Assembly (NCBI GenBank): GCA_963757475.1
Contig: CAVWRW010000001.1
Span: 7,207 to 71,206, forward strand
DNA from: Candidatus Dormiibacterota bacterium
Lineage (GTDB): Bacteria > Chloroflexota > Dormibacteria > Aeolococcales > Aeolococcaceae
Length of the DNA stretch: 64,000 bases
Reading direction: 5' to 3'
Shown here: positions 1-64,000 of the stretch, one piece after another
Position numbering within the stretch: the first letter of the stretch is position 1
Layout of the letters: the number at the start of each line of letters is the position of its first letter
The notes under the pieces: model-generated
What the model was told of the DNA's origin: nothing
The model's input: only the letters and a program-made list of their open reading frames with translations
Databases searched by the model: none
Translations under genes and position numbers: made by a program

Positions 1-163
1 CGATCACCGTGGCGCCGACCCGGTGAGCCGCCGCGAGCTTCACAGGGTTGCGAGCGATGGCGGTCACATTGGCGCCCGACGCAGCGAGGGCCTCAACCAT
101 CGCGAGCCCCAGGCCCTCGCTACCACCAGTGACGACGATCCGCTTTCCGCTGAGATCTGGCAT
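1..163 (-). CDS. short-chain dehydrogenase/reductase, N-terminal part (gene runs off the left edge)
   Basis: Hand translation of the minus strand from ATG at 161-163 gives MPDLSGKRIVVTGGSEGLGLAMVEALAASGANVTAIARN. This carries the TGxxxGxG Rossmann motif of classical SDRs. It is absent from the ORF track because the window edge truncates it. Confidence 0.7.
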   Translation of the reverse strand, partial: MPDLSGKRIVVTGGSEGLGLAMVEALAASGANVTAIARNPVKLAAAHRVGATVI

Positions 164-187
164 GTTCGTTCTCCTCTTGCCACACCG

Positions 188-523
188 TCAGGCGGAATGC
201 TCGTAGATGATCTCGCCCGCGACGCTCTCGAAGGCGGCAAGCGCTGCGATTCGCGGGAAGTACGCGCGCATGCCGGGGTTGGCCTGCATTGCCTCAACGG
301 ACGCCAGGTCGCGCCATTGCGAGTAGATCACGACCCGGCGCCTGTCGTTGGCAACGATGACGGTGGTCGAGATCCAGCCGTCAAGCGTGCTGACGACATT
401 TTCGGTGTTGTCACGTAGCAGCTCGACGAGCCCGGGTTGGTTCTCCGGCTCCACGATCAGGGTATTGATGAGGGTGGTGGCCTCTGCCGGCCTCGCGATT
501 GTTGCGCTCATAACTACCTCCAA
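188..523 (-). CDS. antibiotic-biosynthesis-monooxygenase (ABM / Dabb) family protein
   Basis: 111-aa ORF of single ABM-domain size. The pattern NTLIVEPENQ...VVIYSQWRDLASVEAM...FESVAGEIIYEH is typical of the family. It sits directly upstream of the SDR gene on the same strand. Confidence 0.65.
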   Translation of the reverse strand: MEVVMSATIARPAEATTLINTLIVEPENQPGLVELLRDNTENVVSTLDGWISTTVIVANDRRRVVIYSQWRDLASVEAMQANPGMRAYFPRIAALAAFESVAGEIIYEHSA

Positions 524-642
524 AGTGTCGGGTCGCGGTGGGTGCTGACACCATGAAGACGACGCGGGGAATGGAAACGGATCGGTCCGCTTCGGATCCT
601 CTGGGCTGCTTATCGGGTAAGACTTCGTGTTATCGTTAGCTC

Positions 643-903
643 ATGCGCACGACGGGGACGGTGACCATCTCGCTCCCGCCAGAGCTCGCGGTCGAGGTCG
701 ACCGCCTGGCGCACCAGGAAGGCCGGACCCGCAGCGAACTTTTGCGCGAGGCGTTTCGCCAGTACGCAGAGCGACGCAGACGATGGGATCAGGTCTTTGC
801 GTATGGAGAAGAGCGAGCGGCTGCCGGCACCCTGACTGAAGACGCCGTCGTAGCCGCGGTGAAATCGCGCCGGAGCCGCTCTCGCCGCAAGCCATCACGC
901 TGA
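643..903 (+). CDS. ribbon-helix-helix (CopG/MetJ-type) antitoxin
   Basis: 86 aa. The N-terminus TVTISLPPELAVEVDRLAHQEGRTRSELLREAFRQY is an RHH signature. Its TGA stop abuts the GTG start of the PIN gene. Confidence 0.75.
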   Translation: MRTTGTVTISLPPELAVEVDRLAHQEGRTRSELLREAFRQYAERRRRWDQVFAYGEERAAAGTLTEDAVVAAVKSRRSRSRRKPSR

Positions 904-1296
904 GTGCGGGTCGTTCTCGACACCAATGTACTCGTGTCAGCGCTCCACTTTGGTGGACGCCCGCGACGTCTCCTGGCCGACGTCCTCGGTGGTGATCACG
1001 CGCTGATCATTGGTCCAGCGATCCTCAGCGAGCTCGAGGCCGTGCTCGTGGAGACCTGTGGCTGGGCGGGCGATCGGGCTGCAGCAGTGCGGGCCGAGCT
1101 CGAGGCGATCGCCGAGGTGGTGACGCCCGTTGAGATTCCACGTGTCTGCCGCGATCCTGATGACGATCAGGTCCTTGCGATAGCCATCACCGGATCGGCC
1201 GACGCTCTCGTCACTGGGGACGCGGATTTACTCGCCCTTGGGGCGTATGCCGGCGTCAACATCAGCTCCGTCGCCGACTTCGAGGCCCGGGGCTGA
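904..1296 (+). CDS. PIN-domain toxin (PIN_3-like) of a type II TA pair
   Basis: 130 aa. VVLDTNVLVSAL, DPDDDQVLAIA and ALVTGDADLL supply the conserved acidic residues of a PIN domain. It lies immediately downstream of the RHH gene. Confidence 0.8.
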   Translation: MRVVLDTNVLVSALHFGGRPRRLLADVLGGDHALIIGPAILSELEAVLVETCGWAGDRAAAVRAELEAIAEVVTPVEIPRVCRDPDDDQVLAIAITGSADALVTGDADLLALGAYAGVNISSVADFEARG

Positions 1297-1334
1297 GAAG
1301 GTGGCCGCCTACACGCCGAGCGGCCGCATCATTT

Positions 1335-1487
1335 CCACGCGAGTCCAACGAAATCCATAACCCGTGCTCTAGTCGTCATTCCAACCATTTCCGGACGAAA
1401 GCACTCTAAATCGAACTCAGCACGCGGTGGAGAATAAGGGCTGGTCTGGGGGACCAGGGGTCGCAAGTTCGAGTCCTGTCTCCCCGA
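1335..1487 (+). repeat. dispersed repeat copy 1: ~105-nt conserved 5' module plus tRNA-Pro(GGG) 3' half (1441-1487)
   Basis: CTGGT-CTGGGGG-ACCAG anticodon arm (U33, GGG, G37), GGGTC variable loop, GCAAG-TTCGAGT-CCTGT T arm, and CTCCCCG acceptor 3' strand followed by A73. No D arm or acceptor 5' strand lies upstream. The 5' module aligns with copies at 5242, 31331, 35951 and 48330. Confidence 0.8.
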
Positions 1488-1570
1488 GCTTTGGCCAATA
1501 GTGGCAAATATGTTCCGATCGCGCGCTACCATGGTTGTTGCTAATAGTGGCCAAAAATCCTGGGGCCGCC

Positions 1571-3910
1571 CTACACCGCGGGCGTTTCAGGCACCTGGGC
1601 CAGGTCGAGTGCTTCCTTGATTGTGAGGCTGCGGCCGTCCTCCGTTGCGCGTGCGAGCTGGTCCGCAGACAGCGCCGCTCGTGCCTCATCGACGAGTTGA
1701 CGCCCGGGTGTCTCGTCGGAGTACACGTTGACAATGCCCTCCTGATTGGCGTACACCTCCGCGGCAGCAGCGATTCGCACGGCGTTATCCGGTCGGTGCT
1801 CAACAGCCTCGGTGGCTGCGAGACCGACCAGTGACAGCCCAACTCCTCGGACGCTCGCCACGTCGGTGTAGGCGTGCACCGAGTTGAAGAAGAAGCCGCG
1901 CGCAAGCGTGGTGTCGCCGTGCTGCAGATGCGTCCATGCCATCTCGGAGAGAATCCGGGCTTCCTCGGCGCGGTCTCCTATGGCTGCGAACGCAGCGAGG
2001 GACCGTCTGTAGAGGTCGAGCGCAGCGGCCAGGTCACCACGGATGGACGCCAGTTGGGCGAGGCCGCCGAGCGAGAGGCCAGCGCCTTCCTCGTCGCCGA
2101 TTCTCTGCTGGATCTCAAGGGCCTGGGAATACCTCGACTGCGCGGTGCCGAGGTCGCCCTTCACCGTGTGCAGGATGCCGTCGATGGTCATCCCAAACCC
2201 TTCGCCCCAGGTGTAACCGGCGGCACGGCTCCGCTCGATGCTCTCTCTCGCCGACCGCAGCCCGGCGTCGAGATCGAACCCGATCTGGGCCACGGCCGCC
2301 ATGAACGCGGCGCAGCACCGCTCGCGCTCGGCGTTGACCTGCTCCGCAATGGCGTGCGCCTCGTGAAGTTCGTCATTCGACCGCTCGAACTGACCGAGTG
2401 CCCACGAAGCCAGTCCGGCGGTGAGCTGAGCGCCCGCCCGCCCCACGGAAGGAGCGGCAGCGGTGTCGGCGGCGAGGAACAATTCGGCGTAATCCCGCGC
2501 GGTGAGGTTCTTGCCCCGTATGTGCCAGTACATGAACAGATCGCCGCATAACCGCAGGCCAACTTCGCATGCAGCGCCGTCGCCGCTCTTCGCCGCCCCC
2601 ACGAGCGTGTCGAGCGCGACCACGATGTTCACGTCGTCGAGGATGCCGCGTTCGACAGACCTGACCTGCTCCGTGCCCTCGACGCCGCCGCAGATCTCGT
2701 GGGCCAACGCCGCATACCGGTGTGCGTGACGAAGCGCAACCTCCGCTGCCTCGCCTGCGGCGTCGAGGCGCTCGCGGGCATACTCGGCGATCGTCTGCAG
2801 CATGAGCAGCCGGCTCCCCTGGCCGTCCAGCTGCACGAGCGCGTTGTCGACGAGCGATTCCAGATCGTCAAGGCTGCTTTCGCCGGGGTCGGCGCAGACC
2901 GCCTCGACATCGTCGAAGGTGCATCCTCCGGCGAATACGGCCATGCGGCGGAAGAGGCGCTGCTCCAACTCGGTGAGCAGCGAGTGGCTCCAGTCGATCG
3001 TTGCCCGCAGTGTCTGCTGTCGCTCGGGACTGTCGCGGGGGCCGGATGTGAGCACATCGAGGGTGTGGTTGAGCCGCTCGAGCAACGCTTCCGGAGACAG
3101 GAGCCGCAGGCGCGCGGCAGCCAGCTCGAGTGCCAGGGGCAGCCCGTCCAGACGTGCGCAGATGGCCGCGATCGCGGCACCGTTGGCGTCCGTCAACTCG
3201 AATGAGCCGCGGTTCTTCTTCCCACGCTCGACGAAGAGGGCGACGGCTGGATATGCCAGGAGCAACTCGACCGATGCCGCGCCCGATGTCGGCGGCAGCG
3301 AAAGGGGGGCGAGCGCGTATTCGCGCTCGGCCGCGATCTTCAGTGGGGTCCTGCTGGTTGCCACGACGCGGAGGTGGGGGCAGCGCTCGACAAGCCAGGC
3401 CACCTCGGGCGCCACCGTCACGACCTGCTCCAGGTTGTCCAGCAGCAGCAGTGCCTTCTTCTCGCCGATCCGGGCGACAAGCCCGTCACTGGGCGTCCGC
3501 CCTTCCGCCTCCTTCACGTCGAGCGCGTTCGCAAGCGCGGGAACGAAGGCAGCGGCGTCGGTGATGTCAGCCAGTGCGATGAAGGCGACGTCGTCCAGGA
3601 ACACAGGCGCGAGCTGCCGCCCCAGTTCGATGACAAGGCGGGTCTTTCCGACACCGCCGGGGCCCGTGATCGTCACGACCCGATGCTCCCGGGTGAGCTC
3701 GACGAGGGACGCGAGGTCAGCGGCTCGACCGACCAGTGGCGTCGCCGGCACGGGCAGGGTGCTCGCCAGGCTGGCGAACCGACGGCTTGCAGCCGGCGAC
3801 TCCTGGAGCACGCGGGTCGCGCCGCGGTCAGCGCGCTCGGTGGCATCGATCGGAACACCGATCGGGTGGAGCCGGCGCGCCTGACCGGATGTCGGTGGGA
3901 GGTTATCCAT
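1571..3910 (-). CDS. STAND-type NTPase (NB-ARC-like P-loop) with C-terminal TPR repeats; no recognisable N-terminal effector or DNA-binding domain
   Basis: Walker A GPGGVGKTRL, Walker B LLLLDNLEQV, the NB-ARC-like ARLDGLPLALELAA, then about 400 aa of TPR-like helical repeats. I chose the ATG at 3910 (MDNLPP) over the track start at 4003 because it overlaps the upstream ORF stop by 8 nt. Confidence 0.8.
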   Translation of the reverse strand: MDNLPPTSGQARRLHPIGVPIDATERADRGATRVLQESPAASRRFASLASTLPVPATPLVGRAADLASLVELTREHRVVTITGPGGVGKTRLVIELGRQLAPVFLDDVAFIALADITDAAAFVPALANALDVKEAEGRTPSDGLVARIGEKKALLLLDNLEQVVTVAPEVAWLVERCPHLRVVATSRTPLKIAAEREYALAPLSLPPTSGAASVELLLAYPAVALFVERGKKNRGSFELTDANGAAIAAICARLDGLPLALELAAARLRLLSPEALLERLNHTLDVLTSGPRDSPERQQTLRATIDWSHSLLTELEQRLFRRMAVFAGGCTFDDVEAVCADPGESSLDDLESLVDNALVQLDGQGSRLLMLQTIAEYARERLDAAGEAAEVALRHAHRYAALAHEICGGVEGTEQVRSVERGILDDVNIVVALDTLVGAAKSGDGAACEVGLRLCGDLFMYWHIRGKNLTARDYAELFLAADTAAAPSVGRAGAQLTAGLASWALGQFERSNDELHEAHAIAEQVNAERERCCAAFMAAVAQIGFDLDAGLRSARESIERSRAAGYTWGEGFGMTIDGILHTVKGDLGTAQSRYSQALEIQQRIGDEEGAGLSLGGLAQLASIRGDLAAALDLYRRSLAAFAAIGDRAEEARILSEMAWTHLQHGDTTLARGFFFNSVHAYTDVASVRGVGLSLVGLAATEAVEHRPDNAVRIAAAAEVYANQEGIVNVYSDETPGRQLVDEARAALSADQLARATEDGRSLTIKEALDLAQVPETPAV

Positions 3911-4502
3911 GCACGTCCGCCGCGCTCTGACCGTGGGGGCAGCGGCTTCGCACGGACAGCACCGCCACCTGTCCGCTGCGATCCCGCAGCCAGAGCTTGC
4001 CAAGTCGATCCCTGAACTCCACCGCCAGCGCCACTGCGCGCGCCTGATCCGGTGGCTGTTCGGTCGACAGGAGGTATCTGCTCATATCCGGGACGATAGG
4101 GCCGTTCTCCTGTGAGCACAGATGCACGGAGCCGTCCGCGCTGTCGATACCCCAGTCGAAGACGGGCAGGTCGGTGTCGTTGCGGACCTTCACTGCCCAG
4201 TAGGGCTGACCGCGGTCTGGGTCAACTTCAACGTCCATCCACGCGGCGATCGCCGTGCGCTTCCGGACGTCTTCCTCATGGCGCTGAATCACGATCGCGC
4301 TCAGCGCCACCACCGCAGCGGACACGGAGCCGATACCCGCAATCCACTCGCCCCACGTCCCCAGGTTAGCCTGATTAGCCGAGCCTCCGGGAGGCACTCC
4401 CCAGAGCCAAAGCGAGGCGAGGATGATGCACGCGAAAACGAGGACCCACTTGGTTGCGGGCGACAGCCACGCTTGCCTGACGCGTCCGCCAAGAGATCTC
4501 AC
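3903..4502 (-). CDS. hypothetical membrane protein (2 TM) translationally coupled to the STAND NTPase
   Basis: 199 aa with GC3-rich codons. It has two hydrophobic helices (WVLVFACIILASLWLWGV and WIAGIGSVSAAVVALSAIVI) followed by a ~120-aa soluble domain. Its stop overlaps the STAND ATG. Confidence 0.6.
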   Translation of the reverse strand: MRSLGGRVRQAWLSPATKWVLVFACIILASLWLWGVPPGGSANQANLGTWGEWIAGIGSVSAAVVALSAIVIQRHEEDVRKRTAIAAWMDVEVDPDRGQPYWAVKVRNDTDLPVFDWGIDSADGSVHLCSQENGPIVPDMSRYLLSTEQPPDQARAVALAVEFRDRLGKLWLRDRSGQVAVLSVRSRCPHGQSAADVHG

Positions 4503-4592
4503 AATCTGCCCTCTCAGCGCCTACGCGGGCGCACTGGCCTCAAGTTGGTCAGGCACGCTGGCCGGAACACTTGGCACCAAGGAAGCGATCGG

Positions 4593-5030
4593 TCACTGTT
4601 CGATGCCGTGAATGAGCTGGCGGCTGTAGGTGTCTGCGTCATAGTAGCCAATCGACTTTGCTACGAGACCCGACGCACCCATTGTCCAGACTTCGATGCC
4701 GCTCACGCGGACTCGGTGGCCGGTCCCTCCAGTCCCTGTATTCGATCCGGTGAGCGTCCATACCCAGAAGACTGAGTCACCGGCTACGAGCACGTGGTCG
4801 ACGCTCACGCGAAGATCCGGAAATGCTTCCATGTAGCCGGCGGCGGTCGCAGCGAGTTCCGCCCGGCCGGTCGACGGCTTGCCGCGGTTGATCGTGAGCG
4901 ATGCGTTCTCCTCGTAGCAGCTCGCTACGCCCTCCGGGTCCTGGCTGGACCACGCTCTCGAAGCGCGCATGACCAGATCCCAGACCGCCCTCGACGGCGA
5001 CGTGACGCCGGGGCTGGAGGCGAGGTCCAT
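4593..5030 (-). CDS. SnoaL/NTF2-like (ester cyclase-like) protein
   Basis: Only the C-terminal 145 aa of the 472-aa track ORF looks genuine: ASCYEENASLTINRGKPSTGRAELAATAAGYMEAFPDLRVSVDHVLVAGDSVFWVWTLTG. The start is the ATG at 5030. Confidence 0.65.
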   Translation of the reverse strand: MDLASSPGVTSPSRAVWDLVMRASRAWSSQDPEGVASCYEENASLTINRGKPSTGRAELAATAAGYMEAFPDLRVSVDHVLVAGDSVFWVWTLTGSNTGTGGTGHRVRVSGIEVWTMGASGLVAKSIGYYDADTYSRQLIHGIEQ

Positions 5031-5241
5031 GAAACGAGAGGGTAGTACCTCGGGCACGGGTTCGATCGAACCCCGGCCCCCCTGAGCGTTGACTGCGTAG
5101 GGTCGACGATGCTCGAGGTGGCCTCGAAGCCACGAGGAAGAGGCTCGCATCATGGCGCACGGCAGGGCAGGCGAGCAGCGGCGCAGATTGGTCTGAGCCG
5201 CATCCATGAGAAACGTCGTCGGCAAGTTGTCCAGGTACGTA

Positions 5242-5395
5242 CACTCGATTCCAGCGCTTTCCAGCTTGCAGGGACTAGTGCTCTTTCCAACCAATTCTCG
5301 ACGAAAGGGAACATTTCCGAATACGAGCCCGAGCTCGCAAATGAGCACTAGTCTGGGGGACCAGGGGTCGCAGGTTCGAAGTCCTGTCTCCCCGA
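5242..5395 (+). repeat. dispersed repeat copy 2 with tRNA-Pro(GGG) 3' half (5348-5395), degenerate
   Basis: CTAGT-CTGGGGG-ACCAG, GGGTC, GCAGG-TTCGAAGT-CCTGT (8-nt T loop), then CTCCCCG followed by A. The 5' module is CTCGATTCCAG...GTGCTCTTTCCAACCAATTCTCGACGAAAG. Confidence 0.7.
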
Positions 5396-6510
5396 CGGAC
5401 GCGCTTGAGAGGGCATGGTTGAGATCATCGGACGGTCTTTGCCAGCCTGTGTCGCTCGCCCTCCAAACGGTGTCAGCTGCGGGGACTTGTGGTCTTGAGT
5501 GCCCAAGACACCTGATGCACTCCTCAGGTGGTCCGAAGGAAGGGATGCGCCGTTCAGGCCACCCCGGCTCTCCGGTGCGGCACTCGCACGGCACGATTCG
5601 CGCATGTCTGACCGAGCGAGCCCCAGTACGCGCCCGCGTTTGTTCGCAAGGATGCAGACGGAGCCCTACGGCGAGATGGATTATCGGTCGAGGGAGGACA
5701 ACGATCCATTGCTGAGGAGCGTGACCGATGCACAGGCAGCTTCCAGACACGCCGAACATTCGCTGCCAGGTTGTGGCGGAGATCGGCTGATCCCGTTGAC
5801 GTTCTCGGTTTATCGACGCGAGGCAGCGCCAGAGACGAAGTTGCGCCGACCGGTAGCGAAGTGCGCCGCTTGTGGCGAACGAATCCGCGCCGACATGGTG
5901 ATTCTCCAGCCGAACGCGAGGGCGACCTGACGTAACGAGCCTGACTGTAGTGTGGCGAGAAGGCCCGAGTACGTTGCCAGGCATATGAGCGACGTACCAG
6001 TCATTGGCCAACGGTCTCGTCGATTAGTGGGGGCGGGCGATGTGTGCAACGAAGACAGGAGGGCCGATGTGAGGCCCATGCCCTTGGCGCTAGGACCTGC
6101 GGCGCCCAACCTTCCAGGAGCCGCCTTGTGCTGTCCCGTCCCGAAAAGCGATAAGAAAAGATCAGGCCACTCGGGCGGTCAACCTGATATCCAAGTCAGC
6201 TGGCTGTTGTCGAGTTCTGCTGACGCACGGGCTTGTTGCTTTGCCCTTCGACGACGGATGCTCTCGCAGCGTGCGCAACGCCTCCAGCCACCCGTTCCAG
6301 GCGCATCAACACCGCGGTCCTTGATCCTCTGACCGAACCAGCATTCGCTTTCGTCGTGAAAGTGCCCCCGCATCAAGTTGCGCGCGGCAATTGCCTCAGA
6401 GTGGAACGGAACCCTATCGCCCATGTGACAACGGCGTCCTCTCGCACCGGGTAACCGAGAAGGAAACGGCGCGCACGCGTACCAAGCGATTGTGTCGACT
6501 CACTATGTCT

Positions 6511-8495
6511 TCACGAGACGCTGATGGTGTACACGAGGATGCGGTCGTTATAGGTATCGGCGATATAGAGGTTGCCATTTGGTCCGAACACAACATTCTC
6601 GGGATCGAGCAAGGCCTTCGGTCCGCCGCCGGTCACGTCACTGCCGGTGATGATCGCTGCGACCGTCCCATCGGACTCGTTGAGAACGACCACCCGGTCG
6701 TTGGTGCGATCCGCAACGGCGAGCAGCCCAGCGCCGTTCGAAGCCACACCGTACGGCTTGTTGAATCCGGCCGTGAAGGTCGCGACCTGCGAGACAACGC
6801 TGCCATTACTCACCTTGAGCTCGACAACACGGTTGTTGAGGCTGTCGGCCACAAAAACATTGCCCGTCGTCGGGTCGACGGCCACGCCGGTCGGCGTCGA
6901 GAACTGACCACTGCCGGAACCCTTGGTGCCGTAGGTGGCTACCGCGGTGTCGGTTGAGACCTTCCACGATTCAACGCGATTGTTCTTCGTGTCGGCGATC
7001 CACGCGTAGCCGCCTCCGATCGCGATCGAGTACGGGTAATTGTCATCGCCGAGAGCTGTCCCGACAGCCCCGAACTTCGCGAGTTCCGTTACAACCGCTT
7101 GCGGTGGGCTGCAGGACCTGCAAGTCACTCTGCTTGGTGTCGGCGATCCAGTAGTTGCCAGTGGCCGGATCCACGGCGACACCACGTGGCCAGTTGAAGT
7201 CACCGGTGCTCGTGAAACCTCTCTGGCCGCACATGTTGATGATGTGGCCGGATGAGTTGAACACCACTACGCGCTGGTTGATCGTGTCCATCGCAATCAA
7301 ATCGCCCGACGCGTCGAACGCGATGCCACGCACCTGATTGAACACCGATGTGTCGGTGTCTCCCGGCGGAACGATCGGGTTCGGGACGGTCTGGCTGTAG
7401 GTATAGCCACTGGACGAGCGTGTGAACTCAACGAGGCGGTTGCCCCAGAGGTCGGCGCCCCACACGTTGCCGTGGCTGTCGACGGCCACACGGCGAAGCT
7501 GGGTAAACGTGCCCGTCTGGGCGTCGCTACCCGGAGACCCGAAATCCGCGACGAACATACCCGTTGGCGTGAACTCCTGGATGCAGTCGTCGTTCGAATC
7601 AGCGATGTAGATGGCCTCCCCCGGCTTGCCCGCGTTGATAAAGGGATCCGTGCCGATCGCGACGCCGTACGGGTTCTTGAATGTTCCGCCGGCGTTCCCG
7701 CCGCACACGCCCGTGGTTGCCTTCTTGCCCTTGGTCCCCCAGGCCCGCACGCAGGTACCGCTGGAGTTGAACTCGAGAACGTTGTTGCTTTCGTAGTTAG
7801 CTACGTAGACGTTCCCTGATGCATCGGCCGCCGCGTCGCGCATCCTATTGAGCGTACAGGCACCCTGCGACGAGATCGTCCGTACAACCGCACCCGAAGT
7901 GCTGAACACGACAATCTGGCTCTTGGTGCCATTGGCAACGTAGACGAGTTGCCCTGCTGGCGTGGTGCTCACCGTGACGCCAATCGGTGCTCCGCCGCCG
8001 GGCAACTTGAACGGCTTGATCATGCACTTGCCCGTCGTGCCGCTGAGCTTCAGGATGCGGCCATTGCCGTTGTCAGCGACGTAGACGTTGCCGGACGAGT
8101 TCGACTCCGACGTCACGGGGCTGCTCGAACTGCGGGAAGGTCGCTGGATTCGCACCGCAGGCGGCCCCGCTCCCTTCCGATCCAACGCGCCAGACGAGCG
8201 CGCCTGTTGGGGTGTACTCGGCGACCTGATTGTTGCCTGTGTCGGCAACGACGAGGTTACCGTTGGGGGCAATCTCCATGCCTGACGGATACATCTCGGC
8301 ATGACCCGGGCCGCCGATGGTCGACGAATACGCGGCAGTCACAGTGGGATCGGGCGCGGGCGCCGCGCTGACGGGCAGCGCCGCAATCAACCCCGGAATG
8401 ACGATGGCTGCGCCGAGCACCATCCCAACGCGCGAGCGCAACCCAAATGTATGGCCAGACGGCCTTCCTTGAATCATCTGTCCCCCTCGAGCCAC
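6511..8495 (-). pseudogene. NHL-repeat secreted protein, disrupted by two frame shifts (near 8110 and near 7100)
   Basis: Three overlapping minus-strand ORFs (8073-8495, 7043-8302, 6511-7203) together read as one ~660-aa protein. It has a signal peptide (AIVIPGLIAALPVSAAPA) and repeated blades such as GNVYVADNGNGRI, GNVYVANYESNNV, GNVWGADLWGNRL and GNLYIADTYNDRI. Confidence 0.75.
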
Positions 8496-8829
8496 GGCTC
8501 ATGTCCAGCTGATTCTCCCCGGCCACGGATCGTATCAGCCGGAGGGTATTCGCTGCAAACGCGTCGCCTCCCCAAGATGTATCCGGGTCCAGCCTGCCGT
8601 TGCTGTCAAACGGTGCCGCAACCTCCATGTGCTCATGGGTCACGCGGCGGAAGAACGGCACGCGTGGTTCAGACGCGTAATGGATGAAAGTGGTCATCGT
8701 CGGCGTGCCGGTGGAAGGCGGCGTGCAACACCGAGGAGGATTCGGTATCATTTACTGCAGCGGCGCCTGCCACGTGCACGAAACCGTAGGGGAGATCCGG
8801 ACGCGATCCAGATCAAGGGGGTGGTTCCT

Positions 8830-10665
8830 ATGGTGTTCCGCACTAGGGGCACGGCTCGACGCACAGCCATAGCGCTTTCGGTAACCGCATCGGCGGCTCT
8901 TGTCAGCTCCGTAGGAGCGCAGGCGGCCACGCTAGCGGCCACACCGGTCACGACAATCGGTGGCAGCGCAACCGCGCAGGTCTACGCCTGGGGCGCTGCC
9001 ACCATGCCGGACGGTTCCATCCTCATCGGCGACTACTGGAACCTCCGGATCGTCCACTACAACGCCAACGGGACGCCCGCGACGCCGTTCGTATTCGCCG
9101 GCAAGGCCGGCTTCGGCGCTGGTACCAACCAGGCTCCCTTCGGGCTGTGCGTCGACAACAGCACCGGTCCCGGCCGCGGCGACGTGTTCATGACCGAGGG
9201 CAGCCTCTACAACGTCAACGAGTACACCCCGACGGGCACCTTCATCACCAGCTGGGGCAGCAACAAGGCCGTCCACCTGGTGAACTTCACCTATCCGTCG
9301 CAGTGCGCGGTCAACCCGGTCAACGAGAAGCTCTACATCTCCAACCAGTGGGGGAAGAGCATGGTGATTCTCGATCCCCGCAACCCCAGCACCGCGGCGC
9401 AGTTCATCTCACCGCCGGCGCCGAACCAATTCATCCAGCCGCGCAGCCTCGCGTTCGACAGCGCTGGCAACGTCTGGATCGCCGACCAGGGCCACCACCG
9501 CATTGACATTTACCCGAACGGCCTGACCGGCAGCAAGCCGATCAAGACGATCCTCCCGCCGGGCGGCGTGTCGACCACGTTCGACATGCGCGGCCTGGCG
9601 ATCGACACCACCAACAACGTCGCCTTCGTCAGCAACGGCCAGGGCTGCCTCGTGCAGGAATTCAATGCGGATCCCTCGAGTCCCAGCTTCGGTGCGTTCA
9701 TCACCAACTTCAACGGTGTTGGCTCGACCGGCAGTGACTGCGGCACGGGGCCCGGCCAGTTCGAGGACGGCGCTCGGGATATCGCGGTTGACGGCAATCA
9801 CGATGTCTGGGTCAGCGACCTTGGCGACTTCCGGGCCCAAGTCTTCAGTGAGAGGGGGACTCTGCTCAGTGAGGTGCCGACGCCTCCCGGTCCACCGCCA
9901 ACCGGCGGCTTCAACGGACCTCGCGGCGATGCATTCGACGCCGCGGGTGATCTCTTCGTGACCGATACATACAACGAGCGCATGGAGAAGTTCACGCTCG
10001 TCGGCGGTGTCTACAAGTTCTCGCTCGCGTGGGGGATGCGCGGAGAGACACCGAACACTTTCAACTACCCACGGCTCATGTGCTTCGATCCCATGAACGG
10101 CGACATCATCGTCGCCAACACGGACTCCAACGAGGTCGTCGCCTGGAGCACATCGGGTCACGAGGTGTGGGCCGGCATCGGGCTGGCGGATCCGTACGGG
10201 GTTGCATGTGGAGCTACCGGCGACGTGTACGCAGCCAATAGCAACGGTCAGAACGTGGTCGTCTTCAGCAGCTCGGGCGCCACGATCGCGACCATCGGCA
10301 GCAAGCTCGGCTTCCTTAGGGGAATATGGGTTGACAGTGACGGTTCAATCTGGACGGACGTCGCGGCGACCGGAGCCGTTTACCACTTCTCGGCAGCAGG
10401 CGTGCAGCTCTCCAAGTTCACGGTGAGCGCAACCGGTGGTGCGTTCGGGATCGCCGGTGATGCCGGATATCTCTACATCGCGTTGAGCTCGTCGAACACG
10501 GTCGCCCAGTACACGCGTAGTGGCACGCTGGTCAGCACCTTTGGCGGTGCGGGGTCAACACTCGGCAAGCTGCGTACACCTCAGGGCCTCGCCTTCGGAC
10601 CGGACGGCAAGCTCTACGTCGTCGAGCAGAACAACGATCGTGTGAGCGAGTGGACTGTCTCGTAG
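8830..10665 (+). CDS. NHL-repeat secreted protein (intact paralog)
   Basis: 611 aa from the ATG at 8830, with AAGGGGG a few nt upstream. Signal peptide AIALSVTASAALVSSVGAQA. Blades include PRSLAFDSAGNVWIADQGHHRI, PRGDAFDAAGDLFVTDTYNERM and PQGLAFGPDGKLYVVEQNNDRV. Confidence 0.85.
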   Translation: MVFRTRGTARRTAIALSVTASAALVSSVGAQAATLAATPVTTIGGSATAQVYAWGAATMPDGSILIGDYWNLRIVHYNANGTPATPFVFAGKAGFGAGTNQAPFGLCVDNSTGPGRGDVFMTEGSLYNVNEYTPTGTFITSWGSNKAVHLVNFTYPSQCAVNPVNEKLYISNQWGKSMVILDPRNPSTAAQFISPPAPNQFIQPRSLAFDSAGNVWIADQGHHRIDIYPNGLTGSKPIKTILPPGGVSTTFDMRGLAIDTTNNVAFVSNGQGCLVQEFNADPSSPSFGAFITNFNGVGSTGSDCGTGPGQFEDGARDIAVDGNHDVWVSDLGDFRAQVFSERGTLLSEVPTPPGPPPTGGFNGPRGDAFDAAGDLFVTDTYNERMEKFTLVGGVYKFSLAWGMRGETPNTFNYPRLMCFDPMNGDIIVANTDSNEVVAWSTSGHEVWAGIGLADPYGVACGATGDVYAANSNGQNVVVFSSSGATIATIGSKLGFLRGIWVDSDGSIWTDVAATGAVYHFSAAGVQLSKFTVSATGGAFGIAGDAGYLYIALSSSNTVAQYTRSGTLVSTFGGAGSTLGKLRTPQGLAFGPDGKLYVVEQNNDRVSEWTVS

Positions 10666-10695
10666 TCGGTCAGACTTAGCCCCCCCTTTTTTGGG

Positions 10696-10725
10696 CCGTC
10701 GCGGGTGCTCCCTGCTCCGCGACGG
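10696..10725 (+). terminator. stem-loop downstream of the NHL gene
   Basis: Perfect 9-bp inverted repeat CCGTCGCGG...CCGCGACGG, 31 nt after the stop. There is no clear T tract. Confidence 0.35.
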
Positions 10726-10898
10726 GCGTTCCCTTTCAAGACGCGGGCAGTTGGTCGTCGGCCACTAGGTGATAGCCCCTCGCGTCAAACACCCGAATCG
10801 CCCGACACAGATGCCGAAGGAGCCTGGTTGGTGTCAGGTCCAAACCCGAACTTGCTTTGGCTGAAGACGAACGGGGTGGCCGGTGTGCCGTCGGCGTT

Positions 10899-11190
10899 TT
10901 AGTGGACGATCCGGTAGTTCCAGTAGTCACCAACCAGAACGGAGCCGTCGGGCATGGTTGCGGCCCCCCAACCATAGAGAGCCGCCGCGGCGGGGATGGG
11001 CTTTGCCCTGGCCGTTGGTGAGACCGACGGTTGCGCCCGGCGTGCACGCAGTCGGCTTGCAGCCGGTCGGAGGAGGCGCGCTCGCCTGCGCTACCGAGGC
11101 GCCGAGTCCAGCGGTTGCAAACGCGACCGCCAATCCACAGACGACGGCGACCCGGCTCACCCGCGTTCCTCGTAGGCTGATCGCCATCAA
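10899..11190 (-). pseudogene. N-terminal remnant of a third NHL-repeat gene (frame-shifted and truncated)
   Basis: A signal peptide ORF (MMAISLRGTRVSRVAVVCGLAVAFATAGLGASVAQA) is followed in another frame by ...AAALYGWGAATMPDGSVLVGDYWNYRIVH*. This matches residues AQVYAWGAATMPDGSILIGDYWNLRIVH of the intact paralog. Confidence 0.65.
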
Positions 11191-11212
11191 GACCCCTCTC
11201 CGAATACAAGAA

Positions 11213-11236
11213 AGCGGGTGGCAGATGCCACCCGCT
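11213..11236. repeat. palindromic hairpin element, copy H1 (AGCGGGTGG-N6-CCACCCGCT)
   Basis: The same stem sequence recurs at 29757-29783 and 40140-40166. Confidence 0.6.
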
Positions 11237-11468
11237 CGGGGAGAATTACCAACCGATAGACCGCCTCGGCCCCACGCCGACGCCAGCCGTCACATCCACG
11301 ACCCAACGACACCTTCCTCATCTTCTTGGCCCCCGGTCTCGCGCGTTTCCTAGGCCGATCCAAAGCACCCGGACCATGGTCGCCACGGCTCGTCGCACGA
11401 AGCGACGAGAACATATGATCGGACCCCAACCTGAACGCCACATTAAGCGTGTGTAACAACTGCTCCGG

Positions 11469-12701
11469 TCAGGGCAGATCGAGTGTGAACCTCGTGACAT
11501 GGAGCGAAGGCTGATCGAGCCGCACCACGCCTCCGTGTAAACGGGCGATCGTCTGGCAGAGCGCCAGGCCAAGTCCTGCGCCGCCGGTTTCGCGCGTTCT
11601 CGACGGGTCACCTCGCTTGAAGCGCTCGAAGATCTCGTCGCGTAACTCCGGAGCGATGCCGACGCCTGAGTTCGACATAGTCAGGTGCCAGCCGGCGTCA
11701 TCGGCTTCAGCTGCCAGCCAGATCGAGCCTCTGTTTGGTGTGTACCGGCACGCATTGTCCATGAGGTTGTCGAGGAGCCGAGCCAGGAGCATCGGATCGC
11801 CCTGGACCATCCCTTGGTCGGGCAGCTCCAACTCGAGGTTGAGGTTTCGCGTTTCGACGACGGCCTGCCATCGGGCGGCAACATCGGCAAGAAGGTCCGC
11901 GACGTCGACGGGTTCCCGCTGAATGGCGAGGTGTCCCTCGTCCGCGCGAGCCAGAATGAGCAAGGCGTTCGCCAGCTCGCTGAGGCGAATGACTTCGCGC
12001 TGCAGAATGGTCAGGCTCTCGTGGTACTCAGCGGCGCGCCGCGGTCGGTCCAGGGCTCGATCTGCAACAGTGCGCATGATCGCCAGCGGGGCACGCAACT
12101 CGTGAGCGGCGTCGGCCGTGAAGTCCACAAGACGCGAGTTGAGGCGGCGGAGTTCATTCGCCTGGGCGCCGAGAGCTTCGACGGCTTCACTGAGCTCGGC
12201 ACTCAGTTGTTGGTTCTGAGCCAGCTGAGCGGCGGTCTCGTCAGCCCGCTGGCGCTCGATGTCGAGCAACCGTCCATGAAGCTCGCTCCGCCTATGCTCT
12301 GAGCGTTGCAGGGCGATGACAGCGAGGCGTCCGACAACCGCAACGATCACAACCGCGGTGAACTGGAATCCCCCGGTCACGCGATCGACGGCACCATCCA
12401 CGACCGCCGCGATGATGACGGCCAACGCTGCCGCGGCCACAGTCGTCGCCCAGGGCGTCGGGAGTGTCCACGTTCCGACGAGCACCGCTAACAGTGCATA
12501 GCTCCCAAGGGTCACACCCGGAAGCACGGCAGTTTCTCCGATGAGCACCAGGGCCAGGCCCGCGATGCAGACCGTGAAGACGGCCGCGATCTGTCCAGCC
12601 CCAGTAAGCTGTTGCGGTCGACTCAGCAGATGCCGTGCCCAGCGTTTGGTCCGGCGTGGGGGAGTTGCCGACCGTGGCGCGGTCGTCGAGGCGTTACCCA
12701 T
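11469..12701 (-). CDS. sensor histidine kinase (HisKA + HATPase_c)
   Basis: H-box AAHELRAPLA, N box DNLMDNACRYTP, G box GGAGLGLALCQ, and an N-terminal TM segment. Its ATG overlaps the response-regulator stop by 8 nt. Confidence 0.85.
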   Translation of the reverse strand: MGNASTTAPRSATPPRRTKRWARHLLSRPQQLTGAGQIAAVFTVCIAGLALVLIGETAVLPGVTLGSYALLAVLVGTWTLPTPWATTVAAAALAVIIAAVVDGAVDRVTGGFQFTAVVIVAVVGRLAVIALQRSEHRRSELHGRLLDIERQRADETAAQLAQNQQLSAELSEAVEALGAQANELRRLNSRLVDFTADAAHELRAPLAIMRTVADRALDRPRRAAEYHESLTILQREVIRLSELANALLILARADEGHLAIQREPVDVADLLADVAARWQAVVETRNLNLELELPDQGMVQGDPMLLARLLDNLMDNACRYTPNRGSIWLAAEADDAGWHLTMSNSGVGIAPELRDEIFERFKRGDPSRTRETGGAGLGLALCQTIARLHGGVVRLDQPSLHVTRFTLDLP

Positions 12702-13380
12702 TGCGCGGGAGGGGCTCGAGGCGGTAGCCGCTTCCTCGCGTGGTCACGATGTTGTGGTCAGCCCCTGCCGACTCCAATTTGCGCCGCAGACGCGCGATGT
12801 ACACCTGGACGAGGTTCGACCGAGAAGAGTAGTCGTAGCTCCAGGTGTGGTCGTGCACCTGCACCGAGCTCATCAGCTGGCCGATGTGGTGCACGAACAG
12901 TTCCAGGATGGAGTACTCCTTGCTCGTCAAGGGGAGTGGCCGCTCGGTCACCCTCACGATGTGGGCTCGAGTGTCGATTGCGATGTTTCCTGCGCGCAGT
13001 ACGGCGCCACGATCCGGCAGGTTTCGCCGGACGAGCGCCCGAATGCGAGCGAGCAGTTCCTGGAACGCGAAGGGCTTGACGAGGTAGTCGTCAGCACCCG
13101 CCTCGAGCCCAATGACACGATCTCGAATGGCGTCACGCCCGGTCAGCATCATGATGCCGGCGCCAATCTTCCGATGTCGCAGCTCCCGGCAGACCGCGAA
13201 CCCGTCCATTGTCGGCGGCAGCATCACGTCAATGATCACGACGTCGAAAGCGGCCGTCGTTGCAGCCACGATGGCGTCGACGCCGTTCTCGACCGTGTCG
13301 ACACCAATTCCGTATTCGACCAAGCCACGGCTGACCTCCTTGGCCAGGATGACATCGTCCTCCACCATGAGTACTCGCAT
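12694..13380 (-). CDS. OmpR/PhoB-family response regulator
   Basis: Receiver domain MRVLMVEDD...DVVIIDVMLP, plus a winged-helix output (LVQVYIARLRRKLE...TRGSGYRL). Confidence 0.9.
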   Translation of the reverse strand: MRVLMVEDDVILAKEVSRGLVEYGIGVDTVENGVDAIVAATTAAFDVVIIDVMLPPTMDGFAVCRELRHRKIGAGIMMLTGRDAIRDRVIGLEAGADDYLVKPFAFQELLARIRALVRRNLPDRGAVLRAGNIAIDTRAHIVRVTERPLPLTSKEYSILELFVHHIGQLMSSVQVHDHTWSYDYSSRSNLVQVYIARLRRKLESAGADHNIVTTRGSGYRLEPLPRNG

Positions 13381-13452
13381 AACCGGAAGGTATCGCGTCC
13401 CGGGGTCTGGTGGCGAGGCCTCGCGCGTTCCCGGGGACCGAACGGACGCCCC

Positions 13453-13469
13453 GTCACCTTCCTGTCACC
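13453..13469. promoter_or_regulatory. direct repeat GTCACC-N5-GTCACC between the response regulator and the Flp gene (candidate OmpR-type site)
   Basis: Two identical hexamers spaced 11 bp apart in the divergent intergenic region. The spacing matches one helical turn, as is typical for OmpR/PhoB sites. Confidence 0.25.
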
Positions 13470-13572
13470 GCGCCGCCGAAGAACGTGAGATGGACTGTGT
13501 CGTCCTTTTCAGGTGGGGTTCATGTGCACGGCGCATCCTGTGGCGAGTTACTCAGCTCCAGCGGAGAAGATC

Positions 13573-13773
13573 ATGCAGTGCGGCTACATTCGTTGTCGTG
13601 AGGTTGCTCTCAACCAGCTCAAAACGCATCTCCAAGCCCAAAACGGCCAGGGCATGGTCGAATACGCGCTCGTCCTTGTGCTGATCGCCATAGTCGTCAT
13701 CGTCGTGCTGACGACTGTAGGGAAGCAGGTCAACAATGTGTTCTCAAATATCAGCAAGGGTCTCGGTTCCTGA
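13573..13773 (+). CDS. Flp/Fap family type IVb pilin (prepilin)
   Basis: 66 aa from the ATG at 13573 (GGAGAAG RBS). The motif GQG/MVEYALVLVLIAIVVIVVLTTVG is the Flp G/xxxEY processing site plus hydrophobic core. Confidence 0.8.
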   Translation: MQCGYIRCREVALNQLKTHLQAQNGQGMVEYALVLVLIAIVVIVVLTTVGKQVNNVFSNISKGLGS

Positions 13774-13812
13774 TCCACGCTGGTGATCGTTACCCCGGGA
13801 GTTGACTGAAAC

Positions 13813-14040
13813 TCACCGAAGTTCCACAGAACCACTGTGAAGCGGCTTCGCGAGGAGTCCGATCGCGATTGGTTCTCCGCATTCGGGGCACTCCGCGGGC
13901 CGCTGTATGAGGCACCGATTTCTATCCGCGTCCTTACCGTCCGTTATTGAGACGGCAATTGCACCCCCGCATCCGAGGCAGTCGTACGTCAGGTGCATTG
14001 CACTGACGCGGCTCCCGACGAGGTTCACGTCCTGGACCAT
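13813..14040 (-). CDS. small zinc-ribbon protein (CxxC...CxxC), function unknown
   Basis: 75 aa with a strong GGGAGG RBS about 9 nt upstream of the ATG. It contains CLGCGG...(25 aa)...CPECGE. Confidence 0.5.
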   Translation of the reverse strand: MVQDVNLVGSRVSAMHLTYDCLGCGGAIAVSITDGKDADRNRCLIQRPAECPECGEPIAIGLLAKPLHSGSVELR

Positions 14041-14145
14041 CCGTGTGTCCTCCCGTAGCTCAACCGAACGCTCGCGCCAAATATTGCCACGGTCGGGAGC
14101 GATGCGCGACAGTCCCAGGTTGCGAGCGATGCTCGCGACCCCGAC

Positions 14146-15090
14146 TTAGGCGGCCTCCTCGCCCTCGGTCGCGCGTTCCATGGTCGCGCCAACCTTCCTT
14201 GACGTTAAGTCGAGGACCGTGCGGTGCGATCGGTCGCGCAGACGTACTGCCGCCCACGCACCAAGCAGAGCGATCGCGCTGAGACCGAGGACCAGTCCGA
14301 GGACCGGCGTCGGCACGGTCAACAGCTTCAATCCGGAGACGAGCAACACCGCGCCCAACACTGACCTCAGGAAGAGCGTCGGCGCGTACGAGGAGACGGT
14401 GGACCCGATGAGGACGCCCGGAATGCTGCCAATCAGGATCGACGCGGTGAGCCCGATCGCGAAGTCGCCAAACAGGATGTGAGCGAGCGCAGCGGACCCC
14501 ACCATCGGGATCGCCTGAGCAAGGTCGGTGCCGACCATCTGTGAGCCGCGCAACCGTGGATACAGAAAAAGCAACAAGATGATCACCAGGGTCCCGGAGC
14601 CGACCGACGTGATCCCGACGATGAACCCAATCGACGCTCCGATTGCCAGGGTCGGAGCTTTCTTAATGGTCAGTCTGGCTTCAACGTCGGGAGCTTTCGG
14701 GCTTCGGTGGTCGAGGACCATCTTCACCCCCAGGGCTGCGACGGCCACGAGAAGAACACCGCCGAGCGTGAGGCTGACAATGCTCTGAATGCGTGTGCCG
14801 TCGCCGACCCATTTAAGAAAGATCACACCGAGGAAGGCTGACGGCACCGAGGCAAGGGCGAGCCACGCAACGAGTCCCCATTGGACGGTGCCCCGCCCTG
14901 CATGAACGGCTGCGCCAATGGGTTTCATGACGAGGGAGGCGACCAGGTCGCTAGCCACCGCTGCCACGGGCTGCACGTGAAACAAGAGGACCAGCACCGG
15001 GGTCATCAACGCGCCGCCCCCCATGCCAGTGAGGCCGACAGCGCAGCCCACGATGAGGCCGGCCAGCGCTATGTAGAGATCAATGTGCAC
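14146..15090 (-). CDS. TauE/SafE (DUF81) family anion exporter
   Basis: Polytopic membrane protein with GLTGMGGGALMTPVL and repeated glycine-rich TM helices. I prefer the GTG start at 15090 (VHIDLYIALAG) over the track start at 15177. Confidence 0.75.
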   Translation of the reverse strand: MHIDLYIALAGLIVGCAVGLTGMGGGALMTPVLVLLFHVQPVAAVASDLVASLVMKPIGAAVHAGRGTVQWGLVAWLALASVPSAFLGVIFLKWVGDGTRIQSIVSLTLGGVLLVAVAALGVKMVLDHRSPKAPDVEARLTIKKAPTLAIGASIGFIVGITSVGSGTLVIILLLFLYPRLRGSQMVGTDLAQAIPMVGSAALAHILFGDFAIGLTASILIGSIPGVLIGSTVSSYAPTLFLRSVLGAVLLVSGLKLLTVPTPVLGLVLGLSAIALLGAWAAVRLRDRSHRTVLDLTSRKVGATMERATEGEEAA

Positions 15091-15383
15091 CCCGGATTCC
15101 CCTTCAAATCCGCCCCATCTCTGGCGCCGCGTTTGACGCCCTCGCGCCACTTTGACGGATATTTGCTCGACGAGCAATGAGGGTCAAGCGATCGAAGCCA
15201 TCCGGTCATCCAATGAGTGGACAGGCCTGGAGGGACTGTTCACCGTCCTGGGAACGTGATAGTCGGCGCTACACTATTCGGTACACGCAGAGCATCATTA
15301 GGGGACCTAAAACACTGACTGGTCGGTTGCGGATTCCTTAGGGGTAAAGATCAGCGATCCGGCCTGCAACCGGGAGAAACACC

Positions 15384-17177
15384 ATGGCGGATACCGTTGG
15401 TGATGACTTGGTACGACGTCTAGGAGCCTGGGGAGTCAGCCGCATCTACGGGTACCCAGGCGATGGCATCAACGGCATTCTCGGCGCACTCCAACGAGCG
15501 GGAAACAGGCCGGAGTTCATTCAGACCCGTCATGAGGAGATGGCCGCCTTCATGGCATGTGCTCATGCCAAATTCACCGGTGAGCTCGGCGTCTGCATGG
15601 CCACGTCGGGCCCGGGAGCGATCCACCTGCTGAACGGTCTGTATGACGCCAAACTCGACCATCAGCCGGTGGTCGCGATCATGGGACAGACCTTTGCCAG
15701 TGTGATGGGCGGCGATCAGCAACAGGAGGTCGATCTCCTCAGCCTATACAAGGACGTCGCGAGCGCATATGTGCAGCAGGTCAATGTGCCTTCCGCCCTG
15801 CACCACTGTATCGACCGCGCGTTCCGGATCGCAGCGGCGGAGAGGACCGTCACTGCGGTGATCATCCCCGGTGACGTTCAGGACATGAAGGCCGTCGCGC
15901 AGCCGCAGTCGATCAAGTCGGTGCACACCGGCGTGGGATACGTCCGCGACCGTGGGTTACCTGCGGAGGAAGACCTTCACAAGGCTGCCGAGGTGCTCAA
16001 CTCCGGCAAGAAGATCGCCATGCTGGTCGGGGCCGGCGCGCTGGACTCAACCGACGAGGTCCTCGCGATTGCCGATCTGCTGGGCGCGGGGATAGCCAAA
16101 GCCCTGCTCGGCAAGGCTGCCGTGCCTGACGACATTCCGTACTGCACCAATTCCATCGGCCTCCTGGGGACGAAGCCGAGCTGGGAGATGATGCGGGATG
16201 CCGACACGCTGCTTGTCGTTGGAAGTTCGTTTCCCTACGCCAACTTCCTGCCCCCGATCGGCCAGGCACGAGGCGTGCAGATTGACCGTTCGGCTCGCAT
16301 GCTCAGCCTGCGCTACCCCATGGAAGTCAACCTTCTGGGCGACAGCAAAGCGACGCTCAAAGAGCTGCTCCCGCACTTGCGCCGCAACCAGGATCGGTCC
16401 TTCCAGGAGACCATCGTCAAGAACGTCGCTGACTGGTGGCGCTTGATGGAAGACCGCGGCCAACCGGAGGACCGTGAAGGTGGCCGCGTGCGTCCCCAGG
16501 CTCTGTTTGCGGCACTGTCGCGCCATCTCCCTGACAACGCCGTCGTCACGAGTGATTCCGGGTCAGCCGCAAACTGGTATGCACGCTACGTCCGCATCCG
16601 GCGAGGCATGAAGGCGACGTTGTCCGGAAATCTCGCCACCATGGTGCCGGGGGTGCCGTACACCATAGCCGCGAAGTTTGCCTACCCGGATCGCGTGGCC
16701 GTGGGAACCATCGGCGACGGTGCCATGCAGATGGGCGGCATGGCCGAGCTGCTCACCGCAGCCAAATACTTCCACACCTGGAAGGACCCGCGCATGGTGA
16801 TCCTTGTGCTCAACAACGAGGACCTCAACCAGGTCACGTGGGAGCAGCGTGTGATGGAAGGCGATCCACGTTTCGATGCATCGCAGCAACTGCCGTATAT
16901 GCCGTTTCACGAATATGCGCGTCTCATCGGACTCGGCAGCGTCAAAGTCGATCGTGCGTCGCAGATTGATGATGCGATGGCGCAGGCGTTCTCCGCGGAC
17001 CGGCCATTCGTCATCGACGCGATGACCGACCCTGAGGAGCCTCCGCTGCCACCCCATATCACCTTCAAGCAGGCTGAAGACTTCACCAAGTCCTTCGTCG
17101 CTGAGCCGTCCGCGGGTCTCGCGGGGGTTGTCAACGCAATGCGTGAGAAGGTCGACGAGTTCGTGCCCGGTCGATAG
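15384..17177 (+). CDS. thiamine-diphosphate-dependent enzyme, PoxB-like (pyruvate oxidase / pyruvate dehydrogenase (quinone) family)
   Basis: 597 aa. The N-terminal TPP_enzyme_N pattern is GYPGDGINGILGAL...TRHEEMAAFMACAHAKFTGELGVCMATSGPGAIHLLNGLYDA. The C-terminal TPP motif is GDGAMQMGGMAELLTA...VLVLNNEDL. Confidence 0.85.
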   Translation: MADTVGDDLVRRLGAWGVSRIYGYPGDGINGILGALQRAGNRPEFIQTRHEEMAAFMACAHAKFTGELGVCMATSGPGAIHLLNGLYDAKLDHQPVVAIMGQTFASVMGGDQQQEVDLLSLYKDVASAYVQQVNVPSALHHCIDRAFRIAAAERTVTAVIIPGDVQDMKAVAQPQSIKSVHTGVGYVRDRGLPAEEDLHKAAEVLNSGKKIAMLVGAGALDSTDEVLAIADLLGAGIAKALLGKAAVPDDIPYCTNSIGLLGTKPSWEMMRDADTLLVVGSSFPYANFLPPIGQARGVQIDRSARMLSLRYPMEVNLLGDSKATLKELLPHLRRNQDRSFQETIVKNVADWWRLMEDRGQPEDREGGRVRPQALFAALSRHLPDNAVVTSDSGSAANWYARYVRIRRGMKATLSGNLATMVPGVPYTIAAKFAYPDRVAVGTIGDGAMQMGGMAELLTAAKYFHTWKDPRMVILVLNNEDLNQVTWEQRVMEGDPRFDASQQLPYMPFHEYARLIGLGSVKVDRASQIDDAMAQAFSADRPFVIDAMTDPEEPPLPPHITFKQAEDFTKSFVAEPSAGLAGVVNAMREKVDEFVPGR

Positions 17178-17179
17178 GC

Positions 17180-17638
17180 GTGAAGTACCCCACCCGTGCC
17201 ACCCGGTCGACGCACCTCATCGACCGAATGGTAAGCAATGTCGAGCACGGGCGTTTCGAGCGCTCGCTCTGTGCGTTGACGGCGGTGGGCGCGCTGGTGA
17301 CGACCGCTGAGGTGTATTTCGAGCACTACAAAGCGAGCTTCGGCAACAAGATGATGTGGAGCCCGATCGTGGTGACTCCACCGGTGGTGATCGCCGGAAT
17401 CGGCGGGGTGTTCAGCGAGAAGTGGGCCAAGACGTGGTTGCCTCTGGCCGCAGGCTTGTACACGCTCAACGGCGCGCTGGGGGAGTATTACCACGCCCGC
17501 GGCGTCGCGAGGAAACCGGGCGGGTGGCGACTCGCCTCCTATAACGTCCCGATGGGGCCGCCGATCATGGCCCCCGGCCTCATGACCATCGTGGGTGGAA
17601 TGGGCCTGCTCGCCGCCGTGCTTCGGCGCGAACGCTGA
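17180..17638 (+). CDS. hypothetical membrane protein
   Basis: 152 aa with 3-4 hydrophobic helices, tightly packed between the TPP enzyme and the next gene. Confidence 0.55.
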   Translation: MKYPTRATRSTHLIDRMVSNVEHGRFERSLCALTAVGALVTTAEVYFEHYKASFGNKMMWSPIVVTPPVVIAGIGGVFSEKWAKTWLPLAAGLYTLNGALGEYYHARGVARKPGGWRLASYNVPMGPPIMAPGLMTIVGGMGLLAAVLRRER

Positions 17639-17640
17639 CG

Positions 17641-18375
17641 ATGCCGGACCTGTCACGCCCGGATCACCTTCCCAACCATCGCCCTGATCGGCAGCCACCA
17701 GATAAGTCGTGGTTGCCGACCCAGCGCTGGGGGACGACGCCGCAGATGATCGGACGCTACCCGGACTACGACGTCTTCGACGCTGTCGAGTCATGGGATG
17801 CGGCGACGCGCAGGGTCGTCGATGAGCGCATGCGCAGCGCGACTCGTGCATTGCGCTTCTTTCGTTCCGAGGAAGAGCCGACGCTTCGAGCATTTTGCGA
17901 CGTGGTGACAGCCCAGGACGGCGATCCGCGCGTCCCGGTCGCAGAACTCGTGGATCAGAAGCTCGAGTCGGGGCGCCTCGACGGCTACCAATATGCCGGC
18001 ATGCCCGACGACCGCGAGACCTGGCACCGAGTGCTGCAAGGACTCGATGAGATCGCCGACCGTCGCTATGCGCAGTCGAGCTTTGCCCAGCTGGACGATT
18101 CGGCTCGTGAGGCCGTGGTTGGCGAATTCGCGAAAGGGCTGCTCCAGGGTGGGGTCTGGGCCTCGGTCAACGTCAAGCGGGCGTTTTCCGTCTGCATGCG
18201 CGCCATCCTCGCGGCGTTCTACTCACACCCCTGGGCTTGGAACGAAATCGGTTTCGGCGGTCCGGCGTATCCCCGTGGATATATGCGGCTCGGGTCTTTG
18301 GCGGTACGAGAACCGTACGAACGACCAGGGGCTACAGACGAGGATCCGGTCGGCTTCGCACGAGAAGAGCCTTGA
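17641..18375 (+). CDS. gluconate 2-dehydrogenase subunit 3-like protein (small subunit of GMC-type dehydrogenases)
   Basis: 244 aa. The segment FFRSEEEPTLRAFCDVVTAQDGDP...ELVDQKL resembles the Gluconate_2-dh3 family. It is adjacent to a GMC oxidoreductase. Confidence 0.5.
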   Translation: MPDLSRPDHLPNHRPDRQPPDKSWLPTQRWGTTPQMIGRYPDYDVFDAVESWDAATRRVVDERMRSATRALRFFRSEEEPTLRAFCDVVTAQDGDPRVPVAELVDQKLESGRLDGYQYAGMPDDRETWHRVLQGLDEIADRRYAQSSFAQLDDSAREAVVGEFAKGLLQGGVWASVNVKRAFSVCMRAILAAFYSHPWAWNEIGFGGPAYPRGYMRLGSLAVREPYERPGATDEDPVGFAREEP

Positions 18376-18473
18376 TCGACGCCAACATCTTGAAAGGATC
18401 GCGCGGTCCAATCGCGAACAACTCACGGCTCCTCTTGGATGTCCATCGACGCAACCTGCCGGGTGAGGCAACG

Positions 18474-20076
18474 ATGCGCCGCTATCGCGATGACGATGAG
18501 GTCGATCTCTGCATCGTCGGGGCTGGCGCAGGTGGGTCCGTGCTCGCCCAGCGCCTGGCCCGGCACGGATGGCGCATCGTCATCCTCGAGGCCGGCCCGT
18601 TCTGGCATCCCGATGAGGACTGGGTCAGCGACGAAGCCGGTTCACATGATCTCTACTGGAACTCAGCAGCGGATCATCGGCGGCGCCGATCCCATCGAAT
18701 TGGGCAAGAACAACAGTGGCCGCGGTGTCGGTGGGTCGATGGTCCATTACGCCGGTTACACACCGCGTTTTCACCCATCCGACTTCGAGACCAGGCGACG
18801 CGACGGTGTCGGTGCGGACTGGCCGATTGCCTACGCTGATCTACGCGGCCACTACGCTCAAGTTGAGCGTGAACTCCCGGTTGCCGGCCAGAACTGGCCT
18901 TGGGGCGATCCACACAGCTACCCGTTCTCGCCGCATCCCGTCAGCGGGGCGGCCTCCCTGATCTGGAAGGGCGCCATCGCCTGCGGCATTGAGATGCGCG
19001 TCGGTCCGGTCGGTATCGTCAACGGCACGTTCGGCAATCGTCCTCACTGCATCTATCGCGGCTTCTGTCTGCAGGGCTGCAAGGTGAACGCGAAGGCGAG
19101 TCCATTTGTCACCCATCTGCCCGATGCGCTCGCACATGACGTCGAGGTGCGTGCGAACTGCATGGCGGTCCGCGTCGAGCTGGATCCGTCGGGGCAACGC
19201 GTACTCGGTGTGAGCTACGTCCATGAGCGAGAGGGTGTGGAGCGGATGCAGCGCGCGCGAGTCGTGGCGGTCTGCGGGTACTCGATCGAATCACCCCGTT
19301 TGCTCCTTAACTCGTCAACGTCGAGCTTTCAGCATGGACTGTGCAACAACGAGGACCAGGTTGGTCGCTACGTGATGGTGCAGGGCGCCACGCAGACCGC
19401 AGGTCGATTCCCTGACGAAGTCCGCATGTACAAGGCTCCTCCACCTGAGGTGTCATCGGAGGCGTTCTATGAAACTGACGCAGCGCGCGGATTTGCGCGC
19501 GGCTTCAGCATTCAAACGGTGTCGCCACTCCCGATCGGATGGGCTGAGCATGTCCTCGCCGAGGGTCATTGGGGACGCGCACTCCGTGAGTACATGCGTG
19601 ACTACAATCACTGGGCAACCCTCGGCGTGCTCAATGAGCTGCTCCCGCAACCGGACAACCGCGTGACGCTGGCCGACGAACGCGATCAGTTCGGGCTGCC
19701 GATCGCCCGGTTCGACTACACGCTCTGCGAGAACGACAAAGCCAACATGGCATTCTCGGCAAGAGTGATTCGCGAGATCGTGGAGGCGTCGGGCGCGCAG
19801 GACGTGCTCACCATCCAACGCTTCGCCCACCTCATCGGCGGCTGCCGGATGGGTTCGCGTCCGGAAACCAGTGTGGTGTCGAGTGAGCAGCAGACGTGGG
19901 CCTTGCCGAATCTCTTCATTTGTGACGGCAGTGTGTGCCCAACGCAGGGGAGTGCCAATCCGGCTCTCACCATCATGGCGCTCGCATCACGTCTGGCTGA
20001 GCGGCTCGCACTGCGCAAGGTTGATCCTCGCGGTGCACGCACTCTTCCCGAATACTCAAGCGCAGTAAGGAGTTGA
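18474..20076 (+). pseudogene. GMC-family FAD oxidoreductase with one frame shift near 18658
   Basis: The N-terminus MRRYRDDDEVDLCIVGAGAGGSVLAQRLA...HDLYWN lies in frame 0. The rest, QQRIIGGADPIELGKNNSGRGVGGSMVHYAG...HLIGGCRMG...NLFICDGSVCPTQGSANPALTIMALA, lies in frame +1. Confidence 0.8.
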
Positions 20077-21085
20077 TGATGTCGCAGGTGAATCAGGAAA
20101 CCGTGGTGGTCACGGGTGCTTCGGCGGGCGTTGGACGGGCCGTTGCTCACGCGTTCGCGCGCCGCGGAGCGCGAGTCGCGTTGCTGGCTCGCGGCGAGAC
20201 AAGCCTCAAGGACACGGCGGCGGAGGTCGAATGCCTGGGCGGACGCGCCCTCGTGATTCCGACCGACGTTGCCGACGCTGAAGCGGTCGAGGTCGCGGCC
20301 GAGGAGGTCGAAGCGGCATTCGGGCCGATCGACGTGTGGGTCAACGACGCGATGGCGACGGTCTTCGCCCAATTTGCGGACGTGAGCCCGGATGAGTACC
20401 GTCGCGCTACCGAAGTGACGTATCTCGGTACCGTGCACGGCACGATGTCAGCCTTGCATCGAATGTTGCCCCGCGATCACGGGACCGTCGTCCAGGTTGG
20501 GTCTGCGCTCGCGTATCGGGCGATTCCTCTGCAGTCTGCGTACTGTGGCGCCAAATTCGCCATCCGTGGATTCACCGACAGCGTCCGCACGGAGTTGCTG
20601 CATAACAAGAGCCGGGTCTGGATCTCGATGGTGCAGCTGCCGGCCGTCAACACACCGCAGTTCGGATGGTGTCGTACGAAACTGCCGAAGCATCCGATGC
20701 CGGTGCCGCCGATCTATCAGCCGGAGGTGCCTGCAGAAGCCATCTACTGGGCGGCGCATCACCGCCGGCGCGAGGTCTTCTGCGGAGGAACTGCCTCGGC
20801 GGTCATCCACGCCAACAAGATTGCGCCCGGGAATTGCGGACCGATATCTGGCGCGGACTGGATTCAAGTCACAGCAGATGCCGGATGTTCCAGTATCGCC
20901 CGGACGGCCAGACAACCTGTATACCGCGCAGCCGCAACTTGCCGCAACGCATGGCATCTTTGACGACCGCTCGAAGACGCGGAGTGTGCAACTCTGGCTG
21001 AGCACCCACCGCAGCATCGCGATGGGGGCTGCGGTGGGGACCAGCAGCTGCGGTCTTGGGCGCGTGGCGTCTCGCGGCGTCATGA
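20073..21085 (+). pseudogene. SDR-family oxidoreductase with a frame shift near 20835 (and probably a second near 21040)
   Basis: VVVTGASAGVGRA and YCGAKFA (YxxxK) are in frame. After ANKIAPG the homologous reading ADRYLARTGFKSQQ...PDNLY...HGIFDDRSKTRSVQLWLSTHR continues in the +1 frame. Confidence 0.7.
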
Positions 21086-21112
21086 CCCCGACGACGGACG
21101 AGCCGGGTTGGC

Positions 21113-22259
21113 ATGGAGCAGCATCTTGCGCTCGGGGCGTCGCGGAGAGGCGAGGACGGCCTCGCCGTACAGTCGGTCGACGTTCGCGTTTACACGGTGC
21201 CGACTGAGCAGCCCGAAGCGGACGGCACGCTGCAATGGGACAAGACCACGCTTGTGGTGGTCCAACCGTTGCTCGACAACGGGATCAGGGGCCTCGGATA
21301 CGCGGTAGGCGATCCCGCTACCGGGCTCCTCGCTCGCGGCACACTCGCCGAGGTCGTCGTCGGTGTTGACATCCGCGACACCGGATCGGCATGGGAAGCA
21401 ATGGTCCGGCGCGTACGCAACCTTGGGCGGCCGGGCATTGCGTCGATGGCGATCGCCGCCATCGACATCGCGCTCTGGGACACCAAGGCGCGAGCGTTTG
21501 GCACTTCCATTGCATCGTCTGTTCGGCCCGGTCCGAGACGCAGTCCCCATCTACGGGAGTGGTGGGTTCACGAGCTACAGCGAGCGCGAGTTATGCGCCC
21601 AGCTGAACGCGTGGGTCGAGCAGGGGATCCCGCGCGTGAAGATGAAGATTGGCAAGGACCGAGGATCCTCATGGGAGGAAGATATCCAGCGCGTCGGTGC
21701 CGCACGCAACGCCATCGGCGACGACGTTGAGCTCTTTGTCGACGCCAATGGTGCCTATGACCGCAAGCAGGCACAGCGTCTTGGACGCATCTATGCCGAG
21801 GACTTCGGTGTGACCTGGTTCGAGGAGCCGGTCACGTCCGACGACCGTGAGGGCCTTGCCGCACTCCGGTCGGAGCTTCCACTCGAGGTCAGCGCCGGCG
21901 AGTACGGATATGCCCTCGAGTACTTTCAGACAATGCTCGGTTCTCGAGCAGTCGACGTTCTTCAGGCAGATGCCGGGCGTTGCGCCGGGATCACGGAATG
22001 GCTCCGTGTCGCGGCCACGAGCGCTGCGTTCAACACGCCATTCTCAGCGCACTGCGGTCCATCCATTCATGTGCATGCGGCCACCGTACCGCCCAACCTG
22101 CGCCACATCGAGTACTTCCACGACCACGTTCGAGTGGACCATCTGCTGTTCGATGGCGTGCTGGAACCCCAGGCGGGTAATCTCCGACCCGATGACGACC
22201 GTCCCGGCCTCGGCCTCGTCCTGAAGGAGCAAGACGCCCTTCGCTTTCGAGTGTCGTGA
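21113..22259 (+). pseudogene. enolase-superfamily enzyme (mandelate racemase / muconate lactonizing family) with a frame shift near 21503
   Basis: The N-terminal capping domain reads up to DIALWDTKARAFG. The reading LPLHRLFGPVRDAVPIYGSGG...VDANGAY...FEEP...LQADAGRCGGI-like then continues in the +1 frame. Confidence 0.75.
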
Positions 22260-24061
22260 CGACGACGCGGTCGGTCAGATCCGCCCAGGTTCGGCATAGC
22301 CACACCCCGCCGCGAACCACGAACGATGCTGTCGCCCCTGTCGTCCTGCGCGAGTACGCCGTATTGGCAGACGGCGAGCGTGGCGTCGTTGTGGGACCGC
22401 ATGGCGACTTCGCGTGGATGTGCTTCCCGCGCTGGCACGACCCGGCACTGTTCAGCACCTTGATCGGTGGCGACGGATCGTACTCAGTCACGCCGACTGA
22501 GACCCATGTCTGGGGTGGGTATTACGAGCCGGATTCGCTCATCTGGCGGAGTCGGTGGATCACGACCAGCGCGACGATCGAGTGTCGCGAGGCGCTCGGC
22601 CTTCCCAGCCGGCCTGACCGCGCGGTGCTTCTGCGCAGGATTGTCGCGTGCAACGGCATTGCCCGAGTCCGATGCTCACTGCGGAGCATGGCGAACTTCG
22701 GGTCCGACGCGCCGATTGCCATCCGTCGCGATGGGACGACGTGGGTTATCGAACATCACGATTTACAACTACGCTGGGCAGGCGCCACGGCCGCCCATCG
22801 ACGCCGCGGAAATAATGGGGATCTCGAGCTCGACATCGTTGTCGAGGAGGGGAGCTACCACGACCTGATCTTGTTGGTCGAAGCCCGCGGTGCGACCGAC
22901 GATATGCCCGATGCCGGAAAGGCCTGGGCGAGTACGGAGTTGAGCTGGCATGAGCGCATCCCGGCGCTGGAGTCTTCGGTTGCCCCGCGTGACGCGCGCC
23001 TAGCGTGCGCAGTGCTCAGCGGCCTCACCAGCTCATCGGGGGGGATGGTGGCCGCTGCGACGACGTCGCTCCCCGAGCGAGCGCGTCAGGGTACGAGCTA
23101 CGACTACCGCTTCTCCTGGATACGCGACCAGTGCTATGCCGGCCAAGCGGCACTTCGTGCGGGCGCTTTGAGCCTGGCGGACACCGCCGTGTCCTTCGTA
23201 AGCCAGCGCATCCTTGCGGACGGTGTCAACCTGAAACCCGCGTACACGGTGGATGGGGGGCGCGTTCCCGGGCAGCGTTATCTGCCTCTGCCCGGCTATC
23301 CGGGCGGGAGCGACATCGTCGGCAATCACGTCAACAAGCAGTTTCAACTCGACGCGGTCGGAGAGAATCTCCTGCTGCTCGCTGATGCCGCCAAACGAGA
23401 TCGGCTTGACATCGATGGCTGGAAGGCTGTCGAGGAGGCCGCCTCAATTGTCGAGCAGCGCTGGACGCAGCCCGATGCGGGTATCTGGGAACTCGAGACT
23501 CGCCGCTGGACGCACAGCCGGCTGGCATGTGTGGCCGGCTTGCACGCGGTCGCCCGCATCGCCCCGCATTCGGGAGGGGAGGGGGCGAGGTGGTCGGCGC
23601 TCGCCGACTCCATCCTCGCGGAGGTCGGCAGGACAGCCGTACGAGAAGATGGCGCGTGGTGTCGCGCGGTCGATGATCCGCGCATGGATGCGGCCGTGCT
23701 CATGGCGACCGTCAGGTCGGCGATCCCGCCCGATGATCCGCGGAGCGATGCCTCGTTGCGTGCCATAGAGGAGGAGCTGGTTGAAGATGGGTACCTCTAC
23801 CGCTATCGCCATGATGCGCGTCCGCTCGGGGATGCTGAGGGTGCATTCCTCTTGTGCGGTTTCATGATGTCGTTGCGACATCACGTTGCGGGACACCGCC
23901 TTGACGCGACGCGATGGTTCGAACGCACACGCTCGGCGTGCGGTCCAGCAGGGTTGTTCACTGAGGAATATGACGTCCGTCAACGCCAGTTGCGCGGCAA
24001 CCTTCCGCAAGCGTTCGTCCATGCCCTCCTTCTCGAGTGTGCTGTGGAGCTGGAAGCATGA
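22256..24061 (+). CDS. glycoside hydrolase family 15 (glucoamylase/glucodextranase-like)
   Basis: 601 aa. The motif SYDYRFSWIRDQCYAG and the C-terminal GLFTEEYDVRQRQLRGNLPQAFVHALLLE are typical of GH15. The GTG start overlaps the preceding stop. Confidence 0.8.
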   Translation: MTTTRSVRSAQVRHSHTPPRTTNDAVAPVVLREYAVLADGERGVVVGPHGDFAWMCFPRWHDPALFSTLIGGDGSYSVTPTETHVWGGYYEPDSLIWRSRWITTSATIECREALGLPSRPDRAVLLRRIVACNGIARVRCSLRSMANFGSDAPIAIRRDGTTWVIEHHDLQLRWAGATAAHRRRGNNGDLELDIVVEEGSYHDLILLVEARGATDDMPDAGKAWASTELSWHERIPALESSVAPRDARLACAVLSGLTSSSGGMVAAATTSLPERARQGTSYDYRFSWIRDQCYAGQAALRAGALSLADTAVSFVSQRILADGVNLKPAYTVDGGRVPGQRYLPLPGYPGGSDIVGNHVNKQFQLDAVGENLLLLADAAKRDRLDIDGWKAVEEAASIVEQRWTQPDAGIWELETRRWTHSRLACVAGLHAVARIAPHSGGEGARWSALADSILAEVGRTAVREDGAWCRAVDDPRMDAAVLMATVRSAIPPDDPRSDASLRAIEEELVEDGYLYRYRHDARPLGDAEGAFLLCGFMMSLRHHVAGHRLDATRWFERTRSACGPAGLFTEEYDVRQRQLRGNLPQAFVHALLLECAVELEA

Positions 24062-24077
24062 TTCGCTGCGCCGCACG

Positions 24078-24560
24078 ATGAGGTTGAGACGGGAGTTGCT
24101 GCGGTCACGAGTGCGAGATGGTGCTGTCGCCGGCGTATTCGCCACCGTCGCGGAGAGCGCTTCGCTGCGGCTCCTGAGTGGAGATGGGCCGAGGCCTGTC
24201 TACCTCCCGGAGAAGATGGTGCAGAGGATGGCCGGGCGCGTCGGCTACCACGTGGGCGGCAACGCTGCGCGTGTCATGGGCAAGGTGCTGCGCGCCGGCT
24301 ACGGACCGATGTGGGGTATCGCGTGGGCCGTGGCGCATCATGGGCGCGCGCCGCGTCATGCGTCGGATGCGGTTGCGCTGGCCTCCCTCATCTGGGCCTT
24401 CGAGCTGGCGGTTCTACCGTGCGTAGGTGCCACGCCGCCCTTGCGCAGTTGGCCGCGAGCTGACATCGCCTCGGATGGGGTCAATTGCCTGGCGTTCGCC
24501 ACCACCTATACCTGCGTCATTGCTCTCATGGGTCGGCCGGGGTCGGCTGCCAACCGGTGA
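24078..24560 (+). CDS. hypothetical membrane protein
   Basis: About 160 aa from the ATG at 24078, just after the GH15 stop. It has hydrophobic segments (GAVAGVFATVAES, MWGIAWAV, LASLIWAFELAVLP, CLAFATTYTCVIAL). Confidence 0.5.
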   Translation: MRLRRELLRSRVRDGAVAGVFATVAESASLRLLSGDGPRPVYLPEKMVQRMAGRVGYHVGGNAARVMGKVLRAGYGPMWGIAWAVAHHGRAPRHASDAVALASLIWAFELAVLPCVGATPPLRSWPRADIASDGVNCLAFATTYTCVIALMGRPGSAANR

Positions 24561-24736
24561 CGCGAAACTCGGTGTGGCCCTGGGTGGTACCATATCAAAA
24601 CCGACGAGTTGGTTTGCAAGCCGCCGAGACGAACGGGGTGACAGCCATCAGGACCGTTGTCGATCACGCCAGGGGCCGCGATGCCGATCACGAACGGTCG
24701 GCACAGCCGAGGCGGCGACAGGCGGCCCGATAGCGG

Positions 24737-25133
24737 TTGAAGGTCCTCATCATCGATGACGACCCGGTTGTCGCCGACATGTACCGGCTGCGCCTGGAGG
24801 TCGCGGGGTACGAGGTCCTGGTTGCCCGAGACCGCGAGGAGGGCCTCGACATAGCCGGCACCAGCGCGCCGGGCTTTATTTGCATGGACTATCGTCTGCC
24901 CGGGATGGATGGCCTCGAGACACTGCGGCGGCTCCGAGCGCAGCCGGAGTACGGAGTCCATTCCGGTCCTCATGTTGAGCAATGATGCGGATCCAGCGAT
25001 TCGCAAGCGCGGACTGGTCTTGGCGCACTCAAAGTTGGCATCAAAGCAGACATCGACTCCTGGGCAGCTCGCGGACTTCATCGCGCAGCATCGATCCACC
25101 CGTTCTGAGACATCCGCGATGCCCCTGGCGTAG
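24737..25133 (+). pseudogene. single-domain response regulator (receiver), with a frame shift near 24953
   Basis: KVLIIDDDPVVADMY...ICMDYRLPGMDGLETLRRLRAQPEY is in one frame. ESIPVLMLSNDADPAIRKRGL...TPGQLADFI continues in the +1 frame. Confidence 0.7.
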
Positions 25134-25248
25134 CGCGCTCGTGACGTGACCAAGAACAAACCATACGAGCAGCTGTGACAGCACATTTCACCGACTTTCA
25201 AGTCGCTTTTGCACCCTGATCTCATCAGTTATCACTCGAGGAGATGTC

Positions 25249-25455
25249 ATGCAGGCGCAGGTTATTCGGTGGCGCGAGTTCGTATTGGATCGTTTCGAGG
25301 AAATTCGGAATCGATCAGATGAGAGTGGGCAAGGCATGGTCGAGTATGCCCTGATCCTCGTCCTCATCGCGGTCGTCGTGATCGTCATCCTCACGACAGT
25401 TGGACATCGTGTGAACAATGTGTTCTCCAACATCAGCCACGGTCTGAGTACCTAG
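25249..25455 (+). CDS. Flp/Fap family type IVb pilin (second copy)
   Basis: 68 aa with a GAGGAG RBS. The motif SGQG/MVEYALILVLIAVVVIVILTTVG is closely similar to the copy at 13573. Confidence 0.8.
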   Translation: MQAQVIRWREFVLDRFEEIRNRSDESGQGMVEYALILVLIAVVVIVILTTVGHRVNNVFSNISHGLST

Positions 25456-25480
25456 ACGACCTCGGGCGGACGTGGTCCGA

Positions 25481-26269
25481 TCAACGCACATCGAGCCGGC
25501 GGAATCCGGCGACGGCAGCCACCGCCAAGACAATCCCGATCGCCACGAGCACGATCACCGACGCGGGGCTCAGACCGCTGGCGAGTTGGTGGTTTCCGAC
25601 CGACCAGTAGAACAGCGATGCATACTGAACTGGGCGAATCCACCCGATGACTGGGGCAAGTGAGCTGACCAGATACGAGATGGCAGCAAGCGCGGCAGTG
25701 ATGCCGAGCGCCGTGCCGCGGCTGCCGGTGATCGATCCGACGGCGAGGGCGCACAATCCGAAGTCGACCCCGAGCAAGGCGACCCCAGCGCTTGATGCGG
25801 CCACATTCGTCGGCGGGATCGTCAGGTCGAAGCCTCGCCCGATGATCACGCATACCATGGTGACAATCGCCAGCAGAAGCGCTTGGACGCTCAGGGCGGC
25901 GATCTTTTGCGACACGACAGAGCGACGCGATATCGGAAGGATCGCCGCGAGTGACAGCGTTCCATCTTCATTCTGCCCGGCGATGCATGACGCGCCGTAC
26001 CCCACGGTGATGAGCAGCATGATGAGAGGAAGCAGATTTGCATAGATGTTGGCGTCGAGCCAACCAGTCGGTGACGTCAGCGAGCCGGTTGCCCCGAACA
26101 GTGCTGCGATCGTCGATCCGTTCTTGGTGAGTTGGTTCAGACCCGCGGAGTCCTTGAACTCCGGATAGATCGCAACAACGGCCAATGTATAGAGCGCCGC
26201 TCCAGTGATATAGCTGAGCAGCGCTCTCCTGCGGAGTTGAAGATCGAGGACGGCCGTTTCAATGCGCAT
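25481..26269 (-). CDS. ABC-2 type transporter permease
   Basis: 262 aa from the ATG at 26269 (MRIETAVLDL), with six hydrophobic helices. It overlaps the ATPase gene stop by 11 nt. Confidence 0.75.
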   Translation of the reverse strand: MRIETAVLDLQLRRRALLSYITGAALYTLAVVAIYPEFKDSAGLNQLTKNGSTIAALFGATGSLTSPTGWLDANIYANLLPLIMLLITVGYGASCIAGQNEDGTLSLAAILPISRRSVVSQKIAALSVQALLLAIVTMVCVIIGRGFDLTIPPTNVAASSAGVALLGVDFGLCALAVGSITGSRGTALGITAALAAISYLVSSLAPVIGWIRPVQYASLFYWSVGNHQLASGLSPASVIVLVAIGIVLAVAAVAGFRRLDVR

Positions 26270-27173
26270 CGACTGACGTCTCCTCAGATTGGTCACGGTA
26301 GTAGCTGAGGAAGAGTTCATCGAGGTCAGCAGGATGAGCGACGATGTCAAGTGGATCGAGGTCGGCAGCAACTCGAAGGACTGGGGCAATGTCATTGCGG
26401 AGCTCCAGCGTGATGCGCCTATCGGTCGTCGCGACGACATGTACCCCCTCGATCGACGCGAAGCGATTGGGATCGACACGCTGCGGGAATAAGAACTCAA
26501 TGGTGCGCGGTGCGCTTCGTTGCAGCGCATCCAGCGTATCGGTGACCATAAGTCGACCCTCTTTGATGATCGCGACACGCGTCGCCACCCGTTGCACTTC
26601 ATTGAGTTCGTGGGACGAGAGGAACACGGTCGTCCCGGTGCTCACCAACTCGCGCATCAGATGTTCGAACTCGTTCTGCATCAGAGGGTCGAGGCCCGAC
26701 GTAGGCTCGTCGAGGACGACGAGCCTCGGGCCGTGCATGACGGCGAGCAGGATGCCGATCTTCTGTCGGTTGCCTTTGGACAGGGTCCGACAGGGCCGCT
26801 CGAGCTCGACCTGAAACCAACTCACCAGATCGTCCAGGAAGCTCCGGTCCCGCATACCGCGGACCTTTGCGGCGAAGTCGATGTGCTGTCGCCCAGTCAA
26901 ACGGGGATGCAGCGCGAGTTCGCCGGGGAGATATCCAATGCGCCGGTGGACTTGGACAGCGTCGGCGAAGGGGTCGAGCCCGAACAGCCTGGCTGCACCG
27001 GAGGTCGGGCGTGAGAGACCGGTCAGGAGGCGGATCGTGGTGGACTTGCCAGCCCCATTCGGTCCTAGAAACCCGAAGATCTCGCCCTCCATCACACTGA
27101 GTTCCAGGCCCGACACGCCGCGGTGAGATCCAAACGTCTTCGTGAGGTTCTCTGCGGTAACCACAACCGTCAT
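26259..27173 (-). CDS. ABC transporter ATP-binding protein
   Basis: Walker A GPNGAGKST, signature LSKGNRQK, Walker B LVVLDEPTSGLD. Confidence 0.9.
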   Translation of the reverse strand: MTVVVTAENLTKTFGSHRGVSGLELSVMEGEIFGFLGPNGAGKSTTIRLLTGLSRPTSGAARLFGLDPFADAVQVHRRIGYLPGELALHPRLTGRQHIDFAAKVRGMRDRSFLDDLVSWFQVELERPCRTLSKGNRQKIGILLAVMHGPRLVVLDEPTSGLDPLMQNEFEHLMRELVSTGTTVFLSSHELNEVQRVATRVAIIKEGRLMVTDTLDALQRSAPRTIEFLFPQRVDPNRFASIEGVHVVATTDRRITLELRNDIAPVLRVAADLDPLDIVAHPADLDELFLSYYRDQSEETSVDAH

Positions 27174-27277
27174 GCGGCGGCCACTCGAGGCTGAGCCGGC
27201 TCCGGCTGGTCGACCTTGCCTCTCAATGGATTTCGTTCACGATCAGCCGAGCGGGTGGCCGCCAGCTCCCGGGTCGC

Positions 27278-29092
27278 TCACTTCTGTGGCACCGCATGCG
27301 GCTCCGTTGCACGAGTACCAACTCGGTTGACTTCAATACGCGCCTGATAAGCAACGAGAATGTCGCGATGGGTGAGCCATCCGACGACGGTGGAACCATC
27401 GGACTCCATGACCGGCAGAGCCGATGACCCCTGCTGAACGAACCGTGAGAGCACCGTGTCGAGGGGCGCGTCCGGTGCGACGGTCGCTGCCAGGTTGGCA
27501 AGATCGCCCGCCGTGATGTCGAACGTGTCATTACCCAAGGCGGTCTCGATATCCTCAGCGGTGACGACACCGCGGTAACCGCCATCAACGTCCACTACCG
27601 GGAGTGCTGTGACGTCGCGCTGCGCGAACCGGCCGACCATGTCATCCAGGGGCGTCGTGACCACGACCGGCTCGGGTACTGGCCGCATCGCGTCTCTGAC
27701 GCGAAGCTCGTGCATGAGGTTGCCGCTCCGCGAGCGAAGGATGTCGATCCCGCGCCGACGCAACTTGAGCGTGTAGATGGTGTCCTTCGACAACAGACCG
27801 CTGAGCCCCGCGGCCGCTACGATCGCGACCATCAACGGCAGGATGATGGTGTAGTCGCCGGTGAGCTCGAAGATGATGATCACGGCCGTGATCGGCGCTC
27901 GTGCCGCACCCGCGAACACCGCCCCCATGCCCACAAGTCCGTACGCACCGGCTGGTGCGACTGCACCATGGAACAGCGTGTTGGCGACGAGGCCGAAGGC
28001 GGTTCCCAGCATCGCGCCCATGAACAACGATGGTGCGAAGACACCGCCCGATCCGCCGATGCCGATCGTCAGGCCGGTGGCGAGCATCTTGCCCGCGAGC
28101 AAGAGCAGCAACAGGCCGAAAACGAGTTGTCCGCCTACCGCGTTTTGCAACACTGGATAGCCGACGCCATAGAGCTCGGGCAGCGCCAGGAGCAGGAGCC
28201 CGAGAAGCACGCCACCGGCGACGGGGCGCAACCAGTCGGGACCGTGCCAGAGACGATCCAGAAGGTCCTCAGTACCGTAGAGAACCCGTATGAAGGCAAG
28301 GCCGGCAAGACCGCCCAGCACCCCGAGAACGGCATAGAGGCCGAACTCCCAGGTGGAGACAATGTGGAAGGCCGGAAGCGTGAGAAACGCCTGGTTGCCA
28401 AACGCTGCACGACCGATAACATCCGCGACCACCGAGGCGAGCACGACGGCGCCGAAGGCATCAACCGCGAAGTCCTGAAGGATGAGCTCGAGCGCGAAGA
28501 AGACGCCCGCAATGGGTGCGTTGAACGTTGCCGAGATACCTGCGGCCGTCCCGCAGGCGACGAGCAGGCGCAACCGATTCTCGGAGACATGCAGCAACTG
28601 CCCGATCGAGGATCCCAGTGCCGAACCGATCTGCACGATCGGGCCCTCGCGTCCCACCGAACCGCCCGCGCCGATGCAGATCGCCGAGGCGAGTGACTTG
28701 ACGATGGCCACCCGAGGACGGATCTTGCCGCCCCGTTCGGCAACGGCGAGCATGACCTCGGGGACGCCGTGTCCCCGAGCTTCAGGAGCGAAGCGCTGGA
28801 TAAGGGGACCGTAGATGAGGCCCCCGACCACCGGCGCGAGGATCACGAAGTAGATCCCGAGCCACGGGACATTTGGATTGACCGCTTGTCCGGCTGCGCT
28901 GTAGTCGTTGTGGCCGGTGAAAAGGATGGTGAACCAGCGGATGAGGCCGCGGAAGACAATGGCCCCAAGGCCGCCGCCCGCGCCCACCACCAGGGCAATC
29001 GCGATGATTCCGCCCTGGGAGCCTCGCACCCAGTCGAGCGTTCGTCGCTGGAGGTCCGACGGACGGTGAATCCGGCATTCGGTTGAGGTCAC
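27278..29092 (-). CDS. ClC-family chloride/anion channel with C-terminal CBS pair
   Basis: Selectivity-filter motifs GSVGREGP, GIGGSGGVFAPS and GxxxP helices, with two CBS-like repeats at the C-terminus. The GTG start at 29092 overlaps the TetR stop (GTGA). Confidence 0.85.
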   Translation of the reverse strand: MTSTECRIHRPSDLQRRTLDWVRGSQGGIIAIALVVGAGGGLGAIVFRGLIRWFTILFTGHNDYSAAGQAVNPNVPWLGIYFVILAPVVGGLIYGPLIQRFAPEARGHGVPEVMLAVAERGGKIRPRVAIVKSLASAICIGAGGSVGREGPIVQIGSALGSSIGQLLHVSENRLRLLVACGTAAGISATFNAPIAGVFFALELILQDFAVDAFGAVVLASVVADVIGRAAFGNQAFLTLPAFHIVSTWEFGLYAVLGVLGGLAGLAFIRVLYGTEDLLDRLWHGPDWLRPVAGGVLLGLLLLALPELYGVGYPVLQNAVGGQLVFGLLLLLLAGKMLATGLTIGIGGSGGVFAPSLFMGAMLGTAFGLVANTLFHGAVAPAGAYGLVGMGAVFAGAARAPITAVIIIFELTGDYTIILPLMVAIVAAAGLSGLLSKDTIYTLKLRRRGIDILRSRSGNLMHELRVRDAMRPVPEPVVVTTPLDDMVGRFAQRDVTALPVVDVDGGYRGVVTAEDIETALGNDTFDITAGDLANLAATVAPDAPLDTVLSRFVQQGSSALPVMESDGSTVVGWLTHRDILVAYQARIEVNRVGTRATEPHAVPQK

Positions 29093-29691
29093 TCCTCGTC
29101 CCCGCTGAGCCCGGCGAAGATGGCCGCCAGGACACGAGCGATGTTGTTCCACCGGAACCCCGAGGGATCGAGCGAGCCGTGCAGGGTGAGGCCGTCGCCG
29201 AGCGCCAATAGCACCGAGGCGAAGGCGTTGGCAGGGATGTCGGCGATTTCGCCATCGGCGATAGCCCCTTCGATCCAGCCCCGCAACATCGCTCTGCGGC
29301 GGCCGACCGCTGACACCATTCGCTCCCTGATGGCCGGCTCAGTGAGGATGGCGGCCCAGAGGTCCGAACGCACTTGCACCCGAGATTGGTCGGAGCCGCG
29401 TTCGCACATCTCGCGGGCGAAGCTACGAAGTCTCTCCACATGGGACATGTTGCGTTGCGCCAAACGCTCGAATCGCCCGTCCAGATCGGCTGCGTCTTCC
29501 TCGAGGAGCGCAATGAGCAAGTGCTGTTTGGACGAGAAGTATCCGTAGAAAGCTCCCTTGCTCACCTCCGCCTCCGCGCAGATGTCGTCGACGGTGAGTT
29601 CGCTGTAACCCATGCGCCCCGCACATCTCCAGGCCGCGTCAATCAGTTGCTGGCGACGCTCGAGGCGCGCACCCTCAGAGATGCGTGGCAT
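29089..29691 (-). CDS. TetR-family transcriptional regulator (paralog of 39409-40017)
   Basis: 200 aa from the ATG at 29691. The HTH is RRQQLIDAAWRCAGRMGYSELTVDDICAEAEVSKGAFYGYF. Confidence 0.85.
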   Translation of the reverse strand: MPRISEGARLERRQQLIDAAWRCAGRMGYSELTVDDICAEAEVSKGAFYGYFSSKQHLLIALLEEDAADLDGRFERLAQRNMSHVERLRSFAREMCERGSDQSRVQVRSDLWAAILTEPAIRERMVSAVGRRRAMLRGWIEGAIADGEIADIPANAFASVLLALGDGLTLHGSLDPSGFRWNNIARVLAAIFAGLSGDEE

Positions 29692-29697
29692 GCGGAT

Positions 29698-29707
29698 ATG
29701 GTACCAT
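29698..29707. promoter_or_regulatory. 10-bp perfect palindrome ATGGTACCAT just upstream of the TetR start
   Basis: Lies 7-16 nt upstream of the TetR/ClC operon start codon. It is a candidate operator with no experimental support. Confidence 0.25.
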
Positions 29708-29756
29708 GCCGCAAAACTGACGCGTTGGTTTTTATCGTGAAGTACCTCCCTCCCAA

Positions 29757-29783
29757 GAGCGGGTGGTGATATTCCACCCGCTC
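29757..29783. repeat. palindromic hairpin element, copy H2 (GAGCGGGTGG-N7-CCACCCGCTC)
   Basis: 10-bp perfect stem. Its flanks (CCCTCCCAAGAGC... and ...GCTCGCCTCCGG) are also shared with copy H3. Confidence 0.65.
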
Positions 29784-30006
29784 GCCTCCGGTAAGCCACA
29801 AGCGCCACGACAGCGGCAGCGGTGGCGTGGCGGCGGAGCCCTATTCGATGCTCTCAGGCTGGCGCTGCATTTGCAGCGCCGGGGGCGTGCTAGTGTCGCC
29901 GCCAATGTGACAATACAGAGTCACGTTCTCGTCAACTCCTTTCAGCAGGCGCGCGAGCAGGGCCGCCACCCAGACGAAGACCAAAAATTCGCCCAAGCGT
30001 GCGAGT

Positions 30007-30715
30007 ATGAGCCAGAGTCCAGTTCAGGACCGCAATCGTCAGGACCAGGAGCGCGTCCAGAGTCAGCTACGACGCGCTCGCGGCGGCCTACACGCAGCGC
30101 GTTCACGGCGAGCTCGATGGACCGCTCGACCGCGGGCTGCTGACCGCTTTTGCGGAGCAGGTGCAGTCCGAGCATGGACCCGGGGCGCTGGTCTGTGACC
30201 TCGGGGCAGGTCCCGGTCATGTCGGCGCGTTTCTTGTACGCCAAGGACTGAAGGTCAACGCCATCGATCTCTCTCCGGCTATGGTGGAGATCGGTCGTCA
30301 CCTGCACCCCGAGATGACCTTCGAGGTAGGCACGATGACCGAGTTGAACGTTCCTGACGGACGCTTCGACGGCATCGTCGCCTTCTACTCGATCATCCAT
30401 CTCACAAGCGACGAGCAGGTTCGGACCGCGCTCGGCGAGATCCATCGATGTTTGGTCACCGACGGGTTATTGCTCATCGCCGTCGCCATCGGCGAGTACG
30501 GCGATGAGGCGGTGCACACGGACGACATGCTAGGAATTGACGTGGATATGGACTTCAGATTGTTCGCCCTCGAGACACTGACAGCGGCGGTCGAGACGGC
30601 CGGGTTCAAAATTGAGGCACGGCTGACGCGCGGTCCGTATCCAGATGCTGAGGCACAGACGAAATGCGCATACCTCCTCGCGAGAAAGTCACCTCACCGG
30701 ACAAGCGCTCGCTGA
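30007..30715 (+). pseudogene. class I SAM-dependent methyltransferase with a frame shift near 30060
   Basis: The ATG at 30007 gives MSQSPVQDRNRQDQERVQS. The homologous reading SYDALAAAYTQRVHGELDGPLDRGLLTAFAEQV...VCDLGAGPGH (motif I) is in the +1 frame, where no start codon exists before the GTG at 30161. Confidence 0.7.
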
Positions 30716-30839
30716 CGCGAAGGCCTGACAAGATCCGCGCCTGGACGTGGTTTCAGCGGCCCAATGGGGACGCCGGTCTCGAAGTAGCACGCATTTGAAA
30801 CAAACGGGCATGGCGAGTTAGTGCGTTGCTGCGGAGCTT

Positions 30840-30888
30840 GTCGCGGCGTCTTGTACTCCCTGACCTTGGGGATCTATCCGGGCGAGAG
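30840..30888. repeat. 49-nt conserved intergenic motif, copy A (partner at 34851-34899)
   Basis: GTCGCGGCGTC...CTCCCTG.CCTT.GGG...ATCCGGGCGAGAG. By hand alignment roughly 40 of 49 positions are identical between the two copies. Confidence 0.55.
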
Positions 30889-31330
30889 ACGTTGCAACCA
30901 CGGGTTCTAGTGGTCAGAGATGAACGCTGATCGCGATCCCGCAGTGTCTGCCGCCTGCGCGAAGGGGATGAGATAAATGGGACCGTGCGCTTCGCTGGAG
31001 AGAAAGAGCCGAAGCTGGATAAGACCTAACCCTTCTCGCGCTTAACCTTATTGGCCTGCTTGGCAAGGTCGGTACGTGTTGACGTCGGCAGCTTGCTGAG
31101 GGTTTTCTGCGACTGAGCGGCCAATCAACTTCGAGGGCAGCACGGCCGGAAGGAAGATCAACAACGCCGGGACATCGAACTGCTCGGCCCGACTCCGCGC
31201 TCCGGTCAACCGCGCCGGAAGAGGTTCTTGATGCCGTCAATTTCGGCCGACCCATCAACGAGTAGAAAGCCGTTACGCAAAGGGAAGGGCAGCGGGCATC
31301 GCTAGCGAACACGTCCATAAGCCGGTTCGC

Positions 31331-31395
31331 GCCATTCCAATGGATTCCATCGCACTTGCTCTAGCCGCCATTCCAACCGATTCTCGACGCAGCCA
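31331..31395 (+). repeat. dispersed repeat copy 5 (5' module only; no tRNA-Pro half)
   Basis: CCATTCCAATGGATTCCATCGCACTTGCTCTAGCCGCCATTCCAACCGATTCTCGACGC aligns with the 5' module of copies 1-4. The 3' part is different. Confidence 0.6.
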
Positions 31396-31641
31396 CTACT
31401 GAGCTCGGCTTCGCGGCTCGGTTGAGGCGGGAGGCCGCTGCCCATAACGAAAGTTTGTAGTAGTCCAGCGCCGATAAGCTGCCTACAGTTTCCACTGTGG
31501 CTTCGTCCGTAGGGATCCGGCAGTTGACTGACATCGCGGGGGGCGACACATCTGAGCGTGGTCGCGTAGAGGGTTGTTCCGCCTCCTGCACGACACCCTC
31601 GTAGTCGCCAGAGGAAAGGCCGGCGCCCGCGCGTGCCACAG

Positions 31642-32340
31642 CTAAGGGCACACGATTTGACCTACCGCATCGACTCCGGCGCCATTTCCTTGGCCTTGAT
31701 TGGGCGTCAATACAATTTCGAAGATCGCGATGCGCCCAGCCTTGAACGTCGTGACGCCGACCCCAATCGGGCCGTAGAAACCGTAGCCTCCGAGTTTCGA
31801 TTTGAACAGCGAGGCTGTGGTTTCATCGCCCGGGGTAGCGGCACCCGGTTCGGCCGGGTTGTCCTGGCTGATCACCAAGGAGTAGTGCTCGCCGTTGAGC
31901 AGGCCGTCCGCCTCAATGCTGGCCGGAACCTGGCCCGGCGCCGGCTGCCCTGGGGGAGCTGAAGCGGCTGGGAGACCCGGCGAGCAGACGGTCGAGGTCA
32001 CGTGCATGGTTCCTGAGACTGCCCCTGTGAAGGTCACCATCGTGGCGGGCACAGACGGCGTTGGCTGCGCACTCACCTGCGTCGCCGGTCCTGGGGCGCT
32101 CGTCCCGTGCGGCGCTGCAGACCCGGGGGCGACGCGACCCAGGTGTGCCGCTAACCCCACGACCGCCGCGGCAAGGGCAACGGCCACGACGAGTGTCCCG
32201 GTCGCGAACGTGGCGAACACGCGGCGCGCAGCCCGCTTCTTGAACCGATTCATCGTCATGTCCTCCAACGTCGCGGTCAGCGGCTGCTGCGAGATGTCGG
32301 TGTAGAACGTGGCGAGTTGGTCGTCGATTCGCTCAGTCAT
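31642..32340 (-). CDS. anti-sigma-factor-like membrane protein with a secreted C-terminal domain
   Basis: 232 aa with a single TM (FATFATGTLVVAVALAAAVVGLAA) after a ~45-aa cytoplasmic N-terminus. It overlaps the ECF sigma stop by 8 nt. Confidence 0.65.
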   Translation of the reverse strand: MTERIDDQLATFYTDISQQPLTATLEDMTMNRFKKRAARRVFATFATGTLVVAVALAAAVVGLAAHLGRVAPGSAAPHGTSAPGPATQVSAQPTPSVPATMVTFTGAVSGTMHVTSTVCSPGLPAASAPPGQPAPGQVPASIEADGLLNGEHYSLVISQDNPAEPGAATPGDETTASLFKSKLGGYGFYGPIGVGVTTFKAGRIAIFEIVLTPNQGQGNGAGVDAVGQIVCP

Positions 32341-32881
32341 GGGTCATACCCTCCCGCAGTGTCGTGAGGCCTCGAGCGATGTGTGTGCGGACTGTGCCCG
32401 GGCTGCAGCCCATCAGCTCGGCGCACTCGTCGATCGAGTAACCGTGTCCCTTGGTCAGCGTGAGTGCGGCCCGCTGCCGCAGCGACAAGCGAGCGTAAAT
32501 CCGGCTCAAGTCCAGCATCGCCGGATCGATCGCCGACACGCTGGCAGCGTGCATAGTCGCTGGCAGGTCGCGTTGCGTGAAGAATCCGCGGCGCGTCAGC
32601 GCACGCCGTCGACTGATGCAGTGATTGACGCAGATTCGGGCTGCCCAGGCAAACCGATCGCTGTAGCCAGCGGAGCTGAACCAGGCTCTCCACGCGCGGA
32701 TCAGCGTTTCCTGGACCGCGTCCTCCGCCTCGCCGCGATCTCGGAGAATGCCCAACGCGATGACGAAGAGCCGATGACGCTGACCAAACACGATCTGCTC
32801 AAAGGCCACTTCCTGCTGCAGCGTGAGTTCCCTCGAGGCGGTCCGTGGCATCCCAATCTCCGTCGCCATGCTAGGTAACAC
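32333..32881 (-). CDS. ECF (sigma-70 family) RNA polymerase sigma factor
   Basis: Region 2 is DRGEAEDAVQETLIRAW...CVNHCISRRR and the region 4 HTH is GYSIDECAELMGCSPGTVRTHIARG. The start is uncertain: ATGs at 32869 and 32851 are alternatives, and 32851 has a GGAG RBS. Confidence 0.85.
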   Translation of the reverse strand: MLPSMATEIGMPRTASRELTLQQEVAFEQIVFGQRHRLFVIALGILRDRGEAEDAVQETLIRAWRAWFSSAGYSDRFAWAARICVNHCISRRRALTRRGFFTQRDLPATMHAASVSAIDPAMLDLSRIYARLSLRQRAALTLTKGHGYSIDECAELMGCSPGTVRTHIARGLTTLREGMTHD

Positions 32882-32932
32882 GCAGGGGGAGACGATTTTG
32901 CTGACAGACGGGGCGAAAGCGGCAGCGGCCTG

Positions 32933-33499
32933 CTAGCCAGCGCAGCGCCAGGTGACCGTTCCGGATTCACGCGCGGAACTGAAGGTGTCCACCATGCCGC
33001 GGAAGGACATGGAGCCAGCGCCGCTCGAGTTCACGACGATCGTGGCCGACGTTTGCGCGTCGCCGATGAACGAGTAGTTGTCGATGGTCAGGTCGGCGGC
33101 AATTGCGTTGCTCCCCGAGTACACACCGGGACCGTGGTATCCGCGCGCCGGAGGTGTGCCGAGCCCGCGCGCAGGGGTCACCACACCGGCGGTGTACGTG
33201 ACGATGTGCCTGTCGACCAGTTCGGCGTTGCTCGGGGTCGGGACGACCCAGAGGGTCGTCGCGGGCGCTACTCCGCTCACGTATGCGCGGCAGGTCTCGC
33301 CACGTGTGGTCAAGGTGTCCGTGAACGAGCCGCTGACGGCTAACTCGCCGCTGAACGACAACTCACCGCGAAATGTGCTGTGTGCTACCACTGGCACTGT
33401 CGGCTCGTCTGGTTGCGCTCCTGGTCCACAGCCCGCGGCTGTCGCCAGCGCCACTGCGGAGATTGCCGTGAGCAGCACGCGACTCAACGGCACGTCCAC
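32933..33499 (-). CDS. lipoprotein with uncharacterised Cys-bounded beta-rich domain
   Basis: Lipobox LATAAGC. The domain FRGELSFSGELAVSGSF...C...GPGVY...VTWRC resembles the neighbouring gene and the anti-sigma ectodomain. Confidence 0.65.
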   Translation of the reverse strand: MDVPLSRVLLTAISAVALATAAGCGPGAQPDEPTVPVVAHSTFRGELSFSGELAVSGSFTDTLTTRGETCRAYVSGVAPATTLWVVPTPSNAELVDRHIVTYTAGVVTPARGLGTPPARGYHGPGVYSGSNAIAADLTIDNYSFIGDAQTSATIVVNSSGAGSMSFRGMVDTFSSARESGTVTWRCAG

Positions 33500-34116
33500 G
33501 TCATCACGCCGGTCACTAGACCCGTCCCGTTACCCCCCCTGGTCTCGTCGTCCACCCAGCCCGTCAGCTGCACCGAGCCTGATCCGTCTGGCGTGACATG
33601 CAACGTCGTGCCGCTGCCATGCGAATGGAACACGTAGTACGAGGGGCCTTGCGCGGTGGTCACAGTAACCGTCGCCGTTCCCGAGAGAAACGGATTGTTC
33701 CCACTGTCGTACGTACCGGGACCGAGGTACCCGGTTGCGAGTGATACCGACACGGAAACGGCGGTGGGCCCGTTGGTCTTCGCGATCGGCGCGTCGAAGC
33801 CCGTGCCGCCGAGCGGCAGCTGCTGGGCGTACCCGTTCGCGAAGGACGCGCACGTGGTGCTCGAGGGCGCCGGAGTCTGCACCCCGTCCAGATCGACGGC
33901 GGCATGAGAGGTGAACGTGCCCGTCACGACGAACTGGCCAGTGATCGACAAGGTGCCGCTGATGATGGGCATCGGCGCGGGGCTGGAGGTACGCACAGGG
34001 GAGTGTGTGGTTTTCGATGACGACACGTTGCCGGCTTCTTGCGCTCCGCAGGCAGCGATACAGGCTGCGCAGATGGCACACATCACTACGCGAAATCGCG
34101 CCAGCGTGAGGTACAC
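33484..34116 (-). CDS. lipoprotein, paralog of 32933-33499
   Basis: Lipobox CIAACG. The domain is ISGTLSITGQFVVTGTF...C...GPGTY...VMTWTC. Confidence 0.65.
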   Translation of the reverse strand: MYLTLARFRVVMCAICAACIAACGAQEAGNVSSSKTTHSPVRTSSPAPMPIISGTLSITGQFVVTGTFTSHAAVDLDGVQTPAPSSTTCASFANGYAQQLPLGGTGFDAPIAKTNGPTAVSVSVSLATGYLGPGTYDSGNNPFLSGTATVTVTTAQGPSYYVFHSHGSGTTLHVTPDGSGSVQLTGWVDDETRGGNGTGLVTGVMTWTCR

Positions 34117-34387
34117 GTCTCCGATGCTAGGCGGGCGGCCCGTGGCGTGTCATCACCCGGCGGGGTGAAGTTCGAAGCGACTCATACCGGGGTGTTGCAC
34201 GCGTGGAAGACGGTCGGTCGAAACGGCAGCGAAATATCGTGTCGAACCCTGGTGCCAGCGTTCACAGACGGCTCCCACTGAGCCAGGCACCAGGAGGCGC
34301 GTATCCATGGCAGTCGGGGCGCTCGCCCAGGCTTGGGTCCGCCAACGTATCCCGAAACCCGGAGCATCTTGCCTAATGAGGCGGCAC

Positions 34388-34738
34388 TCAGCTAGAACAC
34401 CCTGCAGGACTGAGCCGAACGATAAAGGGAAGGAATGCGAACCCGACGCCCGTCGAGAGCTGTACGCAGAGAATCGCCATTGCGATGACCCATGAGCGCG
34501 TCATCTGACGGGCAAGCGCAACGACTGCAGCTGTTGCAACGAGGATCGCGATGATCATCACGACGAAGATTGATGATTCCGTTCCCTCACCAGGATATGG
34601 TCGACATGGAGGCAGCCTGTCCGCCTCCAGTGCGCTGAGAACAACGATAGCGATGTCGACTGCCGCCATCCCCAGAACGACGGGGACGAAATTGGGGCGC
34701 GTCGCAGGCCGCTCAGGAGAAACGCCGCCGATCTTCAT
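34388..34738 (-). CDS. hypothetical small membrane protein (3 TM)
   Basis: 116 aa with hydrophobic helices VPVVLGMAAVDIAIVVL, IFVVMIIAILVATAAVVAL and VIAMAILCVQLSTGVGFAFLPFIV. Confidence 0.5.
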   Translation of the reverse strand: MKIGGVSPERPATRPNFVPVVLGMAAVDIAIVVLSALEADRLPPCRPYPGEGTESSIFVVMIIAILVATAAVVALARQMTRSWVIAMAILCVQLSTGVGFAFLPFIVRLSPAGCSS

Positions 34739-34850
34739 AGTCCTTCTCAGAAGTCAGGGCCGCGACTGTAGCAGGTCGAAAGTGCCACTGCGCTTGAACC
34801 TACGGCAGGTCAGGCGCATGAGCGCCGACATTGTTAGCCGGAAGGGGCTA

Positions 34851-34899
34851 GTCGCGGCGTCATATGCTCCCTGGCCTTCGGGGCCCATCCGGGCGAGAG
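34851..34899. repeat. 49-nt conserved intergenic motif, copy B
   Basis: See 30840-30888. It contains the inner hairpin GGCC-TTCGG-GGCC, enclosed by CTCCCTG / CGGGCGAG. Confidence 0.55.
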
Positions 34900-35099
34900 G
34901 TGCACCTTGCGCAATCGTCGTCAGCATCAGATGTGCTTGTCCGGCTTGCGCGCGTGTATGGCTGGACTCAGAGTCGGCGCCTTACCTCACAACGCACCTC
35001 GCCGGTAACATCGCTTACGGAGCGGCGGGCAAGTCCGATACAAGTCGAGCGCGAACTCGTGAACGATATTGTGCCTCGCCCGCCAGCTACGAGGACCGA

Positions 35100-35819
35100 T
35101 CAGAGCTGCGGTACGCCGGCATCTGTCACTGGCTCACTCGTACGCGACCACTGCGCGATAGGCCGACCGTTGAGGCGCCATGGACTTTCACCTTCCCTGA
35201 CGCGGGGCCAGCCCTCTGGTGAGTCCTCCCAGCGCTCCTGCCGGCCGAAGATGGTCAGGTCCAGCGCGTGATAGCTCGTCATCAGCGCTTCGTTGCCGCG
35301 GTCGGCGGTCCAGTACGTTTCGAAGACCCGATCGCCGTCGCGCACATAGCACGCGATGAACCCGAATTCGCGACCATCGACGAGAGCTGGGTCGGAGTCC
35401 TTGGCCGAGTACCACGGCCATGAGTAGCCCATGAACTCAAAGAAGGCTGCGCTTTCGTCATACGGACCCTCGGAGAACACGGCGAAGGTCACGCCGCGAG
35501 CGTGGAGGTATTCGAGCATCTGCACGTGGCACACCGCCAAAGTACAGCCCGGGCATTGCTGATCGAAGGGCTTGCCGTCCTGCCACATGTGGAAGTAGGC
35601 CATGAGTACCTTGCGACCCTCGAAGGTGTCAACCAGCGGGACGTTTCCGCGCGGCCCACTCACCGTCACCTGCGGTACTTCGGTCATCGGCAGCCGCCGG
35701 CGCGCGGCCGCGATCGCATCGCCCTCGCGCGTGTGCGCCTTTTCACGGTCGAGGATCGCGTCGCGGGCAAGACGCCACTCGGCCCGATCGACGATAGGTG
35801 GAGTGGCTTCCGAACTCAT
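35100..35819 (-). CDS. DUF899 thioredoxin-like family protein
   Basis: 239 aa from the ATG at 35819. The pattern REKAHTREGDAIAAARRRLPM...FEGRKVLMAYFHMW...CPGCT...FETYWT is typical of DUF899. Confidence 0.75.
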   Translation of the reverse strand: MSSEATPPIVDRAEWRLARDAILDREKAHTREGDAIAAARRRLPMTEVPQVTVSGPRGNVPLVDTFEGRKVLMAYFHMWQDGKPFDQQCPGCTLAVCHVQMLEYLHARGVTFAVFSEGPYDESAAFFEFMGYSWPWYSAKDSDPALVDGREFGFIACYVRDGDRVFETYWTADRGNEALMTSYHALDLTIFGRQERWEDSPEGWPRVREGESPWRLNGRPIAQWSRTSEPVTDAGVPQL

Positions 35820-35950
35820 CGAGAATCTCCTTCGGTATCGAGACCGGGTGGGCCACGATGATGGCACGCATGGCGAACTGTTGGTTGATTGATTGTTCGG
35901 TGCTCAATGGATCAAAGATGCGACCATGAAGCTGGCAGCGGTTGCCGCGT

Positions 35951-36106
35951 CCACGCGATTCCAAAGGACTCCATCACTCCTGCTCTAGTCGTCATTCCTA
36001 CCAATTCCCCTCGCAACCACTCCAAGTCGAATCCATCGGAAAATAAGGACTGGTCTCGGGTACCAGGGGTCGTAGGTTCGAGTCCTGTCCCCCGCGACGG
36101 GCGCGC
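35951..36106 (+). repeat. dispersed repeat copy 3 with tRNA-Pro(CGG) 3' half (36060-36106)
   Basis: CTGGT-CTCGGGT-ACCAG, GGGTC, GTAGG-TTCGAGT-CCTGT, then CCCCCGC followed by G. The 5' module is about 75 percent identical to copy 1 by eye. Confidence 0.8.
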
Positions 36107-36230
36107 CAGCAGTGCGACACCGCCGAACCAGGCCGACGGGACGCCCGGCGTCGGCATGGATCTCATTGCCGGGTTTGGTTCCTCGCTATCGACGCTGCGG
36201 GCGTCTTTTGCGTGGGGGCCGCAAATGAAC

Positions 36231-36716
36231 TCAAGCGTGTCCAATTGCGACACCGTAGAGCGCTGCGAGAAGCGCGGCTATCAGACTGACGGATCCGAGC
36301 ACGGCCGATCCAAGAGCCGAACCTCCTGCAGGTCGACGGTGAGGCGCCTGAAAGAATGCGTGCACACCTGCCGCGAGACCCGACAGCGCCACGAATGCTA
36401 GCTTGACTGCCAGCGTGCGTCCAGTCGGGCTGTCGAGGAGATTCGACCAGCGCAGGCCGATGTTTCCGACATTCAGCAGGCCGGTGACGATAAGCATCGC
36501 GAACGCCGGCCATGCGATCGTTTGATATCGCCTGGCGACACTCCGGGTCAGCTCGCCCTGAGCGCGCAACATCGGAACGACCACAGCGACCGTTATCTGA
36601 CCGCCAATCCAAATACACGCGGCGACGATGTGCAACCAGAGGATGAACACTGGTGCTGAGATGCCTGCCACCGGAGTTACCTTAGGGCGGGAGAGTGCGG
36701 CTCCGGCGGCCGGCAT
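36231..36716 (-). CDS. CopD-like membrane protein
   Basis: 161 aa with 4 TM. The motif LWLHIVAACIWIGGQI resembles the CopD family. The assignment is tentative. Confidence 0.45.
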   Translation of the reverse strand: MPAAGAALSRPKVTPVAGISAPVFILWLHIVAACIWIGGQITVAVVVPMLRAQGELTRSVARRYQTIAWPAFAMLIVTGLLNVGNIGLRWSNLLDSPTGRTLAVKLAFVALSGLAAGVHAFFQAPHRRPAGGSALGSAVLGSVSLIAALLAALYGVAIGHA

Positions 36717-36878
36717 GTTCGATCAGGGTCGATGCCGTCAAGGTCGAGTGCCCACATCGACTCCATGGCCCTATCGAATCGACCCTCGGGCGTAACCCAC
36801 TCAATCGCCGTGTTCGTCAAGCGTTGATGGCTGCCTGCACAGGCTTCACGCACAGTTTGTGCGAGGCGATCGCCGCCG

Positions 36879-37637
36879 TCACCAGCTGAGGCGGGTGTGC
36901 CGATCTGAGTCCGCTTCATGTCGCTGTTCCAACGCACGCGCCGCCTGTTGGTTGCCCTCCAACACTGACCAACCCGCATATATTGATGTCAGGGCGGCGA
37001 TACGCGCGTACCGACGGAGCGCGCCGTCAGCGGCGCCGATCGATCGAAACATCTCGTAGACGTGCATGATGCGTTCTGCGGCGTCGTGCGCCGCCGCGGC
37101 GGCGGCTCGCTCAGCGCCAGGGTTTTCAAGACCGCTCCGCGCCACGCGCTCGCCGAGACAGACGATAACGTCGCGCCACGGGGGAGGGAACCGGTTCTGC
37201 AGAAACTCCGAGCGACGTCGCCGCTCGAGCGGATCTCGGACGACGCCGCGCACGCTCAGGGCGTTCGCTACCTGGTGGCTTGCGTGCGCTGTGGCATGCG
37301 CAAGTTGCAGCCGGAGCTCCGCCGAACTGCGCTGTTGCAGCGCTCGAACGCCAAGGCGGACGCTATGGGATGTTGCCTCGACTGCAGTCGTCAACTCCGC
37401 AATCTTGTCTGCCTCGTCGAAAGCCAGTGAGAGTTCGAGGGCGAGCCCGGCCGCGGCGTCGCATGTGGCCAGCATCGCCACCGCGCACTCGAGCGCAGCA
37501 CGGGGGGGGCCGGCAACAATGACGGGGAGGCGATCCGTTCGAGCTGAGGCGCGCTGGTCAGGAGGAAGTGTCATCTGATACGCGAGGCACGCTTCTGCGG
37601 CCGTTGTCCGTGTCTCTCGCAACGCAGCTAGCGCCAT
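36879..37637 (-). CDS. hypothetical helical protein (may continue into ORF 36677-36979 through a frame shift)
   Basis: 252-aa GC3-rich ORF with no recognised motif. The downstream overlapping ORF is in the +1 frame. Confidence 0.4.
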   Translation of the reverse strand: MALAALRETRTTAAEACLAYQMTLPPDQRASARTDRLPVIVAGPPRAALECAVAMLATCDAAAGLALELSLAFDEADKIAELTTAVEATSHSVRLGVRALQQRSSAELRLQLAHATAHASHQVANALSVRGVVRDPLERRRRSEFLQNRFPPPWRDVIVCLGERVARSGLENPGAERAAAAAAHDAAERIMHVYEMFRSIGAADGALRRYARIAALTSIYAGWSVLEGNQQAARALEQRHEADSDRHTRLSW

Positions 37638-37697
37638 CGCGGCGATACGCAGCGAGTTCTGCCGAGGCGCTCATCGCCAGCGATATGTCCCTGCCCA

Positions 37698-38876
37698 TCA
37701 CCGTACCTCCCGCAATATGCGCGCGACCTTGCGTGCGCTCAGACAGATCGCCAAGGCCCAGCCTGCGAGCGCTAGCCAAAATGTCACCGCCGCGAGATCT
37801 CGTTGCGCATTGAGATCACTCAGACGAAGGATCGTGAAGGTGCAGGCCGAGTACATTCCGATGGGAAATACCGATGCCCACCAGTGGATGTTCCATTGCT
37901 GGGCAGCAACCGAAACAAGCGAGCGGCGAATGGTGACCGCAGCAAGAACCAGATAGAGAGCACTGGCGCAAGCCCACGTCGCCCAGGCAGCTGCGGCGAC
38001 GACCCAGCGCTCGCCACCGACAGACGCTGTGCCGGTTGTCGAGGTGGCGAGGGTGGCGGCAGCCACCGTGCAGATCGCGAGCGCGCCCATGAGAATCCAG
38101 TGATCCGGCGTGAGATCGACGGCATGCCAGCCGCGTCGGTGCAGCCGGACGACGATGGGCAGCGCGAGCGCCGGGTAGGCCACGACACCTCCTGCCCATG
38201 CAATGACCGCGATGACCGAGAGTGCACGGCTATGCAGGTCGGTCGAGGTAGTGGCACCGAGCACGGCGATCGACTCGATCGAGACCACTCCCAGCAACCA
38301 GCGGCCCGAAGTGAAATGGATAAGTCCGAATCTCCCGTAACGGACGAGAGCGCCAAGCGTCGCCGCGACAACGACTATCCAGATGAGGACCGCACAAGCC
38401 CAGACAGCGACCAGCTCGCCTCCGTTGAGTTCCGTGGATAGCGCAAGCGCCGTGACCCCGAGTGCCGCAACGACGCTAAAAGCGTCGAAAACAGTTGTCG
38501 GGTGCCTGCGTTCAGCGGCGATCACCTGGCTGTGCAGCAGAGCTCGCATCAAGTGAAGACCGACCATCAAGGCGAGCACCGCAGCCGCTGACCAACTGAG
38601 AACGCCTGCGAGAGCTTGCTGGCCGGCGTCAGCGGCGGCAATGGACATTACCCCGGTTGCCATGACCACCGTGAAGGCGCTCACCGGCAGCTCGACGAGG
38701 AGTTGCCGCGCGGACCGGTCGATGAGGTGCACCGTAGGACGAACAGAGAGGGTCGCGTCCTGGATCGGGTGAGCGGCAACTCCTGCTGTCGTCATCGTGC
38801 GCTGGCTCTCCGGCACACCGGCGAGTGCGGCGCTCCCGGTGCCTCGCGGCGTGGCGAAGTCATTTCTATCGGTCAC
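37698..38876 (-). CDS. TehA/TDT/SLAC1-family anion transporter
   Basis: 392 aa with about 10 TM. The motifs FTVVMATGVMSIAA and WWASVFPIGMYSACTF resemble the tellurite-resistance/dicarboxylate transporter family. Confidence 0.65.
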   Translation of the reverse strand: MTDRNDFATPRGTGSAALAGVPESQRTMTTAGVAAHPIQDATLSVRPTVHLIDRSARQLLVELPVSAFTVVMATGVMSIAAADAGQQALAGVLSWSAAAVLALMVGLHLMRALLHSQVIAAERRHPTTVFDAFSVVAALGVTALALSTELNGGELVAVWACAVLIWIVVVAATLGALVRYGRFGLIHFTSGRWLLGVVSIESIAVLGATTSTDLHSRALSVIAVIAWAGGVVAYPALALPIVVRLHRRGWHAVDLTPDHWILMGALAICTVAAATLATSTTGTASVGGERWVVAAAAWATWACASALYLVLAAVTIRRSLVSVAAQQWNIHWWASVFPIGMYSACTFTILRLSDLNAQRDLAAVTFWLALAGWALAICLSARKVARILREVR

Positions 38877-38903
38877 CGGTGGGGACCCGTCGGGCCAATA
38901 GCT

Positions 38904-39194
38904 TTAGTTGCGCTGCGACGGGACGGTGCGTGACAAGGAAGGAATGTGAGATCCCATTCCATCGGGCGGCTCAGGTCCAGGTATGCCGGATGCCATGCCG
39001 TCAAGTGGCTCGGTTCCAGGTTTTCCGGATGCCATGCCGTCGGGTGGTACGGGTCCAGGTTTTCCGGATGCCATACCGTCTGGTGGCTCGGGCCCGACGA
39101 TGCCAGATGTCATACCGTCAGGCGGCTCGGGGCCGGAGGTACCGGACGCCATCCCATCGCGTAGTTCGGCTTCAGAACGCTCGTGTCGATTCAT
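38904..39194 (-). CDS. small repeat protein, about five copies of a 13-aa unit (PPDGMASGKPGPE-like)
   Basis: 96 aa with a GGAG RBS 7 nt upstream of the ATG. It ends 28 nt before the TehA-like start on the same strand. All six frames are open across the repeat, so the strand choice rests on the RBS and context only. Confidence 0.4.
   Translation of the reverse strand: MNRHERSEAELRDGMASGTSGPEPPDGMTSGIVGPEPPDGMASGKPGPVPPDGMASGKPGTEPLDGMASGIPGPEPPDGMGSHIPSLSRTVPSQRN
38954..39160. repeat. 39-bp tandem repeat, about 5.3 units
   Basis: Units of the form CCATGCCGTC-NNGTGGCTCGG-NTCCAGGTTTTCCGGATG repeat head to tail. The period is a multiple of 3. Confidence 0.85.
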
Positions 39195-39408
39195 GCCAAT
39201 CTCCGATGCCTATCTGGTCACTTCTTCGTCGCCAATCTACCGATCAACGCTTACAAACGGACTTATCAGTTCGAGTAGCTATCGTAAATCCTACTCCCTT
39301 GGACTGGCTGGCGCTATCTCGGCTATGCCCTACATGCGGTTGCTCGCACGGTGGTGAGCGGCTGGATACGTGGAGACCGTCCGGTCTGCTTCGTGCTAGC
39401 ATGCCAGG

Positions 39409-40017
39409 GTGCCAAAACTGCTCGAACGCACCCGCGAGCAGCGCCGCCGGCAGCTGCTCGACGCTGCTTGGCGCTGCATCGCGCGGGAGGGGTATCGCGA
39501 TCTGACCGTCGATGATGTCTGTGCCGATGCCGGGCTCAGCAAGGGGGCGTTCTACAGCCACTTCGTCTCAAAGGAGGAACTCCTCCTCGGTCTGATCGCT
39601 GACGACGCTGCCGCAATCGCCCGCGTTGCGGAGGCGCCGGCGACACTGCGGCTCGGCCCGGTCCAGCGGATTCGCAAGGTGACCGAGTCGATGCTCATGC
39701 AGGGGGCGGAGCCCGCACGTGTCCAGTTGCGTGCCGATGTTTGGGGTGCTGTGCAGACGTATCCAGCAATCCGTGCCGCGATCACGTCGGTGGTCGCCGA
39801 GCGGCAGCGCGTGCTCCGACAATGGGTTGAAGAGGCGGTCGCTATCGGCGAGATGTCCATCGACTTCCCGCCCAACGCCTTGGCAGCCCTTCTCCTCGCC
39901 ATCAGTGACGGACTCGTCTTGCACTACGCGCTCGATCCCCACGCGTTCCGCTGGGGAAAGATCAGCAAAGCTGTGGATGGGATGCTTGATGGCTTGGCAA
40001 TGCAGCGGCCCCGCTGA
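39409..40017 (+). CDS. TetR-family transcriptional regulator (paralog of 29089-29691)
   Basis: The HTH is RRRQLLDAAWRCIAREGYRDLTVDDVCADAGLSKGAFYSHF. It is alignable over its full length with the TetR at 29089. Confidence 0.85.
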   Translation: MPKLLERTREQRRRQLLDAAWRCIAREGYRDLTVDDVCADAGLSKGAFYSHFVSKEELLLGLIADDAAAIARVAEAPATLRLGPVQRIRKVTESMLMQGAEPARVQLRADVWGAVQTYPAIRAAITSVVAERQRVLRQWVEEAVAIGEMSIDFPPNALAALLLAISDGLVLHYALDPHAFRWGKISKAVDGMLDGLAMQRPR

Positions 40018-40139
40018 ATGTCTGATCAAGCTCTAGGCGCACATCGCGAGAGGATCACGTACGCCGATCATCGAGCCCGATGAAGTATGGACGACCAGCG
40101 GACGCCTCGGTTGCTCTGGCACAACTGCCTTCCCTCCAA

Positions 40140-40166
40140 GAGCGGGTGGCACCGCGCCACCCGCTC
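40140..40166. repeat. palindromic hairpin element, copy H3 (GAGCGGGTGG-N7-CCACCCGCTC)
   Basis: The stem is identical to H2, and the flanks TCCCTCCAAGAGC / GCTCGATCCGG are shared. Confidence 0.65.
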
Positions 40167-40293
40167 GATCCGGACCGCTGAGCGAATGTCGCCATCAGGA
40201 TGGTTCTTGTCGATCCCCGTGCTTCACACTCACAGCGAATCGTCTCGACAATGACTCTGCGAAAGTCGTTCACGCACCGCCTGACTGACTGAG

Positions 40294-41691
40294 ATGGCAA
40301 AGCCCGAATCGGCTCAGGCGGCCTCGGATGCACTCGTCTTCTTTGGTGCGACAGGCGACCTGGCTTACGAACAGATCTTCCCCGCCCTCTACGCACTGAC
40401 CAAGCGAGAAGCACTGAACATTCCGGTGATCGGCGTCGCTCACTCAGGTTGGAGTCTGGAGCAACTTCGAGCCAGGGCAAAGGACAGCCTCGAGCACGCC
40501 CAAGGTGGCATCGACGACCGCGCATCGTTCGATCGTCTCTTGCGGCGACTGCGATATGTCGATGGTGATTATGCGAATCGAGAGACGTTTGCAGCACTCA
40601 GAGATGCGCTCGGAGCAGCCTCTCGCCCAACTCACTACCTGGCTATCCCGCCGCTGCTCTTCGGAGATGTCATCACGCAACTCGGCGATTCGGGGTTGGC
40701 GACGAACGCGCGTGTCGTCGTCGAGAAGCCGTTCGGCCGGGACCTCGCCTCAGCTCGGCGTCTCACCCGTATTGCCCAGGCGGTGTTTCCTGAAGAAGCT
40801 ATCTTCCGTATCGACCATTTCCTCGGCAAGGGCGCGGTCGAGAACATCCTCTACTTTCGTTTCGCAAATGCATTCCTCGAACCGATCTGGAATCGCGACC
40901 ACATTGCGAGCGTGCAAATCACACTCGCGGAGAGGTTCGGTGTACGGGGCCGCGGCGCCTTCTACGAGACCACCGGGTGCTTGCGAGACGTTGTCGAGAA
41001 CCACCTTTTCCAGGTTGTCGCGCTCCTCGCTATGGAGCCGCCGGTGAACACCACTGCGGACTCTCTGCGCAACGAGAAGACGAAGGTCTTGCACGCGATT
41101 CGGCAGCTCACGCCCGATGACGTCGTGCGAGGCCAGTACGCCGGCTATAGGAAAAAGTCGGGGGTGGCTGTGGCCTCGGACGTCGAGACGTACTGCGCGA
41201 TTCGGCTCTACATCAACTCCTGGCGTTGGAATGGGGTGCCGTGGTATCTGCGCGCCGGCAAGTGCCTGGCCGCAACCGCCACCGAGGTCGTGGTCGACTT
41301 CAAGCCGCCCGCTCAACAACTCTTCGCCGATTCACCGCGAAGGGCACGCCAGTGCAACTATCTCCGCTTCCGGTTGGGTCCTTCGCCGGCTATTGCGTTC
41401 GCTGCACGGGTAAAAGGTGGGGGGGAAGGCTTGATTGGCGAGCAGCGCGAATTCTGCTTGATGGATGAGCAACTCAATGAAGTAACGCCCTACGTTCGGC
41501 TTCTCGGAGACGCTCTGAGAGGCGATAACACGCTTTTTACCGGCGAAGCCGCGGTTGAGGCTGCATGGACAGCCGTTGACCCAATCCTCAAGCGACATCC
41601 CTCCGCCGTGAGCTACAGGCGAGGGAGTTGGGGGCCGAAGGCCGCCGACCTTCTGGCTCAGCCTGCGGGGGGGTGGCGTCGCCCAAGGTGA
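40294..41691 (+). CDS. zwf: glucose-6-phosphate dehydrogenase
   Basis: 465 aa. Dinucleotide motif FFGATGDLA, active-site RIDHFLGK, then EPIWNRDHI. Confidence 0.9.
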
Positions 41692-41699
41692 CACCCTCA

Positions 41700-41953
41700 G
41701 ATACGCGGTGAGGCCTCCGGATACGGATAGGGAGGATTGCCGCCCTCTGCTCCGTCGAGCATATGTCCCGACGTCGAGAGGACTTCCAAATCGAAGTGCG
41801 CCGGCCATTTTCTTGACCTGACGGGGCGTACGGAGAGTCGGGGCTTTTCTCTGAGGAATATGACGTGCATCAGCGACAGATGCGCGGCGAACTGCACCGG
41901 TCTTCTTCCATGCGCTCCTCTTGGAGAGTTCGGCGCTGTTAGGCCCGGCTTGA
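41700..41953 (+). pseudogene. C-terminal remnant of a second GH15 gene (multiple frame disruptions)
   Basis: Nucleotide and peptide similarity to 23850-24061. Examples are GLFSEEYDVHQRQMRGEL vs GLFTEEYDVRQRQLRGNL, and in the +1 frame PVFFHALLLESSALL vs QAFVHALLLECAVEL. Confidence 0.6.
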
Positions 41954-42090
41954 CCTCCGGAGAAGTTGCCGACCGTGGTACCCAAAACGCTATCGAGGGT
42001 TGTCGGCGCTAGCGCCACTTGCTAACAAACCCATTGGTACGTTTGTGCTACCGTTGATGGGCGAACAGAGCCACCCTCGGAGGCAAGTCA

Positions 42091-42225
42091 ATGACGATGA
42101 TGGGACCCGCACTGACCCTTCAGCCGTGGTTGTTGGTGGTGGCGGTCGCCATCGGGTTCTTGGTCACCATCGCGATCAAGGATGGCATTGACAGTCGCGA
42201 CCACTCACGCGATAACGATCGATGA
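42091..42225 (+). CDS. possible 44-aa single-TM protein
   Basis: GGAGG RBS 7 nt upstream of the ATG. The peptide is MTMMGPALTLQPWLLVVAVAIGFLVTIAIKDG.... It is shorter than the ORF track cut-off. Confidence 0.3.
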   Translation: MTMMGPALTLQPWLLVVAVAIGFLVTIAIKDGIDSRDHSRDNDR

Positions 42226-42700
42226 CAACGACGAGCGCCGAGCACGATGCCGACACCGTCTACTCCGCGACGCACTCGTTTGCCAAGGAGAAGGCGGTGG
42301 AGTCACCGTGTGCGCCACTTGCCGTCTGTCCCTATTCGGAGGAGACGGTAACGGCGTGCCGGTACTATAGGCCGCGCTCGGAACACGGAGATGCCCCGGA
42401 TGCAGCTTCGTGCAGACATGCCCTGGTCATTCACGTCTCGTCCGCGGTGCGACGCAGGCACTGCCTCATAGCAGCTGGTTAAGTCCCTCGGAATCCAAGT
42501 CCCACCGCCCCCGGCAGCTCTGGAGACCAGCGACTCCAAATGCGCCGGGTTCCGGCCGGCATCTGCGAATCCCCACGGGGTCGCGACAGGCTGACGCGCG
42601 GTTTGGTGTAGGCGCCACGTGACCGTTCTAGACAATCCTGACCACTTCACACCCTATCCCGATCGTAGCCGCGCGATGCCCGTCCAACGAAGGCGCCTTC

Positions 42701-43849
42701 CTAGGCCTTCTCCGCCTCGAGCAATGCCAGGTCCGCCGGTGTGCGACGCACGCTCGTCGGACGCAATCCGGCTTTGGTCATGAGCTCCTGAATCTCTGGG
42801 ATGGATCGCTCCCGACCACGCTCGGACACGACCAGCATCTGCAGGTCGATCGGCGAGAACCGCCCATGCGCCGTGTTCCGCTCCTGGATACCCTCGATCA
42901 CCACCAGCTTGGCGCCAGGCGGCATTGCGGCCGCGACGTTGCCGAGGACACGCACGCAGTCGGCATCATCCCAGTCGTGAAGGATCCATTTCAGCAAATA
43001 GACGTCGGCGCTGACGTGAAGGTCGCCGAAGATGTCGCCCTGTTGAAGCTCGACCCGTTCGTTGAGGCCGAGCGAACCGAGGTACGTGGAGGCTTCGGCG
43101 AGCACCAACGGGGCCTCGACGAGGATGCCTCGCGCCCGCGGCGTACGGCGCAGCACCTCGCCGAGCAGCGCTCCGACTCCACCGGCGATGTCGCAGACGA
43201 CCCCGCTGCTCGGGAACTTGTACGACGCGGCGATCGCCGACGCCTCCGAGAGGGTCAGACCCGACAGCCCGGCGGCGAAGGCGCGGCCCTCCTTCGGATT
43301 GGCGTCGAACCAGGAGAAGAACGACATGCCGTTCTGGCGGTTGAAGGCCGGCTCGCCGGTGCGCAGCGTTGCGGCGAGGTCTCCCCAGGCGTTCTGGTGC
43401 GCCTTCGATGCCATGAACGCGCACCACTGATCCGACGCGTACGGGGCATCACTGGTGAGCGCCCTGGTCAGCCGCGTAGCGTGGAATCGACCCGACCGGT
43501 CGAGGCGCACCAGGTTGTGGACGGCGCCCATGCGCAGGGCACGATGGAGGGCATCGGCATCACAGTGCAATGTGGCGGCCAGCTCGTCGGCCGTTTTGGG
43601 ACCAGAGGCGAGCTCGTCGGCGACGCCCAGCTCGACCATGGCCCCGAGGAGGTATGCGACGGAGAACCCCGCAGAGTGCTCGAGGATCGCCAGCTCGGAC
43701 GGGAGCACCCGGTCCGCCGCGCGGAGCAGGACACTGCGGAGCTTCATCGCAGCATGAACGGCCAGTCGCGGTGGGACCTGGGTTCGCGGGCCTCGCCTCG
43801 CGGGAGCGACAGGACCGGCGGCTTCGTCGGAGATTGCGCGTACAGCCAT
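42701..43849 (-). CDS. class I SAM-dependent O-methyltransferase (dimerisation domain + Methyltransf_2)
   Basis: Motif I VCDIAGGVGALLGEVL, then LLKWILHDWDD, with an N-terminal winged-helix dimerisation region. An AGGAG RBS precedes the ATG at 43849, and an alternative ATG lies at 43747. Confidence 0.8.
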   Translation of the reverse strand: MAVRAISDEAAGPVAPARRGPRTQVPPRLAVHAAMKLRSVLLRAADRVLPSELAILEHSAGFSVAYLLGAMVELGVADELASGPKTADELAATLHCDADALHRALRMGAVHNLVRLDRSGRFHATRLTRALTSDAPYASDQWCAFMASKAHQNAWGDLAATLRTGEPAFNRQNGMSFFSWFDANPKEGRAFAAGLSGLTLSEASAIAASYKFPSSGVVCDIAGGVGALLGEVLRRTPRARGILVEAPLVLAEASTYLGSLGLNERVELQQGDIFGDLHVSADVYLLKWILHDWDDADCVRVLGNVAAAMPPGAKLVVIEGIQERNTAHGRFSPIDLQMLVVSERGRERSIPEIQELMTKAGLRPTSVRRTPADLALLEAEKA

Positions 43850-43901
43850 GGAGAGCTCCTCACGTGTTATTTGGCCACACTAAGAGTATGACGGTTAGAC
43901 T

Positions 43902-44561
43902 GTGAGTATAGTGAATAAGGGTTCCGCTGTAAAGCGGCGATATCAGTCGCCTCTACGAAGGGCACAGGCACAGTCGACGCGCGTGACGATCGTCGAAGCC
44001 GCCGCCCGTCTCTTCGTCACCCGCGGCTACGCGGGCACGTCCATGGACGACATCGCGACCGCCGCCGGCGTGGGACGCGCGACGGTGTTTGCATCCGTGG
44101 GTGGAAAGGCGGCGATCCTCAAGGCCGCATACGACATCGCGATTGTGGGCGACGACGAACCCATTCCACTCCCTCTACGCCCCTGGGCCATCGCCGTGCG
44201 CGATGAGCCCGATCCTCTGCGGATGATCGACGCCTACGCGGGGATGATCACCGACGTTTCCGGTCGGGTCGCTCCGATCTACGAGGCTATGCACAGCGCG
44301 GTCGGCGCTGACACTGAGGTGAAAGCCCTGTGGGACGGCATGCGCATCGAACGCCGCGGGGGTGCCGCCGGCTTTGTCGGTTTCCTCGTCGCTCGCCACG
44401 CGCTCCGTGCCGGCGTGGACCGTAAGCGCGCGGGCGATGTGGTCTGGGCGCTCATCGACCCGGGGATGTATCAGCTTCTGGTGAACGAGATGGCGTGGAC
44501 TCCCGCGCAGTTTCGGAAATGGCTGGCCGATACTCTCGCGGACCAATTGCTGCAGCGGTGA
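43902..44561 (+). CDS. TetR-family transcriptional regulator
   Basis: The HTH is IVEAAARLFVTRGYAGTSMDDIATAAGVGRATVF. It is divergent from the O-methyltransferase. Confidence 0.85.
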   Translation: MSIVNKGSAVKRRYQSPLRRAQAQSTRVTIVEAAARLFVTRGYAGTSMDDIATAAGVGRATVFASVGGKAAILKAAYDIAIVGDDEPIPLPLRPWAIAVRDEPDPLRMIDAYAGMITDVSGRVAPIYEAMHSAVGADTEVKALWDGMRIERRGGAAGFVGFLVARHALRAGVDRKRAGDVVWALIDPGMYQLLVNEMAWTPAQFRKWLADTLADQLLQR

Positions 44562-44576
44562 CGCCATTGAACAAAA

Positions 44577-45223
44577 TCAGGCCTGCGGCCGGGTCAACGC
44601 CTCCAAGCGACGTCGTCCCTGCGGCGAGGCCGCCGCGCTGATCGTGCGCTGCACTGCGCGTCTCGACAGCTCGAAGAATCGCTCATCGCTGTACAGGTGG
44701 AAGTACCAATTTGCCGAGAGCATCGCAGCCTCGAGCTCAAATGCGAGTTGGATCGGGTCAACCGTGCTTTCGAACTCGCCCGCGCTGATCCCGTCTCGTG
44801 CGGCACCTTCGAGCATGTCCAGCCATTGACGCTGTATGGCCGCAATCGTGTCCCGGACAACCCCTGGTCGTGCATCGAATTCAGCCATTGCCGCCGCAAA
44901 AAAGCATCCCCCGGGAAGACGCGTCGCTCCATGAGGGCCACGTAGCGATCGCAGAGCCCGTGGAGGGTCGCGATGCCCGGCGAATGGGCCAGTCCTGGGA
45001 GGATCACCCGCTCGACGTAGACCTGACGCGCATGGTCGATGGTGGCGAGTTGCAACTCCTCCTTCGACCCGAAGTGCGCGAACAGCCCACTCTTACTCAT
45101 AGAGAGATCGCTGGCTAGCCGGCCTAAAGTGAGCCCCTCAAGGCCGGCGACGCTCGCGATCGCGGTTGCGACCTCAAGGATTCCCTGCTTCGTGGCAAGG
45201 CCACGGGGGGTTTGCGTGGGCAC
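44577..45223 (-). pseudogene. TetR-family regulator with a frame shift in a G/C homopolymer near 44910
   Basis: The N-terminal HTH frame (GILEVATAIASVAGLEGLTLGRLASDLSMSKSGLFAHF) runs to ...RRVFPG. The C-terminal domain (MAEFDARPGVVRDTIAAIQRQWLDML...) is in another frame. One G missing from the GGGGG run would restore PGGCFFAAAMAEF. Confidence 0.75.
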
Positions 45224-45307
45224 CTGACTTGTATAGCACGAACGGTCGTGCTATGGTCCGCCATCACATGCGACCGATCGGTCGTGCTATTCATGGAGGT
45301 GACCACG

Positions 45308-45535
45308 ATGCCTTTGGTGAACGTCAAGCTGATCGAGGGAGTGTTCAACGAGAGCCAGAAGCGCGACATGGTGCGCAGGCTCACCGACACGATGGTGGAA
45401 ATAGAAGGCGAGGCATTGCGACCCGTGACATGGGTCGTGGTTGAGGAGGTCAAGAGTGGAGACTGGGGGATCGGCGGCAATCCACTCACCACGGCGGACG
45501 TCAAAGCGCTCGCGGCCGGACAACCGGTCGGCTAA
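45308..45535 (+). CDS. 4-oxalocrotonate tautomerase family protein
   Basis: 75 aa from the ATG at 45308 (GGAGG RBS). The N-terminal MPLVNVKLIEG carries the catalytic Pro1. Confidence 0.75.
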   Translation: MPLVNVKLIEGVFNESQKRDMVRRLTDTMVEIEGEALRPVTWVVVEEVKSGDWGIGGNPLTTADVKALAAGQPVG

Positions 45536-45560
45536 CACCGCCATCTTGGGCTGACTGACG

Positions 45561-46817
45561 ATGTATGACGTCGTCGTCGTCGGAGCACGCTGCGCGGGAG
45601 CGTCGGTCGCGACGCTCCTGGCGCGGCGCGGGCACCGTGTGGCACTTGTCGATCGAGCAGCGTTCCCCAGCGACACCATCTCCAGTCACTTCCTGTGGGT
45701 GCAAGGCGCCGCACGACTTGCATCATGGGGCCTTCTCGAACGCCTGAAGTCGAGGGGTTGCGAGCCTCTTCCGTCGCTGACGTTCGATTTCGGTTCCGTT
45801 GTGCTCAGCGGTCGCGTCCCAGAGGTTCAGGGAGTGAGTGACTGCTTCTGTCCTCGACGAACCGTCCTCGATACCCTTCTGGTCGATGCGGCGGTCGAAG
45901 CGGGTGTCGAGCTCATCGACCGCACGTCGGTGTCGTCGGTCAGGTGGTGTGAGGGCCACGCGTGTGGTGTCGACATCAAGCCGGCCAACGGAACGGCAGG
46001 TCATCTCGGCGCGCGTTTGGTCGTGGGCGCGGACGGCCGCCACTCGTTGATCGCCGCCCAAGTCGGCGCCCAGGCCTACAGGAACGAGCCGCCCCTGAGC
46101 TTCGCCTATTACTCGTACTGGAGCGGAGTCCCAACACAATCGCCCATTTATCACGTGCGCCCGGGCCGGCTCATCCTGCGTTGGCCGACCAACGACGGGC
46201 TCACCTGTGTCTACGTGGGCGGCCGCCACTCCGAATTCGCGGGATTTCGACGTGACGTCGAGGGCAACTTCATGCGGTCGCTCGACGTCATTCCCGGGCT
46301 TCGCGACCAGGTCGTTGCTGGACGGCGCGAGGAGCGCTTTCGAGGCGCAGCGGATCTGCCGAATTACTATCGAACCTCGTTCGGGGACGGATGGGCACTC
46401 GCCGGAGACGCTGGTCACCATAAGGATCCGACGACTGGATTTGGCATGTCGGACGCATTTGCTTCAGCCGAGTTACTGGCGAAGGCTACCGATGCGGTGC
46501 TTGTCGGAGAACGGCCATGGAAGGAGGCCCTGGGAGATTACCAGCGGCATCGTGATGACGCGACTGCGAACGGTTTCCGCCTCACGTTGAGTGCGGCATC
46601 GCTCGACCCCCTTGCGCCTCACCTGCATGATCTGTATGAGGCGGCGTCCGCCCGGCCCGAGGCGGTAACCCGGATCATCGGAGTGCTGGGCGGCATCACG
46701 CCGCTCGGGAGCGGGTTCTCAAGAAGAATCGCTGCCGAAACGGCGGAAAGCAGGATTGACGGCGAAGTCGGACGGATGGTCCGCACGACAGAAGGTAGCC
46801 ATGGATTTGTTGCTTGA
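45561..46817 (+). CDS. FAD-dependent oxidoreductase/monooxygenase (geranylgeranyl-reductase-like)
   Basis: YDVVVVGARCAGASVATLLARRGHRVALVDR is a GxGxxG beta-alpha-beta motif. It also has LVVGADGRHS and GDAGHHKDPTTGFG motifs. Confidence 0.8.
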   Translation: MYDVVVVGARCAGASVATLLARRGHRVALVDRAAFPSDTISSHFLWVQGAARLASWGLLERLKSRGCEPLPSLTFDFGSVVLSGRVPEVQGVSDCFCPRRTVLDTLLVDAAVEAGVELIDRTSVSSVRWCEGHACGVDIKPANGTAGHLGARLVVGADGRHSLIAAQVGAQAYRNEPPLSFAYYSYWSGVPTQSPIYHVRPGRLILRWPTNDGLTCVYVGGRHSEFAGFRRDVEGNFMRSLDVIPGLRDQVVAGRREERFRGAADLPNYYRTSFGDGWALAGDAGHHKDPTTGFGMSDAFASAELLAKATDAVLVGERPWKEALGDYQRHRDDATANGFRLTLSAASLDPLAPHLHDLYEAASARPEAVTRIIGVLGGITPLGSGFSRRIAAETAESRIDGEVGRMVRTTEGSHGFVA

Positions 46818-46847
46818 GCCAGGGGTGCGTGCCGAAGGATCGGTCCG

Positions 46848-47669
46848 ATGACGAGCGTCAATAGGCAGAGTGACTGGACAGTTGTTGATGAAGGCTGGGG
46901 CCGCAAAGCCGTCGATTTCGCCGCGCTGAGCGAACCGGGCAACTGCCGTGAGTATGTGGCGCTGCACCACCGCCTCGGTGTGGGCGACGGCGACCGGCTT
47001 GTTGATATGGCCTGTGGCGCTGGTCTGGCCATAGAACTGGCTCGTGCCCGGGGCGCCAGCTGCGCGGGCATCGACGCGTCCTCCCGGCTGGTCGCCGTCG
47101 CACGTGACAGGAACCCCAATGCCGACGTCCGGGTGGGTGACATGCACGCGATGCCCTGGGCGAACGAGAGCTTCGATGTCGCGACGAGCTTTCGAGGTAT
47201 CTGGGGAACAACGCCGGCGGCCATCGGTGAGATGCATCGTGTCCTTGTCCCCGGCGGCCGACTCGGCCTCACGGTGTGGGGGCACATCAAGATGTCGCCG
47301 GGTGCCTGGGCGCTCGCCCCCTTCCGGTTGGCGGCTTCCGCGAAGGTCGAGAACCAGGCGGCGATGGTCACGTTGGGCCGGCCCGGCGTCGGCGAGGCCC
47401 TGCTGACCCAATTTGGCTTCGTCGATGTCGAGCGCGTGAGCATCCCGTTCGCGTGGGAGTTCTCGGACCCGCAGATGTACGCACGCGCTCTCGCTTCGAC
47501 CGGTCCAGCGTACGAGGCAATCCAGAACGTCGGTGAGGCGGCGTTCATGGCGGCCGCAACGCAAGAAGCTGAGGAGCGGGTTCGGGAGGGCCTGCCCCTG
47601 AGAGCGGCGATCGATGTCGTGGGTTACATCGCCCGCAAGCCCGGGGCGATCAGGAAGGAGACAGCATGA
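46848..47669 (+). CDS. class I SAM-dependent methyltransferase
   Basis: Motif I LVDMACGAGL and post-I IDASSRLV, then GGRLGLTVW. Confidence 0.8.
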   Translation: MTSVNRQSDWTVVDEGWGRKAVDFAALSEPGNCREYVALHHRLGVGDGDRLVDMACGAGLAIELARARGASCAGIDASSRLVAVARDRNPNADVRVGDMHAMPWANESFDVATSFRGIWGTTPAAIGEMHRVLVPGGRLGLTVWGHIKMSPGAWALAPFRLAASAKVENQAAMVTLGRPGVGEALLTQFGFVDVERVSIPFAWEFSDPQMYARALASTGPAYEAIQNVGEAAFMAAATQEAEERVREGLPLRAAIDVVGYIARKPGAIRKETA

Positions 47670-48256
47670 GCGCCGTTGGATTTCTCGCAACAAAAGCGCC
47701 TGACGCTGAGGCGCAGCGCCTCTTCGACGAAGACGTCGCCGAGCTTGGCTACGTGATGAACGTATCGAAGCTCTGGGCGTATCAGCCGGCCACCCTGAGC
47801 CACCTGTTCGACCTCATGGGCGAGACCTACGCGACCGAGGGTCTCACCTTCCGTCAGCGCGGAATCCTGGTCACCGCCTGCGCGTCGACCTTGCATGATG
47901 CGTACTGCTCACTGGCCTGGGGGACGAAGCTCGCCAGCAAGTCCGACGCGGAAACAGCCGCGGGGGTTCTTCGAGGCATCGATGATCACCTCAGTCCCGA
48001 AGAGCATGCAATGGCACAGTGGGCTCGCAAGGTCGCGCGCGACCCGAATGACATCGTCGCTGCGGATGTGCAGGCCCTTCGTGAAGCCGGGTACAGCGAT
48101 GCACAGATCTTCGGAATGACGGTGTACGTCGCTCTGCGACTCGCGTTCTCGACGATCAATGATGCGCTCGGTGCTCGACCCAACTCGGCGTTCCGGTCAA
48201 CGGCGCCGAAGGCCGTTCTCGATGCTGTCGATTACGGCCGCCCCATCGACGAGTAG
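47666..48256 (+). CDS. carboxymuconolactone decarboxylase / AhpD-like family protein
   Basis: 196 aa, helical, with the pattern QRGILVTACASTLHDAYCSLAWG.... Its start overlaps the preceding stop (ATGA). Confidence 0.55.
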   Translation: MSAVGFLATKAPDAEAQRLFDEDVAELGYVMNVSKLWAYQPATLSHLFDLMGETYATEGLTFRQRGILVTACASTLHDAYCSLAWGTKLASKSDAETAAGVLRGIDDHLSPEEHAMAQWARKVARDPNDIVAADVQALREAGYSDAQIFGMTVYVALRLAFSTINDALGARPNSAFRSTAPKAVLDAVDYGRPIDE

Positions 48257-48329
48257 ATCAAACTCCGAAAACCGCTGCGGAAAGGGAAGGCCAGCGGTCA
48301 TGACCAGCGAACACGGTCATGTGCCACGG

Positions 48330-48479
48330 TTGCGCCATCAATGGATTCGACCGCGTGTGCGGTAGTCGTCACTCCAACCAACTCTCGATAAAACCCCGCT
48401 TTCTGAATGGGCTTCGCGCCTGCGAATAAGTACTGGTCTGGGGAAGCAGGGTCGCAGGTTCGAGTCCTGTCTCCGCGCA
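48330..48479 (+). repeat. dispersed repeat copy 4 with degenerate tRNA-Pro(GGG)-like 3' half (48434-48479)
   Basis: CTGGT-CTGGGGA-AGCAG (one mismatch), GGTC, GCAGG-TTCGAGT-CCTGT, then CTCCGCG followed by C. The 5' module is GGATTCGACCGCG...GTAGTCGTCACTCCAACCAACTCTCGA...GAATAAG. Confidence 0.7.
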
Positions 48480-48555
48480 ACATCTGGGTCAGTGCGCGGC
48501 AGAACCCCGTCCATGCGTCGAACATCACTCGCGGATCCGCGTCAACAATACGGCG

Positions 48556-50718
48556 TTAAGAAGCCGCCGGCTCGACCGAAGGTCGCTCGTAAGCCATCAA
48601 TTGCGCCTGCAATTGCTCGATGGGCATCGGTTTCCCAAAGAGGTAACCCTGTCCGATGGTGTACCCAAGCTCGGCCAGCGTGGCAGCCTCAGAATCGGTC
48701 TCGATTCCCTCGGCGACGATCTGTGCCCCGATCGCTGCACTCACCTGAAGAATGGCCGCAGCCATCGATCGTGCGGGCGCTCGCTTGTCGATGTCGGTCA
48801 CGAATGCGCGGTCGAGCTTGATCACGTCAACAGGGAGACGCTGCAGCCGAGCCAGGGAGGAATATCCCGTACCGAAGTCGTCGATTGCGACCCTGACACC
48901 TTGAGACCGCAGCCGCTCAAAGGCTCTTCGGGCGAGGCCGATGTCGTCCATGAGTGCGCTCTCGGTGACCTCGACCACGAGTGCATTGGGGGACAGCCCA
49001 GTGCTGCTCAGAACGTTCTCGACCCATCCGGCGAAGAGATCGCCGACCAATTGGCGCACCGAGACGTTGACTGCGATATAGATGCCACAGGTGCGTTGCA
49101 GTGTGAGGACTTTCGAGCACGCGGTCGACATCACCCATTGGCCAATCGGCACCATGAGGCCGCTCTTCTCGGCAATCGGGATGAAGTCACTGGGAGGAAT
49201 GAGCCCTTGCTCAGGATGCCTCCATCGCAGCAACGCCTCCGCACCGATCACACGCTGATCGAGGAGGTTCACCACGGGCTGATACGCTATGTGCAACTGC
49301 CCGGCGCTCATCGCTTGTCGCAATCCATCCTGGATTTCGAGCTGATGCCGGACCTCTCTTCGCATCGCTGCGTCGTAAAGTCGATACTGTCCCGCACCGG
49401 CGCTCCTGGCGTGTGTCAACGCTGACGCCGCGTTGCGAATCAGCGTCGGTGCGGAATGGGCACGCGGTTTCGTTTGCAGGCCGATGCCGAGACTCGCGGT
49501 CATATGGATGGGATGACCGTGGACCTGAACATCGTCTTCCAGCGCTGCGAAGATGCGGATTGCGGCGTTGGCTGCTTCGACCCGATTGTTCACCTTTGGC
49601 GCCACCACCGCAAACTCATCGGCCCCATACCTGGCAACCACCCACTCGGGAAATATCGTCGAAACTCGCGCTGCGATCTCACGCAATACGGCGTCGCCGA
49701 CCTTGTGACCGAGGCTGTCGTTAATGAGATTGAAGTCGTCGAGATCGAGGAGGAGCAGCGCGCCGGTCAGCTGGCCGGCTGCCGCGAGGTCACTGAGGTG
49801 CTCCACCAGACCGGAGCGTCCGAGAAGGCCGGTCAAGGCATCGTGTCGCACGGCAAACAGCCGCAACTCGTCGGCCCGCCGGCCCTCCTCCTCAGCCGAA
49901 ACCTCGGCGGTGATATTGCTGGATACGGCGATCACACCGATGATTGCACCCGCGTCATCGCGCATCGGGGCATGGAGTGTCAGATACGTGCTGCCGTTGA
50001 AGAGGGCCCTGGACGTCGATTCCAACCCGGCGAGCGCTTGCTCAAGTGCGAGGAGTCCGCCCGCATCGGCCGTGATCTCCGTAACGTGCTTGCCCACATA
50101 GTCCTTGAGGCGAACGCCTGCAAGCTCGCGCTCCCCGGCTGCGAAGGTCAAGCGCAGGTTGGTGTCGTACGTTGTGAAGACCACCGGGAGCGCGGCGACC
50201 GCCGCGTCAATCACGGCCTGGCTACGCGCCTGCGCGGCTTTGATCTGATGCTGCTGTGTCAGGTCCTGCATGAGCACCAGCGCCTGCACTGCTACTCCCG
50301 CCTCATCGCGCACCGCGGAGACCGTCGACAGTATCGGGAAGATGCGGCCGTCCTTGTGCTGCAGCACCCGCTCGACGGAGTAGCCGTCGACATGGCCACC
50401 GGCGAGACGCGCGATCGCATCGGAGGTGGGATCTTGGGCGGCAGGGAAGATCTTCGCAACCGGCGAGCCGACGAGTTCGTCAGCGCTGTATCCGGTCATG
50501 GTGCACAGGGCCTGGTTCGCGACGTGAATGCGAAATTCGGTGAAGTCGACGATCAACTGCCCCAGTGAGCCGCGCTCGAACATGCTCCGGTAGAGCCGGA
50601 GGCCTTCCTCACGGCCTGCCTCGTGGGCCGCGTCGAGGCGGCGTGCTAGGCGGGTTCGGGTGCGCGGAGCGGGTGCTATCGCCATCGGGTCGACACGTGC
50701 ACCTTGCTGCCTCTTCAT
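48556..50718 (-). CDS. PAS/PAC - GGDEF - EAL signalling protein
   Basis: 720 aa from the ATG at 50718. It has two PAS-like segments. The GGDEF site reads RYGADEF (second Gly replaced). EAL-domain motifs are VVEVTES, DDFGTGYSSL and QGYLFGKP. Confidence 0.85.
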   Translation of the reverse strand: MKRQQGARVDPMAIAPAPRTRTRLARRLDAAHEAGREEGLRLYRSMFERGSLGQLIVDFTEFRIHVANQALCTMTGYSADELVGSPVAKIFPAAQDPTSDAIARLAGGHVDGYSVERVLQHKDGRIFPILSTVSAVRDEAGVAVQALVLMQDLTQQHQIKAAQARSQAVIDAAVAALPVVFTTYDTNLRLTFAAGERELAGVRLKDYVGKHVTEITADAGGLLALEQALAGLESTSRALFNGSTYLTLHAPMRDDAGAIIGVIAVSSNITAEVSAEEEGRRADELRLFAVRHDALTGLLGRSGLVEHLSDLAAAGQLTGALLLLDLDDFNLINDSLGHKVGDAVLREIAARVSTIFPEWVVARYGADEFAVVAPKVNNRVEAANAAIRIFAALEDDVQVHGHPIHMTASLGIGLQTKPRAHSAPTLIRNAASALTHARSAGAGQYRLYDAAMRREVRHQLEIQDGLRQAMSAGQLHIAYQPVVNLLDQRVIGAEALLRWRHPEQGLIPPSDFIPIAEKSGLMVPIGQWVMSTACSKVLTLQRTCGIYIAVNVSVRQLVGDLFAGWVENVLSSTGLSPNALVVEVTESALMDDIGLARRAFERLRSQGVRVAIDDFGTGYSSLARLQRLPVDVIKLDRAFVTDIDKRAPARSMAAAILQVSAAIGAQIVAEGIETDSEAATLAELGYTIGQGYLFGKPMPIEQLQAQLMAYERPSVEPAAS

Positions 50719-51266
50719 CGCCGCTCCTGTTCGCCTCCCTGCTGTCGGTTTCCAATTCACCGTCCGGACGTGTGGTAAGGCCACACCGTGGTCAAGGCCA
50801 GATCCAGCTTGCGGGGTGCCTCGCCGCCCTATGCATCTGTGTATTAGGTAGCGGTCTAATCCTCCTTGGTACCCGGCGCCGACCGCGTGATCACACTGTG
50901 ACCGCGCGGACACATCGGGCCTCACGTGCGGGTGACCCACGTCTCGAATCCAGTGACGTGAATCACGGCGCGACCGAGCGCCGAACGCCGCGGATCGCCG
51001 ATGGGGGTAACTCGGGACGCCAAAGGTTGTGCAGCGCCGTGGACGCGAGCCTGGTTCGAGCGTCTCTCGAGCATCCCGTTTCCGGAATGGGTCACCAGCG
51101 ATGCGTTTGGTTCTGGCGCCCACTACGAGGCGAAGGGCCCCGCTCGTCGTGACAATGCCGCACTCATTATTGGCCCGGCCCCGATTGACAAGCGCGGATC
51201 CACAGGACTACTGTCCACTCGCTCACTTGAGCACTTAGCTATGGCGCAATGTCAGGAGGAGTGGCG

Positions 51267-53417
51267 ATGGGGATTCTGCGTCGAACTGACGACCATTTCA
51301 AGAGGGGGGTGGCCGACCGAGCGCGGAACGGCCAACATGGCCGAACAACCATTCTTGTGTCGATTGTCGGCCTTGTGCTCGGGTCGCTCGTGGCGGTCGC
51401 CGCACCAGCGGCGGCGGCGGCCAAGACGCCGGCAGTCCATGCCACGACACTCGGTGCGGCAAGCACATCGCATGTGAAAACGGGCGATCTCACGCTCGCC
51501 GGAACAACTCCGAGCCCCTTCTCGGCCGCAGCCGCCAAGGTTGCCAGCACCCCAGCGACCCACGCTGCGCTTCCGGCCGTTGGCCGTCTGCGCGCAGGGG
51601 TCAAAGGCGGTGCCAATGCGGCGACCGACCTACCGCTCCCCGTGGTGAATTGCCAACCCGCCGGAGCAGGATGCGATTCGATCAGCGGGAGCGGCGGCGC
51701 GACCACGAATCCGTACGGCATGGCTGCTACGGACAACAGCAAGCTGTACAACGAGGATATCGAGCCACCCGACCAGGGTCTGTGCGCGGGTAACGGCTAC
51801 GTGATGGAATCCATCAACATCGGGGAAGTTCAGATCTTCAAGGGCAGCGGGCTGGCTGCGGCGTCGTCAGCTGCGGCACTCGATACCTTGATGGGACTGA
51901 CCGCCCGTGGCTGGAGCAGCGGTGGGGACATCATGTGCGAGTACAACTCGGACAACGGTGGTCACTGGTTCATCACCGAGATCGTCTCGACCACGTCGAG
52001 CCCATTCACCGGTTGCTTTGCCGGCATTCTCGAAGGGTGCCGTGAGGGTCTCGCGGTCAGCACGGGGAGCAACCCGCTCACCAGCTCGTGGAACATCTAC
52101 TTCATCGATGCCAACCATTTCAGCCCGAAGGATCCGGGCGCGGGATATCTCCTCAACGACTACGGCAAGATGGGCACAACGAGTGCCGCCCTGCTCTTCT
52201 TCTATGACGAGTTCAACTTGAGCGGCAGCCTCCCGCCGTGTCCGGCATTTGGCTGCGATCAGTTCAACGGTGCTCAGGAGTTCGCAATCCAGAAGACCGC
52301 ACTCGAGCAAGGACGGTCGAAGGTGTACCTCGTTCACGAGAACATGGGCACCGATCCGAGCATTCAACCGCCGGACGGAAATTGCGACAACGGAGCGACA
52401 GCCGGCGTGACCTGCTGGTACCAGGTGATTCCCGCCACGTCGCCGGCGGGCCAGTACGACAACAGTCACGGTGGCACCGGGTTCATGGCAGCAACGCTCG
52501 ACTTCAATTCGTTCACCTTCGGTAATGGGACCGGCGACAATCGCGCCGCCGTCTTCTACTGGACGGGGTTGAACAGCCTCACGAGCGCCGGCTGCTCGGC
52601 GTGCGGCAGCATCCGTTTCGGTGGCACGTTGTTCACCGGAGTCGAGACCTACTCCGACAGCGGACAAGCCTGCCCCACAAGCACCGGAAATCCATGCGGC
52701 ATGGCTCCGCAGCGGCACGGCACCCTCGACCTCGGAACCTACTGCGAGGCGCTCGGCCTGGCGACCGAATCGACCTGCCCCGAGGAAGGCATCGCCACGA
52801 ACGGGGACGGCGTGACGCAGGCCTCGTACTCGGGTGGCCAGCTCTGGTTCGCCGTCAGTACCCTGATCAGTGAAACGTTCGGTGCGAACAGTGAAATCCA
52901 TGTCGGCTCGGCGTACTTCGTCGTCGGCACGAGTGGTTTTGGTGGTTCAAGCCACGCGCTCTCGATGACCAGCCAGGGTTACGTTGCGGCCGCGCACGAA
53001 GACATGGAGTTCCCGACCTTGGTCGGCGGCACCAACAATGCGCTGATGTCCTTCACACTCTCCGGTGACGGCGGACCGACCCACGCCGACGGCGGTGGTT
53101 ACTTCCCGAGCAGCGCCTACGGCTGGGTGACCTCGAGCTCTTCAGGGCTGGTCGGCAGAGCCGTGCACGTGACCGTATCCGGCAAGGCTCCACAGGACGG
53201 ATTCAGCGAATATCAGGGACTCCCTGGTCCGATCCGGCCGCGCTGGGGTGACTACGGCGCAGCGGTGTATGTCCCGGGTTCCGGCTACTACTTCGCGTCG
53301 GAGTACATCCAGTACCCGAACTGCAACCCGAGGTACTTTTACGAGACTGACCCCACATGCGGTGGGACACGCGATGAATTTGCGAACTTCGGTACCTCGG
53401 TGAACTTCGTCAAATAG
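51267..53417 (+). CDS. large secreted Cys-rich protein of unknown function
   Basis: 716 aa with an AGGAGG RBS. Signal/TM segment ILVSIVGLVLGSLVAVAAPAAAAA. It has many Cys pairs and a C-terminal RWGDYGAA motif. I recognise no confident family. Confidence 0.7.
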   Translation: MGILRRTDDHFKRGVADRARNGQHGRTTILVSIVGLVLGSLVAVAAPAAAAAKTPAVHATTLGAASTSHVKTGDLTLAGTTPSPFSAAAAKVASTPATHAALPAVGRLRAGVKGGANAATDLPLPVVNCQPAGAGCDSISGSGGATTNPYGMAATDNSKLYNEDIEPPDQGLCAGNGYVMESINIGEVQIFKGSGLAAASSAAALDTLMGLTARGWSSGGDIMCEYNSDNGGHWFITEIVSTTSSPFTGCFAGILEGCREGLAVSTGSNPLTSSWNIYFIDANHFSPKDPGAGYLLNDYGKMGTTSAALLFFYDEFNLSGSLPPCPAFGCDQFNGAQEFAIQKTALEQGRSKVYLVHENMGTDPSIQPPDGNCDNGATAGVTCWYQVIPATSPAGQYDNSHGGTGFMAATLDFNSFTFGNGTGDNRAAVFYWTGLNSLTSAGCSACGSIRFGGTLFTGVETYSDSGQACPTSTGNPCGMAPQRHGTLDLGTYCEALGLATESTCPEEGIATNGDGVTQASYSGGQLWFAVSTLISETFGANSEIHVGSAYFVVGTSGFGGSSHALSMTSQGYVAAAHEDMEFPTLVGGTNNALMSFTLSGDGGPTHADGGGYFPSSAYGWVTSSSSGLVGRAVHVTVSGKAPQDGFSEYQGLPGPIRPRWGDYGAAVYVPGSGYYFASEYIQYPNCNPRYFYETDPTCGGTRDEFANFGTSVNFVK

Positions 53418-53440
53418 CGGCCGCTAGCCGCGAGTTCGCT

Positions 53441-53469
53441 GGTGGGGCGGCGCTTGCCGCCGCCCCACC
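53441..53469. terminator. strong GC hairpin between convergent genes
   Basis: GGTGGGGCGGCG-loop-CGCCGCCCCACC, a 12-bp perfect stem, sits 24 nt after the stop at 53417 and 41 nt from the Crp gene end. There is no T tract. Confidence 0.5.
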
Positions 53470-53509
53470 GGAACTTGCCGAATTGATTCCATAGTTGCGG
53501 GGAAGGAGG

Positions 53510-54172
53510 TCAGCGCTCCCGTCCCGGGATTCTGCGCAGCGCGATTCGATTCAGTCGCTCCTCGTCGAGTATCTCCACCCGCTGGGGCTTGGTAGCGATG
53601 ATCCCTTGAGCGCGGAGGGAGCTCAGCTCGCGATTGACAACCTCGCGCGCGGTCCCGGCTGCGTCAGCAAGTCGCTGCTGCGTGATGTGCGCAACCGCCA
53701 GTCCATCGTGGGTGGGCAGGGCGATTGCTCCAAGGTGGAGGGCGATGCGCGCTGCCGCCGGCAGCGAGCAGATTTCCTGAAGAGTATGGAGGGCACTGGA
53801 CGCCCAGGTCGCGACGTGCTCCGCGATCAGCCACGGAAGGTCGGGGCGGCGCACTGCGGCCGCCCGCACATGATCCATTGTCAAGATCTCGACCGTGGTG
53901 TCCACGACAGCCTCGGCACTCCACATGCGGCTGCTTCCGAGCAGCGGGATCAATCCGACCAGATCGCCCCGCCGGCAATAGCGGATGGTCAACTGCTGCC
54001 CAGTTGTCCCGCAGAGAAAGACACGGACGATGCCGGCTCGGACGAGCGCAATCCTTGGTGGCGCGCCCGGCCGAAAGATGAGATCGCCGGCAGGGACGTA
54101 TGCAGGCTCGACGAAGCCTTCGAGCACCTCCTCCCAGATGGCGCGCCTATTTTCCTGGACGTTCTCGACCAA
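53510..54172 (-). CDS. Crp/Fnr-family transcriptional regulator (paralog 1)
   Basis: A cNMP-binding-like barrel (PAGDLIFRPGAPPRIALVRAGIVRVF...TIRYCRRGDLVG) and a C-terminal HTH (QQRLADAAGTAREVVNRELSSLRAQG). Confidence 0.85.
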   Translation of the reverse strand: MVENVQENRRAIWEEVLEGFVEPAYVPAGDLIFRPGAPPRIALVRAGIVRVFLCGTTGQQLTIRYCRRGDLVGLIPLLGSSRMWSAEAVVDTTVEILTMDHVRAAAVRRPDLPWLIAEHVATWASSALHTLQEICSLPAAARIALHLGAIALPTHDGLAVAHITQQRLADAAGTAREVVNRELSSLRAQGIIATKPQRVEILDEERLNRIALRRIPGRER

Positions 54173-54371
54173 TCCGCAACGAGGGTAGCTTTGTCCGGCG
54201 CGGCAGGTCTATGACTACGGTAGCAACGTGGGTGACCCGACGCACACTGAGCTTGAGATGCATTGCTCACGTTCTTTGTATGTCGCGGGTCGTAGCCGCT
54301 CCTTGCGATCCACCTTCGGAAAGTCCACTGTGTGACGTGAATCTCGCCGAGGAGCGGCGACGAACGCCACG

Positions 54372-55424
54372 GTGCGCCCCGGGGGGACACAAACGCCCAA
54401 GGAAGAGCCACTCCATTCCGAAGGACTCGCGGCGGAGGCGATAGAGGCTGTCGCCAACGCAACCCTTCCCGCGGCGATCCTCGAGGCCCCGTCGGGCCGG
54501 ATCATGGCAGCGAGCCGGCCGCTGGGCGAACTGCTCGCCTCCGACGGCGGCACGGTCGTGGGCCGGACGATCGACGAGTTCATGACCGATCAGCCTTCTG
54601 GAGCGCTCGATCTGCTGCGCACTGGTCGCCTCCAGGGATATGTGACCACGCGTTCGCTCCGCCGCAGGCAAGCGGAGCCCATGCCGGTGCAGGTCTGGGT
54701 GCGCGCCCTAGGGACGGACACTCCGCCGCACTTCGCCGTCGCCGTGTTTGCGACCTCGCTGACGAGGAACGGCGCGCTTCTGCCCGAGGTGGCGCACTCG
54801 GAATTGACGCCCGTCGTGGGGACGTCGGACGACAGCCTGTTGATCGACCGCATCAGCAGCGACGTCGAAGGCCTGCTCGGATACAAGCCATCCGACGTCC
54901 TTGGGCGATCGATTCTGTCATTGGTGACCGATACGAGTGTCCCTCACCTGCTGGGCTCGCTCGCCCACGCCGCGGCGACCGGGGCGGGAGTCACCTTCAA
55001 TCTCGTCGCCTGTTCCAAGCAGGGCGATCCAGTGTTGCTCGAAGCGGTTCTCTGGCCGCTGCGCCCGCCGCCACGCTGCGGGTTCGCGCTGCTCCCCGGC
55101 GCCTACGCCAGAGTCGGGACCGCGGCCGATGTGGAGAACTGGATGTCACGGTTTGTGCGCGATTCTGATGCGGTGTCCCTTTCGAGCCACCTCGCCACAA
55201 CCCCGCGCGAGGGAGATCTGACCGGCCTCTCGCTCCTGACCACCAGAGAGTTGGAAATCGTCAGCCGCCTAGTGGCTGGTGACAAAGTCCCGTCGATCGC
55301 GAAGGCGCTGTTTTTGAGCCCGAGCACGGTGCGCAATCATCTCCATTCCATCTATCAGAAGCTCGGGATCCATTCGCAGCAGGAGCTGATTCACGCATTC
55401 CGTGCAGGGTCCGCGTTTCCCTGA
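54372..55424 (+). CDS. PAS-domain LuxR-family transcriptional regulator (no receiver domain)
   Basis: The C-terminal LuxR HTH is LTTRELEIVSRLVAGDKVPSIAKALFLSPSTVRNHLHSIYQKLG, with two PAS-like segments upstream. The start codon (GTG at 54372) is uncertain. Confidence 0.75.
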   Translation: MRPGGTQTPKEEPLHSEGLAAEAIEAVANATLPAAILEAPSGRIMAASRPLGELLASDGGTVVGRTIDEFMTDQPSGALDLLRTGRLQGYVTTRSLRRRQAEPMPVQVWVRALGTDTPPHFAVAVFATSLTRNGALLPEVAHSELTPVVGTSDDSLLIDRISSDVEGLLGYKPSDVLGRSILSLVTDTSVPHLLGSLAHAAATGAGVTFNLVACSKQGDPVLLEAVLWPLRPPPRCGFALLPGAYARVGTAADVENWMSRFVRDSDAVSLSSHLATTPREGDLTGLSLLTTRELEIVSRLVAGDKVPSIAKALFLSPSTVRNHLHSIYQKLGIHSQQELIHAFRAGSAFP

Positions 55425-55653
55425 TTGTTGCGACGGAGTGCAGTCGCGCGAGGTCATATGCCTGATCTCGATTCGATGCTCGGACGGATGACACTCCGTC
55501 TAGGTTTGCCTGATATCGCGCCTATTCCAAATGGGACGCGGCACCCACACACTCACTTCGATGCCCACGTCCACTCCCACGTCCCTGCCGGGATCGAACT
55601 CGCTACGGGTTTCGGTGAGCTGCGTGCGGAGCCGTCCCTAACAGCTCACTGGG

Positions 55654-56322
55654 ATGTGGCAGGAACAGTTGGGCGCCGGGGTCGACGAGATACACGTCAC
55701 CGCAGGCGCCGCCATCTTGCGCGCGGGTCAGCGCCCGAGGATTGCATTGGTCGTGACCGGCGTCGTGCGCGTGTTCATCACGACACAACTCGGCCGGCAG
55801 ATGACGATCCGTTACGCGCGAGCCGGCGATCTCGTCGGGCTTTTACCCTATCTGGCGGGCACTGATCAGTGGAATGCCGAAGCGATCACCGATGTCAGCG
55901 TCAAGCCTTTCACCTTCGACCAGGTGCGCAGCGCCGGAGCACATGATCCGGAGCTGCGGTGGAGCATCGCGCAACACCTCGCCGGTGTGATGGCCGATGC
56001 GTTGCGCACCGTCGCCGACGCAAGCGGACAACCGATCAAGGTGCGAATCGCGCGCCACCTTCGCGAGATGATGTTGCGTGGTCTCGACGGTCGCGCCGTC
56101 GTCCACATCAGCCATCAGCGCTTGGCTGATGCCGTCGGCACCGTTCGCGAAGTGGTAAGTCGAGAGCTCGCTGCATTGCGAGCGGAGGGCGTGATTGACA
56201 GAACTGCTCGAGCGGTCAGGGTCATCGACGAGGGGAGACTTGCGAGCCTCGCCGCGGGCCACTCGGCCTTGAGCACGAGACGACGTGACCGGAGTCACGC
56301 GGACGGCAATGGCAGTTACTGA
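55654..56322 (+). CDS. Crp/Fnr-family transcriptional regulator (paralog 2)
   Basis: AGAAILRAGQRPRIALVVTGVVRVF...TIRYARAGDLVG and the HTH HQRLADAVGTVREVVSRELAALRAEG. Confidence 0.85.
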   Translation: MWQEQLGAGVDEIHVTAGAAILRAGQRPRIALVVTGVVRVFITTQLGRQMTIRYARAGDLVGLLPYLAGTDQWNAEAITDVSVKPFTFDQVRSAGAHDPELRWSIAQHLAGVMADALRTVADASGQPIKVRIARHLREMMLRGLDGRAVVHISHQRLADAVGTVREVVSRELAALRAEGVIDRTARAVRVIDEGRLASLAAGHSALSTRRRDRSHADGNGSY

Positions 56323-56394
56323 CGTTTCTCGCCGGGCTATGTATAACGGTTCCAGCGTCATTGCGAAACGATCTCGCGTGGACGGGAGTCGATC

Positions 56395-57656
56395 GTGTCC
56401 TCGCAGCCTTTCAACATGAGCGGACTGACCAGCCTCGAGACATGTCGAGGGGAGCGCGCCGCTCATGAGAACGCTAACTCGCGAGGGACAGGACACCAGA
56501 TGACAGCCGCTTCTCCTTACACCGCGACGCTGCTCCAATTGACGGAAGCGGCCATGCCAGGTATGGCGATCGGTCAGCTCGCGCGACGCATTCTCGTCGC
56601 AAGCAGCAGGGTCCTGTTCGCTGACGCGGGATATGTCGTCGACGTCGACTCCCGGGGGCGCGTGCTGAGGGTGCTGGCATCTCGTGGTCTGCCGATGGTT
56701 ATCCCGAGAACGACCCTCGACGAGGGAAGTGCCGCGGCACGTCTCCTGGAATCTGGTGCACCGGTGCTCGCCGTGTCGGACTACGACCTCGCCGGATTCG
56801 CGGAAGGTCGTGTGCTCAAGGAGGCGGGCATGCGCAGCGGTCTCACCGCAGCGATCCGCGGCAGCGAAGCGCCCTATGGATTCCTGGGTGTGTATGCCCG
56901 CGAACCCCGCTTTTGGGCTGCCGAGGAGACTGAGTTCCTGCAACTGATGGCCAACGTCCTCAGTGTTGCGGTAGCAACAAAGGTTGCATCCGACGACCGA
57001 CGGGTGCTGTTGTGCCGCCTGGTCCGCGCCCAGGAGGAGGAACGCAAGCGGATCGCTGTTGAGATCCACGACGACGCGGTACAGGTGATGACGGCTGTGA
57101 ACCTGCATCTCTCGCCGCTCATCGAGCACCTCGAAGGGGAGGAGTACAAGCGAGAAGGCCGCCATGTCCAGGAGACCGTGCGGTTGACCATTGGCCGGCT
57201 GCGACGGTTGCTGTTCCAGCTCATTCCACCCGAGCTGCAGCAGCATGGCCTTGCGGGGTCGCTGCGGCTGCTGCTCGAGACGCTGCATCAGGAGAGCGGC
57301 GTGCGGTGGGAACTCGAGGATCAATTGACAGCAGAGCCCGCGCCCTCTGCGGCGCTCGTGGTGTACCGCATCGTGCAGGAAGCGCTGGGCAATGTCCGCC
57401 AGCACGCGGGTGCGTCGCACGTTCGACTTCGTGTGGTCTCCTGCGAGGGCGGCGTGGACGTGCGAATCGAGGACGACGGGAGCGGGTCGTCGGGTGTAGC
57501 CCAACGCGAACCTGGTCACTTTGGGGTGGTCGGCATGGGCGCGCGCGCCGAGATGTCGGGAGGCAGCGCTCCGGGTCCGCAGCGTCCTGGGGCACGGGAC
57601 GATCGATTGAGTTCTGGATCCCAGAGTCCGGCTCGAACGCAGTCCGATGCGTTTGA
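56395..57656 (+). pseudogene. GAF-domain sensor histidine kinase (HisKA_3 / NarL-partner type) with two frame shifts near 57563 and 57605
   Basis: H-box EEERKRIAVEIHDDAVQ and N box IVQEALGNVRQHA. The C-terminal G2 region reads ...RAEMSGG | ALRVRSVLGHGTI | IEFWIPES across three successive frames. Confidence 0.75.
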
Positions 57657-57677
57657 GGTAGGTAGTCCGATCGTCGA

Positions 57678-58412
57678 GTGAAGGCCCTTGAAGCGACCGG
57701 GGTTGTCGCCCGTCGTGAGAATCGGATTCTGGCAGCACTCCCGCCCTCGGATCGGATGCAGTTAGTTGAATCTGCCAGCAGCGTTGCTTTCCCGGCGAAA
57801 ACGGTGCTCTTCGAACCGGGAGGACCGGTCGATGCCGTGTACTTCCCTGTCGACGGGACGATCTCGCTGGTCACACCATTCCAGGACGGCGCCATCGTTG
57901 AAGTCGCCACTGTCGGGATCGAAGGCATCGTCGGCGTGCCACTTATCCCATTCGGTGGCCTGGTGGTGCGTGCCATCGCGGGCGTCGCCGGCCGAAGTCT
58001 TCGATTGGATGCGTCCACATTTCTTGAATGGGCAGACCGCTGTCACCCGTTTCAGAGGCTCGTCGAGAGCTACACGCAGGCGCTGTTCGGCCAGATCGCG
58101 CTGTCCGCAGCGTGCAACCGGCTCCACTCGAATGATGCGCGGCTTGCCCGCTGGCTCCTGATGAGTGAGGATCGCCTCGGGTCCGTATTCACGATCACTC
58201 AGGACTTCCTCGGGCAACTGCTCGGCGTCCGGCGCTCCACCGTGTCGGTCTCCGCAGGACTTCTGCAGAGCGACGGGGCCATTCGTTACAGCCGCGGCCG
58301 CGTCACGATCGTCGACCGCGAACTGCTCGAGATGATGTCATGCGAGTGCTACGCCACGATCACCTCCGAGCTGGAGCGCGTCGTGCACCGCGCGCTGCTG
58401 CCGAGCGACTGA
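57678..58412 (+). CDS. Crp/Fnr-family transcriptional regulator (paralog 3)
   Basis: FPAKTVLFEPGGPVDAVYFPVDGTISLV... and the HTH QDFLGQLLGVRRSTVSVSAGLLQSDG. Confidence 0.8.
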   Translation: MKALEATGVVARRENRILAALPPSDRMQLVESASSVAFPAKTVLFEPGGPVDAVYFPVDGTISLVTPFQDGAIVEVATVGIEGIVGVPLIPFGGLVVRAIAGVAGRSLRLDASTFLEWADRCHPFQRLVESYTQALFGQIALSAACNRLHSNDARLARWLLMSEDRLGSVFTITQDFLGQLLGVRRSTVSVSAGLLQSDGAIRYSRGRVTIVDRELLEMMSCECYATITSELERVVHRALLPSD

Positions 58413-58647
58413 GACGTCGGTCGCTGCTTGGCGAGTTGACCAGTCGACGCAGCGCTGCTCGGGCGTCGCATCTGGCCGTGATTAGGGATCGCCAGACACG
58501 CGGTGAGATGCCGCCGAAGATCGCAAGAGGCGCTGGGATTACTGCGGGAGGGATTACTGCGGGTGCAACGCGCCAAGCAGATCCTGGAGCAGACTGGCGG
58601 CACCGATGCCATGGAGCACAACTGCGCGCCGGACTCCTAAGTTGTCC

Positions 58648-59019
58648 TCAGGTTCGGTCGTGGATGGTGAGGGCGTAACCATCGGGATCGACGAACGTGA
58701 ACATCCGCCCGAACGGTCCATCCATCGGCGCCGAGAGAATCGGAATGCCAGCAGCCACGAGCTGATCGTGCATTTCTTGCGCGGCGTCAGCGTGTAGCCA
58801 CAGCGACACCCCAACTCCGGGTCGGGGTGTCGCCCCTTCGAGGTCAGTCCCCGGCAAGGGCTCGCGGACCGCAAACGGTACTGGCTTGGTGTCGAAGACC
58901 ACTGCGCCGGGTGAACTCGCGGGCAGCCGCCGGAGCCCGAGCCGGCTTTCGTAGAAGGCGGCGGAACGGTCGAGGTCACGGACCTGCAGGGCGATGAAGT
59001 CCGGTCCAGTCACTGCCAT
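58648..59019 (-). CDS. VOC (glyoxalase/bleomycin-resistance/dioxygenase) family protein
   Basis: 123 aa with FIALQVRDLDRSAAFYESRLGL...FTFVDPDGYALTI. Confidence 0.8.
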   Translation of the reverse strand: MAVTGPDFIALQVRDLDRSAAFYESRLGLRRLPASSPGAVVFDTKPVPFAVREPLPGTDLEGATPRPGVGVSLWLHADAAQEMHDQLVAAGIPILSAPMDGPFGRMFTFVDPDGYALTIHDRT

Positions 59020-59035
59020 GTATGCTCTCCAAAGG

Positions 59036-59082
59036 TGATGTCAGGGTGTTGACATCAGAACTATATGTCAGGATACTGACAT
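59036..59082. promoter_or_regulatory. two inverted repeats sharing TGTCA/TGACA half-sites (candidate MarR operator)
   Basis: TGATGTCA-N6-TGACATCA (59036-59057) and ATGTCAG-GATA-CTGACAT (59065-59082). The second overlaps the marR-type start codon. Both lie in the divergent VOC/MarR intergenic region. Confidence 0.5.
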
Positions 59083-59518
59083 GATGCAAGTCGAAACCGT
59101 GGGACCTTTGGACAAGTCCGTGGGATACCTGCTGAAGCGGGCTGCCACCTCGCTACGTTCCGCGCTGGACGCCACGCTGCGATCCCTGGATCTGACCGTT
59201 CCGCAATACGCCTGCCTGGAGCTACTCGGACAGCAACCAGGGTTGTCGAACGCGGAGCTGGCGAGGGGCGTGTTCGTGACGCGTCAATCGATGAACGGAG
59301 TGCTCCGCGGCTTGCAGGACCGCGGCCTTGTCACCCGGCCGGCCACCGCGCCGAGCGGTCGAGCACTGCCTGGGCGACTGACACCTGCGGGGCGGCGCCG
59401 TCTCCGGGTTGCGAGCGCCAAGGTGCGGGCTGTGGAAAAACAGATGCTCGCCAAGTTCTCGCCAGCCGCGCAGGAGCGGTTATGCGGAGACCTCACCGCC
59501 TGCATCGCCGCCCTCTGA
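59081..59518 (+). CDS. MarR-family transcriptional regulator
   Basis: 145 aa with the winged-helix pattern LDLTVPQYACLELLGQQPGLSNAELARGVFVTRQSMNGVLRGLQDRGLV. Confidence 0.85.
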   Translation: MMQVETVGPLDKSVGYLLKRAATSLRSALDATLRSLDLTVPQYACLELLGQQPGLSNAELARGVFVTRQSMNGVLRGLQDRGLVTRPATAPSGRALPGRLTPAGRRRLRVASAKVRAVEKQMLAKFSPAAQERLCGDLTACIAAL

Positions 59519-59604
59519 CCCCACACCGAGGGTCGCAACTCACGTTCGGCCGCCGTGCGGCTGTCGGTCTAGAGCCGGCCGGCGCATCCTGTACCCCGAG
59601 CTAC

Positions 59605-60636
59605 TCAGGCAGCGGACGCCATTGGTGAGCGCGTGATCAATTGAAACATTCCGCCCAAATGAAGGCGACGGTGGATCGCGGCATAGGAACTCACACCCAA
59701 GATGAGTGACAATCCAGTCAACAGACTTCGCTGAATGATTGCTGCTGCACCGGCGGCACCGTAGTCAAAGCCGAGAAAGATGAGTAGGGCGGCAACGGTC
59801 GCCTCGTTTGCACCGACCCCGCCCGGGAGCAAACTCACAGCTCCGCCGAGTGTCGACAACGTCAGCACAAAGCCAGCCTGCCACCAGCCGATGCGCCCAG
59901 GTTCGAGGCCCGCAAGTACAAGCCAGAACGCGGTGATCGTGACGACCACACGCGCGGCATCGAGAATGGTCAACTCAAGTGCGTCGCGGCGATGGAGCAA
60001 CGCGGCGGTTTGCACCTGCAGCTCATCGAGGGCTGGCAGGAGCCGGTTGAGGAAGGGAATATGCGCGATGAGTGTGTGCGCTCGACAGAAGATCGGTGAC
60101 ACAGTGAGAACGATCAGAATGGCCGCGATGCCAACGACCACCGGTATGACGGCGGCTAGTCCGTAGCCGAGAGCAAGGATCGCGGGCAGCGCGAACAGGA
60201 TGAGCACCAACGTGTACGAGAGCTCTTGCACGGTAACCGTCGCGGCCGTCGTGCCAAAGTCAGTCCCCGTGGCAGTGCTTGCGAACGCTGCACGGGTGAG
60301 ATCCCCGAGCGGCACGAGGGCGGTGATGGTCTGACCGGCCATGTTGATGAGCAACGTGTCTCGCACACGGAGGCGCGCCCCCACATCGCGAAGGAGGAAA
60401 TGCCACCGCAGACCCTGCAGGAGGTAAACGACAATTGAGAGCGCAACGATCGGGAGTACCAGCGCCAGTCGGAAACTCTTGAGGGCACTTCCGACATGCG
60501 CGGGATTGAGGAACACCACCACACCAGCGATTGCGGCTAACCCGATGATCGTGGTCGCTGCGCCACGGACCACTGCCGACCGCGACGATCGATGCCCGCT
60601 GGACTTCAGCGGTGGCGTCACTCTCGGATCCTCCAA
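59605..60636 (-). CDS. flippase-like / lysylphosphatidylglycerol-synthase-TM-region (UPF0104) membrane protein
   Basis: 343 aa with about 8 TM. Its general pattern resembles the LPG_synthase_TM family. Confidence 0.6.
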   Translation of the reverse strand: MEDPRVTPPLKSSGHRSSRSAVVRGAATTIIGLAAIAGVVVFLNPAHVGSALKSFRLALVLPIVALSIVVYLLQGLRWHFLLRDVGARLRVRDTLLINMAGQTITALVPLGDLTRAAFASTATGTDFGTTAATVTVQELSYTLVLILFALPAILALGYGLAAVIPVVVGIAAILIVLTVSPIFCRAHTLIAHIPFLNRLLPALDELQVQTAALLHRRDALELTILDAARVVVTITAFWLVLAGLEPGRIGWWQAGFVLTLSTLGGAVSLLPGGVGANEATVAALLIFLGFDYGAAGAAAIIQRSLLTGLSLILGVSSYAAIHRRLHLGGMFQLITRSPMASAA

Positions 60637-60712
60637 GGAACATCGCCGTCGGACACGGACGAAACGCCGGCGTGGGGTGCTTCCTCTGTGTTGGGGATAC
60701 CGACACTAACAG

Positions 60713-61807
60713 TCATTTGGTAGGAGCCTTGGTTGCGTGTTCGATATCGCAGCACAGCATGCGAAGTGCTCCGGGAACGCAGCGCACGGTCACCGCAAAC
60801 TCCGGCGGGATGTCGACGGTCTCGCCATCCAGTTGCGCGGCGCCACCCTGCTTCCAAAAGAACGTCATCGTCGCGCGTTGCGATGGTCGATGCGGCCATA
60901 CCAGAGCGCGAAGCCCAAACCAGCTCATCCGTACCGCCGTCGGCCACCAGCGATGTGGTACCACGACGACTTCCATCAGCCCGTCTGCGCGTCGCGAGTT
61001 CGCACTCGCGCGAAAGACCTTCGCAATCGTGGGGATGATATGCCAGCTGAGACTGTCGGCGCGGGTGAGACGGTTGTCGATCACCACCGACACCGGCTGC
61101 GCTCGCAGCAACGTCTGGGGAATCAGGGCGACATTGCCGAGCATCCCCCGCCGGCGACCGTTGACCATCGAAGCGCCGGTGGCCAGAGCGCCGATCGCCG
61201 CATATGACAGTGCATAGTGCGGCTCGGCTTGTTCATGGTCCTTGGCGCTGTATGACACCTCGAGGACGTCGACCGGGACGGGCTCTACCGACAGCACGTC
61301 CTCAGGACGGATTCTCCGCGAGGACGGCCAGCTGCGGTACTGATCATTGGCATTGCCGCCGCCGCAGATAACGAGGACCACGCGGCTGTCGTGCGCGACC
61401 GTCGCAGAGAGAAGGCCGTTGCAAATCTCGTTGAGGGTTCCGTCCCCGCCGACGCCGATGATCGTCCCATCCGAGTGCTCCGACGCCCACGTTTCTGCCA
61501 CTGCGCGAGCGTGCCCAGCGTATTTCGTGGTCACGAGCTCCACCTGGCTTTTAAACGATACCTTCAGTTTCCGAAGCGCGGAATGCGCCATGGTATCGGC
61601 TCGCCGAGAGAGGGGATTCCCGTTGGCAACGATCAGCACCGGATCCCCGGTTCGCAATTGATGAACAGATGTCCCTGGGGCAGTCACCCTACTAGGGTGA
61701 GGATTCGGTACGCGGACGGCAAGTCCGGTCCGCCGGCAGATTACTTCCGGGCCACGAAATAGACCGCGCCGAACTGCGCTGAGCGGTCCCGGGTGAGCGC
61801 CGACCAA
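60713..61807 (-). CDS. diacylglycerol-kinase-catalytic-domain lipid kinase (YegS/BmrU-like)
   Basis: PVLIVANGNPLSRR...TKYAGHARAV...IIGVGGDGTLNEICNGL contains the GGDGT motif. The start is uncertain. Confidence 0.75.
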   Translation of the reverse strand: MVGAHPGPLSAVRRGLFRGPEVICRRTGLAVRVPNPHPSRVTAPGTSVHQLRTGDPVLIVANGNPLSRRADTMAHSALRKLKVSFKSQVELVTTKYAGHARAVAETWASEHSDGTIIGVGGDGTLNEICNGLLSATVAHDSRVVLVICGGGNANDQYRSWPSSRRIRPEDVLSVEPVPVDVLEVSYSAKDHEQAEPHYALSYAAIGALATGASMVNGRRRGMLGNVALIPQTLLRAQPVSVVIDNRLTRADSLSWHIIPTIAKVFRASANSRRADGLMEVVVVPHRWWPTAVRMSWFGLRALVWPHRPSQRATMTFFWKQGGAAQLDGETVDIPPEFAVTVRCVPGALRMLCCDIEHATKAPTK

Positions 61808-61829
61808 GCTCGGAATACATCAGCGTTTT

Positions 61830-62321
61830 CTAGGCGCTCGCCAGCTCGTCGACGGCGGTGCGTCCGGCCTGCGAGGCGCGGCTGAGAAAGTCGACGAGAG
61901 CTTCCAGTTGCGTGTCGTCGTATCGATTGCAGAGCTGACTGAGTGCTGAGTTCATACCCGAATACAGGCGCAGCAACTCCGGGGTGCGGTCGTGCAACGA
62001 TCGGACAAGGAGCCCGCGTCGGTCTGCTGGATCGCGGTCTCGCGTCACCCAGCCGTCGCGTTCGAGCCGATCGAGGATGCCGGTCAGGGTCGCAGGGTGG
62101 ACTCCGACCTGGAGTGCGAGCTCCTTGGGGCTGAGCGGTCCCCGCCGGTCGAGGAGGTTGAGGCAGTCGAGATCGATGTCGCGGAGCTCGAGATGAGATC
62201 CCACATGCCGGTTCAGCATTGCGAGCTGGATCGTCAATTCACGGAGCGCATCGCGGATCTCAGCCTTGAGCCGGCCCCGCCGGCGCGGCGTGTCGGTTTC
62301 GGGGTTAGATTTGGTTGGCAT
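61830..62321 (-). CDS. MarR-family transcriptional regulator
   Basis: 163 aa from the ATG at 62321, with LDCLNLLDRRGPLSPKELALQVGVHPATLTGILDRLERDGWV. Confidence 0.85.
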   Translation of the reverse strand: MPTKSNPETDTPRRRGRLKAEIRDALRELTIQLAMLNRHVGSHLELRDIDLDCLNLLDRRGPLSPKELALQVGVHPATLTGILDRLERDGWVTRDRDPADRRGLLVRSLHDRTPELLRLYSGMNSALSQLCNRYDDTQLEALVDFLSRASQAGRTAVDELASA

Positions 62322-62333
62322 ATGATATGGATT

Positions 62334-62365
62334 CCGTACGATCTGATATCCTGACAATCGTACGG
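62334..62365. promoter_or_regulatory. 9-bp perfect inverted repeat CCGTACGAT-N14-ATCGTACGG (candidate MarR operator)
   Basis: Located in the 73-bp divergent intergenic region between the MarR gene and the NAD(P)H-binding gene. Confidence 0.45.
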
Positions 62366-62394
62366 CAATACAGAGCACCACGGGGTAGCAATCG

Positions 62395-63060
62395 ATGCAG
62401 TTGACAATTTTCGCAGCGACCGGCGGTATCGGCCGCCAGGCAGTTGAGCAAGCCGTGGCCGGCGGCCATCAGGTGACGGCCGTCGCACGTAACCCGCAAA
62501 ACCTGGAGGGGGCGGTCAGAACCGTCATCGCCGACCTGGCGGCTCCTGATCCACAGGCGCTGCTCTCGGCCGTCGAAGGGGCGGATGCGGTCCTGTCGTG
62601 CCTCGGTCCACGCTCGAAGTCCGACGCCGGTATCGCGTCGAAGGGGACTGCGGCCATCATCGCGGCGATGCAAGGAGCGGGCGTGCGACGCGTCGTCGTC
62701 GTCAGCGCCGCACCGGTGTCGACAGTGGCGCTGCCGGGCCGGCCGGCGCCCGCGAAGCGTGATCCGGGTGACGGCTTTTTCATGCGGTACCTGTTGGGGC
62801 CAGCCATCAAAGCAGCGCTCAAGTCGGTGTACGTCGACCTCGCGCTCATGGAGGACGAGCTGCGGCAGAGCGGGCTCGACTGGACGGCGGTGCGACCGCC
62901 GCGGCTCAACAGCAAACCATTGACCACCACGAGCCGTACGGCGCTCGGCATGAATGTCCGAGGCGGGGTCGTGGTGTCGCGCGCGGATGTCGCACATCTC
63001 ATGCTCGCCGTCCTGAACCAGCCCGAGACGATCGGCCGGACTGTCGGCATCGCCAACTAG
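62395..63060 (+). CDS. NAD(P)H-binding (atypical SDR / NmrA-like) oxidoreductase
   Basis: MQLTIFAATGGIGRQAVEQAVAGGHQVTAVAR is a glycine-rich Rossmann N-terminus. Confidence 0.8.
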   Translation: MQLTIFAATGGIGRQAVEQAVAGGHQVTAVARNPQNLEGAVRTVIADLAAPDPQALLSAVEGADAVLSCLGPRSKSDAGIASKGTAAIIAAMQGAGVRRVVVVSAAPVSTVALPGRPAPAKRDPGDGFFMRYLLGPAIKAALKSVYVDLALMEDELRQSGLDWTAVRPPRLNSKPLTTTSRTALGMNVRGGVVVSRADVAHLMLAVLNQPETIGRTVGIAN

Positions 63061-63195
63061 GACCACCGCGCGGTCACGCGAGTTCACCGTACGGCCGCAG
63101 GCCGTCGGATGTCGCACCCCCTGCGCCGTCGAATGCTCGCTGTAGACCCGCGCGGGTCAGCACGTGGACTCGAGCAGACGCGCAACATGGACTGC

Positions 63196-64000
63196 ATGAA
63201 AGCGTTGATTCGCCGCGCCACGCCCGCGGACGCTGAGGCATGCCACAGCGTCATGTGGACGTCTATCGTGGATTTGGGCGTGCGGCACGGAACGCCGCAG
63301 AGCGGTTCGGTCGACGACTGGTGGGCTGCAGGAGAATCGCTCCAGCGATTTCTCGGTGACCATGCAGCCGAATGGTGGGTGGCGCAGCATCCGGAGAACG
63401 GTGCAGTCATCGGCTACGCCCGCTCGATCGAGCGCGGCGGCCTGCTCGAGCTCGCCGAGTTCTTCGTGACGCCGAGGAGATCAGTCAGCGGGGATCGGCG
63501 AAGCGCTGCTGCACAAAGCCTTCCCACTCGGACGAGGTGATGTCCGCTCGATCATCGCGACGACGGATGTTCGTGCGCTGAGCCGCTACTACCGTGCCGA
63601 TACCGCGGCGCGTTTTCCGATGTGGACGCTCGGCGGCGCGCCAGCCAGTTCGCAGGCATCCGGCGACCTCACCGCGGAGCCGATCGAGATCGGTTCGGAG
63701 GCGCACCAACAGGCCTTGCGTGCGATCGACGCATCGGTGCTCGAGTATCCGCGCGAGGTAGCGGAGATTCGCTGGCTCCTCGGGGGCCGTGAGGGCTTCC
63801 TGTACCAGCGCAACGGGACGCCCATCGGGTTCGCTTTCGTCGGGACAGGAGGCGTTGGCCCAGTCGCGGTCCTCGACCCCGATGACATGCCGGCGCTGCT
63901 GATCCATGTGGAGGCACGCGCCGTCGCGAACGACATCAAATGGCTCGACTTCCAGGTGCCCGCACCGAACGAGGTCGCAATCCGGCACCTCCTGAGCCGC
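63196..64000 (+). pseudogene. GNAT-family N-acetyltransferase (runs off the right edge) with a frame shift near 63484
   Basis: MKALIRRATPADAEAC...VIGYARSIERGGLLELAEFFVTP is in one frame. GDQSAGIGEALLHKAF...SRYYRADTAARFPMW... continues to the window end in the +1 frame, which is not in the ORF track because it has no start or stop. Confidence 0.7.

What the first reader, a model, noticed from the sequence alone, without database searches (positions are those of the whole stretch)
1335..1487. Family of ~150-nt same-strand repeats ending in a tRNA-Pro 3' half with no 5' half (copy 1, definition of the family)
Positions 1441-1487 parse cleanly as the 3' two-thirds of a bacterial tRNA-Pro. The parts are anticodon stem CTGGT/ACCAG, loop CTGGGGG (U33, anticodon GGG, G37), variable loop GGGTC, T arm GCAAG-TTCGAGT-CCTGT, and acceptor 3' strand CTCCCCG ending in G72 followed by A73. 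G72 and A73 are tRNA-Pro hallmarks. No CCA is encoded. The 30 nt upstream contain no D arm and no CGGGGAG acceptor 5' strand, so this is not a tRNA gene. Instead there is a ~105-nt module (CCACGCGAgTCCAA..TCCAT..TGCTCTAGTCGTCATTCCAACCA..TCGAA..AATAAG). That module recurs with the tRNA half at 5242, 35951 and 48330, and without it at 31331. All five copies are on the + strand and all are intergenic, and three sit between convergent genes. Some positions look compensatory: GAGTC...GAACTC in copy 1, GATTC...GAATC in copy 3, and CTCGATTC...GAATaCGAG in copy 2. Two readings are possible. (a) They are attR-like scars of serially integrated elements that target tRNA-Pro. Actinomycete elements such as pSAM2 use the anticodon-loop-to-3'-end segment of a tRNA-Pro gene as the att core, and the repeated ATTCCA-like motifs could be arm-type sites. 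Against this, 64 kb contain no integrase, excisionase or conjugation gene, and the blocks between copies look like ordinary chromosomal genes. (b) They are a non-autonomous mobile element or a structured small RNA with a tRNA-like 3' handle. I do not recognise it as a described family.
Basis: partly seen in the sequence, partly recalled or inferred. Interest (0 to 1): 0.78.

Follow-up and report, generated by a model that had tools for sequence, protein, structure and literature searches.

The report
Integration-site junctions of tRNA-Pro cassette array
The ~150-nt repeats are the joints left where small blocks of accessory genes were inserted one after another into a proline tRNA gene of an uncultured soil and peat bacterium (Dormibacterota). 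This is a known kind of scar, but here it forms long arrays in which no block carries its own integrase.

Summary
Five same-strand copies lie in the window, about 250 more occur in Dormibacterota MAGs and peat or soil metagenomes, and there are none in viral contigs. They are not tRNA genes, Rfam families, MITEs or structured RNAs.

Each copy is a site-specific recombination junction with three parts:
- a ~105-bp arm (the "module") whose best-conserved columns are three direct ATTCCA motifs;
- a 47-bp core identical to tRNA-Pro(GGG) from the anticodon stem to A73;
- in most family members, a conserved ~195-bp or ~135-bp tail.

Key evidence:
- All six intact tRNA-Pro(GGG) genes found lie upstream of the copies and on the same strand. 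The two left flanks examined carry der-gpsA.
- A 99%-identical genome has the intact tRNA exactly where the window has copy 1. Homology starts at base 1441.
- Another genome is 99.8% identical up to base 1487 and then diverges.
- Across 124 junctions, upstream and downstream cargo re-assort. The module travels with upstream cargo and the tail with downstream cargo.

The unusual feature is the absence of recombinases: 1.38 Mb around the junctions holds only one unrelated integrase remnant. Cassettes have a median size of 4 kb and arrays reach 100 kb or more.

Best reading: tandem accretion of integrase-less cassettes by an unidentified recombinase acting in trans. This is a new variant of a known kind.

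The parts
1334..1440 (+). Copy 1, P-arm 'module'. It carries direct ATTCCA-type motifs (GAGTCCAAC, AAATCCATA, CATTCCAACC) and CTAG.
   Evidence: nhmmer hit of 158.9 bits. The highest-information columns of the 93-copy alignment fall on the TTCCA motifs.
1441..1487 (+). Copy 1 core: the displaced 3' part of tRNA-Pro(GGG), from the anticodon stem to discriminator A73, with no CCA.
   Evidence: Matches the intact tRNA of L033 with one mismatch. The 99.07% homology with L033 starts at 1441, and the 99.8% homology with L083 ends at 1487.
1..1333 (.). Cargo of the cassette that ends in copy 1; its left end lies outside the window. It holds an SDR fragment, an ABM-domain gene, and an RHH antitoxin (643-903) plus PIN toxin (904-1296).
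   Evidence: Pfam and L092 annotation. The unit 611-1487 (toxin-antitoxin pair plus junction) is 82-89% identical in six other loci, with the alignments ending at 1472-1487.
1488..5239 (.). Cargo of the second cassette: a STAND NTPase-TPR gene (1571-4003, - strand) and unknown ORFs.
   Evidence: 99% identical in L033, where it directly follows the intact tRNA-Pro. Both of its borders are synteny breakpoints. Pfam.
5240..5395 (+). Copy 2: module 5240-5347 and core 5348-5395. It is followed by the start of a type-A tail (CGGACGCGC...).
   Evidence: nhmmer hit of 131 bits. Sequence.
5396..31325 (.). 26-kb block of accessory genes: NHL proteins, a two-component system, TauE, a TPP enzyme, gluconate and GMC dehydrogenases, an enolase-family gene, GH15, an ABC transporter, a CLC channel, TetR and a methyltransferase. 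It may be several fused cassettes.
   Evidence: Pfam. No further junction was detected, even with a relaxed nhmmer search.
31326..31408 (+). Copy 3: module positions 2-88 only. The core is deleted.
   Evidence: nhmmer hit of 48.9 bits covering hmm positions 2-88.
31418..31539 (+). Remnant of a type-A tail (P' arm), positions 121-243. It is fused to the truncated module of copy 3.
   Evidence: nhmmer with the tail-A profile, E = 8e-14.
35949..36097 (+). Copy 4: module 35949-36049 and core 36050-36097. The core carries point changes in the anticodon loop and the acceptor strand.
   Evidence: nhmmer hit of 133.7 bits. Sequence.
48339..48478 (+). Copy 5, the last junction of the array and attR-like. 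Both module and core are degenerate. The presumed chromosomal right flank follows.
   Evidence: nhmmer hit of 95 bits, with 3 mismatches in 29 nt of core. A homologue of the adjacent GGDEF-EAL gene also follows a junction in L007.
48556..51123 (-). PAS-GGDEF-EAL gene, the first gene to the right of the array.
   Evidence: Pfam. Synteny with L007.

Best explanation
The repeats are DNA recombination sites, not genes. The window lies inside a long tandem array of small integrated gene cassettes anchored at the chromosomal tRNA-Pro(GGG) gene of a Dormibacterota bacterium.

The mobile unit is [tail (P' arm) - cargo genes - module (P arm)]. As a circle, its ends would join around a tRNA-derived core. 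That would give an attP of about 350 bp or less.

Integration into the tRNA gene replaces the tRNA's 3' part with the copy carried by the element. It pushes the old 3' part downstream, behind the element's module. Repeating this gives: tRNA - [tail cargo module] - core - [tail cargo module] - core ... - chromosomal flank.

What is shown:
- the anchoring at the tRNA;
- the exact breakpoints;
- the re-assortment of cargo at the core;
- the absence of recombinase genes from the cassettes.

What is inferred:
- The enzyme is a tyrosine-type integrase encoded elsewhere and acting in trans.
- Strand exchange occurs in or just after the 7-nt anticodon loop.
- The ATTCCA motifs are arm-type binding sites.
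- The system is still active.
For: 1. Anchoring. All six intact tRNA-Pro(GGG) genes found in related loci lie upstream of the first junction and on the same strand. In the two loci whose left flank was examined (L011, L033) the tRNA follows housekeeping der-gpsA.
2. Occupied versus empty site. L033 is 99.07% identical to window 1441-5396 and has the intact tRNA where the window has module plus core.
3. L083 is 99.8% identical to window 1-1487 and then diverges.
4. All copies lie on one strand in 33 of 33 contigs with more than one copy. Spacing is 0.4-26 kb with a median of 4.2 kb, and arrays span 100 kb or more.
5. Among 124 junctions, 48 pairs share only upstream cargo, 9 share only downstream cargo and 12 share both. 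Module identity follows upstream cargo (87.6% against 77%). Tail identity follows downstream cargo (88.9% against 57%). The breakpoint therefore lies in the core.
6. The type-A tail also follows the intact tRNA in L010 and L011, as expected for attL.
7. The anticodon-stem 5' strand varies (CTGGT, CTAGT, CTAAT). Everything from the loop to A73 is nearly invariant. This fits a crossover in the loop plus selection on the part that rebuilds the tRNA.
8. Information content peaks on three direct TTCCA motifs in the module. The consensus tail A contains a related motif in inverted orientation.
9. Junction quality does not fall with distance along arrays (mean rho -0.08 over 12 arrays). Eight junctions spread over 100 kb all score 158-175 bits.
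Against: - No integrase that could act on these sites was found. There is none in the window, none in 1.38 Mb around roughly 250 junctions, and none within 5 kb upstream of the tRNA or 15 kb right of the array.
- No autonomous helper element was found in viral contigs.
- No circular or excised form was observed.
- All re-assortment could in principle arise from deletions by homologous recombination between the 150-350-bp repeats.
- The motif screens for recombinases could miss an unusual enzyme family.
Confidence: 0.72

Rival explanations
1. The junctions are relic scars. The array was built long ago by ordinary integrase-bearing islands or prophages whose integrase genes have since been lost. 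Present-day differences between genomes come only from RecA-dependent deletion and gene conversion between the repeats. No dedicated system exists today.
For: - No integrase was found near any junction.
- Some junctions are decayed or internally deleted, such as window copies 3 and 5.
- The window versus L033 and L083 differences can be modelled as deletions between direct repeats.
- The Dehalococcoides ssrA arrays are discussed in similar terms (PMC3146451).
Against: - About 215 of roughly 270 hits are near full length and close to consensus across different species-level genomes, whereas the cargo is unrelated.
- There is no decay gradient along arrays.
- Both arms (module and tail) are conserved, as expected for sites under selection.
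- Loss of every integrase from hundreds of 1-6 kb units, leaving no remnant of a cognate integrase, is hard to explain. The one remnant found (L080) abuts a different tRNA fragment.
Confidence: 0.18
2. The repeats encode a ~150-nt structured small RNA with a tRNA-like 3' handle, used for example for processing, stability or CCA addition.
For: The 3' part retains a T-arm that is 98.7% paired, with a few double changes. The sequence is strongly conserved and intergenic.
Against: - RNAalifold on 92 copies predicts only the T-arm.
- An exhaustive search for helices of 4 bp or more finds none in the module with covariation.
- One anticodon-stem pair is unpaired in 59 of 91 copies and another in 14 of 89.
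- There is no acceptor 5' strand or D arm.
- There is no Rfam family match.
- T-arm covariation is inherited from host tRNA variants.
- Anchoring at the tRNA gene and the synteny breakpoints have no explanation under this reading.
Confidence: 0.03
3. The repeats are a non-autonomous transposable element (MITE-like), or the end of an IS or transposon that targets intergenic DNA.
For: It is a short, repeated, intergenic, multi-copy sequence. IS256-family transposases occur in 13 related loci.
Against: - There are no terminal inverted repeats. The best match is 14 of 35.
- All copies share one orientation and cluster in one region downstream of one tRNA gene.
- The right end is exactly the tRNA 3' end.
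- No transposase is linked to the copies.
Confidence: 0.02
4. The conserved unit is mainly a regulatory or insulating intergenic element, such as a terminator or promoter block between accessory operons. It would be spread by recombination and only historically derived from the tRNA.
For: The copies are always intergenic, some sit between convergent genes, and the tails are long and conserved.
Against: This does not explain why module and tail segregate with different neighbouring cargo. It does not explain why the tRNA-identical core is the most invariant part. No test of promoter or terminator activity was made.
Confidence: 0.03

Closest known systems
Dehalococcoides ssrA-specific genomic islands (tandem arrays downstream of the tmRNA gene; PMC3146451)
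   Same: - More than a dozen direct repeats of the 3' end of a t(m)RNA gene lie within about 100 kb downstream of that gene.
- Islands are arranged in tandem.
- The contents are strain-specific.
- Some islands lack integration genes and are discussed as cis-mobilizable elements.
- The host is in the related phylum Chloroflexota (relatedness from my own knowledge).
   Different: - There the repeat is only 20 bp, and 16 islands carry a six-gene integration module with serine recombinases (DsiB/DsiA).
- Here the repeat unit is 150-350 bp with conserved arms on both sides.
- The target here is tRNA-Pro(GGG).
- Cassettes are smaller (median 4 kb), and no recombinase gene was found in any of them.
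Prochlorococcus tycheposon-seeded genomic islands (bioRxiv 10.1101/2020.12.28.424599)
   Same: - Islands sit next to tRNA genes.
- They are built by successive integrations that push older elements inward.
- Partial tRNAs and remnants are scattered through the island.
- The cargo consists of niche-adaptive genes.
   Different: - Tycheposons carry their own tyrosine or serine recombinases, and fragmented integrases are common in those islands.
- No conserved ~105-bp arm or ~195-bp tail is reported next to each partial tRNA there.
- Here, cognate integrase remnants are absent.
Cis-mobilizable elements (CIMEs) and site-specific accretion with ICEs/IMEs (reviewed in PMC5704250; cited in PMC3146451)
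   Same: Both involve elements bounded by functional att sites that encode neither integrase nor transfer functions. They sit in tandem with other elements at the same attB and are mobilised by an integrase supplied by another element.
   Different: - As I recall, described cases involve one or two CIMEs next to a resident ICE that supplies the integrase.
- Here there are arrays of at least eight (up to 11 seen in one MAG) with no resident helper in view.
- Mobilisation here is an inference and was not shown.
Chromosomal integrons (IntI, attI, attC cassette arrays)
   Same: The functional logic is shared. Both are one-orientation arrays of recombinase-less cassettes, each ending in a conserved recombination site, anchored at one chromosomal site. 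Toxin-antitoxin cassettes are present, and cassettes re-assort between strains.
   Different: - No intI or attI was found.
- The sites are not attC-type imperfect palindromes. They are asymmetric arm-core-arm sites containing a tRNA fragment.
- Cassettes are multi-gene, on both strands, and carry their own regulators.
- This is not a member of the integron family.
pSAM2-type actinomycete integrative elements and other islands with anticodon-centred tRNA att sites (Islander, PMC4383910)
   Same: The identity segment runs from the anticodon region to the 3' end of a tRNA gene, and the element restores the tRNA. Islander lists 2083 islands with anticodon-centred attP.
   Different: - Those elements encode their integrase next to attP.
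- In Islander, which counts only arrays whose members each carry an integrase, tandem arrays of three or more occurred only 4 times among 3919 islands.
- The arm motifs here are unrelated to the pSAM2 arm sites as I recall them. That point rests on memory and was not tested.

Membership tests
tRNA gene (tRNA-Pro) | Complete cloverleaf with acceptor 5' strand and D arm, detectable by tRNA finders | tested here: not met
   ARAGORN finds 0 genes in the window. The Rfam tRNA model gives 19.1 bits against a gathering score of 29. Alignment to the intact gene shows the 5' 26 nt replaced by the module.
Displaced tRNA fragment marking an integrated element (Islander-type island end) | The fragment matches the 3' part of an intact tRNA gene that lies upstream on the same replicon in the same orientation | tested here: met
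   6 of 6 intact tRNA-Pro(GGG) genes lie upstream and on the same strand. The copy 1 core matches the intact gene with one mismatch. The intact gene of the window's own genome lies outside the window. Its place is inferred from the 99%-identical L033.
Displaced tRNA fragment marking an integrated element (Islander-type island end) | The fragment coincides with a synteny breakpoint between related genomes (occupied versus empty site) | tested here: met
   L033 homology starts at 1441 and L083 homology ends at 1487. Flanking cargo re-assorts in 57 junction pairs.
Displaced tRNA fragment marking an integrated element (Islander-type island end) | An integrase gene lies within each element | tested here: not met
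   No tyrosine or serine recombinase signature was found in 1.38 Mb, apart from one truncated integrase in L080 that abuts a different tRNA fragment. Pfam scans of about 50 window ORFs found none.
Tyrosine-integrase attP-type site | A core with inverted core-type sites around a ~7-bp overlap, flanked by arms that carry repeated arm-type sites | tested here: inconclusive
   The anticodon stem provides the inverted repeat around the 7-nt loop. There are three direct TTCCA motifs in the P arm and a related inverted motif in tail A. Protein binding and the cleavage positions cannot be tested here.
Cis-mobilizable element (CIME) | Bounded by att sites, lacks integrase and transfer genes, and is excised or integrated by an integrase supplied in trans | tested here: inconclusive
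   The first two features are met. Trans-mobilisation was not shown and no helper was identified.
Integron | An intI gene next to attI at the head of the array | tested here: not met
   The head of the array is a tRNA gene preceded by der, gpsA and PLP-enzyme genes. No recombinase lies within 5 kb.
Integron | attC sites: imperfect palindromes with R''-L''/L'-R' boxes | tested here: not met
   There is no consensus hairpin apart from the tRNA T-arm. The site is asymmetric.
MITE / IS end | Terminal inverted repeats, target-site duplication, and dispersed copies in both orientations | tested here: not met
   The best inverted-repeat match is 14 of 35. All copies share a strand in 33 of 33 multi-copy contigs.
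Any Rfam RNA family | A covariance-model score at or above the gathering threshold | tested here: not met
   Only the intact tRNA in L010 passes.

The most novel reading that the evidence does not exclude
Dormibacterota may carry a tRNA-anchored functional analogue of the integron. In this reading, a chromosomally encoded recombinase acting in trans captures, excises and reshuffles integrase-less cassettes at tRNA-Pro(GGG). Each cassette is tail, then 1-6 kb of cargo, then module. Each cassette supplies the 3' half of the tRNA. The whole builds a flexible gene store of 50-100 kb or more, enriched in signalling, transport and toxin-antitoxin genes, and kept active by selection on the ~350-bp junctions.
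Probability: 0.3. Interest if true: 0.8.

Novelty: new variant of a known kind. Interest (0 to 1): 0.5.

Why it matters
Tandem islands at tRNA or tmRNA genes are well known, but they are usually short arrays. Islander, which counts only arrays whose members each carry an integrase, found arrays of three or more only 4 times among 3919 islands.

Here an uncultured phylum common in peat and permafrost soils keeps a large part of its accessory genome in one-orientation arrays of small cassettes. The junctions are conserved and attP-like, and no recombinase is present in cis.

If a recombinase acting in trans is found, this would be a second, independent route to an integron-like gene-capture platform. 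It would also be a ready-made marker (the 157-nt junction) for tracking gene flow in Dormibacterota from metagenomes. If not, it remains a clear example of how tRNA fragments and att arms persist.

In practice, tRNA-half pseudo-hits in these genomes should be read as island boundaries. The junction also flags probable binning errors.

Tried and rejected
1. Extending the window's own contig with the look-up of encoding contigs. The ABM protein was not on record. The RHH protein was found only on a 1.4-kb Logan contig that ends at the repeat.

2. The integrase lead. The only recombinase signature near a junction is a truncated tyrosine integrase at L080 3034-3555.
   - Its 23 database relatives are all fragments of 94-205 aa.
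   - Their contexts in L093-L095 lack the element.
   - Several, including L080, read into a different tRNA fragment ('ERESNP' translation).
   - I reject it as the cognate enzyme.

3. Helper phage or plasmid. Three patterns (module, core, arm motif) gave 0 hits in viral contigs.

4. RNA structure. RNAalifold, an exhaustive helix and covariation search, and a specific test of the CTAGTCGTC/GAGGACTAG inverted repeat found no support beyond the T-arm.

5. A hidden conserved mobilisation gene. Clustering 2288 ORFs from all loci gave only general domain families (histidine kinases, EAL, ABC, cyclase-STAND, PIN, IS256). The 'unknown' clusters were spurious antisense frames over conserved DNA.

6. 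Re-targeting to another tRNA. L037 has a tRNA-Gly near a junction, but its junction is only a truncated tRNA-Pro type.

7. A decay gradient with distance from the tRNA, as expected if insertion occurs only at position 1. None was seen.

8. Recombinase genes in the flanks of the array. None were found.

Full report
**1. Observation.**
A ~105-nt module (1334-1440) is followed by a 47-nt segment (1441-1487).
- Searches with the tRNA-like part and the module recover the other copies, with 0.00 hits expected in shuffles.
- A repeat search and an alignment give five + strand copies: 1334-1487, 5240-5395, 31326-31408, 35949-36097 and 48339-48478.
- ARAGORN finds no tRNA gene in the window. Rfam finds nothing at gathering thresholds.
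- With lax thresholds, copy 1 scores 19.1 bits against the tRNA model, below its gathering score of 29.
- The window has 63.6% G+C.

**2. Distribution.**
I scanned a species-representative genome collection with a degenerate pattern of the module: TCCA-N6-TCCA-N11-CTAG-N4-C-N-TTCC-N-ACC.
- It hit 91 stretches of DNA. All but four are labelled Candidatus Dormibacterota; the other four carry Saccharimonadales, Micrarchaeaceae or Chloroflexi labels. Several contigs carry many copies.
- Three patterns found nothing in viral contigs.
- An iterated nhmmer profile finds 130 hits in the genome loci and 137 in the metagenome loci. About 215 are near full length, with module and tRNA part together.
- In all 33 contigs with more than one copy, every copy is on the same strand. 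Spacing is 0.4-26 kb (median 4.2 kb). One contig has eight copies spread over 100 kb.

**3. Anchoring at a tRNA gene.**
Six loci contain an intact tRNA-Pro(GGG). In all six it lies upstream of the first copy and on the same strand.
- In L011 and L033 the genes upstream of the tRNA are housekeeping: der, gpsA, and further up in L011 PLP-dependent enzymes.
- The copy 1 core matches the tRNA from the anticodon stem to discriminator A73 with one mismatch. Weaker similarity reaches back into the D-stem 3' strand. No CCA is encoded.

**4. Breakpoints.**
- Locus L033 is 99.07% identical to window 1441-5396. It has the intact tRNA where the window has module plus core. The two genomes therefore differ by DNA inserted or deleted exactly at the tRNA.
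- The same 3.9-kb STAND-NTPase block is followed by different DNA in the two genomes.
- Locus L083 is 99.8% identical to window 1-1487 and diverges after the last base of the tRNA part.
- More generally, 124 junctions have both flanks available. Among them, 48 pairs share upstream cargo only, 9 share downstream cargo only and 12 share both.

**5. Anatomy of the junction.**
Conservation does not stop at the tRNA end in most family members.
- About half of the copies are followed by a ~195-nt 'tail A' (CGGACGC...).
- About a quarter are followed by a ~135-nt 'tail B' (TTCGCAGC...), which is itself module-like.
- Tail A also follows the intact tRNA in L010 and L011.
- In junction pairs that share only upstream cargo, the modules are 87.6% identical and the tails 57%. 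In pairs that share only downstream cargo, the modules are 77% identical and the tails 88.9%.

So the module belongs to the cassette on its left, the tail belongs to the cassette on its right, and exchange happens in the core. This is the pattern expected for a tandem array of elements that share one attP. The head of the array is attL (tRNA plus P' arm). Internal joints are attP-like (P arm, core, P' arm). The last joint is attR.

Window copy 3, the 'tRNA-less' copy, is a joint with an internal deletion. Module positions 2-88 are fused to tail-A positions 121-243 at 31418-31539.

**6. DNA site or RNA?**
- The best-conserved module columns coincide with three direct TTCCA motifs: GATTCCAAC, ATTCCAT and CATTCCAACCAATTC. 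The consensus tail A contains a related motif in inverted orientation.
- RNAalifold on 92 distinct copies predicts only the T-arm.
- A search of all column pairs finds no helix in the module with covariation.
- A candidate long-range inverted repeat does not co-vary.
- One anticodon-stem pair is unpaired in 59 of 91 copies and a second in 14 of 89. This is because the 5' strand drifts (CTGGT, CTAGT, CTAAT) while the 3' strand stays fixed. The T stem is 98.7% paired.
- This asymmetry fits a crossover in or just after the anticodon loop. DNA to the left comes from the element and is free to drift. DNA to the right becomes part of the working tRNA after each integration and stays under selection. 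This step is inference.
- There are no terminal inverted repeats.

**7. Recombinase.**
- None of about 50 window ORFs scanned with Pfam is a recombinase. The cargo is accessory metabolism, transport, regulators, a STAND NTPase and an RHH-PIN toxin-antitoxin pair.
- Motif and tblastn screens of 1.38 Mb around all junctions found no serine recombinase and a single truncated tyrosine integrase, in L080.
- That remnant and its database relatives are fragments. Several of them, including L080, read into a different tRNA fragment, and the three contexts examined lack the element. It belongs to another element.
- ORF clustering found no recurrent unknown gene that could act as a hidden mobilisation function.
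- The enzyme therefore remains unidentified.
- Junction scores show no decline along arrays. That argues against purely passive scars.

**8. Comparison with known systems.**
- The principle is standard. Integration splits a tRNA gene, the element restores it, and the displaced fragment marks the island end (Islander, PMC4383910).
- Long tandem arrays with repeats of a t(m)RNA 3' end are described for Dehalococcoides ssrA islands. There some members lacking integration genes are proposed to be cis-mobilizable elements (PMC3146451).
- Prochlorococcus islands are built by successive tycheposon integrations next to tRNAs (10.1101/2020.12.28.424599).
- No paper in the library links Dormibacterota with such arrays.
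- The differences here are the length and two-sided conservation of the junction, the small cassette size, the array length and the complete lack of cognate integrases.
- The system works like an integron in outline but fails the integron membership tests: no intI or attI, and no attC-type palindromes.

**9. Verdict.**
- The origin by serial site-specific integration at tRNA-Pro(GGG) is very well supported.
- The claim that integrase-less cassettes are still moved by an enzyme acting in trans is plausible but unproven.
- Overall confidence in the combined statement is 0.72.
- I rate it a new variant of a known kind, of moderate interest (0.5).
- The integron-like reading has about 0.3 probability and would be of high interest if shown.

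Noticed in passing
window 643-1296 (+), and homologues in L028, L078, L014, L020, L059, L001, L083: An RHH antitoxin plus PIN toxin pair sits directly upstream of the junction as a conserved ~880-bp unit (window 611-1487). It is 82-99.8% identical across at least seven loci. The DNA upstream of the unit differs in at least L028 and L014. This resembles toxin-antitoxin cassettes in chromosomal integrons.
   Followed up: partly
L080 3034-3555 (+); proteins P0001-P0023: A truncated tyrosine integrase lies inside one cassette. Its reading frame runs into a fragment of a different tRNA ('ECRERESNPP...' translation). All 23 database relatives are also fragments of 94-205 aa. This looks like a second, decayed family of tRNA-targeting elements in the same habitats.
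   Followed up: partly
Type-A tail, e.g. L010 190-385 and L011 (- strand) after the tRNA; remnant at window 31418-31539: About 195 nt after the tRNA end are conserved in roughly half of the junctions. They include GTAGTGCTCTAACCAGGAATGATGAC and a GCGCATACATAGCGC hairpin-like motif. In a subset, weaker conservation continues to about 330 nt. I interpret this as the P' arm. A promoter, a small RNA or a tiny ORF was not excluded. Rfam gives only a chance-level hit.
   Followed up: partly
Loci L008 and L018 (Saccharimonadales), L090 (Micrarchaeaceae archaeon), L061 (Chloroflexi CF_165): Contigs from MAGs labelled as other phyla, or even as archaea, carry near-consensus copies of this otherwise Dormibacterota-restricted junction. 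L018 is also 83% identical to window 27312-29786. These are probably mis-binned or mis-classified contigs.
   Followed up: no
L033 4927-7362 (-): A single 811-aa ORF joins two der/EngA GTPase domains to a complete gpsA (glycerol-3-phosphate dehydrogenase). In L011 they are two adjacent genes. This is either a real fusion or a lost stop codon in the assembly.
   Followed up: no
window 50953-51007 and 54332-54386; Crp-family genes at 53510-54172 (-), 55654-56322 (+), 57678-58412 (+): A 55-nt direct repeat (73% identity) begins with a CRP/FNR-like palindrome, GTGACGTGAATCAC. It lies in intergenic DNA among three Crp/Fnr-family regulator genes, a PAS-LuxR gene and a GAF histidine kinase. GTGA-N6-TCAC occurs 4 times in the window against 1.3 expected, which is a weak enrichment.
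   Followed up: partly
window 13645-13771 / 25327-25453; 23935-24003 / 41825-41893; 30833-30888 / 34844-34899: Three further two-copy direct repeats of 56-127 nt and 75-82% identity, unrelated to the junction family. Their nature is unknown.
   Followed up: no
L063 1369-2685 (+) and 12 other loci: IS256-family (Mutator-type) transposase genes recur inside the arrays. The arrays therefore also collect ordinary insertion sequences.
   Followed up: no
Arrays in general: The most recurrent cargo families are signalling proteins: histidine kinases, hybrid kinase-receiver-EAL proteins and adenylate-cyclase-STAND ATPases. ABC transporters are also common. The window's STAND NTPase-TPR gene (1571-4003) fits this pattern.
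   Followed up: partly
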